Source: a virus. From it: 33,012 nucleotides of DNA. Positions within the stretch are counted from its first letter, which is position 1. Each line of letters opens with the position of its first letter. This document shows, one piece after another, positions 1-33,012 of this stretch. The position numbers and the translations under genes were made by a program. The stretch lies in IMG/VR virus record IMGVR_UViG_3300045988_126595, positions 1-33,012 of that record; one strand, given 5' to 3'. The notes under the pieces were generated by a model. It was not told the origin of the DNA and made no database searches. It was given only the letters and a program-made list of their open reading frames with translations.

Positions 1-55
1 ATTGTCCTCATAGAACATTAGATATGGGGTGGGATAGATTTCTAAATATGATAAA
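1..55. repeat. Terminal direct repeat, identical to 32958-33012 (circular-closure or assembly overlap)
   Basis: The 55-nt string attgtcctcatagaacattagatatggggtgggatagatttctaaatatgataaa occurs at both window ends. Confidence 0.95.
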
Positions 56-497
56 GGCTAAATTAGAAGATAAACCTGTTTCAAATAAAGTCAATGCTTT
101 TTATAGAGTAAAAACTCAAAAACATGGTTGGTTATCAGAGGTTAAAAATCTAGAAGATTATGCTGGTTGGGAGAATAGTCCTATAACTGGACTTGCTATA
201 AGAGTAGATAAAGGTTCTATTAAATATAGAGTTCATATTGCAGGCAGAGGATGGTTACCTTATGTAACTGGCTATAATATTAACGATATATTTAATGGCT
301 ATGCTGGTAATGGCAGTATTATTGATTGTGTAGAATGCTATTACTATACTCCTAATAATATTAGACCATTCAAAAAAGCAAAATATAAAGTTAATAATTA
401 TCCTTATCAACATGATAATGAAAAAATTAATGGTCAAGATGGCTATGCGGGAGTATATGGAGTTAGTGCTACTAAATTTCAAATAACAATTGAATAA
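1..497 (+). CDS. Endolysin, C-terminal (cell-wall-binding) part; continuation of the ORF that starts at 32546
   Basis: The frame of 32546..33012 continues in frame through the 55-bp overlap to the stop at 495-497; the joined ORF is 909 nt (302 aa). The C-terminal half has two ChW-like repeats (Y.V....GWLSEV....AG and YRVH..GRGWLPYV.G...YAG). Confidence 0.85.
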   Translation, partial: CPHRTLDMGWDRFLNMIKAKLEDKPVSNKVNAFYRVKTQKHGWLSEVKNLEDYAGWENSPITGLAIRVDKGSIKYRVHIAGRGWLPYVTGYNINDIFNGYAGNGSIIDCVECYYYTPNNIRPFKKAKYKVNNYPYQHDNEKINGQDGYAGVYGVSATKFQITIE

Positions 498-510
498 AGA
501 TGTTAAAATA

Positions 511-810
511 ATGCTTAAAATCTATAAAACAAAAGAAAGAGATTGGATGGGCTATAAGATATATAGAAACACACCATTAACAAGACATCATATATTTAAA
601 AAGGTGTATGGCGGAGATAATAATATATCTAATTATGCTTTATTAATAGAAAAATCTCACGAGGACTTGCATAAAATTGAAAAGATAGATTTACAAGCAT
701 ATAATGAATTAAATAATTTATTCAGAGAATTAAATGAAAGTATGCAACCTCCAAACGAAGAATATTACCAAAATGTAGGTAAAATATTAAAGAGAGTTAA
801 AAAAAATTAA
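511..810 (+). CDS. Small HNH-family endonuclease (start uncertain: TTG 490 or ATG 511)
   Basis: Motif LTRHHIFKKVYGGDNNISNYALLIEKSHEDLH fits the H-N-H pattern. There is no convincing RBS for either start. Confidence 0.55.
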   Translation: MLKIYKTKERDWMGYKIYRNTPLTRHHIFKKVYGGDNNISNYALLIEKSHEDLHKIEKIDLQAYNELNNLFRELNESMQPPNEEYYQNVGKILKRVKKN

Positions 811-820
811 CTCTTTTTTC
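793..820 (+). terminator. Intrinsic terminator closing the late/lysis transcription unit
   Basis: agagtta (793-799) pairs with taactct (808-814) around an 8-nt loop, followed by a T-run (ctcttttttctttatttt). Confidence 0.6.
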
Positions 821-880
821 TTTATTTTATAAGGGTTTATAAAGAAAATGCAAAAAAATTAAAAAAGTCATTAAAATGTA

Positions 881-910
881 TTGACAAATGTATATACCTT
901 ATGTTATAAT
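881..910 (+). promoter_or_regulatory. Near-consensus sigma-A promoter (early)
   Basis: TTGACA (881-886), 18-nt spacer, TGtTATAAT with TATAAT at 905-910; an RBS and ATG follow at 941. Confidence 0.7.
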
Positions 911-940
911 AATATTGTAATTAAGGAAAGGAGAACAAAA

Positions 941-1147
941 ATGGAAAAGTTAACTAAAGAAGAAATGTTAAAAGAATTAAGAAAAATAGAATTAGAAAGA
1001 ATTGAAATGGATATGTATGGTGGTTCTAGAGAAGAATACATAAAACTATGTGAAAAAGAAAAAGAATTAAAAGAAAAATTATACAATGCAGATTATAGAG
1101 AAATAACAAACGATGAAGTTAAAGATTTCATAAGAGTAGGATATTAA
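941..1147 (+). CDS. Hypothetical early protein, paralog of 3147..3341
   Basis: RBS aaggaaaggaga precedes ATG 941. The ORF-track start at 881 is the promoter -35 box. About 70% aa identity to the 3147 ORF (MDMYGGSREEY...KLYNADYREITNDEVKDF). Confidence 0.75.
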   Translation: MEKLTKEEMLKELRKIELERIEMDMYGGSREEYIKLCEKEKELKEKLYNADYREITNDEVKDFIRVGY

Positions 1148-1159
1148 GGAGGAGGAATA

Positions 1160-1246
1160 ATGAAAAAGATAATTAAATGGTTAAAAGATAATTTAGACAT
1201 AGATTTATATGAATATTATGGAGTTAAGAAAGGAGAAAAAATATAA
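1160..1246 (+). CDS. Small hypothetical protein (28 aa)
   Basis: Strong RBS aaggaggagg 6 nt upstream of the ATG; stop overlaps the next ATG (ATAATG coupling). Confidence 0.4.
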   Translation: MKKIIKWLKDNLDIDLYEYYGVKKGEKI

Positions 1247-1335
1247 TGAAAAAGTTTTTAAAAGAAAATAAAGGAGTAATTATATTCTATGCAGAATTAG
1301 TTATAATTACATTAATAGTAGTAAATAATTTATAG
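1246..1335 (+). CDS. Small hypothetical membrane peptide (29 aa)
   Basis: Translationally coupled to the previous ORF; hydrophobic stretch VIIFYAELVIITLIVV. Confidence 0.4.
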   Translation: MKKFLKENKGVIIFYAELVIITLIVVNNL

Positions 1336-1350
1336 AAAGGAAGTGATAAG

Positions 1351-1524
1351 ATGATAAATAATGATGATATGATAAAAATGGGATTATTAATATTATTATC
1401 AATTGTAATTGGAGCAATAATTACTTATGTTGGGTTTACTTATAACAGATATGATGTTAATAGAGATGGAAAAGTAACATCTGCAGATTATGTAGAAATT
1501 AAAAATTATATTATGAAAAAATAA
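1351..1524 (+). CDS. 57-aa membrane-anchored protein with a single dockerin/EF-hand-like Ca-binding loop
   Basis: RBS gaaaggaagtga. TM helix MGLLILLSIVIGAIITYVGF is followed by DVNRDGKVTSADYVEIKNYIM (compare the dockerin repeat DVNGDGKVNSTDxxxLKRYLL). Confidence 0.55.
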   Translation: MINNDDMIKMGLLILLSIVIGAIITYVGFTYNRYDVNRDGKVTSADYVEIKNYIMKK

Positions 1525-1594
1525 AAAAGGAGAATAAAAATGAAAGTTGGATACCTGGTGTTACTAGAAGATATAAAGAATTAGGAGGGAAATA

Positions 1595-1867
1595 ATGGAA
1601 GAATTTAAATTACAGTTCTACTTCAATTTATATAAGAATACTTCTATGGATAGTAGAAATGATTTTAGAGCAAAGTTTCATAAGAGACATGGGGAGTTTC
1701 GTTATTTAAATGAATTGATAAGGATGATAGAAAATTATCAAATAAAAACATTTGGTTGCACTTTACATGAGGGCTATAACAGCAGGCTAAAGCAACAGAC
1801 AAATGCCTACCTAAGAGGAAGAGAAAGAAAGAAATCAAATGGAAGGAGGTGGAGGAATTATGAATAA
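1595..1867 (+). CDS. Hypothetical protein (basic C-terminus)
   Basis: RBS aggaggg 6 nt upstream of the ATG; 90-aa ORF. Confidence 0.6.
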   Translation: MEEFKLQFYFNLYKNTSMDSRNDFRAKFHKRHGEFRYLNELIRMIENYQIKTFGCTLHEGYNSRLKQQTNAYLRGRERKKSNGRRWRNYE

Positions 1868-2069
1868 TGTTTATATTAATTTAAAAGAAAAAAATATTTG
1901 TGATCCAATAAATGATATATTTAAAAATCAAGATTTAGTATCTATTGAAGAATTAATTGATAAATTAGAAGATTATTATGCAGAAATAGGAAAACAACAA
2001 GAAGAAATTGAAGATTTAAAAGAATATAAAAATCAATATTGCGAATTATATGACCAATATTGTAGATAG
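1860..2069 (+). CDS. Hypothetical acidic coiled-coil protein
   Basis: RBS ggaggtggagg precedes ATG 1860 (the ORF-track start 1839 has no RBS); overlaps the previous stop (ATGAATAA). Confidence 0.65.
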   Translation: MNNVYINLKEKNICDPINDIFKNQDLVSIEELIDKLEDYYAEIGKQQEEIEDLKEYKNQYCELYDQYCR

Positions 2070-2077
2070 GAGATAAT

Positions 2078-2233
2078 ATGAGAAAGAAAACAAAAACAAA
2101 AGTATTAAATATTAGACTTTCTGAATGGGAGTTTAATGAATTAGAAAAAGCAACAAAGTTGACAGGTCAGAGCAAGACATCGTTCTTAATAATGGCTATG
2201 CTTGAAAAAACACAAAGAATAGGAGGTAAATAA
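2078..2233 (+). CDS. Ribbon-helix-helix (CopG/MobC-like) DNA-binding protein, 51 aa
   Basis: VLNIRLSEWEFNELEKATKLTGQSKTSFLIMAML fits the RHH beta-alpha-alpha pattern; RBS taggaga; stop overlaps the next ATG. Not in the ORF track because it is under 60 aa. Confidence 0.55.
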   Translation: MRKKTKTKVLNIRLSEWEFNELEKATKLTGQSKTSFLIMAMLEKTQRIGGK

Positions 2234-2700
2234 TGGAAGAAAAATTATTCTTATTTAACCCTTTTAACATAAAAAACATAAGTGAAAAAGAACTTGCTAG
2301 TATGTATCAAGAAGTATTTAAAAAGATTGTAGATGAACCTAATTCAATGTATTTATATGCTCATAATATAGAAGTTTATTCCAATCTTAATTACATAATA
2401 GGAGAAGTGATAGCAAGATTAACTAAAGACATAATAGAATTAAAAACACAAATAGAAATAGATAGAGCAATAAAAACAACCGAAGAAAGAAAGAACTGGA
2501 ATACCGAAAGAGATGGAAAAACACCCGCTATGGCTTATTTTGAGGCTCTAGGAACTCGTTTCTGCAAAGATAGTATAAACAGACTAGCAGATAAAGAATG
2601 CTCGTTAAAAAGGTTTAAAAATGCTTATACAAGTACAGAAAATAAAATTAATGCTCTAAAAAAGAAAATGGAAAGTATAAAGTTTGAAGAATTTAATTAA
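2233..2700 (+). CDS. Hypothetical protein
   Basis: 155-aa ORF, RBS aggaggt, coupled to the RHH gene. Confidence 0.75.
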   Translation: MEEKLFLFNPFNIKNISEKELASMYQEVFKKIVDEPNSMYLYAHNIEVYSNLNYIIGEVIARLTKDIIELKTQIEIDRAIKTTEERKNWNTERDGKTPAMAYFEALGTRFCKDSINRLADKECSLKRFKNAYTSTENKINALKKKMESIKFEEFN

Positions 2701-2737
2701 AATTTTCTCTTTTTTTGTATTTTTTTGTTAAAATCAG

Positions 2738-2766
2738 TTGACATTAATTCGAATAGGGTGTATAAT
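2738..2766 (+). promoter_or_regulatory. Consensus sigma-A promoter
   Basis: TTGACA (2738-2743), 17-nt spacer, TATAAT (2761-2766). Confidence 0.7.
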
Positions 2767-2801
2767 ATATATGTAATCAAAAAAAGGAAGGAATGATTAA
2801 T

Positions 2802-3131
2802 ATGATTATAGCAAATTGGTTTTTATATAAAAACTTTACACAAAATGAAAGGTTAGTAATAGAACAAGATGATTATACAATAATAAGTGAAACAGAAAAA
2901 GCAATAAGAGTTAGATTTATGAGTGATTATGGAAATGTAACTACTTGGTTACCAAAATCAGTAGTTTCTTATGAGAAAACAAAAACAACATTCAAGCAAG
3001 AAGAAGTTAAAGAGGAAATTAAAATTAAAACAAAAACTGGAGAAATTAAAGAAGTAACTTGGATGGACAGTTTAACTGTGCAAACAACAGATGGAAAAAC
3101 TTATATGAAATTCGCAGTACAATTTATTTAG
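2802..3131 (+). CDS. Hypothetical protein (T.KA...-W.PK..V motif shared with 3343..3729)
   Basis: RBS aaaggaagga. ATG 2802 is better spaced than ATG 2793. Motif: SETEKAIRVRF...TTWLPKSVV. Confidence 0.7.
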   Translation: MIIANWFLYKNFTQNERLVIEQDDYTIISETEKAIRVRFMSDYGNVTTWLPKSVVSYEKTKTTFKQEEVKEEIKIKTKTGEIKEVTWMDSLTVQTTDGKTYMKFAVQFI

Positions 3132-3146
3132 AAAGGTGGTGATAAT

Positions 3147-3341
3147 ATGAGAGATAAATTATTAAAAGAATTAAAAGATGTAGAATTAGAAAGAACAGCA
3201 ATGGATATGTATGGTGGTTCTAGAGAAGAGTATTTAAATTTATGCAAAAGAGAAAAAGAATTAAGAGAAAAATTATACAATGCAGATTATAGAGAAATAA
3301 CAAACGATGAAGTAAAAGATTTTGTAAAAGGTGGTTATTAG
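3147..3341 (+). CDS. Hypothetical protein, paralog of 941..1147
   Basis: RBS aaaggtggtga. A 46-nt stretch aaaaattatacaatgcagattatagagaaataacaaacgatgaagt is shared identically with the 941 gene. Confidence 0.8.
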   Translation: MRDKLLKELKDVELERTAMDMYGGSREEYLNLCKREKELREKLYNADYREITNDEVKDFVKGGY

Positions 3342-3342
3342 T

Positions 3343-3729
3343 ATGTGGTATGAAATAGAAATTAATAAGCAAAATATTATTTATGATACTGGTAAAGCAG
3401 TTTTAATTAAAATGCCTAATAATTCAAAATATGCAAGTTTAACATTTTGGCATCCAAAAAAATTAGTTAGAGATGGCTCTAATTCTTATGCAGTTTCTAT
3501 TAGTTATAATGAAAATTTTCAATTTACTTTATTCAAAAAAGGGCAAGGAAAATATAATAGAAATGAAATGATTAAAAAACAAATAATAGGAATTAAAGAG
3601 TTTGAAGAAGCATTTGAATGTATGGAAAATTGTACTAAAGCAAAGTCTAAAGAGAGTTATTTAATAGTAAAAGAACCCGAAAAGGTAGAAAAAGAAATTA
3701 TTATAGAAAGAAGTTTATTAAATGAATAA
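3343..3729 (+). CDS. Hypothetical protein (T.KA...-W.PK..V motif)
   Basis: ATG 3343 lies 9 nt after aaaggtgg; DTGKAVLIKM...TFWHPKKLV. Directly upstream of and overlapping the SNF2 helicase gene. Confidence 0.7.
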   Translation: MWYEIEINKQNIIYDTGKAVLIKMPNNSKYASLTFWHPKKLVRDGSNSYAVSISYNENFQFTLFKKGQGKYNRNEMIKKQIIGIKEFEEAFECMENCTKAKSKESYLIVKEPEKVEKEIIIERSLLNE

Positions 3730-4951
3730 TCATCAAGAAAAAGCATTTGAAAAGTTTTCCAAATTAAAAGTAGGTGCTTTGTTTATGCAAATGGGAACAG
3801 GTAAAACTAGAGTAGCAATTGAATTAATAGATTATAATAAATGTGATTTATTAATTTATGTAGCACCATTTAGCACATTAAAAAACATTGAAAATGAATT
3901 TATTAAATGGGAATTAAAAACATCATATAAATTAATTGGTTATGAGACTATTAGTTCTAGTGATGTTAAATATTTAGATTTATTGAAAAAATTAGAAAAT
4001 AAAAAATGTTTTATAGTAGCAGATGAAAGTATCTTTATTAAAAATGAAGAGACAAAAAGATTTAAAAGATTAATTCAATTAAGAAACAAATGTGAATATG
4101 CTCTTATACTTAATGGAACACCTATAACAAAAAATGAGTGGGATATATATAATCAAATGTTCTTCTTAAGTCCATTAATAATAAACATGAATAGAGAACA
4201 ATTTCTTAATACCTTTTTTAAAAAAATCACATACAAAAAAGCAAAAAGCAATGAAAAAGTATTTTATAAATTTAGTGAAGTAAATGCCAATTTGTTACAA
4301 GGGATGATAGAACCTTATATATTTAAATGTGAATTAGATTTTAATAAAAAAGAAGAAGAAAATTATATTTATATCAATTATGAAGATAATGGATATTATG
4401 AAGAAAAAGAAAAGAAATTAAATGAATATATAGAAAAAAGAACATCAGATGTTATAATAAATATGCTTACTAATTTAAATGTAATTGCGTCTAATTATAA
4501 AAAGAAAAATGATAAATTAATTGAATATATAAAAAACAAAAGGTTAATAGTATTTTGCAACTACTTAGATGAGATTAAATATATAAGTGATAGAGTTGAG
4601 TGTTATTTAATAACTGGAGAAACACCAAGAAGAGATATAATAATTGATAATTTCAAAAACAATAATATTCCTTTATTAATGACTTACGGAGTAGGAAGTT
4701 ATTCATTAAATTTACAATTTTGCAATGAAATAGTATATTCAAGTATTAATTTTGATTATGCCAAATTGGAACAAAGTAAATATAGAATTAAAAGAATAGG
4801 GCAAAAACAAGATATTAAATATACCTACTTCTTAACTGATTTAGGCATTAATAAATTAATATTAGAAAATATAAAAAGAAAAATGACTTTAGAAAATTTA
4901 GTTAAAGAAAAATTAGAGGAGAGTGATATTGAGTGGCTAAAAGATATATAG
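3722..4951 (+). CDS. SNF2-family (SF2) helicase/ATPase
   Basis: Motif I MQMGTGKT, motif II VADESIFIKN, motif III LNGTPITKN, motif VI QSKYRIKRIGQKQD. Confidence 0.85.
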   Translation: MNNHQEKAFEKFSKLKVGALFMQMGTGKTRVAIELIDYNKCDLLIYVAPFSTLKNIENEFIKWELKTSYKLIGYETISSSDVKYLDLLKKLENKKCFIVADESIFIKNEETKRFKRLIQLRNKCEYALILNGTPITKNEWDIYNQMFFLSPLIINMNREQFLNTFFKKITYKKAKSNEKVFYKFSEVNANLLQGMIEPYIFKCELDFNKKEEENYIYINYEDNGYYEEKEKKLNEYIEKRTSDVIINMLTNLNVIASNYKKKNDKLIEYIKNKRLIVFCNYLDEIKYISDRVECYLITGETPRRDIIIDNFKNNNIPLLMTYGVGSYSLNLQFCNEIVYSSINFDYAKLEQSKYRIKRIGQKQDIKYTYFLTDLGINKLILENIKRKMTLENLVKEKLEESDIEWLKDI

Positions 4952-6228
4952 AAAAAAATGTATACGAAAGTGCTAAAGAAAGAATTAGTTTTATATTTAA
5001 TGAATTTGATAATATTTGTGTATCATTTAGTGGTGGTAAAGATAGTGGAGTAGTACTTAATTTAGCAATAGAAGAGGCAAGAAAAAGAAAAAGAAAGATA
5101 GGAGTAGTATTTATAGATTTAGAGGCTTGGTATAAAAAAACTGAAGAATTTATTAATAGAATGATATTTAATAATTTAGATGTATTAGAACCTTATTGGA
5201 TATGTTTACCTATGAAGAGTGATAATTCTCTTTCTTATTTTGAACCTTTTTGGATATGGTGGGAAAGGGGAAAAGAAGATATATGGGTAAGACCTATGCC
5301 TCAAAACGAATATGTTATTAATTTAAATAATAATAAATTAGATTTTTACAAAGAAAACATGACATTTGAAGATTTTGTTAAAGAGTTTGGCAATTGGTAT
5401 GGCAAAGGAGAAAAGACTGCTTGTTTATTAGGAATTAGAGCAAATGAAAGTTTAAATAGATATAGAGCAATAGTGATGGATAAAACAAAATATAAAAATA
5501 AGAATTATTCAACATTAGTTAAAAATGAAACTTATAATTTTTATCCTATATATGATTGGACTGTCGATGATATTTGGACTTATAATGGAAAGTTTGAAAA
5601 AGACTATAATCATTTATATGATTTATTCTATAAAGCAGGAATAAGTATTTATAAAATGAGGGTAGATGAGCCATTTGGAGATACTTGCAAGGCTGGTTTG
5701 AATATGTTTAAGGTAATAGAGCCAGAGACTTGGTTTAGAGTGGCAAATAGAGTATCAGGGGCTAATATGGGGTCATTGTATAATCATAATAAAATTATGA
5801 ATTCCAATTATACATTACCAAAAGGACATACTTGGAAGACATTTACTGAATTTTTACTAGATACTCTGCCAAAAGATACTGCAGATAATTATAGAGTTAA
5901 GTTTTACAAATTTGCTAAGTATTGGGAAGAAGTTGGATGTGGTCTACCAGAAAATGAAATAAAAATATTGGAAGAAAAATATTCAGATAAGATTATAAAT
6001 ACTCATCAATTTAATAATAGAGGTAAAAAAGATAAAGAAGTAATAGTATTTAAAGATATAGTTGATGAAATACCCGAATTAGATACAAAAAGTGAATTAT
6101 TAACATGGAAAAGAATGGCAATGTGTATTATCAAAAATGATTATCTATGTAGAAGATTAAATTTTGGAATAACAAAAGATTTAACAAAAAGACAATCGGA
6201 ACTTTTAGAAAAATATAAAAATTTATAA
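4933..6228 (+). CDS. PAPS-reductase-like PP-loop ATPase with long C-terminal extension (IbrA/DndC-like)
   Basis: PP-loop VSFSGGKDSGVVLNL near the N-terminus; 431 aa. GTG start overlaps the SNF2 gene end by 19 nt. Confidence 0.8.
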   Translation: MAKRYIEKNVYESAKERISFIFNEFDNICVSFSGGKDSGVVLNLAIEEARKRKRKIGVVFIDLEAWYKKTEEFINRMIFNNLDVLEPYWICLPMKSDNSLSYFEPFWIWWERGKEDIWVRPMPQNEYVINLNNNKLDFYKENMTFEDFVKEFGNWYGKGEKTACLLGIRANESLNRYRAIVMDKTKYKNKNYSTLVKNETYNFYPIYDWTVDDIWTYNGKFEKDYNHLYDLFYKAGISIYKMRVDEPFGDTCKAGLNMFKVIEPETWFRVANRVSGANMGSLYNHNKIMNSNYTLPKGHTWKTFTEFLLDTLPKDTADNYRVKFYKFAKYWEEVGCGLPENEIKILEEKYSDKIINTHQFNNRGKKDKEVIVFKDIVDEIPELDTKSELLTWKRMAMCIIKNDYLCRRLNFGITKDLTKRQSELLEKYKNL

Positions 6229-6241
6229 GGAGAGTGATGTT

Positions 6242-6745
6242 ATGTTTAAAAGTCCAGTTTATAATGTTATAGGAGTACCTATTGAAAAAGTTAGAGCAAA
6301 TTCATATAACCCTAATGCGGTAGCACCTGCAGAAATGAAACTTTTGTATGATAGTATTAAAGAAGATGGCTATACAATGCCTATAGTATGTTATTATTTA
6401 AAAGATGAAGATATGTACGAAATAGTAGATGGTTTTCATAGATATTCTATAATGTTAAAATATAAAGATATTTATGAAAGAGAAAATGGGATATTACCAG
6501 TATCGGTAATAGACAAGCCTATTAGTGATAGAATGGCAAGTACTATTAGACATAATAGGGCAAGAGGAAGTCATAATGTAGACCTTATGAGTGGAATAGT
6601 AGGAGAACTACACGAATTAGGCAAAACCGATGCTTGGATAATGAAACATCTAGGAATGGATGCAGATGAAGTATTAAGATTAAAACAAATAAGTGGTCTT
6701 GCTAGTCTTTTTAAAGATAAAGAATTTAGCAAATCTTGGGAATAA
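6242..6745 (+). CDS. ParB/sulfiredoxin-fold N-terminal-domain protein (IbrB-like)
   Basis: Motifs NPNAV, IVDGFHRY and IRHNRARG. Immediately downstream of the PAPS-reductase-like gene. Confidence 0.8.
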   Translation: MFKSPVYNVIGVPIEKVRANSYNPNAVAPAEMKLLYDSIKEDGYTMPIVCYYLKDEDMYEIVDGFHRYSIMLKYKDIYERENGILPVSVIDKPISDRMASTIRHNRARGSHNVDLMSGIVGELHELGKTDAWIMKHLGMDADEVLRLKQISGLASLFKDKEFSKSWE

Positions 6746-6749
6746 GCAG

Positions 6750-6778
6750 TTGAAAAAACAACAAAAATATGTTATAAT
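6750..6778 (+). promoter_or_regulatory. Sigma-A promoter with extended -10
   Basis: TTGAAA (6750-6755), 17-nt spacer, TGtTATAAT with TATAAT at 6773-6778. Confidence 0.65.
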
Positions 6779-6783
6779 TATAT

Positions 6784-6867
6784 TGGTTAGGACATAAAGA
6801 GCATTTGATGATGAGTAGGTAAGTCCTAACCAGTATACCTATTTATCATCAAGTGTTCTTTTTGTTT
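6784..6867 (+). ncRNA. Short structured transcript/leader ending in an intrinsic terminator (candidate sRNA or attenuator)
   Basis: Stem A pairs 6784-6793 (tggttaggac) with 6823-6832 (gtcctaacca). Stem B pairs 6799-6812 (gagcatttgatgat) with 6845-6858 (atcatcaagtgttc): 14 bp with 2 G-U, followed by tttttgttt. The two stems interleave in pseudoknot topology. Confidence 0.45.
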
Positions 6868-6976
6868 AATCAGAAAGTGAGGAAAAAATGGCAAAATTCA
6901 AAGAGATGATAGAACAAAAATAATATGAAGATAGGGGTGGAGATATTAAAAAGATAATATTTCTTCTTTTTATATA

Positions 6977-7005
6977 TTGACATACCCACTTAAATGGTGT
7001 ATAAT
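6977..7005 (+). promoter_or_regulatory. Consensus sigma-A promoter (replication operon)
   Basis: TTGACA (6977-6982), 17-nt spacer, TATAAT (7000-7005). Confidence 0.7.
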
Positions 7006-7034
7006 CAATTTAGATAAGAAAGGTAGGTGATAAA

Positions 7035-7193
7035 ATGAAACTATTATTTAGATTTATGAAGAAAGCAGACAAGGATAGAAATAGAATAACTATACCACAA
7101 TTTCTAATTAATAAATATGGTAGTGAATTCTATTTAGAGTTCTATGATGATGAAACTATAAAATTAGTACCAGTTAAAAAGGAGGAAAAATAA
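7035..7193 (+). CDS. AbrB/SpoVT-like (looped-hinge helix) DNA-binding protein, 52 aa
   Basis: RBS aaaggtaggtga. NRITIPQFLINKYGSEFYLEFYDDETIKLVPV resembles the SpoVT_AbrB signature. Not in the ORF track because it is under 60 aa. Confidence 0.55.
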   Translation: MKLLFRFMKKADKDRNRITIPQFLINKYGSEFYLEFYDDETIKLVPVKKEEK

Positions 7194-7195
7194 AA

Positions 7196-7942
7196 ATGCA
7201 ACATTCATTTAATATAGAATTAGCAAAAGAATATGGTATATTAGAAGCAATAATAATCAACAATTTATTCTTTTGGATAGAAAAAAATAAAGCAAACGAT
7301 GTAAGTTATTATGATGGCACTTATTGGACTTATAATAGTATAAAAGCATTAAATGAATTATTCCCTTATGCAAGTGAAAGAAAAATTAGTTATGCTTTAA
7401 AACATTTGGAAGAAGAGGGGATAATAAAAACAGGAAATTACAATAAATTAGCATATGATAGAACTTTGTGGTATGCATTTACCGAAAAAGGGATTTCCAT
7501 TTTACAAAAATGTTGTTTCCATTTTACAAAATCGACAAATGGATTTTACAAAAGTGATGAACCTATACCAGATATAAACACAGATATAAACACAGATAAT
7601 AATAATAATAGTAGTAGTATAGAGAAACGAGACACAATTTATGACTTCTTAGAACAAAATTTTGGAAGAACATTAAATAGTATTGAAATTGAAATGATAA
7701 GAGAATGGAATGATAATGAATTAACTAGATATGCAATTAAACAAGCAGTATTAAATGGTAAATATAATGTTAAATACATAAACACGATATTAGTTAATTA
7801 TAAAAACAATTCCATAACAACAGTACAACAAGCACAAGAAGAAGAAAATAAGTTTAAGAGTAAAAAAGAAATAAAAAAATCAAAAACAGCCACAATGGAT
7901 GAAACTTTAAAGGAGATATATAATGGAACAATTAGAATTTAG
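7196..7942 (+). CDS. Phage replisome organiser / DnaD-domain replication initiation protein
   Basis: The C-terminal IYDFLEQNFGRTLNSIEIEMIREW...YAIKQAVLNGKYNVKYINTILVNYKNN matches the DnaD-domain pattern; the N-terminus is winged-helix-like. Confidence 0.8.
   Translation: MQHSFNIELAKEYGILEAIIINNLFFWIEKNKANDVSYYDGTYWTYNSIKALNELFPYASERKISYALKHLEEEGIIKTGNYNKLAYDRTLWYAFTEKGISILQKCCFHFTKSTNGFYKSDEPIPDINTDINTDNNNNSSSIEKRDTIYDFLEQNFGRTLNSIEIEMIREWNDNELTRYAIKQAVLNGKYNVKYINTILVNYKNNSITTVQQAQEEENKFKSKKEIKKSKTATMDETLKEIYNGTIRI
7494..7620. repeat. Iteron array plus tandem 12-mers plus an A/T trinucleotide run inside the replisome-organiser gene (candidate ori)
   Basis: attttacaaaa occurs at 7499, 7521 and 7543 (exact 22-bp phasing). 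cagatataaaca occurs twice in tandem at 7569-7592, followed by (aat)n(agt)n. Confidence 0.6.
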
Positions 7943-8324
7943 TAAAATAATAAAAGTATTAACAATGGCATATCCATATTATTTTAAAGACATGGAAAAA
8001 GAAAATACAATAATGTTTAGTCAATTGTATTATAATAAATTAAAAAAATATAATTATCAAATAGTAGCAAATGCTATAAATAAAATTATAGATGAAAATG
8101 AGTTTATGCCTACATTATCAGAAATAATAAAACAATGTGATAAAGAATATAGAAGTTATTATAAACAAAAAATAGATTTAATGTATAAAGATGGTTTTTT
8201 TAAAACAGACCAAGAATATGGAAAAGCCTTACAATGGCTCTTTGAGGACAAACCTATTATTTCTAATTGGTTGTTAGAAGAAATCAATGGATATGAGGAA
8301 AAATTATTAATATCAAAAAAATAA
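7923..8324 (+). CDS. Hypothetical protein; possible helicase-loader (SPP1 G39P-like) by position and N-terminal pattern
   Basis: Overlaps the organiser gene end. Sequence ...MAYPYYFKDM...FSQLYYNKLKKYNYQIVANAINKIIDENEFMPTLSEI recalls the loader family. This is from memory, not verified. Confidence 0.4.
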   Translation: MEQLEFSKIIKVLTMAYPYYFKDMEKENTIMFSQLYYNKLKKYNYQIVANAINKIIDENEFMPTLSEIIKQCDKEYRSYYKQKIDLMYKDGFFKTDQEYGKALQWLFEDKPIISNWLLEEINGYEEKLLISKK

Positions 8325-8343
8325 ATAAAAATGTAAAACACAA

Positions 8344-8372
8344 TTGACAAAAATTAAAATAAGGTGTATAAT
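8344..8372 (+). promoter_or_regulatory. Consensus sigma-A promoter (recombination operon)
   Basis: TTGACA (8344-8349), 17-nt spacer, TATAAT (8367-8372). The downstream RBS block gaaaggagaacaaa is identical to the one at 927-940. Confidence 0.7.
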
Positions 8373-8402
8373 TAATATGTAAATGAAAGGAGAACAAAGA
8401 AA

Positions 8403-8984
8403 ATGAAAGAAATAAATATTAAATTAATGAATATTCAACAAGAATTAAAAGCACCAAAAGGACAATATAATGATTTTGGTAAATATGCTTACAGAAGTTG
8501 TGAGGACATATTAGAAGCAGTAAAACCTTTATTAAAAAAAGAAAAGGTAGTATTAACAATAAGTGATGAACTTCAATATATAGGAAATAGATACTATATA
8601 AAAGCAACAGCAACACTTATTGATACTGAAAGTGAGGCAACTATAAGTAACAGTGCTTATGCAAGAGAAGAAGAAACAAAAAAAGGAATGGATGGAAGTC
8701 AAATAACTGGAGCAAGTAGTAGTTATGCTAGAAAATATGCTTTAAATGGTTTGTTTGGAATAGATGATAATAAAGATAGTGATACTACTAATATTCAAAG
8801 TAAAGAAGAAAAAGAAGATAAAAAGGCAAGCCCTAAACAAATAGAACTTATACAAAAATATTATCAAGGCGAAAATTTAACAAAATTATTAGAAGTAAAC
8901 AACCTTGAAAAAATAGAAGATATGTCTATTAATAAGGCTAGCGAAATATTAAGTAAATTATTTGCAAAAAAGGAGGACAAGTAA
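8403..8984 (+). CDS. erf: ERF-family single-strand annealing protein
   Basis: NIQQELKAPKGQYNDFGKYAYRSCEDILEAVKPLLKKEKV...GASSSYARKYALNGLFGIDD is typical of ERF recombinases. Confidence 0.75.
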   Translation: MKEINIKLMNIQQELKAPKGQYNDFGKYAYRSCEDILEAVKPLLKKEKVVLTISDELQYIGNRYYIKATATLIDTESEATISNSAYAREEETKKGMDGSQITGASSSYARKYALNGLFGIDDNKDSDTTNIQSKEEKEDKKASPKQIELIQKYYQGENLTKLLEVNNLEKIEDMSINKASEILSKLFAKKEDK

Positions 8985-9298
8985 TGAATAATTTAATAGT
9001 AAAAAAAGAAGATAATTATCAATTAACAGATACGATTATATCAGAATTAAGATTAATTGATGAAGAAGAAAAAGAATTAAAAGAGAAAAAAGAAAAGATA
9101 AGAGAAATCTTATTAAAAGAAATGGAAGATAAAAATATCTTAAAATTAGAAAATGAGAATATTAGTATTTCTTACAAAGCACCGACAGAAAGAGAAACAT
9201 TTAGAACAAAAGATTTTAAAAAAGATTTACCTGATTTATATGATACTTATGTAGAATTCACACCAGTTAAAAGTTCATTATTAATCAAGATTAAATAA
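8984..9298 (+). CDS. Hypothetical coiled-coil protein in the recombination module
   Basis: 104-aa ORF coupled by ATG/TAA overlaps on both sides. Confidence 0.7.
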   Translation: MNNLIVKKEDNYQLTDTIISELRLIDEEEKELKEKKEKIREILLKEMEDKNILKLENENISISYKAPTERETFRTKDFKKDLPDLYDTYVEFTPVKSSLLIKIK

Positions 9299-9897
9299 TG
9301 CAAACTTGGACAATAGGAAATTATGTTATAGAATATTGGGAAGATAGCCATCTTTATATATGTAATGGAATTATTCTTCCCTCTATAACAACAATATTAA
9401 AAAAGAAATTTGGAAATAAGTATCAAGGGGTAGATGAAAGAATACTCGAAGTAGCAAGCCAAAGAGGTACTGAAATGCACCAAGCAATTCAAGATTATGA
9501 AGAAGATGGTATAAATGACCTTAATAATAGAGAACTTCAAAATTATATATTTTTAAAGAAACATTATAAATGGCAAGTAATAGCCTCAGAGATACCAGTA
9601 ATCTTGTCTCTAGATGATGTTCCAGTAGCAGTAGGTAGATTGGACCAGATAATAGAAATGAATGGTGAAAGAGGAGTAAATGACTTTAAAAGGACAGCCA
9701 CTTTTGATAAAGAATATGTGGCATATCAGACTAATCTTTATAAGATAGCCTATGAGCAAACTTACCATATACCATTATCATTTGTAAGTGGCACACATTT
9801 AAGAGAAGAAAAAAGAAAATTCTATAAATTGCCAGTAAATGAAGAAATGGCAATGAAATTAGTAAAAGAATATTTGGAGGAAGAAGAAGATGTATAG
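9298..9897 (+). CDS. PD-(D/E)XK (RecB/Cas4-like) exonuclease, likely ERF partner
   Basis: GTEMHQAIQ ... GRLDQIIE ... VNDFKRT gives a D...(D/E)xK arrangement; adjacent to erf. Confidence 0.6.
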   Translation: MQTWTIGNYVIEYWEDSHLYICNGIILPSITTILKKKFGNKYQGVDERILEVASQRGTEMHQAIQDYEEDGINDLNNRELQNYIFLKKHYKWQVIASEIPVILSLDDVPVAVGRLDQIIEMNGERGVNDFKRTATFDKEYVAYQTNLYKIAYEQTYHIPLSFVSGTHLREEKRKFYKLPVNEEMAMKLVKEYLEEEEDV

Positions 9898-10090
9898 ATT
9901 TAAAAAAGAAAAATTTGATAAAATAAAATTAAATCAATCAAAAATAGCAGAAGAAGTTGGAATAACTAGGCAGTATATGAATAGTATATATAATCAAGCA
10001 ACACTATGCAAAAAAACCACTGCATATGCTATAACAAAAAGTATAGATAATAATGCTGAAATAAAAGATTTTTTTGAAGAGGCAAGATAA
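9890..10090 (+). CDS. Small helix-turn-helix protein
   Basis: LNQSKIAEEVGITRQYMNSIYN is an XRE-like HTH. Confidence 0.6.
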   Translation: MYRFKKEKFDKIKLNQSKIAEEVGITRQYMNSIYNQATLCKKTTAYAITKSIDNNAEIKDFFEEAR

Positions 10091-10599
10091 TGAGTATTAG
10101 AAGCAATTTTTGTGAGTTTGATAAAGAAACAAGAAAATATATAAAAAAAAGAGATAATAATAGGTGTGTCTTTTGTGGAAACAATGGAGCATTACAAATA
10201 GCACATATATTCTTATCAAGGGCAAAAGGTGGCAAAGGATGTAAAGAAAATGGTTGTCTTTTATGTATTAAATGCCATCAAGCATTAGATAATGGCAAAG
10301 ATACATCATTAAGAGACCAAATAAGCCGATTTTGTGGGTCATATTTAATCGAAAAAGAAAACATAATAGATTTATTTAGTTTGATGAAAACACTTAAATA
10401 TGATAAAAAAAATAGCCTTAGAGAAAGAATTATAATATCAGAAGAGAAAAAAGAAATAAAAGATAGATGTAAAAATTGCAGATTATTAGAAAAAAGGCAA
10501 GTCAAAGGTAATTCAATACCTGTATATTATTGTAGATATAGAAAAATAAGAATAACAAAAAATACAGAGGCTTGCAAAGATTTTAGGAGGATAAAATGA
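10090..10599 (+). CDS. HNH endonuclease with C-terminal Cys-rich region
   Basis: CVFCGNNGALQIAHIFLSRAKGGKGCKENGCLLCIKCHQALDNG. Confidence 0.75.
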   Translation: MSIRSNFCEFDKETRKYIKKRDNNRCVFCGNNGALQIAHIFLSRAKGGKGCKENGCLLCIKCHQALDNGKDTSLRDQISRFCGSYLIEKENIIDLFSLMKTLKYDKKNSLRERIIISEEKKEIKDRCKNCRLLEKRQVKGNSIPVYYCRYRKIRITKNTEACKDFRRIK

Positions 10600-10829
10600 A
10601 ACCAAATGAACTAACTGAAAAGGAAATAAAAAAATTACAAAAAAAGTTTCCAAAAATTAAAAAAAGAATACTTAAAAAAAGATTAACTAAAGAAGAAATA
10701 CAATATAGACAAGTGAAAAGAAAAGCAAAATGTGAGAATATATGTATATTCTTAATAACTATTTTTTTCTTAACAATGATAATAGCGAGCATATTAGTTC
10801 TTTACTTGATGTGGACTTATAAGTGGTAA
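10596..10829 (+). CDS. Basic protein with C-terminal TM helix
   Basis: The Lys-rich N-terminus is followed by ICIFLITIFFLTMIIASILVLYLMW. Confidence 0.6.
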   Translation: MKPNELTEKEIKKLQKKFPKIKKRILKKRLTKEEIQYRQVKRKAKCENICIFLITIFFLTMIIASILVLYLMWTYKW

Positions 10830-10841
10830 GGAGTGATAATT

Positions 10842-11066
10842 ATGAAACCTAAAGTAGGAGATTATATAAAAACGATTAGAAATTCAGCAGTTGGCAGTAA
10901 TGTTATTGCAAAAGTTAGATTTATTAATTATGAAGATAGAAAAGGCTTTGGTAAATTTAAAAATTATTATAGTTGTTGGAAAGAAGATAAAAGTTGGTTT
11001 GAATTAACAGATAATGATTTTAAAAAAGGCAGAGCCATTGTTTTAGAAAAGGCAGGTGATAAATAG
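10842..11066 (+). CDS. Hypothetical protein
   Basis: RBS taaggag lies 8 nt upstream of ATG 10842 (ORF-track start 10833 is a GTG inside the RBS). Confidence 0.65.
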   Translation: MKPKVGDYIKTIRNSAVGSNVIAKVRFINYEDRKGFGKFKNYYSCWKEDKSWFELTDNDFKKGRAIVLEKAGDK

Positions 11067-11224
11067 TGGAAAATAGTAATGGTGGAATTGGATTTGTTGG
11101 ATTATTAACAATAGCATTTATAGTATTAAAATTATTAAAAGTAATAAGTTGGAGTTGGTTATGGGTACTTAGCCCTTTATGGATAGCAGCATTATTAATA
11201 ATAATTTTAATAATAATATTATAG
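11066..11224 (+). CDS. Small two-TM membrane protein (52 aa)
   Basis: The GTG start overlaps the previous stop. Motif ISWSWLWVLSPLWIAALLIIIL is common in small phage membrane proteins. Confidence 0.5.
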   Translation: MENSNGGIGFVGLLTIAFIVLKLLKVISWSWLWVLSPLWIAALLIIILIIIL

Positions 11225-11233
11225 GAGGGTTAA

Positions 11234-11326
11234 ATGATTTTATACATACCATTAATATTCTGGGGGTTAATTGGTATAGGAGCGATTATAGGATTAATTA
11301 TGATAATAAAGGAGTGGAATGAATGA
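11234..11326 (+). CDS. Small TM peptide (30 aa)
   Basis: RBS taggaggg; hydrophobic ILYIPLIFWGLIGIGAIIGLIMII. Confidence 0.35.
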   Translation: MILYIPLIFWGLIGIGAIIGLIMIIKEWNE

Positions 11327-11451
11327 GAGAATGTTGTAATAAAAAAGAAGATAATTTTATAACATATCATCAAAATAGAGAAAAAGAAATTGTAGATATA
11401 TTATCAACTATGAGCCAAGAAGAATTAAAAAATAGAATAGGAGAAAAGTAA
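11323..11451 (+). CDS. Small hypothetical protein (42 aa)
   Basis: ATGA overlap with the previous ORF, RBS aaggag; its stop overlaps the ATG of 11451. Confidence 0.4.
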   Translation: MRECCNKKEDNFITYHQNREKEIVDILSTMSQEELKNRIGEK

Positions 11452-11732
11452 TGGAGTTATGGATTAGAAGTCAAGACAAAGAATGCTTAGTTAAAATAAG
11501 CAACATACAATATGTTTTAAGAAAAGAAACTAATTGTGGTATAAGTACTGAATATCATTATATAGGAACATATTATGATAATTTAAAAATATTAGGAACA
11601 TACAAGACAAAAGAAAGAGCATTAGAAGTATTAAATGAAATACAAAATATGTTATATGCGGGATTAAAAGCAACTAACAATAATCAATTAGCAGGTACAA
11701 CAAGTATTGTATATCAAATGCCAAAAAAATAG
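11451..11732 (+). CDS. Hypothetical protein
   Basis: 93-aa ORF, coupled start. Confidence 0.7.
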   Translation: MELWIRSQDKECLVKISNIQYVLRKETNCGISTEYHYIGTYYDNLKILGTYKTKERALEVLNEIQNMLYAGLKATNNNQLAGTTSIVYQMPKK

Positions 11733-11741
11733 GAGGTAATT

Positions 11742-11915
11742 ATGAAAGATATAAATATTAATTACGAAGGTTTGAACTTTGAAGAAAAGATATCATTAAA
11801 GATAAATTACTTATTAAGTTTACCAGCAAGTGAAGCAGTAAAGAGTGCCTTACTTAACTTGAAGTGGGTACTAGAGATATATCAAGAAGAGAAAGTAAAA
11901 GGAAGAAGTAGATAA
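11742..11915 (+). CDS. Hypothetical protein (57 aa)
   Basis: RBS taggaggt 6 nt upstream. Confidence 0.5.
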   Translation: MKDININYEGLNFEEKISLKINYLLSLPASEAVKSALLNLKWVLEIYQEEKVKGRSR

Positions 11916-12082
11916 TGGAACCTCATAGAAAAAAAGAATTAATAAAAATTAGGAAATTTTTTATAAAAAGATATAAACTAGCAAAACTATTTGGAGATAA
12001 GTATTATACCAAATATTTTGCAAGACAAATAAGAGATATAGATAAAGAATTAAAAATGTTTATAGATAATTTAGGAGAGTGA
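11915..12082 (+). CDS. Hypothetical basic protein (55 aa)
   Basis: TAATG coupling with the previous ORF. Confidence 0.5.
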   Translation: MEPHRKKELIKIRKFFIKRYKLAKLFGDKYYTKYFARQIRDIDKELKMFIDNLGE

Positions 12083-12087
12083 AAATA

Positions 12088-12645
12088 ATGGAATTTAAAG
12101 TAGGAAATAAAGTTAAAGTAATAAAGAACGAATATACATATTCAACATATGACACATGGATAAATAAGTATGCTATGCAATATAAGAAAGAATGGAAGAG
12201 AGGAGAATTACCTGATAAAGATAATGGATATATAATAAAAGTAAAAGCACCACATGAAGTTGGTTATGACATATATTTAATACAAGATATTAAAACAAAA
12301 CAAGTTTATATAATTGATGAAGAAGGATTTGTATTAGTAAAAGAAAACAAAAAATTCTTCAAAAAATTACCAAATGACTACACAGGTACAATAGAAGTAG
12401 AAAATGGTTATATAGTAGAAAAAGAAATACTAGACGAAAAAGAGAAAGAATATTTAAGTGCAGTTATTAGACCATTTAGAGACAGAATTGAATATATTAA
12501 AAAAGTGGGAGGTAATAGGGAATTTATTGCAATTGATTTAAATAATGAAAGGTTTTCTTTTCCTTATTTCGACAAAGGTACTATGTATAAAGGTATGGAA
12601 TTAAATAAAAAATACACATTAAAGGAGTTAGATTTAGATGAGTAA
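12088..12645 (+). CDS. Hypothetical protein
   Basis: RBS aggagag lies 9 nt upstream of ATG 12088. Confidence 0.75.
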   Translation: MEFKVGNKVKVIKNEYTYSTYDTWINKYAMQYKKEWKRGELPDKDNGYIIKVKAPHEVGYDIYLIQDIKTKQVYIIDEEGFVLVKENKKFFKKLPNDYTGTIEVENGYIVEKEILDEKEKEYLSAVIRPFRDRIEYIKKVGGNREFIAIDLNNERFSFPYFDKGTMYKGMELNKKYTLKELDLDE

Positions 12646-12829
12646 TAGTTTTAATAGAAAAATAGAAAGAGAAAAAGAAAAGCAAAAATTAAAAGAAATA
12701 CACAATACATATAATAGAAAGCCAAAAGAAATATGTCCTAAGTGTCATAAAAAGAGTTTATTTATGACTAATAGTAAAAATGAGATATATTGTATAAGAT
12801 GTAATAATTTAGTTGAAATAAATAAATAA
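12638..12829 (+). CDS. Zinc-ribbon protein
   Basis: CPKC...(17)...CIRC; the 3' end overlaps the promoter at 12813. Confidence 0.7.
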   Translation: MSNSFNRKIEREKEKQKLKEIHNTYNRKPKEICPKCHKKSLFMTNSKNEIYCIRCNNLVEINK

Positions 12830-12841
12830 TTATGCTATAAT
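12813..12841 (+). promoter_or_regulatory. Sigma-A promoter with extended -10; twin of the promoter at 18952
   Basis: TTGAAA, 17-nt spacer, TGcTATAAT. The 21 nt aataaataattatgctataat (12821-12841) is identical to 18960-18980. Confidence 0.65.
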
Positions 12842-12857
12842 AGGAAGTGGAAAAGTA

Positions 12858-12938
12858 GGAGAACAAGCAAAAACTAAAAATATTATTTTCTTATAGACAT
12901 TATTCATTCCTTTCAGAGATATAAAATGTTTGTTCTCC
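12858..12938 (+). promoter_or_regulatory. Long-range hairpin in the 172-nt leader of the 13020 operon
   Basis: ggagaacaagca (12858-12869) pairs with tgtttgttctcc (12927-12938): 12 bp with 1 G-U and a 57-nt A/U-rich loop. No adjacent U-run. Confidence 0.35.
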
Positions 12939-13019
12939 AATAAAATATTCTTTTATGAAATTATGGGTTTGCCTTTAGTGAGTTTGATAATTTCTAACTT
13001 TTTTAGAATGGAGGATAAA

Positions 13020-13490
13020 ATGAAATATGAATTTATTAAAGTTGACTTAGATACTTATAAATTGGTTTATACTAATAAAGAAAAAAAAGAAGTATCTATT
13101 GAATTCAAAAGAACAATTGAAATGGCTGAAAAGTTACAAGGAATAGTAGCAACAGCAAGACTTAATATGTATAAAGAGTTAAGTAAACAAGGAATAACAA
13201 AAAATGACCTTATTATCAAAAAAGATGATGGAAAAGGTCATATAACTTATGATGAAACAAACTATCAAGAATATGAAAAGTTTTATATTCAATTAGAAGA
13301 GGCAATCATATTAAATGAAGTGATAGAAAAATTATTTGACAAGACTATAAAAGATTTATTTGATGATATGGGTATTGATAACATACCAGAATCAGAGCAA
13401 CCTATGCAACTACAATTATTTAGTTCTAAATTAGGACAAATCATTAACAAAGGACTAGATGATACTCCCAGTGAAGGAAATAAAGAATAA
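13020..13490 (+). CDS. Hypothetical acidic protein; possible tail-assembly-chaperone G-like
   Basis: RBS ggagg lies 5 nt upstream of ATG 13020 (the ORF-track start 12930 lies in the leader). Acidic C-terminus DLFDDMGIDNIPESEQP; followed by an overlapping ORF in the +1 frame. Confidence 0.7.
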   Translation: MKYEFIKVDLDTYKLVYTNKEKKEVSIEFKRTIEMAEKLQGIVATARLNMYKELSKQGITKNDLIIKKDDGKGHITYDETNYQEYEKFYIQLEEAIILNEVIEKLFDKTIKDLFDDMGIDNIPESEQPMQLQLFSSKLGQIINKGLDDTPSEGNKE

Positions 13491-13848
13491 TTATAGCAAA
13501 AAAACAAGCAATAAGACAATATTTTGCTTTGCTTATCAAGAGGACTTAGACCAAGCCTATGCTTTTTATTGTAGTAGATATGAAAATATCTCATATAAAG
13601 AGTTTATGCAATTAGGTTTATTTGAATTTAAAAAGAAATTAGGAAGCATACCTAAGACTGAACCTTTATATGACATTATAAAGTCAAGAACAATAAACAT
13701 AGCGAGCATAAAAGATAAAGAAGAGCGAAAGTATTGGAGAGAGTTAAGAAGAATTAATCAGATACCTCAAATATTCATACCTACAAAGGAAGTGTTTGAT
13801 AATTTAAAAGGAAGATTAAAAGAAACAAGTCAATTAGGAGGAAAATAA
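13459..13848 (+). CDS. Hypothetical protein overlapping 13020..13490 in the +1 frame; possible chaperone T-like extension or independent gene
   Basis: ISYKEFMQLGLFEFKKKLGSIPKTEPLYDIIKSRTINIASIKDKEERKYWRELRR resembles, from memory, T-segments of Gram-positive siphophage chaperones. ATG 13459 has a weak RBS, aaagga. Confidence 0.55.
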   Translation: MILPVKEIKNNYSKKTSNKTIFCFAYQEDLDQAYAFYCSRYENISYKEFMQLGLFEFKKKLGSIPKTEPLYDIIKSRTINIASIKDKEERKYWRELRRINQIPQIFIPTKEVFDNLKGRLKETSQLGGK

Positions 13849-13851
13849 AAA

Positions 13852-14265
13852 ATGGAAAGAGATTTAATTAAGTTTAATAAAAATATAACAAAGGTAACAA
13901 AAGAAATAACAAAATATGAAGATGAAAAAGGAAATTATATGTTAATACCTACAGGACAATTATTATGCAATATAGAATATATGGAATTAGATGAAATAAG
14001 TTACAAGAAAGCATTATTTGAAATGATAATTGATAAAGATGTTGAATATAATAAAACTATAGTTACTAAGCCTGTAGATAAATACACTAAAACTAAAAAT
14101 GAAAAAGACAAAGGTACTATCATAGATACAGAAGTAGAAGTATCACAAGTATGGGTAGTTAAGAATGGCTTAGGTTTAAATAAAGCATATAATAACAAAG
14201 AAAAAGCCTTATCTTATGTAGAAGAAATCAATAATAAATATTTAGAAATGGCAGAGGTGAAATAA
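13852..14265 (+). CDS. Hypothetical protein
   Basis: 137-aa ORF, RBS aggagga. Confidence 0.75.
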   Translation: MERDLIKFNKNITKVTKEITKYEDEKGNYMLIPTGQLLCNIEYMELDEISYKKALFEMIIDKDVEYNKTIVTKPVDKYTKTKNEKDKGTIIDTEVEVSQVWVVKNGLGLNKAYNNKEKALSYVEEINNKYLEMAEVK

Positions 14266-14311
14266 TGGTTAATAAAAAGAAATTAAAAGATATAATAAAG
14301 TAGGTGATACT

Positions 14312-14677
14312 ATGGCTAAAGAAGATAACTTAATACCAGGAGGATACAAGTTAACAATTGAAGAAGCCTCGAAAGGTGGAAAGAGAAGTGGAGAAGTAAG
14401 AAGACTTAAAAAAACCTTTAAAATGGCTTTAATGGAGGTTCTAGAAACAGAGGTAAAAGATGCTGATGGGAAACCGACCGGAGAAACTTATCAAGACTTA
14501 GTTAATAAGGGGTTGCTTCATGGAGCAATGGCAGGTAATGCTTCCAATTATAAAACTATCCTTGAAACGATAGGAGAATTAGAGCCAGAAAAAACCGAGG
14601 TATCAGTTCCAACAATAAAATTAGAAGTAGTAGATAATAGTAATTTGGAGAGTGTGTTATATGATAATAAAGAATAA
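14312..14677 (+). CDS. Hypothetical protein; weak small-terminase/DNA-binding candidate
   Basis: N-terminal EEASKGGKRSGEVRRLKK motif; located upstream of the packaging region. The function is a guess. Confidence 0.7.
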   Translation: MAKEDNLIPGGYKLTIEEASKGGKRSGEVRRLKKTFKMALMEVLETEVKDADGKPTGETYQDLVNKGLLHGAMAGNASNYKTILETIGELEPEKTEVSVPTIKLEVVDNSNLESVLYDNKE

Positions 14678-14954
14678 TAAAAAATGTATTATAAAAATAA
14701 ATGGTGTAAATGAAGATGGTTGCGAATATTGTAGAGGAGAAAAAGATATATCTAATAAAATATTTGATGATGGCTCTACATATAGTGATACAATTATGCA
14801 AGTTAGAGTTGCGGAAGACCCATTACAAAAAATAAAAGTATTAGAAGTTGCACCAGTTAAATATAGAAATGGAGAACCATCAAAAAATACATATCATGAA
14901 TTTTTAATAAATTTTTGTCCTATGTGTGGGAGAAAATTAAATGATAAAGAATAA
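14661..14954 (+). CDS. Zinc-finger protein
   Basis: CEYC ... CPMC pairs. RBS ggagag lies 8 nt upstream of ATG 14661. Confidence 0.7.
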   Translation: MIIKNNKKCIIKINGVNEDGCEYCRGEKDISNKIFDDGSTYSDTIMQVRVAEDPLQKIKVLEVAPVKYRNGEPSKNTYHEFLINFCPMCGRKLNDKE

Positions 14955-15066
14955 AGTAACAAGGAAGCTTTTAAAAAAGATATTAAGAATAAAATCCCCA
15001 AGTAAAGAAATGCTAAAATGGACAGAAAAAAACGGGCTTATATTTACAGAAAGAGGAAGAAATTAA
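14941..15066 (+). CDS. Small hypothetical protein (41 aa)
   Basis: ATG overlaps the end of the previous gene; no clear RBS. Confidence 0.3.
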   Translation: MIKNKVTRKLLKKILRIKSPSKEMLKWTEKNGLIFTERGRN

Positions 15067-15067
15067 A

Positions 15068-15187
15068 ATGACAAGTAGTAAATATAAACCGATAGGAACA
15101 TATTTAAAATATCACAATACCAAAGTTATCTATAACGGAATAAAGTTTGATAGTATTTACAAAAATATTGTTATGCAAAAGAATTAA
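15068..15187 (+). pseudogene. 39-codon ORF resembling only the N-terminus of a DUF1064-type nuclease (truncated duplicate)
   Basis: KYHNTKVIYNGIKFDSIY parallels KNKYKNEITYYKDIRFSSKKE at the start of the intact gene at 15209, then terminates. Confidence 0.35.
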
Positions 15188-15208
15188 GAAAAGGAAATTT
15201 GTTTAAAT

Positions 15209-15559
15209 ATGAAAGAATATACAAGAAAAAATAAGTATAAAAACGAAATAACATATTATAAAGATATAAGATTTTCAAGTAAAAAAGAAATGCAAAGATA
15301 TAAAGAGCTTGAATTATTAGAAAGTACTGATTATATATGCAATCTAGAATTACAAAAAAAGTTCTTACTTCAAGAGGGATATACAAATGCTAAAGGAAAA
15401 AAGATAAGACCTATATATTACATAGCAGACTTTTGCTACTATGATTATATTGATAATAAATGGGTAGTAGAAGATACTAAAGGAGTTAGAACAGAAGTTT
15501 ATAAATTAAAGAAGAAATTATTTGAATATAAGTATAATTTAACAATAGATGAATTATAG
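15209..15559 (+). CDS. DUF1064-family protein (putative PD-(D/E)XK-type endonuclease/resolvase)
   Basis: NKYKN..YYKDIRFSSKKEMQRYKELELLE...LELQKKF...IYYIADFCYYD...WVVEDTKG..T..YKLKKKLF matches the family pattern as I remember it. Confidence 0.65.
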   Translation: MKEYTRKNKYKNEITYYKDIRFSSKKEMQRYKELELLESTDYICNLELQKKFLLQEGYTNAKGKKIRPIYYIADFCYYDYIDNKWVVEDTKGVRTEVYKLKKKLFEYKYNLTIDEL

Positions 15560-15908
15560 TACTACCCTTATAGGTAGTATACTGATGATATATGCCCTCT
15601 AATTTAATTAGGAGGACTTAATCGCTTATAAACGACCAGTTATATCATTAGTATAGTACTTATAAGTATAAAAGACTTAAAGAACCGATGCCTGACTATG
15701 GTTTATGGTGTCAGTATATATTTATAAGTACTAGTAAAGCAAACCCCTTTATAAGTACTGCTATTAAGCAGTACACTGATAATATGCAAGTGTAGGTTAG
15801 GTTCGCCAATGCGGCACTAAATTTCTAACAGGCTAACTACTTTAGAAAACTAGACATATTATTAGTGTAGTGTTTAATAACACTGGAAAGAAGAAGGAGG
15901 CGTCAGAA
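15560..15908. other. 349-bp non-coding, locally GC-richer, hairpin- and repeat-dense region upstream of the terminase genes: candidate cos/pac packaging site
   Basis: Five YTTATAAGTA-like repeats start near 15567, 15626, 15659, 15721 and 15748. Hairpins: 15560-15579; a long-range stem tactgatgatata / tatatcattagta; gtactgct-atta-agcagtac near 15754-15773. A 15-nt direct repeat taacactggaaagaa occurs at 15878 and 15923. Confidence 0.4.
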
Positions 15909-16151
15909 ATGGCAAAAAAGAGTAACACTGGAAAGAAAAAGGTTGATGTTATTAGTTTAGATAACAAGCCGGTTAATCCACAAGTTCAAGAGGAAAAAGT
16001 AGAAGTACCAGCAAAGTTTGTTAAGGCTATGCCTAACACTCCGAAAACAGCGGAAAGTAAAATTAAATTACATAATGGAAGAGTATATAAAGACTTAGAC
16101 AATGGCTATGGTATGTATTCTGATAATGGACAAGTATTTAGACTTAAATAG
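15909..16151 (+). CDS. Hypothetical basic protein (80 aa)
   Basis: RBS gaaggagg lies 8 nt upstream of ATG 15909. Confidence 0.65.
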   Translation: MAKKSNTGKKKVDVISLDNKPVNPQVQEEKVEVPAKFVKAMPNTPKTAESKIKLHNGRVYKDLDNGYGMYSDNGQVFRLK

Positions 16152-16160
16152 GAGGTAAAT

Positions 16161-16397
16161 ATGGAGTTTATTAAATTGAGAGAAGATAGATATTTAATCA
16201 AGGACAGTAATGGCTTGATTGTATCTAACGAAGAGAAACTAAAATTAGAAAAGAAAGAATTAATCATTAAAGATATAGAAAGCAATGAGTGTCAAGGAAA
16301 GACTACTCAGAGAATTGAAGAAATAGATAGGGAGTTGGAAAATGGAAACAAGTCTAAATCTAACACTATCAAAAAAGCAAAGTCAACTACTAAATGA
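16161..16397 (+). CDS. Hypothetical protein immediately upstream of TerL (small-terminase position, no recognisable motif)
   Basis: RBS taggaggt; overlaps the TerL start by 56 nt in another frame. Confidence 0.55.
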   Translation: MEFIKLREDRYLIKDSNGLIVSNEEKLKLEKKELIIKDIESNECQGKTTQRIEEIDRELENGNKSKSNTIKKAKSTTK

Positions 16398-17943
16398 TAT
16401 AATTAGCCCTAATCTAACTGAAATATATGTATTAGGAAGTACGCAAAGTGGCAAGACCTTTGATATATGTTTAGGGTGTATCTTATATGCACAAGCCTTA
16501 TATAATTATAATCCAAATGAAACTTACTTTGGCTCTATAACTGGTTGGAGTTTAGAGGCATTAAAAGGTAACATCTTAGAGCCTTTAAAAAAGTTTCTAG
16601 ATGATATGAAGTTAGAAAAAGGAAGAGATTATACATTAAGGTGGCAGACCGATGACAAATATCTTGAAATATACAATATCAGATATTATTTCTTTGGTTT
16701 TAATAATGTACTTGCATTTAATAAGATATTAGGTAAGCCTTTGATATTTGAATGGATAGATGAAAGTGCTAGAATATATTCACAAGATAATTTAAGAGAG
16801 CCATTTAATGAGTTCCCTGGTAGACAAGTATCTTATGCAGACCATCCTTATTTAAAGACTATACATTCATTCAATGTTGAGGGTGGGGAAAATCATCCAT
16901 ACAAGATTGACTATATAGATAAGAAGCCTTATGCTAAGCATTATTCCTTTTTTCCTTATGATAATCCTAAGATAAAAACAGAAGAAGCAATGAGGAAAGT
17001 ATTAGAAATGTTTCCACCTGGAAACCTAAGAGAACAAAAGATATTTAATAAATGGGTACTTGCAACTGGTAGAGTATTCAATACTATAAACACTATAGAT
17101 AATCTTGATAATTATGCTTTTAGAGAAATAGGAATAGGAATAGACTATGGTTCAGTCCATGCGACAGTCTTCGTACCTATTGCTCTTGCTTATGATAAGG
17201 TAAATAAGAAATGGGTGTTAATAAGGTTAGAGTATTACTACCATAATGCTAAAGAAGAACAAGATAACCCTACAACTGAATACTTTAGTAAGCAATTAAG
17301 ATTATTCTTATTGTATCTAAAAAGCGAGTATGGACAAGTGCCTATTACCACAATGGTATTAGATAGTGCCGCCGCTCACTTCCATAATAGGTTAATTGCT
17401 GATAATATACCACATACATTAATCAATAAAAGCATGGATAATGTAGTTGAGGGAGTTCAATATATGCAATCTTTGTTTTATAAGGGATATTTGCTTATAT
17501 ATAAACAAAAAGCAATTAAGCACATAACCGACAATGGCGAATTAATTTATAGTGGTAAAGATGATGGAATGCTTGAATTAGAAAGTTATAGATATGACTT
17601 AAAGGCAAGTGCTAAAAGTGGTAAAGAAGCCTATGTAAAAGAGTTTGATGACCACATAGATGCTTGCTTAACAGGAGATACTATTATTGCAACAGATAGA
17701 GGTAATTTCAAAATAATTGATTTAGTTGGAAAAAGTGGAAATGTTAAATGCTTTGATGGTAATAAATTTATATATAAAAATTTTAAAGATGTAAGGCTTA
17801 CAAAAAGAAAACAAGACATATATAAATTAAAATTATCAAATGGTTATGAATTAAAAGGTACATATGACCATCTTATATTAACTACAAAGGGCTATAAGAA
17901 ATTAGGAGAATTAACTGAGAAAGATAAAATCATTTGCAATTGA
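16342..17943 (+). CDS. terL: Terminase large subunit N-extein (16342-17664) fused to an N-terminal split-intein half (17665-17940)
   Basis: Walker A GSTQSGKT, Walker B LIFEWIDES, nuclease motifs GIDYGSVHA, VLDSAAA and DDHIDA. The ORF then reads CLTGDTIIATDRG (intein block A) ... GTYDHLILT (block B) and stops at TGA 17941. Confidence 0.9.
   Translation: METSLNLTLSKKQSQLLNDIISPNLTEIYVLGSTQSGKTFDICLGCILYAQALYNYNPNETYFGSITGWSLEALKGNILEPLKKFLDDMKLEKGRDYTLRWQTDDKYLEIYNIRYYFFGFNNVLAFNKILGKPLIFEWIDESARIYSQDNLREPFNEFPGRQVSYADHPYLKTIHSFNVEGGENHPYKIDYIDKKPYAKHYSFFPYDNPKIKTEEAMRKVLEMFPPGNLREQKIFNKWVLATGRVFNTINTIDNLDNYAFREIGIGIDYGSVHATVFVPIALAYDKVNKKWVLIRLEYYYHNAKEEQDNPTTEYFSKQLRLFLLYLKSEYGQVPITTMVLDSAAAHFHNRLIADNIPHTLINKSMDNVVEGVQYMQSLFYKGYLLIYKQKAIKHITDNGELIYSGKDDGMLELESYRYDLKASAKSGKEAYVKEFDDHIDACLTGDTIIATDRGNFKIIDLVGKSGNVKCFDGNKFIYKNFKDVRLTKRKQDIYKLKLSNGYELKGTYDHLILTTKGYKKLGELTEKDKIICN
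17665..17940 (+). mobile_element. Intein N-terminal half (IntN, 92 aa)
   Basis: Cys1 lies at 17665-17667, directly after the terminase DDHIDA motif. Blocks A and B are present; there is no endonuclease domain or blocks F/G before the stop. Confidence 0.8.
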
Positions 17944-17968
17944 CACGATTAGATATTTATTGTATAAT
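17940..17968 (+). promoter_or_regulatory. Perfect consensus sigma-A promoter driving the intein-embedded HNH gene
   Basis: TTGACA (17940-17945, overlapping the TerL-IntN TGA stop), 17-nt spacer, TATAAT (17963-17968), then RBS aggaga 7 nt before ATG 17987. Confidence 0.7.
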
Positions 17969-17986
17969 TAACTAGGAGATGATTAT

Positions 17987-18613
17987 ATGATAAAATATGA
18001 AAATGATTATGCTTATGTTGATGGTTATAAATTTAAGAAAAATACAAGAGATAATTATTATTTATCTTCTAACAATATTGGCAATAGAAGAAAATATTTG
18101 CACATTTATATATGGGAAAAGCATAATGGGGAAATACCAAAAGGTTATGATATACACCATATAGACCACAACAAAGATAACAATGAAATAAGCAACCTTA
18201 AAATGATATTAAAAAGAGAACATAGCTTATTACATTCAAAAGAATTAACCGAAGAACAAAAAGCAAAAAAAATAAAGAACTTTAATGAAAAGGCAAGACC
18301 AAAAGCAATAGAATGGCATAAATCAAAAAAAGCAGAAAAATTCCATAAAGAACAATATAAAATTTCTCTAGGGAAAATGAAACCGCAAAAAATTACTTGT
18401 GAAAATTGTGGAAAAGATTATTATTCAATTTGTAATGGTAGAAATAAATTTTGTTCTAATAAATGTAAAAGTGCTTATAGAAGAAAAATAGGAGTAGATA
18501 ATATTGAAAAAAAATGTATCAAATGTGGAGAAAAATTTGAAGTTAACAAATATTCAAAAAGAGAGCAATGTTATAATTGCTACCCCTGTAGAAATAAAAA
18601 AACTTCCAAATAA
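17987..18613 (+). CDS. Free-standing HNH homing endonuclease with C-terminal zinc ribbons
   Basis: YLHIYIWEKHNGEIPKGYDIHHIDHNKDNNEISNLKMILKREHSLLH, plus CENCG...CSNKC and CIKCG...CYNC. Confidence 0.85.
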   Translation: MIKYENDYAYVDGYKFKKNTRDNYYLSSNNIGNRRKYLHIYIWEKHNGEIPKGYDIHHIDHNKDNNEISNLKMILKREHSLLHSKELTEEQKAKKIKNFNEKARPKAIEWHKSKKAEKFHKEQYKISLGKMKPQKITCENCGKDYYSICNGRNKFCSNKCKSAYRRKIGVDNIEKKCIKCGEKFEVNKYSKREQCYNCYPCRNKKTSK

Positions 18614-18737
18614 AGAAGATGTTTATAATATGGAGGTGGAAGAAGTGCATAATTTTGTTGCCAATAGAATTGTGGTTCATAATTGTAGGTATATCATAAT
18701 AGAGTTTAAAGAAACTGATAGAGCGCCAGTGGTATAA
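18537..18737 (+). CDS. terL: Intein C-terminal half (IntC) plus 17-aa terminase C-extein (18684-18734); start uncertain (TTG 18537 preferred, ORF open from 18504)
   Basis: ...KEDVYNMEVEEVHNFVANRIVVHN|CRYIIIEFKETDRAPVV shows block F (VYNMEVEEVHNFVAN) and block G (VVHN followed by Cys+1). gtggag lies 6 nt upstream of TTG 18537. Overlaps the HNH gene 3' end in another frame. Confidence 0.75.
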   Translation: MKLTNIQKESNVIIATPVEIKKLPNKEDVYNMEVEEVHNFVANRIVVHNCRYIIIEFKETDRAPVV

Positions 18738-18743
18738 AAGGAG

Positions 18744-18968
18744 TTGATTAAAATCGAAATTCGTTGTAAATCTACAAAAAGATATTTATTTAAAATAGAA
18801 ATTGAAGAATATTATAAAAATCTAAAGAAGATGGGGATAGAAGTAGAAACTCCTTTGGTAATAGAATATCCTTGCCCTAAGTGTAAGATGATAGAAGTAT
18901 ATGAAATCTACCCTACTCATTACATACATATTAGAAGTTATAAAAGAGATGTTGACAATAATAAATAA
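18744..18968 (+). CDS. Small zinc-ribbon protein, Mu Com-like pattern (start uncertain)
   Basis: IEIRCKSTKRYLFKIE...EYPCPKCKMIEVYEI resembles the Com motif eiRCpkCnklLfk...ikCprCk, with the first CxxC degenerate. The RBS aaaggag abuts TTG 18744. Confidence 0.5.
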   Translation: MIKIEIRCKSTKRYLFKIEIEEYYKNLKKMGIEVETPLVIEYPCPKCKMIEVYEIYPTHYIHIRSYKRDVDNNK

Positions 18969-18980
18969 TTATGCTATAAT
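18952..18980 (+). promoter_or_regulatory. Consensus sigma-A promoter with extended -10; twin of 12813
   Basis: TTGACA (18952-18957), 17-nt spacer, TGcTATAAT with TATAAT at 18975-18980. Confidence 0.65.
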
Positions 18981-19025
18981 TTAAGAGATAGAAAAGTGCG
19001 AAAAAGTGTGTCGTAAACATAAGAA

Positions 19026-19060
19026 GCATATAGTTAAAAAGAGATAACTATATGTTTTTT
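19026..19060 (+). terminator. Intrinsic terminator about 70 nt downstream of the 18952 promoter, upstream of the head genes
   Basis: catatagtta (19027-19036) pairs with taactatatg (19045-19054) around an 8-nt loop, followed by tttttt (19055-19060). The stem is A/U-rich. Confidence 0.55.
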
Positions 19061-19090
19061 ATTATTTATACACATAGAAAGGAGTTAAAA

Positions 19091-19429
19091 ATGAGAACTC
19101 TAATAGAAAAAATAAGTGCCATTTTTAATAAATTAATCGGCAAAATTGCAGAATTTATGCAAAAATTAAGATTAAATTACGAAAATAATAGAAAATGGAC
19201 TTTATATTTATATTTAAATGGTCAATGTATAGATAAAAGAAAAATAGATAAAGACTTTGCTCCTATGGGAAAATTCTATATAGTAAAAGTAAGAGGCATG
19301 AAACATTTACTAGGAACTAATAGAAAAGTACAAATAGTAGTTCAAAGTTATAAATATAAATTGACTGATGAAAAGAAAAGAGAGGCTCATATTGAAACTC
19401 TAATATATGAGGGAGTTGATATTAAATGA
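19091..19429 (+). CDS. Hypothetical protein
   Basis: RBS aaaggag lies 7 nt upstream of ATG 19091 (ORF-track start 19052 lies in the terminator). Confidence 0.7.
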   Translation: MRTLIEKISAIFNKLIGKIAEFMQKLRLNYENNRKWTLYLYLNGQCIDKRKIDKDFAPMGKFYIVKVRGMKHLLGTNRKVQIVVQSYKYKLTDEKKREAHIETLIYEGVDIK

Positions 19430-20790
19430 ATAATCAAGTAAGATTAAAATCAGCATACAACTATTTAGAGGCTCCATATATAAGAGTAGAGGCAACAGTA
19501 ACTCAGCCTGGTATAACTAATGGGAAACCTAATATTTATAAGAAAAATGACTATATAATTGCCCCTAGTGGTAAAAAGGTTGCTACATATATAGTTAATC
19601 AAATATTCGGTTCAGATTTAGTAACGCAGACAGATGGATTATCAATAAACTGGTTAATGCCTACACTTAAAGAGAGCCTAGAATTAGCGGTATATGAAGA
19701 AGAAAGTTTCATATTAATAAATAAGTTTGATAATAAAATATATCTAGAGTGTATTAAGAAATCAGATATACATGATTTAGTACAAAAATATGACAAAGTA
19801 ATAAGTGGTACTATCATACAAGAATTTGTTACTAAAGAAGATATATATGAACTTCATAGAAATATCAAGTTAGAGAATGGTATTACTTATATGACTATGG
19901 AAGTATTCAAAGAAGATAAAGGTGGAAAATTAATACCTGTTGATTTAGGTACATTCAATCTAAGAACTGGCAATGAATATATTGCTAAGTATATATTACC
20001 TTATGAAAACCTAATCAATATAGATATAGGTCAAAATTTCTTTAAAGATAGTAAAAAGTTCTTAAATGAAGAAATGGAAATATTCAATACCTTTGTTGAT
20101 GAAATAGAAAAGACCAAAACTAAGATAGTAACAAGTCAACACTATCAAAGTGGAGACATAGTAACTAATTGGCAACCTGCTTCTAATCATTATAAAGTTG
20201 ATACATTAAGTGTTGGTAAATTAGCAGATTACTTTACTTTATTACCTGGAGATAAAGACCATCAATTATTCGAGTTTTTACAAGGTAATATTAGATTTAA
20301 TGAATATATTAGTTCATTTAAATTCTGTGATTATCAAGTAATACAAATGGCTGGACTAAGTCCTGCAACATTTGGTTATGAAAAAGATGCTTATCAGAAT
20401 GTTGATAGTATAGACCTAAGTAAGAATAATTCTGATATGACTATTGAGGCAATAAAGACACAAATAGAGCCTCAAATAAACCATTTACTTGAAAATGTAG
20501 TAAAGGCTCAACAAGCAAACAACATAAAAGTTAATCTAATACCTACCGAGTTAAATTGGGATTATGGAGCAAATGAGAAATTCAATGATATGAAGAAACT
20601 TCAAGTATTAGGAAGAATTCAAAGTGTTGGAAGTGTTCCATATAGTGTAAAGGCTAAAATAATAACACCTATCCTTAATAAGTTAATTGATGATGATTAT
20701 GTAGGCAAAAATGGTAAATTAATAGAAGAATTAATCAATGCTAATAAAGAGGAAGAAGAAGAAATACAAGTTAAGTTTGGAGAAGTATAA
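19426..20790 (+). CDS. Portal protein (by size and position)
   Basis: 454 aa, between the terminase and the MuF-like gene; ATGA/TAATG coupling. Confidence 0.7.
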   Translation: MNNQVRLKSAYNYLEAPYIRVEATVTQPGITNGKPNIYKKNDYIIAPSGKKVATYIVNQIFGSDLVTQTDGLSINWLMPTLKESLELAVYEEESFILINKFDNKIYLECIKKSDIHDLVQKYDKVISGTIIQEFVTKEDIYELHRNIKLENGITYMTMEVFKEDKGGKLIPVDLGTFNLRTGNEYIAKYILPYENLINIDIGQNFFKDSKKFLNEEMEIFNTFVDEIEKTKTKIVTSQHYQSGDIVTNWQPASNHYKVDTLSVGKLADYFTLLPGDKDHQLFEFLQGNIRFNEYISSFKFCDYQVIQMAGLSPATFGYEKDAYQNVDSIDLSKNNSDMTIEAIKTQIEPQINHLLENVVKAQQANNIKVNLIPTELNWDYGANEKFNDMKKLQVLGRIQSVGSVPYSVKAKIITPILNKLIDDDYVGKNGKLIEELINANKEEEEEIQVKFGEV

Positions 20791-21764
20791 TGAAGAAAGA
20801 CCCATTTAGTTTATTTATAGAAGATAGTGCTTACTATTCAAAGAATGAATATTATAAACTAATGTATGAAACTAAACGAGTATTCTTCGATTACCTATAT
20901 AAAAATAAAACACTAGCAGAGTTCAAAAAAGAAACTGCAAAAATATGGGAAAAGGTAGACCATAAATATATGGCTGAAAGAATAAAAGAACTCGAAGATA
21001 TGATAATGGCTAGAGATTTAGAGGGAAATAAGATATTAAATCCTGATGCCGAATATAAACAAATATATGAATTAGCAAGTGAAAAAGTATTCCAAAATGT
21101 AGAGAAGAAATATAAATATAATATTGATGAATATTATAAAGGCAGAAGAAAGACAGCAAACAAAAGTTATATAGATAGAGAAAGTTATTTATCTAAACTA
21201 GTAACTAAATATGATGAAGTGCAAGCAACTATACCATACCATAATAAAGATGGTTCAGTAAGAAGTTGGCACAATGTTGCAGATTATAATTCAATGCTAT
21301 ATAATACTAATCTCAATCATGCAGGATGGAATAGAACGATGTACGATGCTAATTTATTAGAGAAAGAACTTTTATATTTACCAGCCCATACATTTGCTTG
21401 CCCTTTATGTATGCCTTATCAAGGTAAGGTATATAGTAAAGATGGAAGGAGTGGATATACTTCTGATGGAGTTAGATATTATCCACAAGAAGAAGCAATT
21501 GCTGGTGGTGTAGGTCATCCTAATTGTAGACACCAATGGACTATATATTGGGATAAAGACCAAATACAAGAGAATGATTATAATTCTGATAAGTGGCAAG
21601 AAGATTATGAAAAAAAGCAAAAGATACAAGCCCTACAACTAAAAAGAACTAAATTAAAAAATGATAAAAAGATATATGAAAATTTAGGAAATGGAAGTGA
21701 GGTGGATAAAACAAATGCTAAAATAAAAAAGATAAATGCCACTATAAAAGAATTAAATAAATAG
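20790..21764 (+). CDS. Head morphogenesis protein (SPP1 gp7 / Phage_Mu_F family)
   Basis: NVADYNSMLYNTNLNHAGWN ... CPLCMPYQGKVYS ... GHPNCRHQW is the characteristic MuF core. Confidence 0.8.
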   Translation: MKKDPFSLFIEDSAYYSKNEYYKLMYETKRVFFDYLYKNKTLAEFKKETAKIWEKVDHKYMAERIKELEDMIMARDLEGNKILNPDAEYKQIYELASEKVFQNVEKKYKYNIDEYYKGRRKTANKSYIDRESYLSKLVTKYDEVQATIPYHNKDGSVRSWHNVADYNSMLYNTNLNHAGWNRTMYDANLLEKELLYLPAHTFACPLCMPYQGKVYSKDGRSGYTSDGVRYYPQEEAIAGGVGHPNCRHQWTIYWDKDQIQENDYNSDKWQEDYEKKQKIQALQLKRTKLKNDKKIYENLGNGSEVDKTNAKIKKINATIKELNK

Positions 21765-21843
21765 ACCAACTGCTATTAAGTCTATAAAAGGTTAGCAGTC
21801 GCGACACACTTTTATCACTTCTAAAAAAAGGAGAATGATAAAT

Positions 21844-22392
21844 ATGAATTTTGATATTACTAAATATCTAAAAAATAAAGAGATTACTATAAGTAATGAT
21901 GACCTAGATGTTTCTGCAATGGAAAAAGACCTTTATAAAGGCTATACAAAGAATAGTGATATTCCTAAGGCTGATTATAGTGGTTATGTAAAAAAAGAAG
22001 ATTATACTAAACTTCAAGGAGATTATACAAGTCTAGAAACTAACTACAACAATACTGTTAAAACTTTAAGTGAAACAAATGACAAGATGACTAGATTAAG
22101 TCTAGAGAATAAACTTGTTAAAAAAGGATTTAAAGAAGAAAACTTTGATGAAGTAGTTAAGTTAAGAAATAGTCTTTATGCTGATGAAAAAGATGATGAT
22201 AAGGCAATTGAGGGAATAGTAACTAGATTTAAAAATACATACTTCCCAGAAACAGAAAAGAAGCATGACATACTATTTACACAAGCACCTAATGAGGGTG
22301 GAGTAAATGGAAATAATGCTAATACTGGTAAAGATATAAAGATAACAAGAGGTACTAGTATTAAAGATTTAATGATACCTGTAACTAAATAA
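21844..22392 (+). CDS. Scaffolding protein (by position and composition)
   Basis: RBS aaaggaga lies 9 nt upstream of ATG 21844. Charged, helical protein directly upstream of the capsid gene. Confidence 0.55.
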   Translation: MNFDITKYLKNKEITISNDDLDVSAMEKDLYKGYTKNSDIPKADYSGYVKKEDYTKLQGDYTSLETNYNNTVKTLSETNDKMTRLSLENKLVKKGFKEENFDEVVKLRNSLYADEKDDDKAIEGIVTRFKNTYFPETEKKHDILFTQAPNEGGVNGNNANTGKDIKITRGTSIKDLMIPVTK

Positions 22393-22432
22393 TTTTAGTT
22401 AAATATAGAGGAAAGAAAAGGAGGAAGAAATT

Positions 22433-23590
22433 ATGAATTTTACAGGAGTAAATTTAGACCTACAAGGTTTAATGAAAAGAACTTATGCTAATTTACTTTA
22501 CAATTCTCAATTCTATAAAATGCTAGACAGAAGATGGTTTGAAGTTGGAAGAACTGGCACTCCAATTATTGAGATTGTTAAGCAATTAGACACTGCATTA
22601 AATGTAAGAAATAATGTAGAAATCGCACAAGGAGGAATTACAAACGAACTTGCTACTTACAATTCAGTAAAAGTTGACTTAACTGAATTACCTATGGACT
22701 ATTCATTTAGAGTAAGCCCAATAGTAATGGGTAGCGGTATCGAAAGAGCAATCGAGGGACAAATCGAATTAAAAGAGGCTCAAATCTCTAGACAAATCGA
22801 CGTTTATGGCTTTAATAAATTAAATGCTGATATTACAGGCTCTGCCGATGGTTCAATGGCTTATACTGATGGACAAATCACTAAATGGGCTCCAGCAAGT
22901 GGAACTGAAACTATTGAATTAATTAATGATTTAAAATCTAAATTATTTGATAGAAATATCTATGATGGATACCTATTAGGACTAAGTTCAACTGCTTATG
23001 CTTACTTTATTTCAAGTTTAACATCAATTCTTAAATTTGAAACAAGAGCAGGTGTTGAAGGTGTTGATATGGGACAAGTTGCTGATGCTTATGGTGTTAG
23101 TGTATTCCAAATCAATAGTAATGTAATTGAAAAAGATAAAGAAGGTAAAGATACAAATGTAGTTGGATACTTTGCTAATGAAGTTGGTACAGTTGGTGAT
23201 ACATTCTGGAGTTCATTTGCTCAATACAATGGTAACTTCCCTGGCTACCCAGGATACTTCGTTGTTGAGGGAAATGTAATGTTCGGAGCAAAAGTAGTAA
23301 GACCAGAAGCAGTTATTAAATTAGTTGAAAGTATTCCAACAGTTGATGCTGGAACATTTGATGAAGGTAAGGTTGCGAAAGCATATGCTCAAACAACAGC
23401 ATTTAGTGGAACAGGTGTTGAAAAGTTTGAAGCAGGTGGATTACCAGCAGGATTAACATTAAATGCAACTACTGGAGCAGTTACTGGAACACCAACACAA
23501 GCAGGTTCATTCAATGTATCAATCTATGGTGTAGATAAATATGGTAACTATTCTAATGCATTCAATGGAACAATTGTAATTGCTGAATAG
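22433..23590 (+). CDS. Major capsid protein with C-terminal Ig-like domain
   Basis: Strong RBS aaaaggagga and codon usage noticeably different from its neighbours. The C-terminus GGLPAGLTLNATTGAVTGTPTQAGSFNVSIYGVDKYGN is an Ig-like (He_PIG-type) signature. Confidence 0.75.
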   Translation: MNFTGVNLDLQGLMKRTYANLLYNSQFYKMLDRRWFEVGRTGTPIIEIVKQLDTALNVRNNVEIAQGGITNELATYNSVKVDLTELPMDYSFRVSPIVMGSGIERAIEGQIELKEAQISRQIDVYGFNKLNADITGSADGSMAYTDGQITKWAPASGTETIELINDLKSKLFDRNIYDGYLLGLSSTAYAYFISSLTSILKFETRAGVEGVDMGQVADAYGVSVFQINSNVIEKDKEGKDTNVVGYFANEVGTVGDTFWSSFAQYNGNFPGYPGYFVVEGNVMFGAKVVRPEAVIKLVESIPTVDAGTFDEGKVAKAYAQTTAFSGTGVEKFEAGGLPAGLTLNATTGAVTGTPTQAGSFNVSIYGVDKYGNYSNAFNGTIVIAE

Positions 23591-23609
23591 TTAGAAATGA
23601 GGTGGGAAA

Positions 23610-23990
23610 ATGCAATTTTTCACAAAAGAGGAATTCGGTATTAAATACTCCGAATACTCAAATGCTGATATTTCAACTTGGCAGATAGAAGCAGTAAGTG
23701 AGATGATTTTCTCACAAATAGGCTTAAGATATAGGGATGCTAGTTGGGATGCAATTAGTGTCCCTTTGCCTATTAAAAATGCTTCTATGGAACAAATGAG
23801 ATTTTTATTAGAACATGATATTCCATTTGTTGATTTTGATAAAGATATAAAGGCAGGCTCTATGAGTTCACCTTTAAAAACTGATTATTCTACTTTAGCA
23901 CTAAGAATACTTGCTAATAATGGATATCTATATAGAGGCACACCAATGTCTAGTAATATGGCTCTTACTATACCATTTGGAGGCGAATAA
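23610..23990 (+). CDS. Head-tail connector/adaptor protein (positional)
   Basis: 126 aa, first gene after the capsid gene. Confidence 0.5.
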   Translation: MQFFTKEEFGIKYSEYSNADISTWQIEAVSEMIFSQIGLRYRDASWDAISVPLPIKNASMEQMRFLLEHDIPFVDFDKDIKAGSMSSPLKTDYSTLALRILANNGYLYRGTPMSSNMALTIPFGGE

Positions 23991-23991
23991 A

Positions 23992-24312
23992 ATGTTTCTG
24001 GTAAATGGTATGAAAGCAACATTAAGGCAATTCAATCGTGATGAAAATGATGAAATATTTGATGATACTAATTATAAAGAAATCACAATTAAATGTTGCC
24101 CTTATGATTGCGAAAGTGCTATAAGGTTCGGTATTTATACAGTGCCTGAGGCTACTGGTTATTATCAAGTTGGAAGACTTGTTGATGTAAAAGTAGGAGA
24201 CCAAATTATCTATCTAGGCAAGTATGCCGATAATAAAGTCCATACAGTGTTAAAAGTTCAAGATAGTTGGATATTTAACAGAGTAGAAAATAAAATTATA
24301 GTGGTTAAATAA
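23992..24312 (+). CDS. Head-closure/head-tail joining protein (positional)
   Basis: ATG 23992 lies directly after the previous stop (the ORF-track start 23911 overlaps the previous gene). Confidence 0.5.
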   Translation: MFLVNGMKATLRQFNRDENDEIFDDTNYKEITIKCCPYDCESAIRFGIYTVPEATGYYQVGRLVDVKVGDQIIYLGKYADNKVHTVLKVQDSWIFNRVENKIIVVK

Positions 24313-24671
24313 TGGCTGATGTTAAAGTAAATTGGTATCCAGGAAAGAAAAAAGAAGTATTAGAGGCTTCTGATAAGATAATGTATGCAATAGCAAGACA
24401 GACACTTGATAGGACATTCCCTCATATTCCTATGTCAAGAAGAAAAGGAGTAGTCCACATGAGACAAACTTCAATGGCAGCAGGAGTTAGGGGAAGCGAT
24501 GGAAATTATTATATAGGTTCTTATACTAACTATGCTAAATATGTATGGGTAATGCCTAATACTACTAATTGGACTGAGCCTGGTACTTTTGGCAAATGGT
24601 ATCAAGAAATATATACTAAGCAGAAAAAGAGTATTGTTGGAATTGCTATAAAGGAGAATGAATTGAAATGA
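24312..24671 (+). CDS. Tail-completion/neck protein (positional)
   Basis: 119 aa, TAATG coupling. Confidence 0.5.
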   Translation: MADVKVNWYPGKKKEVLEASDKIMYAIARQTLDRTFPHIPMSRRKGVVHMRQTSMAAGVRGSDGNYYIGSYTNYAKYVWVMPNTTNWTEPGTFGKWYQEIYTKQKKSIVGIAIKENELK

Positions 24672-25111
24672 CAAGAGAATTATTAGAAAAGAAACAATTA
24701 ATCTTAATTAAATATCTTCGAAATATAGTTAGCGGTTATACCACTGACAAATGGAAAATAAAAGCCGAATATTCAACAAATGATAATGATAGCAGGGTAA
24801 TAGTCGTACAAGAACAAAGCGGACAAAAACAAGTGTTCTATGGCGACATATTACCTATGTATAATTATTATATGGTTGATATATATGGACTTACAATAAA
24901 AGAGTGTAAAGAATTATCTTTATTAATAGGTAATCTAATAGGAAAATCGGAAAGAATAGAAGTTGAAAATAATGGAAAATTGGAAAGGTGGCAAATTATA
25001 TTTACTCAATATGTTAATCCACAAGCAATAGAGTATATGGATATTAGAAGAGTTGGGTATAATTCTACCTTACAATGTATTATAAGTAAGATTTATGAAA
25101 AAGATTTATAG
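24668..25111 (+). CDS. Tail terminator-like protein (positional)
   Basis: 147 aa, ATGA coupling, upstream of the major tail gene. Confidence 0.45.
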   Translation: MTRELLEKKQLILIKYLRNIVSGYTTDKWKIKAEYSTNDNDSRVIVVQEQSGQKQVFYGDILPMYNYYMVDIYGLTIKECKELSLLIGNLIGKSERIEVENNGKLERWQIIFTQYVNPQAIEYMDIRRVGYNSTLQCIISKIYEKDL

Positions 25112-25126
25112 AAAGGAAGTGTAAAT

Positions 25127-25600
25127 ATGAATGAATTTTATGTAAATAATAGAGAAGTCATCAAAAATTTAGGTTTAAATACTGGTACTAGTTCAGCACC
25201 TGTGTTTACTCCTATGTGTACTACTACCGAAGTTGGTTTAACTACTGATTTCGAGCAACAAGACTGGTATGTGTTCTGCGATGCTATTCAAAGAAGTATA
25301 ATTACTGGTGCTGCCATCTCTATTGATACCACTGTTAAAATTGATATGAATAATGCTTCTATAGTTAAAATACTTGGCGATATTCATACATTAATCAAAG
25401 ATGGTACTGTTGCTCAATTCAATAATCAATTAGTACAATTTGAATTATTAACAGGAGTTCAAGAAGGAGCATTGACTTATACTAAGTATAAAGTACCTTG
25501 TACTTTGAATTTTAGCGATTTAGGTGGTGCTGCCGAAGATAGTGGCGAATTTGCTTTGACTATTGTTGTAACTGGAAAAGGAGAAGTTGTCGTAGGATAA
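25127..25600 (+). CDS. Major tail protein (positional)
   Basis: 157 aa, Thr/Gly/Val-rich, followed by a terminator and then the tape measure gene. Confidence 0.6.
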   Translation: MNEFYVNNREVIKNLGLNTGTSSAPVFTPMCTTTEVGLTTDFEQQDWYVFCDAIQRSIITGAAISIDTTVKIDMNNASIVKILGDIHTLIKDGTVAQFNNQLVQFELLTGVQEGALTYTKYKVPCTLNFSDLGGAAEDSGEFALTIVVTGKGEVVVG

Positions 25601-25606
25601 ACCTAT

Positions 25607-25640
25607 AAGGGTTGGGTTAAAAGCCCAGCCCTTTATTTTA
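25607..25640 (+). terminator. Intrinsic terminator between the major tail and tape measure genes
   Basis: aagggttggg (25607-25616) pairs with cccagccctt (25624-25633): 10 bp, GC-rich, 7-nt loop, followed by tatttta. Confidence 0.7.
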
Positions 25641-25659
25641 TAATAAGGAGGTGGAATAA

Positions 25660-27354
25660 ATGAATGGAGGAGAAGTCATCTTCAAGTTTAAAGGAGATGA
25701 TAAAGACCTAGAAAAAAAGACTAATGGTGTTGCTAGTAAAATGAAAGCAAGTACTGTCGCTCTTGGTAATTTAATGTCTAGTGCTATCGAAAAAGTTGGT
25801 AGTTCATTATTAGGACTTGGTAAAGATGCCTTGCAAGGTGTTGCTGATTTAGAGCAGAATATCGGAGGTGTAGAAACACTTTTTAAAGATAGTGCTGATA
25901 CAGTCATAGAGAATTCTAAAAAGGCTTATACAACAGCGGGAATAGATGCTAATAAGTATATGGAGCAAATAACTTCATTTAGTGCTAGTTTATTACAAAG
26001 TCTAGGTGGAGATACTGCAGAGGCAGCCAAAGTTGGTGATATGGCTATTCAAGATATGGCAGACAACTCAAACAAGTTCGGTACTGCCATTGAGAATATT
26101 CAGAATGCTTATCAAGGGTTCGCTAAGCAGAATTATACCATGTTAGATAATTTAAAACTTGGCTATGGTGGAACAAAAACAGAAATGGAAAGATTACTTG
26201 CTGATGCTGAAAAGATATCAGGAGTTAAATATGATATTTCTAATTTAAATGATGTATTTAATGCTATTCATGTAATTCAAGAAGAATTAGATGTAACAGG
26301 AACAACAGCAAAAGAAGCCTCTACTACTATAAGTGGTTCAATAAATAGTGCTAAGTCAGCATTTAGTAATTTCCTAAGTGGTGCAGGTGGTATAGAAGAA
26401 GTAATAAGTACCTTTACTACTGCTGGAACAAATATATCAAATGCGATAGTAAAAATGGCACCTCAAATAATAACAGGCTTAACTACTTTATTGAATAATC
26501 TAGTACCTTTAATCAGTCCTTTACTTCAAGCAATATTGCCAGCATTAATACAAGGTACTTCAACATTAATAATGGGGTTAGTTCAAGCATTGCCTGGTAT
26601 TATTCAAATATTAATGGGTATGTTGCCTACTATAATTCAAGAATTGGCAAATATGCTACCGGTTATACTTACTTCATTAATTCAAGGGTTAGTTATGATT
26701 ATTCAAGAATTGGCTAATCAATTACCTACATTGATACCAGTTATAATAGATTCTATTCTTAGCACTATACCTATGTTAATTGATAATTTACCTTTATTTA
26801 TAGAGGCTGGTTTTAAATTATTAGGTGGCTTAATTGCTGGTATATTAAATGCTCTTCCAATATTGCTAGCCAGAGCAGGAGAAATCGTTGTTGATTTAGT
26901 TGAATATTTCAAAGGAATGCCTAAGATGATGTGGGATTGTGGTAAAGATTTAATACAAGGTCTTTGGAATGGCATCAAGTCTGCTAAAGATTGGGTACTT
27001 GACAAGATAGCAGGTATAGGTAATTCAATAATGAAAAAAATCAAAGGAATATTTGGAATACATAGTCCATCAACAGAGTTTGCATGGGTTGGTAAGATGA
27101 ATATGCTAGGTTTAGAAAAAGGTATGGAAGACATGAAAGGGCAAGTTAATTCAACAGTCGGAGGAATGTTTGATGATATGTTTAGTTTATCACCTAGCCT
27201 ATATGGAAGTTCAAGCACTAATTTAAGCCCACAAATTAATGTAGTAGTAAATAATAATATGGAGCAAGACCCATTAGGACAAATGGTTAATAATATTAAG
27301 ACATTTAGCGGTGGCTCTAAAAACGACTATAATTATGGAATGGGAGGAGCATAA
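25660..27354 (+). CDS. Tail tape measure protein
   Basis: 564 aa with a TP901-type core (AGIDANKYMEQITSFSASLLQSLGG...FGTAIENIQNAYQGFAKQNYTMLDNLKLGYGGTK) and a long hydrophobic Leu/Ile/Pro-rich segment. Confidence 0.85.
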   Translation: MNGGEVIFKFKGDDKDLEKKTNGVASKMKASTVALGNLMSSAIEKVGSSLLGLGKDALQGVADLEQNIGGVETLFKDSADTVIENSKKAYTTAGIDANKYMEQITSFSASLLQSLGGDTAEAAKVGDMAIQDMADNSNKFGTAIENIQNAYQGFAKQNYTMLDNLKLGYGGTKTEMERLLADAEKISGVKYDISNLNDVFNAIHVIQEELDVTGTTAKEASTTISGSINSAKSAFSNFLSGAGGIEEVISTFTTAGTNISNAIVKMAPQIITGLTTLLNNLVPLISPLLQAILPALIQGTSTLIMGLVQALPGIIQILMGMLPTIIQELANMLPVILTSLIQGLVMIIQELANQLPTLIPVIIDSILSTIPMLIDNLPLFIEAGFKLLGGLIAGILNALPILLARAGEIVVDLVEYFKGMPKMMWDCGKDLIQGLWNGIKSAKDWVLDKIAGIGNSIMKKIKGIFGIHSPSTEFAWVGKMNMLGLEKGMEDMKGQVNSTVGGMFDDMFSLSPSLYGSSSTNLSPQINVVVNNNMEQDPLGQMVNNIKTFSGGSKNDYNYGMGGA

Positions 27355-27356
27355 AT

Positions 27357-28847
27357 ATGAGTAGATTAAAAATGTTAATAAACAATGAAGAAGTAGTATG
27401 CAGAAAAGACTTTACTATAACAGAGGAAATGCTTGCTACTTCCTCTACCATTCTCAACAATTGTTATCCAAAAAGTTGGGAAAACGATAAAAACTATGTT
27501 TCTAGATTTTATTATCCTAAAGATTACTCAAAATGTAAAATATATAAAGATGATGTACTTGTTTTTTGTGGAGTAGTAAAAAATTCGGGTAATATAAGTC
27601 TTAATCCTAGATATCCTCACTTTTGTAGTTTGCAAATATTAGATTTTAAAACTTTACTTAGTGAGGGTGAGACTTTGGACTTTGTTATAAGTAACAAGAC
27701 TATAACAGAAGCGATAGAAATGATTATAGATGCCATTAAAGATTATGGCTTTGTATTAGGTAATATCAATATCTTTGGTGCTGATGATATAATTGGTGCT
27801 TATTCTACGCAAAACAAAACTGCTTACGATGTATTTCAATATTTAGCAGATATAACAGGCTCTAAATGGTTTACAAGACTTATTGATGAAGATAAGGTTG
27901 CTATTGACTTTTATGACCCTACATTAATGACAAGAGGAAAGAATATTGAATATAATGTTGCTTGGTTTGAAGAGAATAATATAAATGATATTTCTTTCAA
28001 TTATGGAAGTAGAGACTATAGAAATAAACAAATAATGCAATCTGATGAAGTATATGCTAGTATAGATTATATTGATAATTTAGTATCTAATGGCTATGAT
28101 AGTACTTTCTTATTAACTTCAAATGTTGGTATAGTAAAAAGCATAAAAGTAAATAATGTAGAAGTATCATTTACAACTAATGTAAATAAAGAAATAGGGA
28201 TAGATGCTGATTTCTGTTATACACCTGGTAAAAATCAAATAGAAAGTGCAGAAACTTATTCTGCAGGGACAAGAATTGAAATCGTCTACACACCTATTGT
28301 AAAAGGTAGACAAATAGTGTATAATAATGATGAAGTAGACAGAATAGCAAATCAAACAGGAAGAAAAGGCATAATATCAAGGTACGAGAATAGAAATGAT
28401 GTCCTTTCTAGTGCAGAACTCGATAAGGTAGGGCAATCATATATTAAATATAAAGGTAGTGCAGAAGTTAATTTAAAGGTAGTAACTGATGATAAAGATA
28501 TTTACAACATCGGACAGATAGTACACTTTGAAGCCCCTATTGATGATTTAACACAAGATTATATGGTAAAAAGAAAAGAAATAAAAGTAATAAATACCAC
28601 AGACCAAGAAAAGATATTCTATACTTATGAATTATCAAGTTCGTTCAATAGTGAAAGAGCAATAAATTGGTTTGATAATCAGAGAAGAAAAGCAAAAGGA
28701 AATATAGGAGAGGGAGAGGCTATAACAAGAAATGTAGACATAGAAAATTCAGCAAATATAATATTTAATAATTATTCAAAAATTGAATTAAATGTAACAG
28801 GAGACAATACACTAAATTGTGGCTTAAATGCTCCATTTGTAAGTTAG
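27357..28847 (+). CDS. Tail tip/baseplate structural protein (Dit/Tal position)
   Basis: 496 aa, immediately after the tape measure gene. Confidence 0.55.
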   Translation: MSRLKMLINNEEVVCRKDFTITEEMLATSSTILNNCYPKSWENDKNYVSRFYYPKDYSKCKIYKDDVLVFCGVVKNSGNISLNPRYPHFCSLQILDFKTLLSEGETLDFVISNKTITEAIEMIIDAIKDYGFVLGNINIFGADDIIGAYSTQNKTAYDVFQYLADITGSKWFTRLIDEDKVAIDFYDPTLMTRGKNIEYNVAWFEENNINDISFNYGSRDYRNKQIMQSDEVYASIDYIDNLVSNGYDSTFLLTSNVGIVKSIKVNNVEVSFTTNVNKEIGIDADFCYTPGKNQIESAETYSAGTRIEIVYTPIVKGRQIVYNNDEVDRIANQTGRKGIISRYENRNDVLSSAELDKVGQSYIKYKGSAEVNLKVVTDDKDIYNIGQIVHFEAPIDDLTQDYMVKRKEIKVINTTDQEKIFYTYELSSSFNSERAINWFDNQRRKAKGNIGEGEAITRNVDIENSANIIFNNYSKIELNVTGDNTLNCGLNAPFVS

Positions 28848-28858
28848 GAGGTAAAAAT

Positions 28859-30790
28859 ATGACCGAAGAATATAAAAATAATATATTGGCTTATTTGGTA
28901 GGGAAACTACCACAAGAAGAAAAAAATGATATTCCTCAATTCAATAATTGGGAAGTAAATAATAGTGGAATAAGAAGCCAAATAGCGAATAAATTAAATA
29001 TTGCTTCTAATTTTGTAATTATATATAATAATTTATCTTCTAATTCAAATGATTTAATATTAATATATGGGAGATATATAGAAAATAACAATAATAATCC
29101 TTTTATTGCAATTATGTCAAAAGATGGTGTCATATTACAAGTTATAACAACCTTTTCTTCTGGTTCTAAATTGTTTAATATTGTTGGTATGCAAATAGAT
29201 GATGATAATTCGATATATGCTGTAAGTAGTGAGATGGCTGATAATGGAAAGACAGTTAGAGTTTTGTTTTTAAATAATATATTTCTAAGTAATTCAGAAA
29301 AAGGTACATTTTATATTAAAATTAAAAAAAGTTATATATGCCCCTTAGACTTTTGGATGGGAACAGTAAATCCTAGCAAATATAGAATAACAAAAGGAGA
29401 TACTAACACTTATTTCCTTATTGGTTATCCACAAACGCAAAGCAGTAGCACATCAACAGCAATAGTAAAATTCAAAATTAATGCAGGAAGTGAAAATGAA
29501 TGGAATAGTTATACAATTGAAAATTCTGGTTTAGATAGAATTTTATTTTCAACAAGCATCAATAAGATAAATGATAACATTTATTTTAGGATTTATGGTT
29601 TTGATTGGTTAAATGACAATCCACAATATTCAGAGTATTTATTATCTCCAGGTGGTAATTTAACTTTGGAAAAGAGCATCAAATTTGAGTTTGAATTAAG
29701 TTATAGTGGATGTCAAGTTATGTATTATTCAGAAAATAATAAATTTCTTGCTATTCAAGATTTGACAAATAAAAGGAGTTTATTATATAATTTAAAAAAT
29801 AGTGAATTAATTCAAATGGATACATTAAATTGGCGTGAATATAATGAGGAAATAATAAGAGGTGGCTTTTATTTGCAAGAAATAAATAATACATTATTTG
29901 TTACAAAATTTTTAGTCAATAATACTACAATACCTGCTACTGATATATATTTAGGAATAATTAAAAATGGTATAGTTTATTATGAAAGTGAAACACAAAA
30001 AAGAAACGATAGCATATTGAGTATAAGAGAAGATACTATAAGAACAAGCACATATATATTAAATAATTTTAATTTATTTAATGTTTTTATAGAAAGTAAT
30101 TATAATAATGATGTTAAAAATACTTATCTTAACAAAACATTTCTTATTTATAATAATAATAATTATAATGGCATACCTTACACAAATATAAATAGTATGG
30201 TGCCTAACCAAGGTATACTGTATGATAATCAAAATAAGCCAATATTTGCACGAAATTTATATAATAAGGTAATCACAGGCAGAAGTACAAATAGTTCAAT
30301 ACAAGTGCCAAATACCTATTTAAATGATGTTACAATTGCAAAGCAAAACTTATTAAGTGAAACTAATTCGATATTAGTAAGTAAAGAACAAGGCATAATA
30401 AAAAATATTTATGAAACATTAAATATTAATTTCATAAATAATCTACAAATAAGTAATGAGAATGATGTTAGCAATGTGATACTTAACCCAGTAGGAGCAA
30501 GCAGATTGAATAATAGTATATCAGAAACAACTGATTATGATAATACTAAAGCATTAAAAATAAAAATCAATTATACCGATAATACTAATTATATACTTCA
30601 ATTAAAAGAAAATCAAATTGATAAAATTAGTGATACAAGTTATATGTATGACTTTGATATATATGTATCAAAAATTATAACAAATATTCAAATAATAAGC
30701 AACGATGAAACTACAATTTATCAGACAATAAATTCAACATTTGAAGTAGGTAAATTCTATAACATTACTCAAATGGTAGAGATAGTATAA
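28859..30790 (+). CDS. Asn-rich tail fibre / receptor-binding protein candidate
   Basis: RBS taggaggt lies 6 nt upstream of ATG 28859. 643 aa with no motif I recognise; sits between the baseplate and tail-collar genes. Confidence 0.55.
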   Translation: MTEEYKNNILAYLVGKLPQEEKNDIPQFNNWEVNNSGIRSQIANKLNIASNFVIIYNNLSSNSNDLILIYGRYIENNNNNPFIAIMSKDGVILQVITTFSSGSKLFNIVGMQIDDDNSIYAVSSEMADNGKTVRVLFLNNIFLSNSEKGTFYIKIKKSYICPLDFWMGTVNPSKYRITKGDTNTYFLIGYPQTQSSSTSTAIVKFKINAGSENEWNSYTIENSGLDRILFSTSINKINDNIYFRIYGFDWLNDNPQYSEYLLSPGGNLTLEKSIKFEFELSYSGCQVMYYSENNKFLAIQDLTNKRSLLYNLKNSELIQMDTLNWREYNEEIIRGGFYLQEINNTLFVTKFLVNNTTIPATDIYLGIIKNGIVYYESETQKRNDSILSIREDTIRTSTYILNNFNLFNVFIESNYNNDVKNTYLNKTFLIYNNNNYNGIPYTNINSMVPNQGILYDNQNKPIFARNLYNKVITGRSTNSSIQVPNTYLNDVTIAKQNLLSETNSILVSKEQGIIKNIYETLNINFINNLQISNENDVSNVILNPVGASRLNNSISETTDYDNTKALKIKINYTDNTNYILQLKENQIDKISDTSYMYDFDIYVSKIITNIQIISNDETTIYQTINSTFEVGKFYNITQMVEIV

Positions 30791-30823
30791 AGGAGGGAGA
30801 TAATATGAAAAAGGAGGTAACTT

Positions 30824-31354
30824 ATGATAACATACGAAAACAAAGTGGCATTAAATGAAAATGCAGATATTGCCAATATAAATAAGGTAACTGCTGGTGA
30901 TATGAATGAAATAAAGCAAGTTGTAAATTCTCTTGCTAATTTATTCTTTCCAATAAAAAAGGTAGTAATATTTAACGATAATGATGACCACAGTAATTAT
31001 TTAGGTTTTACTTGGGAAAGAATAGCAAGTGGTAAAATGTTGGTAGGTATAGATAGTGCTGATACAGATTTTAACACTATTGGTAAAACAGGTGGAGAAA
31101 AAGAACATACATTAACTATTAATGAAATGCCAGCACACAGCCATAAATTACAAGGTAATACAAATGTAGTTTTTGATGAAAGTTCTACATATCCATATTT
31201 ATTAGCAAGTGCAAAAAGAGGTTATGCTAATGGAGATAGTGTTGTTTTCGGTGATGGTTATACAATAAACGATACCACAAACACAGGTGGTGGACAATCA
31301 CATAACAATATGCCACCATATCAAGTAGTAGCCCTTTGGCAAAGAATATCATAA
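30824..31354 (+). CDS. Phage tail collar domain protein
   Basis: GKTGGEKEHTLTINEMPAHSH ... GGGQSHNNMPPYQVV is the tail-collar (MdpB-like) signature. Confidence 0.8.
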   Translation: MITYENKVALNENADIANINKVTAGDMNEIKQVVNSLANLFFPIKKVVIFNDNDDHSNYLGFTWERIASGKMLVGIDSADTDFNTIGKTGGEKEHTLTINEMPAHSHKLQGNTNVVFDESSTYPYLLASAKRGYANGDSVVFGDGYTINDTTNTGGGQSHNNMPPYQVVALWQRIS

Positions 31355-31377
31355 ATGAGAAAATTAAATAATGTAAA

Positions 31378-31487
31378 ATATGTCAATCACTACCCTATTA
31401 AAAATATAATGTCAAATAAACATCAAATAGCCAAAACCCCTAAAAAATAAGGCTTAATATAGTAGGGTAGGGTAGTAGTTGACATAT
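31378..31487. repeat. 19-nt inverted repeat (17/19 match) flanking 72 nt between the tail and lysis modules
   Basis: atatgtcaatcactaccct (31378-31396) compared with the reverse complement of agggtagtagttgacatat (31469-31487): 9 + 8 matched positions around a 2-nt mismatch. Confidence 0.5.
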
Positions 31488-31512
31488 AATTGTAAAATAA
31501 AAAGGAGGAAAT

Positions 31513-31719
31513 ATGAACGATACTATAGTAGTAGCACTGATATCTTTTCTAGGTACTTGTATAGGTTCCTTTGCTGGAATGAATTTAATCAAGTATAGAA
31601 TTAATCAACTTGAAAAAAAAGTAGAGAAACATAATTCAGTAGTTGAAAGAACATTTAGATTAGAAGATGATATTAAGTATATAAAAGAAGAAATCAGAGA
31701 ATTGAAAGAGAGGTGTTAA
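31513..31719 (+). CDS. Membrane protein with N-terminal TM helix and coiled coil (lysis accessory or holin-like)
   Basis: RBS aaaggagga; TM helix IVVALISFLGTCIGSFAGMNLI followed by a charged helix; first gene of the lysis cassette. Confidence 0.5.
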   Translation: MNDTIVVALISFLGTCIGSFAGMNLIKYRINQLEKKVEKHNSVVERTFRLEDDIKYIKEEIRELKERC

Positions 31720-31722
31720 GAA

Positions 31723-31913
31723 TGGAAAAATTAAAAAAAATTAGTAAATATGTGCTTAATATATTAACTATAATTAATGCTCTAATCATAGGAATTGCTC
31801 CTATATGGAATATTAATGCAGATAAGATAACTAATACCATAGCAGTAGTTATAGCAGTAATATCAACATATTTATTAGGAAATAAGGCAGTAAATAAGAT
31901 AAAAGGAGAGTAA
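31723..31913 (+). CDS. Holin candidate (two TM helices, charged C-terminus)
   Basis: VLNILTIINALIIGIAPIW and TNTIAVVIAVISTYLLG, C-terminus NKAVNKIKGE. ATG 31723 follows RBS gagagg. Confidence 0.6.
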
Positions 31914-31917
31914 TTAA

Positions 31918-31946
31918 TTGCTAAAACTATAAATTTGCAGTATAAT
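31918..31946 (+). promoter_or_regulatory. Sigma-A-type promoter ahead of the second free-standing HNH gene
   Basis: TTGCTA (31918-31923), 17-nt spacer, TATAAT (31941-31946), then a leader of about 95 nt with hairpins. Confidence 0.55.
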
Positions 31947-32043
31947 GTAAATAAGGGATAGACAAGAGTAATTAACTTGTTGAAAAGATAAACGACCTAT
32001 CTTCCCTTTAAAAATCATTTGGTCGGAAAGAAAGAGGTCGAAA

Positions 32044-32544
32044 ATGAAAGAAATATGGAAAGATATTCCAAATTATGAGGGATTATATCAAGCAAGTAAT
32101 TTGGGGAACATCAGAAGTTTAAAAAATAGATGGGGAAATCGTATTGAACCAAGATTGGTAAAACAGCAAAAAACAAATAAAGGATATAAAAGAGTTAGAC
32201 TGAGTAAAAAAAATAAGTCAAAAACTTTTATGGTTCATAGAATAATATATATAACATTCATTAAAGATATTGAAAATGGTTTAGAAATAAATCATAAAGA
32301 CTTTAATAGAGAAAATAACAAAATTAACAATTTGGAAATGATAACTCACACAAATAATGTTAGATACAGTAAAGCAAAACCAATTATACAATTAAGTCTA
32401 AACAACGAATATATAAGACAATGGGATTGTATTCGTGATGTAAAAAGAGAAATAGGTATAGACCATAGACAAATATGTGCTTGTCTGTTAGGAAAACAAA
32501 AAACTTGTCATGGCTATAAATGGAAATATAAGGAGAGTGATTAA
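32044..32544 (+). CDS. NUMOD4 plus HNH_3-type free-standing homing endonuclease inserted between holin and endolysin
   Basis: EIWKDIPNYEGLYQASNLGNIRS (NUMOD4) and INHKDFNRENNKINNLEMITHTNN (HNH). Confidence 0.85.
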   Translation: MKEIWKDIPNYEGLYQASNLGNIRSLKNRWGNRIEPRLVKQQKTNKGYKRVRLSKKNKSKTFMVHRIIYITFIKDIENGLEINHKDFNRENNKINNLEMITHTNNVRYSKAKPIIQLSLNNEYIRQWDCIRDVKREIGIDHRQICACLLGKQKTCHGYKWKYKESD

Positions 32545-32545
32545 A

Positions 32546-33012
32546 ATGATACCTATTGTAAAACAATTAGTACCAGAAAGTAAGTATGGTATAAAGTGTC
32601 CTTATAAGATGACACCAACAAGAATAGTAGTACATAATACAGCCAATGATGCTACTGCTAGAAATGAAATAGCATATATGACAAACAATAATAATGAAAC
32701 ATCATTTCATTATGCTGTAGATGATAAAGAAATAGTTCAAGGCTTGCCTGAAAATAGAAATGGTTGGCACGCCAGTGACGGAAATGGTAAAGGAAATAGA
32801 GAAGGAATAGCCATTGAAATATGTTATTCACTATCAGGAGGAGACCGATTTATTAAAGCTGAACAAAATGCAGTTGACCTAATCGTAGATATATTAAAAA
32901 GATATGGTTGGGGAATTGATAGAGTAACAAAACACCAAGATTATGGAAATCATAAATATTGTCCTCATAGAACATTAGATATGGGGTGGGATAGATTTCT
33001 AAATATGATAAA
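32546..33012 (+). CDS. Endolysin N-terminal part: N-acetylmuramoyl-L-alanine amidase (Amidase_2/PGRP fold); continues at position 1
   Basis: RIVVHNTANDATARNEIAYM...SFHYAVDD...GWHASDGNGKGNREGIAIEICY...HQDY...CPH. The RBS aaggagagtga lies inside the HNH gene 3' end. Confidence 0.9.
   Translation, partial: MIPIVKQLVPESKYGIKCPYKMTPTRIVVHNTANDATARNEIAYMTNNNNETSFHYAVDDKEIVQGLPENRNGWHASDGNGKGNREGIAIEICYSLSGGDRFIKAEQNAVDLIVDILKRYGWGIDRVTKHQDYGNHKYCPHRTLDMGWDRFLNMI
32958..33012. repeat. Terminal direct repeat, identical to 1-55
   Basis: Exact 55/55 identity read directly. Confidence 0.95.

Follow-up and report, generated by a model that had tools for sequence, protein, structure and literature searches.

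The analysed window, a stretch of 33,012 nucleotides (positions 1 to 33,012 of the viral record IMGVR_UViG_3300045988_126595), contains a cassette in which homologues of the E. coli pair YbdN/YbdM (IbrA/IbrB) are translationally coupled to a minimal SNF2-family ATPase and a small protein, p132. The cassette is a widespread, tightly linked accessory set of phages, and its family is already known and annotated: phage records name the same gene pair IbrA/IbrB. Its best explanation, which we put forward tentatively and at somewhat less than an even chance, is a DNA-directed, ATP-dependent modification that serves counter-defence.

Table 1 Features of the cassette and its operon in the window.
Feature	Position	Strand	Basis
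Consensus sigma-70-type promoter (TTGACA-17-TATAAT)	2738..2766	+	12/12 match in intergenic gap (promoter scan)
p112, small protein, first operon gene	2793..3131	+	ORF list
p64, small protein	3147..3341	+	ORF translation
p132, 128-132 aa, phrog_27058 family	3343..3729	+	Profile match (1.8e-32)
Minimal SNF2-family ATPase, 409 aa, ATG start	3722..4951	+	Pfam, phrog_62, PDB match
IbrA/YbdN-type PP-loop enzyme, 431 aa, GTG start	4933..6228	+	Pfam, phrog_2302, YbdN homology
IbrB/YbdM-type protein, 167 aa, ATG start	6242..6745	+	ParB_N, phrog_2159, YbdM homology
Long hairpin followed by T-run	6784..6872	+	RNA fold -42.1 kcal/mol, z = -9.5

The cassette is part of a six-gene operon headed by a promoter (Table 1). 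The preliminary description of this DNA had reported three coupled genes, those for SNF2, IbrA and IbrB, the first two overlapping by 19 nt (4933-4951) and the last two lying 13 nt apart (6229-6241), and the ORF list reproduces this exactly. The coupled array nevertheless starts earlier than described, as the p132 ORF ends 8 nt inside the SNF2 gene. This arrangement is not due to chance, because it is seen again in many independent loci. Both 4933 and 6242 follow almost the same ribosome-binding context, GGAGAGTGAT[A/G]TT. Perfect 12/12 promoter matches occur only four times within positions 1-9000, all on the + strand and all in gaps. The hairpin and T-run at the distal end probably terminate the cassette transcript, and a promoter-like site is located 5' of the hairpin at 6750-6778. 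The cassette does lie ahead of the replication genes, as had been pointed out, but new promoters lie between the two, as does a strong hairpin, and by these signals it is an operon of its own with its own consensus promoter. No methyltransferase was detected among the larger ORFs of the window, in agreement with the earlier reading, and this counts in favour of DNA modification. A nucleotide-level relative of the window was not found.

Three small proteins are encoded upstream of the SNF2 gene. The first, p112, has no Pfam match, shares an N-terminal motif of about 40 residues with p132 (BLASTP E 6e-5), and has homologues upstream in loci L025-L027. The second, p64, has a paralogue in the ORF at 881-1147 and, in a slot comparison, occupies the position taken by AcrIIA5 homologues in streptococcal phages. 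The p132 ORF could begin at 3331 or 3343, the latter being the start chosen by gene callers. Members of the p132 family lie upstream of SNF2 in 25 other loci, one relative being D4276_029, and a p132-like gene is still found beside SNF2 in Fusobacterium phage phiFN37 despite its swapped gene order. We propose that p132 is an adaptor for the SNF2 motor.

The SNF2 protein is composed of two RecA-like lobes without an accessory domain. Its SNF2-rel_dom (35.3 bits) and Helicase_C (39.6 bits) domains both exceed the Pfam cut-offs, and it matches phrog_62 at 2.5e-67. The motifs GTGKT, DESIF, LNGTP and RIKRIGQ align to the SNF2 core of Sulfolobus SSO1653 (1z63), which is the best PDB sequence match. 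Proteins of the SNF2 family are dsDNA translocases. Assignment of the gene to DISARM DrmD, Dpd DpdE or BREX BrxH was rejected: the NCBIfam scores are weak (25-38 bits against cut-offs of 500-950), the PADLOC matches are only partial, and none of the DISARM, Dpd or BREX partner genes is present.

The IbrA-like enzyme is formed by a PAPS-reductase-fold N-terminal domain (residues 1-235; PAPS_reduct, PF01507, 60.9 bits) and a C-terminal extension that corresponds to DUF3440 (residues 236-431; PF11922, 167.9 bits), both above their cut-offs. It matches phrog_2302 (2e-105) and aligns over its full length to E. coli YbdN with 35% identity (E 2e-84). Ahead of the GTG start at 4933 lies GAGGAG (4916-4921), and the N-termini of homologues, which align from residue 1-3, also back this start. 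In the AF2 model (pLDDT 88.9), the predicted fold of the N-terminal domain resembles CysH, FAD synthase, CysD, TtuA and LarE, and no structural neighbour was found for DUF3440. Within DUF3440, a β-rich insert of about 40 residues is present that YbdN lacks. Among proteins of solved structure, those nearest to IbrA in sequence are the PAPS domain of FAD synthase and CysD, both adenylyl-transferring. The FSGGKDS PP-loop, D62/E64, GIRxDESxxR and YPIYDW are invariant across 24-36 diverse homologues, which argues for a working enzyme. C91 is the sole near-invariant cysteine in the homologue alignment, which contains no Fe-S cysteine cluster, and neither a desulfurase nor a sulfur carrier is encoded in any neighbourhood examined. 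Sulfur chemistry, one of the options named in the preliminary description, thus receives no specific support.

The IbrB-like protein consists of an N-terminal ParB/Srx domain with the motifs DGFHR and RHNRARG, and a C-terminal helix-turn-helix-like segment; residues 119-147 match an HTH-type repeat. The protein matches phrog_2159 (1.8e-79) and is 50% identical to E. coli YbdM (E 6e-54); its ParB_N score (PF02195, 23.2 bits, 7.3e-5) is slightly under the cut-off of 26.3. The N-terminal domain aligns to Spo0J and Noc, with DGFHR opposite GERR. In a 25-sequence sample, 77 of the 167 positions are invariant, RHNRARG among them. The motifs, domains and IbrA/IbrB identity read from this DNA before, including the intact SGGKDS loop of IbrA and the two IbrB motifs, were all recovered here, and these three motifs are invariant or nearly so in their families. 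A match to the ParB-methyltransferase fusion family phrog_498 (9.8e-9) counts in favour of a link to DNA. The protein was rejected as a partition ParB: it scores 18.4 against 58.45 with TIGR00180, is only 167 residues long, and is accompanied neither by a ParA gene nor by a conserved palindrome 3' of its own gene.

Among 120 loci, the co-directional adjacency of IbrA and IbrB is essentially universal. In 49 of them, mostly in phage contexts, the gene immediately before IbrA is SNF2, which overlaps or abuts IbrA every time, the SNF2 stop falling between -29 and +14 nt of the IbrA start; this coupling spans 11 IbrA clusters at 70% identity. In phiFN37, the SNF2 ortholog of which is 36% identical (E 7e-55), the two sub-pairs are swapped in order and their linkage is kept. 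The neighbourhoods support a functional link between the SNF2 gene and the IbrA/IbrB pair, in line with the trio as originally grouped. The same cassette, with overlapping genes in the order p132-like protein (or a 363-400-aa alternative), SNF2, IbrA and IbrB, is present in Streptococcus phages D4276, Pika/PY series and CHPC877, Lactobacillus phages CR28 and phiAQ113, and Clostridium phage phiCs5676-1. The window proteins are 50% (SNF2), 76% (IbrB) and 44% (p132) identical to those of D4276, and the window IbrA is only 39-61% identical to IbrA of sequenced phages. In CHPC1230 and E. coli phage PhiR5_2, the IbrA/IbrB pair occurs without SNF2. The cellular copies, such as those of C. difficile (L084) and E. 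coli (ybdNM), occur as pairs by themselves, in unrelated surroundings that contain neither SNF2 nor a nuclease partner.

E. coli YbdN/YbdM share with the window pair the two-domain enzyme, the small ParB/Srx and HTH partner, and the order of the genes, which overlap or abut. Unlike the cellular pairs, the window pair is phage-borne, predicted to be expressed early, and translationally coupled to SNF2 and a p132-family protein, both of which the cellular pairs lack. The Dnd/Ssp systems are similar in combining an SGGKDS PAPS-reductase-fold ATP pyrophosphatase with a ParB-superfamily gene, DNA being the substrate (a proposed one for the window pair). The parallels drawn earlier to DndC/DndB and to BREX hold at the level of superfamilies, but not of families. 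IbrA scores 32 bits against 290.4 with the DndC model TIGR03183, the PADLOC DndC match covers residues 160-257 only, and the Fe-S and Cys-dyad features of the Dnd/Ssp enzyme are missing (PMC12839542). IbrB matches no PADLOC model, that of DndB included. DndA/SspA desulfurase, DndD/SspC ATPase, DndE/SspB and DndFGH are absent from the scanned window ORFs, as are Dnd/Ssp partner genes from the recurrent neighbour families. The match to BrxP of BREX type 4 is confined to the PP-loop (residues 24-45, E 2.4e-5, PADLOC), and the window contains no BREX genes. By homology, the window proteins are clear relatives of YbdN/YbdM, and not CysH, DndC or BrxP. The Dpd 7-deazaguanine system also employs a ParB-like NTPase to assist a DNA-modifying enzyme, as DNA insertion by DpdA is driven by ParB-like DpdB, and includes SNF2-type helicases (summarised in PMC12839542). 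It differs in that the window encodes no TGT enzyme, IbrB matches no Dpd model, and the match of SNF2 to DpdE models is only partial (24.9 bits, cut-off 500).

The surroundings of the cassette in other phages point to counter-defence. The gene just before the cassette in D4276, a virulent S. thermophilus phage, is annotated as AcrIIA5, and the corresponding place is taken by AcrIIA5 homologues (65-92% identity) in 11 viral contigs; the window itself has none. The location of the cassette between lysin and integrase in temperate streptococcal phages also counts in favour of this context. DNA modification for self-protection of the phage, as suggested in the preliminary description, may reasonably be supposed, and is now backed by the anti-CRISPR genes that adjoin the cassette in other phages. 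For PAPS reductases under Aca regulation, an anti-defence role has been proposed (PMC13551039). A vibriophage fusion of a PAPS reductase and a Dam methylase, transferred with a neighbouring gene, provided escape from Dnd (bioRxiv 10.1101/2021.05.05.442762). In this protein, p0018 of Piel et al., a phage PAPS-reductase-fold domain is likewise joined to a partner that acts on DNA, and it serves the phage against host immunity.

We infer a DNA substrate, adenylation chemistry, a division of labour and a counter-defence role as follows. The genes here form the core of a conserved phage cassette built of two linked sub-pairs, IbrA with IbrB and p132 with SNF2. IbrB may be a minimal ParB, with a nucleotide-binding ParB/Srx domain and an HTH, that binds DNA and uses NTP to load or activate IbrA. 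IbrA, as a PAPS-reductase-fold ATP pyrophosphatase, would adenylate a group on nucleic acid, and substitution of the adenylated group would leave a covalent mark. The putative p132 adaptor and the bare SNF2 motor, a phage-specific addition, would translocate along dsDNA, allowing IbrA and IbrB to act over the full length of the phage genome while it replicates rapidly. The cassette, with a strong promoter of its own that would drive early expression, would shield phage DNA from host restriction-like immunity. Several observations count against DNA modification. Most PP-loop enzymes with the fold of IbrA have small molecules or tRNA as substrates, and DUF3440 bears no structural hint of nucleic-acid binding. 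The cellular pairs stand alone, and a modification enzyme lacking a partner would have to be explained differently there. The p0018 protein is a 479-aa fusion without DUF3440, ParB partner or SNF2, and vibriophages do not occur among the full-length IbrA matches. YbdM was described as 'completely uncharacterized' in 2022 (PMC8764527).

Phage-genome papers usually read PAPS-reductase genes as metabolic (PMC6145125, PMC12323421, PMC10945359). A true PAPS reductase boosting assimilatory sulfate reduction during infection, as implied by the database name 'phosphoadenosine phosphosulfate reductase' and the PHROG category 'moron, auxiliary metabolic gene', is nevertheless barely credible for the 4933 ORF. 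With the NCBIfam models for CysH, PAPS reductase and CysD, it scores 19-30 bits against cut-offs of 154-413 (154-254 for CysH and PAPS/APS reductase: NF002537, 30.3 vs 154; TIGR00434, 26.3 vs 165; TIGR02057, 25.2 vs 254; TIGR02055, 19.2 vs 235), far under the CysH assignment that the preliminary description had held to be incompatible with its reading. The ATP-type PP-loop SGGKDS is intact, unlike that of CysH, which is degenerate; APS reductase 2goy has SGAEDV at the aligned position. Rather than a stand-alone reductase of about 240 residues from a cys operon, the ORF encodes 431 residues with a DUF3440 extension and an obligatory ParB-like partner, both foreign to CysH. It lacks the C-terminal catalytic cysteine motif of CysH, and cys genes never lie beside IbrA among the loci examined. 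A modification-based immunity akin to Dnd, Dpd, BREX and DISARM, by which a phage or prophage shields the infected cell or lysogen from competing phages, appears very unlikely. SNF2, PAPS-reductase and ParB domains do recur in such systems, weak PADLOC and NCBIfam matches reach DrmD, DpdE, BrxH, DndC and BrxP, the pair is also chromosomal, and temperate streptococcal phages carry the cassette between lysin and integrase, in a 'moron' slot. All these matches are, however, partial and far under family cut-offs, and a nuclease or other effector is linked in none of the 120 loci. The chromosomal neighbours are unrelated housekeeping or transport genes, and the cassette occurs beside an anti-CRISPR gene in a virulent phage as well as in this window, which has no integrase.

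A target other than DNA is quite unlikely in our view: the pair would disable a host process or immune signal by modifying host RNA (e.g. tRNA), a protein or a small molecule derived from a nucleotide, SNF2 having a separate role on DNA. The structural relatives of the IbrA N-terminal domain, CysH, CysD, FAD synthase, TtuA, NcsA, LarE and TilS, work on small molecules or tRNA and fit such a target, and ParB/Srx-fold proteins include kinases, IbrB matching the SerK NCBIfam model at 1.4e-4. IbrB is about 70-84% identical where IbrA is 40-64%; this extreme conservation across phyla suggests a universally conserved partner, and could reflect a conserved cellular target instead of DNA. Against this stand the translational coupling of SNF2 and IbrA, kept in those 49 loci and surviving the gene-order swap, the combination of ParB N-terminal domain and HTH, as in DNA-binding ParBs, and the lack of tRNA genes or RNA-family matches in or near the cassette. 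It is also conceivable, though unlikely, that the pair controls gene expression, with IbrB as an NTP-switched DNA binder that opens or activates silenced promoters and IbrA as its enzymatic cofactor. A phage could employ it for takeover or to switch on its own or prophage genes, as a 'co-activator of prophage gene expression'. Sandt et al. in 2002 reportedly found IbrAB to be needed for prophage eib gene expression in E. coli ECOR-9; to our knowledge, this phenotype is known only from E. coli. The family name derives from the eib genetics and persists in the annotation strings of records, IbrB has an HTH-like tail, cellular copies lack a restriction partner, and the stand-alone ybdNM operon of E. 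coli is under regulation, the LysR factor CitR being its repressor (PMC9068703). The invariant catalytic residues of IbrA nevertheless imply chemistry beyond binding, and a comparison of loci revealed no palindrome or binding site 3' of ibrB that is conserved. Coupling to SNF2 and adjacency to an anti-CRISPR gene in a virulent phage are better accommodated by counter-defence. Control of gene expression is compatible with the preferred reading, DNA modification, because activation could result from the DNA mark.

The SNF2, IbrA and IbrB genes have the positions given in the preliminary description, and the ORF list reproduces the 19-nt overlap and the 13-nt gap between them. Profile searches bear out the domain calls for all three ORFs, and the quoted motifs are all found and are invariant or nearly so within their families. 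The GTG start of the IbrA gene follows a GAGGAG ribosome-binding site at a distance of 11 nt and is in line with the N-termini of homologues, which align from residue 1-3. The cassette unit extends beyond these three genes, as a p132-family ORF overlaps the start of the SNF2 gene and is itself preceded by two small ORFs, p112 and p64.

Features of the cassette region in the window and of the corresponding region of phage D4276
Feature	Position	Strand	Description
Perfect promoter	881-910	+	12/12 matches
Perfect promoter	2738-2766	+	12/12 matches, TTGACA-17-TATAAT; just 5' of two small ORFs
p112, small ORF	2793-3131	+	between promoter and p132
p64, small ORF	3147-3341	+	between promoter and p132
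p132 ORF (phrog_27058)	3331/3343-3729	+	8-nt overlap with SNF2 start
SNF2 ORF	3722-4951	+	409 aa; SNF2-rel_dom and Helicase_C (profile search)
IbrA ORF	4933-6228	+	431 aa, GTG start; PAPS_reduct and DUF3440 (profile search)
IbrB ORF	6242-6745	+	167 aa; ParB_N slightly below Pfam cut-off; phrog_2159 at 1.8e-79
Promoter-like site	6750-6778		TTGAAA-17-TATAAT with TG; 3' of IbrB gene
Long hairpin and T-run	6784-6872	+	-42 kcal/mol, z = -9.5; arms 6796-6821 / 6836-6861
Perfect promoter	6977-7005	+	12/12 matches; heads replication/recombination genes
Perfect promoter	8344-8372	+	12/12 matches
D4276 genes	D4276_028; 029; 030; 031; 032		AcrIIA5; p132-like; SNF2; IbrA; IbrB
D4276 AcrIIA5-cassette region	L132 1984-5765		

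The promoter scan of the first 9 kb identified four sigma-70 promoters with perfect consensus, all on the + strand; they seem to divide the early region into operons. Three are located in intergenic gaps, and the first overlaps the TTG start listed at 881, a start that was probably placed too far 5'. The cassette has its own promoter and is followed by a promoter-like site, a hairpin and a further promoter, and is therefore a separate early operon. Its position ahead of the replication genes is thus as originally described, but it does not belong to the same module. The segment 6750-6872 between the two units, with its very stable hairpin, could serve as a terminator, encode a small RNA or act as a regulatory element; it has no Rfam match, and Rfam and tRNA scans of the whole window gave no matches. 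Profile searches identify the genes downstream as DnaD-like, G39P-like, ERF and PD-(D/E)XK. Phage variants otherwise near-identical to the window swap the replication loader and keep the cassette unchanged, which points to mosaic exchange of the replication module. In one such comparison, locus L128 has an IstB/DnaC-like AAA protein in place of the DnaD-like/G39P-like pair at 7196-8324.

IbrA is 35% identical to E. coli K-12 YbdN over its full length (E 2e-84), and IbrB is 50% identical to YbdM, in agreement with the proposed correspondence to the E. coli pair. The AF2 model of IbrA (pLDDT 88.9) has an N-terminal half with the adenine-nucleotide alpha-hydrolase fold of CysH, FAD synthase, CysD, TtuA and LarE, to which whole-chain Foldseek matches are confined. 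A single-sequence search of the PDB gave no match, and profile matches there cover only the N-domain; the nearest solved relatives by sequence profile are the PAPS domain of FAD synthase and CysD, which are adenylyl-transferring enzymes. The DUF3440 part, modelled separately (pLDDT 81), has no neighbor in either the PDB or BFVD, where the best E values are 0.95 and 0.4, respectively. The PP-loop, D62/E64, GIRxDESxxR, YPIYDW and YNxLYD are invariant over 36 diverse homologues, and within DUF3440 this also holds for several Arg, Trp and Asp positions. In the same alignment, C91 is the only near-invariant cysteine, and a cysteine cluster of the Fe-S type is absent. Ten unusually long family members contain PAPS_reduct and DUF3440 only, apart from one with an ABC_tran fragment, which probably reflects an error in assembly or gene calling. 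The NCBIfam scores of IbrA for CysH, CysD and DndC are all an order of magnitude below the cut-offs, and the enzyme therefore does not fall into true CysH, the outcome that the preliminary description had set against its own proposal. A CysH-type AMG and membership in DndC or BrxP were rejected.

Alignment of the N-domain of IbrB to Spo0J and Noc places DGFHR where these have GERR, and residues 119-147 of IbrB match a helix-turn-helix-type repeat. The protein is also similar to the ParB portion of fusions between ParB and a methyltransferase in phages (phrog_498). It has no match among PADLOC models and therefore, at the level of families, is unlike DndB and DpdB; together with the low DndC score of IbrA, this removes the suggested DndC/DndB parallel at that level. 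A role as partition ParB was also rejected. No conserved perfect inverted repeat resembling parS occurs downstream of ibrB across the loci, and chromosomal copies end in terminators. IbrB is more strongly conserved than its partner: in loci L040-L119, across phyla, it is typically 69-78% identical to the window protein where IbrA is 40-46% identical, and a 25-sequence sample shows no variation at 77 of its 167 positions.

The SNF2 protein is a bare two-lobe motor, with the Sulfolobus SNF2 core 1z63 as its best PDB sequence match. Matches to DrmD, DpdE, BrxH and ZorD are partial and far below thresholds. A p132-family gene lies upstream of the SNF2 gene in 25 loci besides the window. In 11 loci, and also in Clostridium phage phiCs5676-1, the p132 family is replaced by an unrelated protein of about 363-400 aa (L008 3139-4230; L125 946-2115), which has an N-terminal Cys-rich segment (CxH…CxxC) and no Pfam domain, and the adjacent SNF2 protein is longer (461-598 aa). 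p112 and p132 have in common an N-terminal motif of about 40 residues (…ETEKA[IV]…W[LH]PK…; BLASTP E 6e-5), which suggests that a small domain was duplicated ahead of the SNF2 gene. The ORFs 881-1147 and 3147-3341, the latter within the cassette operon, are likewise paralogous, with near-identical C-terminal two-thirds (…MDMYGGSREEY…EKLYNADYREITNDEVKDF…). Just upstream of the operon, a 51-aa ORF at 2078-2233 (MRKKTKTKVLNIRLSEWEFNELEKA…) encodes a putative ribbon-helix-helix DNA-binding protein and could be an Aca-like regulator.

The enzyme family comprises 2039 clusters at E≤0.001 and 347 at E≤1e-30 (50%-identity representatives), and occurs in 223 phage records, in 40 of them at full length. 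The IbrA/IbrB pair is very widespread, with members in many phages as well as in gut Firmicutes and E. coli K-12. We collected 120 loci from 36 IMG/VR contigs, 80 species-representative genomes, three phage isolates and the window, and clustered the neighboring ORFs, which were called by a simple longest-ORF heuristic. The genome loci are the best 80 of 183 confirmed, selected with a single PP-loop pattern and a trimmed alignment, and are therefore biased toward gut Firmicutes. The order IbrA then IbrB is essentially universal, and the two genes overlap or are at most 30 nt apart in 99 of the 117 loci with both placed. An SNF2 gene directly precedes IbrA in 49 loci (31/36 viral contigs, 15/80 genomes, 2/3 first isolates and the window), and in all 49 the distance from SNF2 stop to IbrA start is -29 to +14 nt. 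These loci cover 11 IbrA clusters at 70% identity, with SNF2 identity to the window down to 23%. Fusobacterium phage phiFN37 has the arrangement IbrA-IbrB-p132-like-SNF2, with a clearly orthologous SNF2 (E 7e-55), and this persistence of linkage through rearrangement argues for a functional tie between the two sub-pairs. Most genome loci contain a stand-alone pair among unrelated genes, as in C. difficile, many Lachnospiraceae and E. coli ybdNM.

Temperate streptococcal phages carry the cassette between endolysin and integrase. In virulent S. thermophilus phage D4276 the order is lysin ... AcrIIA5 - p132-like - SNF2 - IbrA - IbrB - ... - cro-like, and the AcrIIA5 stop abuts gene 029. In 11 viral contigs (L012, L014-L022, L024), the gene at the corresponding position (138 aa) encodes an AcrIIA5 homologue with 65-92% identity, and the neighbor family fam9 is AcrIIA5-like by BLAST. 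The window has no AcrIIA5 homologue, and two small genes occupy that position. The recurrent neighbor families fam8, fam9, fam19, fam20, fam4, fam12 and fam27 contain no Pfam domains.

The IbrA/IbrB pair is a known, named and widely annotated family, and the four-gene cassette is already present in deposited phage genomes, so that, with respect to the pair, the window adds a further member. The literature searched gives no biochemical function for the family, does not link PAPS reductase, ParB-like and helicase genes in phages, and mentions DUF3440 without functional work. YbdM was 'completely uncharacterized' in 2022 (PMC8764527), and the LysR regulator CitR represses ybdNM (PMC9068703). The phage-specific, translationally coupled adaptor-SNF2 extension, its persistence through rearrangement and the recurrent position behind AcrIIA5 appear undescribed in that literature.

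The best-supported reading, which we favor tentatively, is that the cassette adenylates DNA in the service of counter-defence. The genes and their domains, the conservation and linkage, and the exclusions are demonstrated here. As to substrate, chemistry and role, we infer that IbrB would bind DNA and NTP and so load or activate IbrA, which would spend ATP to adenylate a nucleic-acid group for substitution; in the phage version, the adaptor-SNF2 pair would give processive access to the phage's own genome. ParB-like NTPases such as DpdB are known to aid DNA-modifying enzymes (summarised in PMC12839542), and Aca-regulated PAPS reductases are candidate anti-defence genes in a 2026 survey (PMC13551039). 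The one functional precedent in the literature searched is a vibriophage fusion of a PAPS-reductase domain with a Dam methylase, which gave escape from Dnd after transfer into a related phage along with a neighboring gene of unknown function (bioRxiv 10.1101/2021.05.05.442762); its architecture differs from that of IbrA/IbrB. The sulfur chemistry initially considered has no specific support, because there is a single conserved cysteine, no Fe-S motif and no sulfur-donor genes. Phage papers usually interpret the enzyme as a sulfur AMG (PMC10945359, PMC6145125, PMC12323421); the evidence here contradicts this sulfur-metabolism-helper role, and a true CysH AMG is extremely improbable. The phage had been described as lacking a methyltransferase, and our check of the larger ORFs of the window detected none.

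We further speculate, with considerable doubt, that the cassette installs a so-far-undescribed ATP-dependent covalent DNA mark, neither methylation nor Dnd-type phosphorothioation, laid processively along phage DNA and giving broad protection from restriction-like immunity. In this view, the stand-alone bacterial pairs of the YbdN/YbdM type would apply that mark locally, for epigenetic or regulatory signalling, and this would account for the old 'co-activator' phenotype. A regulatory or anti-silencing role, which we consider rather unlikely, is compatible with the counter-defence reading. Action on a target other than DNA is somewhat less probable still. A defence or exclusion system is quite improbable; the sampled stand-alone genome pairs are accompanied by neither SNF2 nor a nuclease.

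To specialists the cassette is an unsurprising annotation, yet it is well defined and experimentally tractable, with a plausible link to new DNA chemistry. A vague annotation becomes a testable hypothesis through the hard-wiring of the phage pair to a DNA motor, a linkage that outlasts a swap of gene order, and a position immediately downstream of a validated anti-CRISPR gene in a dairy phage that is cultured and genetically tractable. If true, the DNA-mark hypothesis would bring with it a DNA modification of new chemistry and an anti-defence device of a new class, and two y-genes of E. coli K-12 would gain a function.

The window (33,012 bp, about 26% G+C, every long ORF on the + strand) is nearly the entire genome of a siphovirus-like phage that recurs in many metagenomes as ~33-kb contigs. 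The phage is without a cultured relative: phage records contain no near-identical DNA, the sole match being a chance-like one of 45 nt between the window's ibrB and Flavobacterium phages, and the capsid search gave weak partial matches only. The 533-aa ORF 16342-17943 is probably the large terminase, judging from its size and position, and has a weak intein-splicing-domain match at its C-terminus and is followed by an HNH_3 endonuclease gene. There are three HNH endonuclease genes in all (17987-18613, 10090-10599 and 32044-32544), which suggests homing elements.

Follow-up and report, generated by a model that had tools for sequence, protein, structure and literature searches.

A phage large-terminase gene interrupted by split-intein halves and a free-standing HNH_3 gene: a proposed case of protein trans-splicing

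The phage DNA analysed here, a stretch of 33,012 nucleotides referred to as the window, very probably carries a "fractured" large-terminase (TerL) gene, i.e., a gene in which the two halves of a split intein flank a free-standing HNH_3 gene and for which we propose that the protein is assembled by trans-splicing. The selfish element spans positions 17665..18683 (1019 bp, not a multiple of 3) and is composed, in this order, of an N-terminal intein half (IntN), a candidate promoter and ribosome-binding site (RBS), the HNH_3 gene, and a C-terminal intein half (IntC) that overlaps the end of the HNH gene. All features described below are found on the + strand.

Layout of the interrupted gene and its empty site

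The first part of the TerL protein (the N-extein, 441 aa, 16342..17664) contains the ATPase with the Walker A motif GSTQSGKT and the larger part of the RNase H-like nuclease domain. It is followed in frame by IntN (92 aa, 17665..17943), which harbors Cys1, block A (CLTGDT), and block B (TYDH). The resulting ORF (16342..17943, 533 aa) reads ...KEFDDHIDA/CLTGDTIIATDRG...GTYDHLILT...KIICN, where the slash, here and below, marks a junction between intein and extein or the corresponding position; Cys1 begins at 17665 and the TGA stop is found at 17941-17943. The next ORF is the free-standing HNH_3 homing-endonuclease gene (208 aa, 17987..18613). A third ORF, open from 18498 to 18737, encodes IntC (60 or 49 aa, 18504..18683) with blocks F and G, followed by the TerL C-extein (18684..18737), i.e., ...DVYNMEVEEVHNFVANRIVVHN/CRYIIIEFKETDRAPVV. 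This C-extein consists of Cys+1 plus 16 residues and a stop; it had originally been given as Cys+1 plus 17 residues, but the 17 aa include Cys+1. The three ORFs use three different frames (16342, 17987, and 18504 modulo 3 are 1, 2, and 0, respectively), and the first 110 nt of IntC overlap the 3' end of the HNH gene in the +1 frame. Apart from the length of the C-extein, TerL, IntN, the promoter, the RBS, the HNH ORF, and the third ORF were all located where the original prediction had placed them. The IntC ORF is left uncalled by the gene callers of the source databases. The element is identical across independent samples, in genomes that are apparently complete (about 30-33 kb); because an identical copy is found in an independent assembly (Logan SRR6474302), it is not an artefact of assembly or frameshifting.

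The identity of the host gene is supported by several comparisons. The N-extein matches the phrog_2 terminase large subunit (E 6e-17), tblastn aligns TerL to annotated TerLs with 96% of the query covered at 25% identity, and a profile of the homologues matches the D6E TerL structure (5oe8, E 1e-15). Foldseek, used with an AF2 model of an uninterrupted TerL (the empty allele P0001), returned the D6E, Sf6, and HK97 TerLs as well as the SPP1 nuclease domain. The insertion interrupts the conserved nuclease motif D-H-x-x-D-A/x-R-Y, of which D436, D440, R443, and Y444 are invariant (R443 and Y444 in 35 homologues). In the P0001 model the last helix is predicted to comprise residues 437-451, which would place the insertion one turn into this helix, directly past the invariant D440-A441. 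The C-extein constitutes most of the last nuclease-domain helix together with the C-terminal arm; its counterpart in the D6E TerL is helix alpha6 plus the C-terminal arm (PMC5727402).

Intein-free TerLs occur on phage contigs whose DNA in this region is about 95% identical to that of the window, and the HNH gene is absent from the corresponding 9.4-kb empty-site loci. Joining the exteins in silico (441 + 17) gives a TerL of 458 aa, which is colinear with uninterrupted homologues of exactly this length; P0001 (458 aa) is 96% identical at 100% coverage, and the C-extein CRYIIIEFKETDRAPVV aligns with LRYIIIEFKETDRAPVV of this protein. The claim that the joined exteins restore the TerL nuclease motif is likewise borne out, as P0001 reads DDHIDA-LRY at the junction, where R443 and Y444 are invariant. 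In a blastn comparison with one empty-site locus (L001), window positions 16001-17665 correspond to 3660-5324 and positions 18687-19500 to 5327-6138. The empty-site sequence of the intein-free relatives reads ...GATGACCAYATAGATGCT/TTAAGGTATATC..., and the +1 codon is TTA (Leu) in the empty allele versus TGT (Cys) in the occupied allele.

Intein halves, HNH gene, and expression signals

When analysed separately, IntN scores 29.3 bits (profile positions 3-93) and IntC 32.1 bits (positions 109-155) against the PF14890 Intein_splicing profile, each below the cut-off of 35.8 bits, while the fusion of the two scores 55.2 bits over positions 4-155 and exceeds this curated threshold. The two halves are complementary on the profile, in agreement with the original assignment of both as intein parts. 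The fused intein aligns end to end with the Spl DnaX intein (7cfv, E 1.3e-10, query 2-141) and also with other solved mini-inteins, i.e., Npu DnaB (4o1r, E 5e-9), 1mi8, and 8ubs. The class 1 residues, read directly from the motifs C1, TYDH, and VVHN/C, are present. At least 90% of the family members keep C1 and the block B T..H (38 unique IntN members) and the pattern DVYN.EV..HN...G...HN/C (32 unique IntC sequences). Position 4 of block F in class 1 inteins is usually Asp. This Asp, found in Spl DnaX and Npu DnaB, was not found in the window, where block F reads DVYNMEV; the Asn at this position is conserved throughout the family and, for this reason, is probably tolerated. The charges of the halves (+8 for IntN, -2 for the IntC core) do not follow the pattern of DnaE split inteins, in which IntN is acidic and IntC basic. 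IntC had also been likened to the DnaE IntC in size; at 49-60 aa it is longer than the latter (36 aa), although the part of it that lines up with the solved inteins comprises about 38 aa.

The HNH ORF matches PF13392 (HNH_3) with an E-value of 2e-16 (59.7 bits, cut-off 24.8) and phrog_15471 with an E-value of 2.5e-38. Of its 451 homologues, those listed are all about 170-230 aa, i.e., of free-standing size. In the protein an HNH nuclease makes up the N-terminal part, and Cys4 zinc-ribbon-like motifs are found toward the C terminus. Residues H57, H58, D60, N66, N70, H79, and H83 of the HNH beta-beta-alpha-metal motif, together with the CxxC pairs, are invariant in 21 diverse homologues. For an AF2 model of the protein (pLDDT 89.6) the top PDB match is a weak one to I-HmuI (1u3e, E 7.6e-3, probability 0.93, TM 0.26-0.31); no other match had an E-value below 1.

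The candidate sigma-70-type promoter that would serve the HNH gene and the downstream IntC (TTGACA-17-TATAAT, 17940..17968) matches the consensus at 12 of 12 positions. The IntN stop (TGA, 17941-17943) falls within its -35 hexamer, as originally noted. Five perfect TTGACA-N17-TATAAT sites, all on the + strand, are found in the 33-kb window, where 0.01 are expected from shuffled sequences; the perfect consensus is statistically non-random. Diverged relatives also carry TATAAT-like boxes between IntN and the HNH gene. An AGGAGA sequence (17974-17979) is located 7 nt upstream of the HNH start codon (ATG 17987), and the claim of a complete, separate HNH ORF with its own RBS holds: this ORF has its own start, is conserved, and, as discussed below, is under purifying selection. 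A putative hairpin in the HNH 5' region (17953..17998) carries the -10 box in its 5' arm, the Shine-Dalgarno sequence (SD) AGGAGA in the apical loop, and ATG 17987 in the 3' arm. RNAfold yields -13.6 kcal/mol for the 86-nt stretch 17925-18010 (z -2.2), 4 of 200 shuffled sequences fold equally well, and similar hairpins are found in some relatives but not in all. A regulatory role of this structure is possible, if weakly indicated, in view of the analogous hairpins reported by Dassa et al. 2009.

IntC has two candidate start codons, both of them TTG, which counts against the proposed scheme. Translation from the candidate TTG 18504, preceded by the SD AGGAG (18490-18494), would give 60 aa, and that from the alternative TTG 18537, preceded by GGAG (18527-18530), 49 aa. 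Members of the family repeatedly have a start about 60 aa before the +1 residue, preceded by an AGGAG SD, and TTG 18504 is at that position.

Distribution, proposed mechanism, and alternative explanations

The HNH family of the window is found between split-intein halves at the TerL nuclease motif in about 60 (62) of 86 loci examined. In these loci IntN mostly precedes the HNH gene by no more than about 60 nt (by about 570 nt in a few). IntC overlaps the HNH 3' end; its frame is HNH+1 at 30 of 31 split loci. Among the top 150 IntN-related cluster representatives, 69 end with IntN at the protein C-terminus, and most of these are preceded by a TerL ...DH-type motif. Some relatives (L058, L089, and P0255) instead have one long TerL ORF with IntN...IntC and the HNH gene nested in another frame, and P0279 is a contiguous mini-intein relative. 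At 13 related loci flanking intein halves were undetected; at least 7 of these have the HNH gene directly after an intact terL.

Comparison with other genomes further indicates that the cassette moves separately from its host gene. Relative to L011, the N-extein is 93% identical at the nucleotide level (dS 0.31), while IntN, HNH, and IntC are 99-100% identical (dS about 0); in the comparison with L013, identity falls to 87% for the N-extein (dS 0.65) and to 59% for the C-extein but is still 93-97% for the element. The same cassette is present in TerLs that are only 64% identical. Because the HNH cassette is far more alike between genomes than is the flanking terL, it displays the signature of a mobile element, and we consider horizontal mobility independent of the host gene to be shown here at the level of sequence comparison. 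The dN/dS values relative to L004 are 0.14 for IntN, 0.17 for HNH, and 0.27 for IntC, and, as judged from these values, all three parts are under purifying selection.

From the above discussion we infer trans-splicing of two TerL pieces. Polypeptide 1 would be TerL(1-441)-IntN (533 aa) and polypeptide 2 IntC-CRYIIIEFKETDRAPVV (66-77 aa), the latter initiated inside the HNH gene. The intein halves would associate to form a class 1 HINT fold and trans-splice, yielding a TerL of 458 aa that would be distinguished from that of the intein-free allele only by Leu442Cys; the expected splice-junction peptide is EFDDHIDACRYIIIEFK. The HNH enzyme, whose gene would be transcribed from the consensus promoter ahead of it, would cut or nick the intein-free terL of co-infecting relatives near the insertion site. 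Repair would then transfer the entire IntN-HNH-IntC cassette to the cut allele along with the codon for Cys+1 (homing). An occupied allele would be immune because its target site is disrupted.

Several other explanations must be weighed against trans-splicing. The intein halves might act only as a non-covalent dimerisation module, leaving the TerL pieces unligated as in Aeh1 NrdA, for which functional reassembly around an HNH gene (mobE in nrdA) is a precedent, as cited in PMC2677866 and PMC3045599. The Asn at block F:4 and the atypical charge complementarity would fit such a role. However, Cys1, the block B Thr and His, the penultimate His, the terminal Asn, and Cys+1 are all intact and conserved in the family. 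Furthermore, the change from Leu to Cys occurs exactly at +1, where splicing chemistry requires Cys; this change speaks for splicing because the halves could associate without it. If the intein, of about 17 kDa, stayed in place, it would, in addition, sit one helical turn past the invariant D440. On balance, non-covalent association is unlikely.

Slightly less probable still is that the element is a decaying contiguous HNH-intein, where TerL is either a pseudogene or functions as the unspliced 533-aa product lacking the last 17 residues. The 441-aa N-extein does keep the nuclease-motif residues D436, H438, and D440, and relatives with a contiguous intein or an out-of-frame HNH gene are known, i.e., L058, L089, P0255, and P0279, because of which it is plausible that the split form arose from contiguous forms or is itself their source. 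Yet, between diverged copies IntN and IntC display dN/dS values of 0.14-0.27, and C1, T..H, and HN/C show at least 90% conservation among the unique split copies, of which there are more than 30; low dN/dS combined with retained catalytic residues is the reverse of what decay would produce. Moreover, about 60 loci of many TerL lineages share the split layout, the internal SD and start for IntC are conserved, and the element recurs unchanged in independent samples whose genomes are apparently complete. The C-extein residues R443 and Y444 are invariant among uninterrupted homologues, and removal of the last 10 residues of the D6E TerL raises the Km for ATP about 20-fold (PMC5727402).

It is highly improbable that the HNH ORF resides in a group I or II intron, such that RNA splicing removes about 17941-18536 and a TerL-intein precursor then splices in cis. 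Excision of a segment of length 2 modulo 3 could in principle bring IntN and IntC into one frame, HNH_3 enzymes, I-HmuI (the top structural match, 1u3e) among them, are typically intron-encoded, and the TerL of Campylobacter phage IBB_35 has been read as containing an intein plus an intron (PMC3322345). A search with the Rfam group I and II intron models, however, gave zero matches at E<=10 in 17400-19000, i.e., around the insert, and none at the gathering score in the whole window, which favors the intein originally proposed over a group I intron. In addition, only 43 nt between the IntN stop and the HNH ATG are non-coding and the HNH 3' end overlaps IntC, and there is therefore no room for a ribozyme core outside the coding sequence. 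The spacer carries the perfect promoter consensus and the RBS rather than conserved paired elements, and relatives vary freely in the spacer (1-56 nt, about 550-570 nt in a few) and in the IntN frame, yet keep the IntC start codon and its SD. An equally slight chance attaches to the HNH protein being a terminase-associated packaging factor of the kind found in HK97-like cos phages, functional rather than selfish in its terL position: terminase-adjacent HNH genes are known in packaging machines (Kala et al. 2014, as cited in PMC10448857) and the same HNH family directly follows an intact terL at the loci described above, but the gene is dispensable, as phages about 95% identical in the DNA of this region and 96% in TerL lack it in the 9.4 kb around terL, the cassette diverges far less between genomes than does the terL around it, and the family is that of PF13392 (HNH_3, I-HmuI-like) with zinc-ribbon DNA-binding modules.

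Relation to known fractured genes

The comparison set is that of the fractured genes described by Dassa, London, Stoddard, Schueler-Furman & Pietrokovski 2009 (PMC2677866), e.g., gp41-1, NrdJ-1, and IMPDH-1, which the layout in the window matches as had been proposed: the host gene is divided into two same-strand ORFs ending in IntN and opening with IntC, respectively, with a free-standing endonuclease gene between the halves that has its own regulatory signals (candidate signals in the window). The similarities extend to the IntN length (88-105 aa there, 92 aa here), the split at the canonical insertion point of the homing endonuclease (HEN), which lies between blocks B and F, a hairpin (putative here) that surrounds the start codon of the endonuclease gene, a phage origin, and the existence of intein-free alleles. 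The endonucleases of the Dassa genes are GIY-YIG or Vsr-like, whereas that of the window is of the HNH_3 type. Further differences in the window are the host gene, which encodes a PBSX-type siphovirus-like TerL, a 110-nt overlap of the HNH 3' end with IntC in a different frame, a C-extein of only 17 aa, and a candidate promoter of the host sigma-70 consensus instead of a T4-type late element (TATAAATA).

The original prediction overstated the novelty of this arrangement for a packaging enzyme with an HNH endonuclease, as a phage terminase is already listed among the fractured genes of Dassa et al. 2009 (PMC2677866) and a split PolB with an HNH gene has been reported. The terminase intein of Dassa et al. 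and a relative recovered from a different metagenome, GOS-TerL and AceL-TerL, are split atypically (PMC11766414) and, according to that source (Thiel 2014, Bachmann & Mootz 2015 as reviewed), trans-splice in vitro. These naturally split inteins, also found in phage large-terminase genes from metagenomes, illustrate that fractured TerL was known and that such inteins are able to trans-splice. They have an IntN of 25-37 aa and an IntC of 104-122 aa, in contrast to the canonical split (92 + 49-60 aa) of the window; the terminase host in PMC2677866 is gp17-like (Myoviridae), unlike the TerL here, and the insertion site, which in the window is in the C-terminal DHxxDA/xRY, is presumably different.

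An HNH-family ORF between host ORFs bearing blocks A/B and F/G, as in the window, is also found in PolB of the Pseudomonas jumbo phage MIJ3, where a putative split intein was identified from sequence only (PMC6892783). There, the host is DNA polymerase B, the splice residues are Ser1 and Ser+1, and no family-wide or empty-site analysis is reported. The TerL of Campylobacter phage IBB_35, too, has been noted to be interrupted by an intein and an HNH gene (PMC3322345). In the Aeh1 nrdA gene an essential gene is likewise split by an HNH gene, mobE, which is under its own transcriptional and translational control with an RBS-sequestering hairpin (Friedrich et al. 2007; Gibb & Edgell 2007, per PMC2677866). 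As described there, nrdA is without an intein and its pieces reassemble non-covalently, whereas canonical split-intein halves flank the HNH gene in the window.

The relatives with a nested HNH gene (L058, L089, and P0255) resemble the inteins with out-of-frame or antisense HENs described by Gosselin, Arsenault & Gogarten (10.1101/2025.01.02.630785), in which TerL is the commonest host. In that preprint free-standing HENs are proposed to invade inteins, with split inteins as a frequent outcome. The HENs there are EndoVII-like (out-of-frame) or LAGLIDADG or Vsr-like (antisense) and found in actinophages, while those discussed here are HNH_3 enzymes of low G+C phages; the window copy is, unlike those cases, truly split, having many stops and IntN and IntC in different frames. 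The combination of a split intein with an HNH gene is known in principle; as the family described above demonstrates, it is widespread in phage terminase genes.

The interrupted terminase gene and its empty allele

The terL gene, which encodes the large terminase (TerL), is fractured in the window. An open reading frame (ORF) of 533 aa on the plus strand (16342..17943) encodes the N-terminal part of TerL (the N-extein) and, from the codon of Cys1 at 17665, a 92-aa N-terminal intein half (IntN), which ends at a TGA (17941-17943). The protein reads ...KEFDDHIDA↓CLTGDTIIATDRG...GTYDHLILT...KIICN, where the arrow marks the insertion point. It is followed, on the same strand, by a gene for a 208-aa HNH_3 endonuclease (17987..18613; PF13392, 59.7 bits at a cut-off of 24.8; PHROG 15471) and by an ORF, open from 18498 and ending at 18737, that encodes the C-terminal intein half (IntC) and the C-extein and reads ...DVYNMEVEEVHNFVANRIVVHN↓CRYIIIEFKETDRAPVV before its stop. 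Each of the three ORFs is in a different frame. The switch from TerL to IntN, the IntN stop inside a promoter, the HNH ORF and the third-frame IntC were thus all found as described in the original prediction.

The limits of the insertion are defined by an empty site on a related contig (L001), which aligns to the window at 95% identity up to 17665 and again, at 97%, from 18687. The L001 DNA around the insertion point is ...GATGACCATATAGATGCT↓TTAAGGTATATCATA..., i.e., the empty allele reads GATGCT↓TTAAGGTAT and the occupied allele GATGCT↓TGC...CATAAT↓TGTAGGTAT. These junctions place the cassette at 17665..18683, a length of 1019 nt that is not a multiple of three. The first C-extein codon (+1) is changed from Leu (TTA) in the empty to Cys (TGT) in the occupied allele. 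The uninterrupted TerL encoded on L001 (P0001, ...KEFDDHIDALRYIIIEFKETDRAPVV at the junction region) is the best match to the in-silico spliced protein in a collection of 5.8 billion proteins; the two are colinear, 96% identical at 100% coverage and both exactly 458 aa long. Splicing would give the junction peptide EFDDHIDACRYIIIEFK, as named in the original prediction.

The spliced protein matches PHROG terminase families across the junction and, with ~25% identity along 96% of its length, TerLs annotated in phages of Firmicutes and Actinobacteria. A Pfam search gave no terminase family at E≤10, and the identification therefore required PHROGs, tblastn, and profile and fold searches; dehydrogenase matches in a single-sequence phmmer search of the PDB were rejected as spurious. 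Megablast of the terL region against GenBank phages yielded no match; the lineage of this phage is known from metagenomes alone. A profile of 35 homologues matches the D6E TerL crystal structure, where kkeldhsidatryliael is aligned to VKQNDHQLDADRYFVNTI, and an AF2 model of P0001 (pLDDT 88) resembles the D6E, Sf6 and HK97 TerLs as well as the SPP1 nuclease domain. Residues D436, D440, R443 and Y444 are invariant and the last helix of the model spans 437-451, which places the intein one turn into this helix, directly after D440-A441. The 17-aa C-extein provides the remainder of the helix and the C-terminal arm, which in D6E TerL influences ATP binding and probably also portal docking (PMC5727402).

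Between terL and the portal gene is a 74-aa zinc-ribbon-like ORF with two CxxC pairs (18744-18968, plus strand; no PHROG match), found at the same position in relatives (e.g., L017 4105-4308 and L019 4066-4284). Beside a helicase gene lies a 431-aa ORF (4933-6228, plus strand) with a match to the PHROG "phosphoadenosine phosphosulfate reductase" (E 2e-105), a typical setting in phage modules for DNA modification or replication. All transcription in the genome is from one strand, no tRNAs were found in it, and its G+C content (27%) gives no more than a hint of the host.

The split intein and the predicted HNH transcription unit

Aligned to the Intein_splicing profile (PF14890), IntN covers positions 3-93 (29.3 bits) and the IntC ORF positions 109-155 (32.1 bits), ranges that are exactly complementary. 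Either half alone scores below the 35.8-bit cut-off, but when fused in silico they reach 55.2 bits over positions 4-155, so that the predicted intein identity of both halves was borne out. In a sequence search against solved structures, the fused intein aligns end to end with the mini-inteins Spl DnaX (7cfv, E 1.3e-10), Npu DnaB (4o1r), Ssp DnaB (1mi8) and NrdJ-1 (8ubs). Across 38 distinct IntN and 32 distinct IntC sequences of the family, conservation reaches at least 90% for C1, for Thr..His of block B, for DVYN.EV and HN, and for the terminal HN together with the Cys after it. This conservation includes Asn at block F position 4 (DVYNMEV, 18630-18650), where the aligned solved inteins have Asp, the usual residue at this position in class 1 inteins.

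The fractured terL is real, and the split-intein interpretation is supported by these sequence data. That the TerL pieces instead assemble non-covalently, without ligation, is unlikely, as the Leu-to-Cys change at +1 speaks for splicing chemistry. Slightly less probable still is a decaying intein, because the catalytic residues are kept and the dN/dS ratios relative to the diverged copy of locus L004 are 0.14 (IntN), 0.17 (HNH) and 0.27 (IntC). A group I intron carrying the HNH ORF, the RNA splicing of which would restore a contiguous intein, was rejected as very improbable: a search with Rfam gave no intron at E≤10 within 17400-19000 and no match at gathering score across the whole window, and the non-coding DNA amounts to only 43 nt, occupied by a promoter and a ribosome-binding site (RBS). 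It is just as improbable that the HNH protein is a packaging-type HNH factor, since the gene is absent from near-identical phages. An assembly artefact was dismissed, as an independent Logan assembly contains the element without a single nucleotide difference and five contigs carry the 533-aa protein.

The promoter, TTGACA-N17-TATAAT (17940..17968, plus strand), matches the consensus at 12/12 positions and holds the IntN stop codon within its -35 hexamer; the RBS, AGGAGA (17974-17979, plus strand), lies 7 nt before the HNH ATG at 17987. Exact matches to this promoter pattern occur at five sites, all on the coding (plus) strand (2738-2766, 6977-7005, 8344-8372, 17940-17968 and 18952-18980), compared to 0.01 expected from dinucleotide shuffles, which makes them almost certainly real promoters of this phage. 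They probably mark its transcription units for the host RNA polymerase, one of which would belong to the HNH cassette. Three of the five sites have GGTGTATAAT in common.

The IntC ORF was never called by the source gene callers. A recurrent feature of the family is a start codon with AGGAG in front of it, ~59-63 codons ahead of +1; the candidate in the window is TTG at 18504, with AGGAG at 18490-18494 (in L004 there is an ATG one codon further upstream), and the alternative is TTG at 18537, with GGAG at 18527-18530. In a predicted RNA hairpin (17953-17998; z = -2.2 for the enclosing 86-nt stretch 17925-18010) the -10 region is paired with the HNH ATG. The 5' arm would be absent from transcripts initiated at the cassette's own promoter and present in read-through terL transcripts. 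The candidate structure resembles the hairpins of Dassa et al. and mobE control, on weak evidence: its conservation in relatives is partial, which is suggestive at most and does not count as main evidence.

Architectures, insertion sites and mobility

A search of IMG/VR with an alignment of HNH homologues returned 80 loci, which were scanned with small HMMs of our own for IntN, IntC and HNH; architectures were counted over 86 loci with this HNH family. The split layout of the window is found in 62 of these. Here, the distance from the IntN end to the HNH start is at most ~60 nt in most cases and ~570 nt in a few with extra small ORFs, and in 30 of 31 loci IntC is read in the HNH+1 frame across the HNH 3' end. 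In L046 the extra stretch (2912-3489) has a long perfect hairpin with a TATAAT box, followed by two ORFs of 62 and 73 aa; L043 and L072 also carry such a stretch, with one ORF of 89 aa in L072. About 11 of the 86 loci are nested, i.e., a single long TerL ORF spans IntN to IntC and the HNH gene is in another frame (L058 1942-4233, L089 2136-4211, L052, L056, L060, L068, L070, L075, L076, L084 and L087; proteins P0255 and P0285); the in-frame linker is ~200 aa and junk-like in L058 and L089. Contiguous in-frame HNH inteins were considered for these relatives and rejected because of the difference in frame. In the other 13 loci our IntN and IntC HMMs detected no flanking intein halves, and in at least 7 of them the HNH gene is free-standing, directly downstream of an intact, intein-free terL (L017 2036-4115, L018 14-1229, L019 2107-4076, L023, L037, L057 and L062). 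Such an arrangement would fit a homing endonuclease aimed at the adjacent 3' end of terL, either before it joins an intein or without ever doing so. Altered motifs occur in some of the TerLs beside a free-standing HNH gene (DHSIDGLRY, DHYCDGSRY). In a neighbor-joining tree of HNH proteins, free-standing and split forms are mixed, with L017 and L018 inside the clade of the window's HNH, which suggests that the split, nested and free-standing states interleave.

An exhaustive HMMER search with IntN gave 700 relatives. In 69 of the best 150 representatives (50%-identity clusters) the protein ends with IntN, as in a split intein, and in most of them a TerL ...DH-type motif precedes it; the contiguous relatives include a TerL mini-intein (P0279, DHA↓C...HN↓CDAVRY) and P0255 and P0285, TerLs with an intein of ~290 aa. 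The commonest cassette site is ...DH↓C(M/I)DAxRY. The rare site of the window, DHxxDA↓CRY, is four codons downstream and is common only to P0241 and P0242 among these top 150 representatives. Loci L007 (2125-3206), L008 and L016, from the same TerL family as the window, have a cassette at the DH↓ site (KEFDH↓C IDATRY), with a related HNH and an IntN 49% identical to that of the window. From member to member of the family the insertion point "walks" along the TerL motif (DH↓, DHA↓, DHG↓, HHVD↓, DA↓). The IntN relatives P0245 (688 aa) and P0263 (705 aa) comprise a TerL in which Intein_splicing matches three separate stretches, and a fragment of a ribonucleotide reductase that has one intein inside and a split-like IntN at its C-terminus.

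Compared to L011, the N-extein DNA of the window is 93% identical (dS 0.31), while IntN, HNH and IntC are 99-100% identical. For L013 the values are 87% (N-extein), 59% (C-extein) and 93-97% (cassette), and for L004 the TerL protein is 65% and the cassette 75-82% identical. Because the cassette is more alike than the flanking exteins, it moves between terL alleles as a unit, which is what homing predicts. A terL allele 98% identical to that of the window (P0051, L091 1887-3317) continues after ...HFHNRLI into an in-frame LAGLIDADG endonuclease-like tail (GYVDGDGC), which is probably another mobile element, inserted elsewhere in terL; this locus has no Rfam intron match and the contig stops at the ORF. 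P0066 (299 aa, ending RLELS) may be another interrupted terL allele.

Significance and relation to known systems

The element could be more than a passenger, i.e., a selfish cassette that gates in time the maturation of nuclease-competent terminase, because IntC and the C-extein lie inside the HNH transcription unit, driven by one of five consensus promoters, and because the hairpin would mask the HNH start codon only in read-through terL transcripts. The free-standing HNH, the mini-intein, the nested out-of-frame HNH intein and the fractured gene could, in turn, form a living series of homing endonuclease/intein merging. The joint reading, in which the cassette is an obligatory post-translational regulator of DNA packaging (an addiction module) and the family such an evolutionary series, is doubtful.

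The data offer a complete, independently re-assembled natural case in which an essential packaging enzyme would be stitched together after translation. With the empty allele in hand, homing and trans-splicing experiments can be designed directly. The IntC ORF escapes gene callers, and many TerL annotations from metagenomes are cut short as a result. One HNH lineage in three contexts (free-standing, nested and split) is useful for testing the gene-breaking and collaborative-homing models of endonuclease/intein merging. The TerL split inteins are also a source of new canonical split inteins that could be screened for protein engineering: they pair Cys1 with Cys+1, carry an uncommon Asn at block F:4 and have a native C-extein that is very short.

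The principle of a fractured gene is no surprise to the specialist: the arrangement in the window is that described by Dassa et al. in 2009 (PMC2677866), whose loci already included a gp17-like terminase split at an unusual point. This intein and a relative found in a different metagenome are GOS-TerL and AceL-TerL; both are split atypically and both trans-splice (PMC11766414). An HNH ORF between split-intein halves is known from PolB of phage MIJ3 (PMC6892783), a TerL with an intein and an HNH-containing "intron" from Campylobacter phage IBB_35 (PMC3322345), and TerL inteins with out-of-frame endonucleases from actinophages (10.1101/2025.01.02.630785). The novelty originally claimed is therefore narrowed: neither a fractured terminase nor an HNH gene within a split intein is new, while no account of an intein split at the canonical site, with an HNH_3 gene, in the TerL nuclease motif, or of how frequent it is, turned up in the literature searched. 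Whereas the endonucleases of Dassa et al. are GIY-YIG or Vsr-like, that of the window is HNH_3, and some novelty resides in this and in the other variant features of the element, i.e., the insertion site, the HNH/IntC overlap and Asn at block F:4. The value of the finding lies in the prevalence of the arrangement, the three co-existing architectures and an experimental system in which both the empty and the occupied allele are known.
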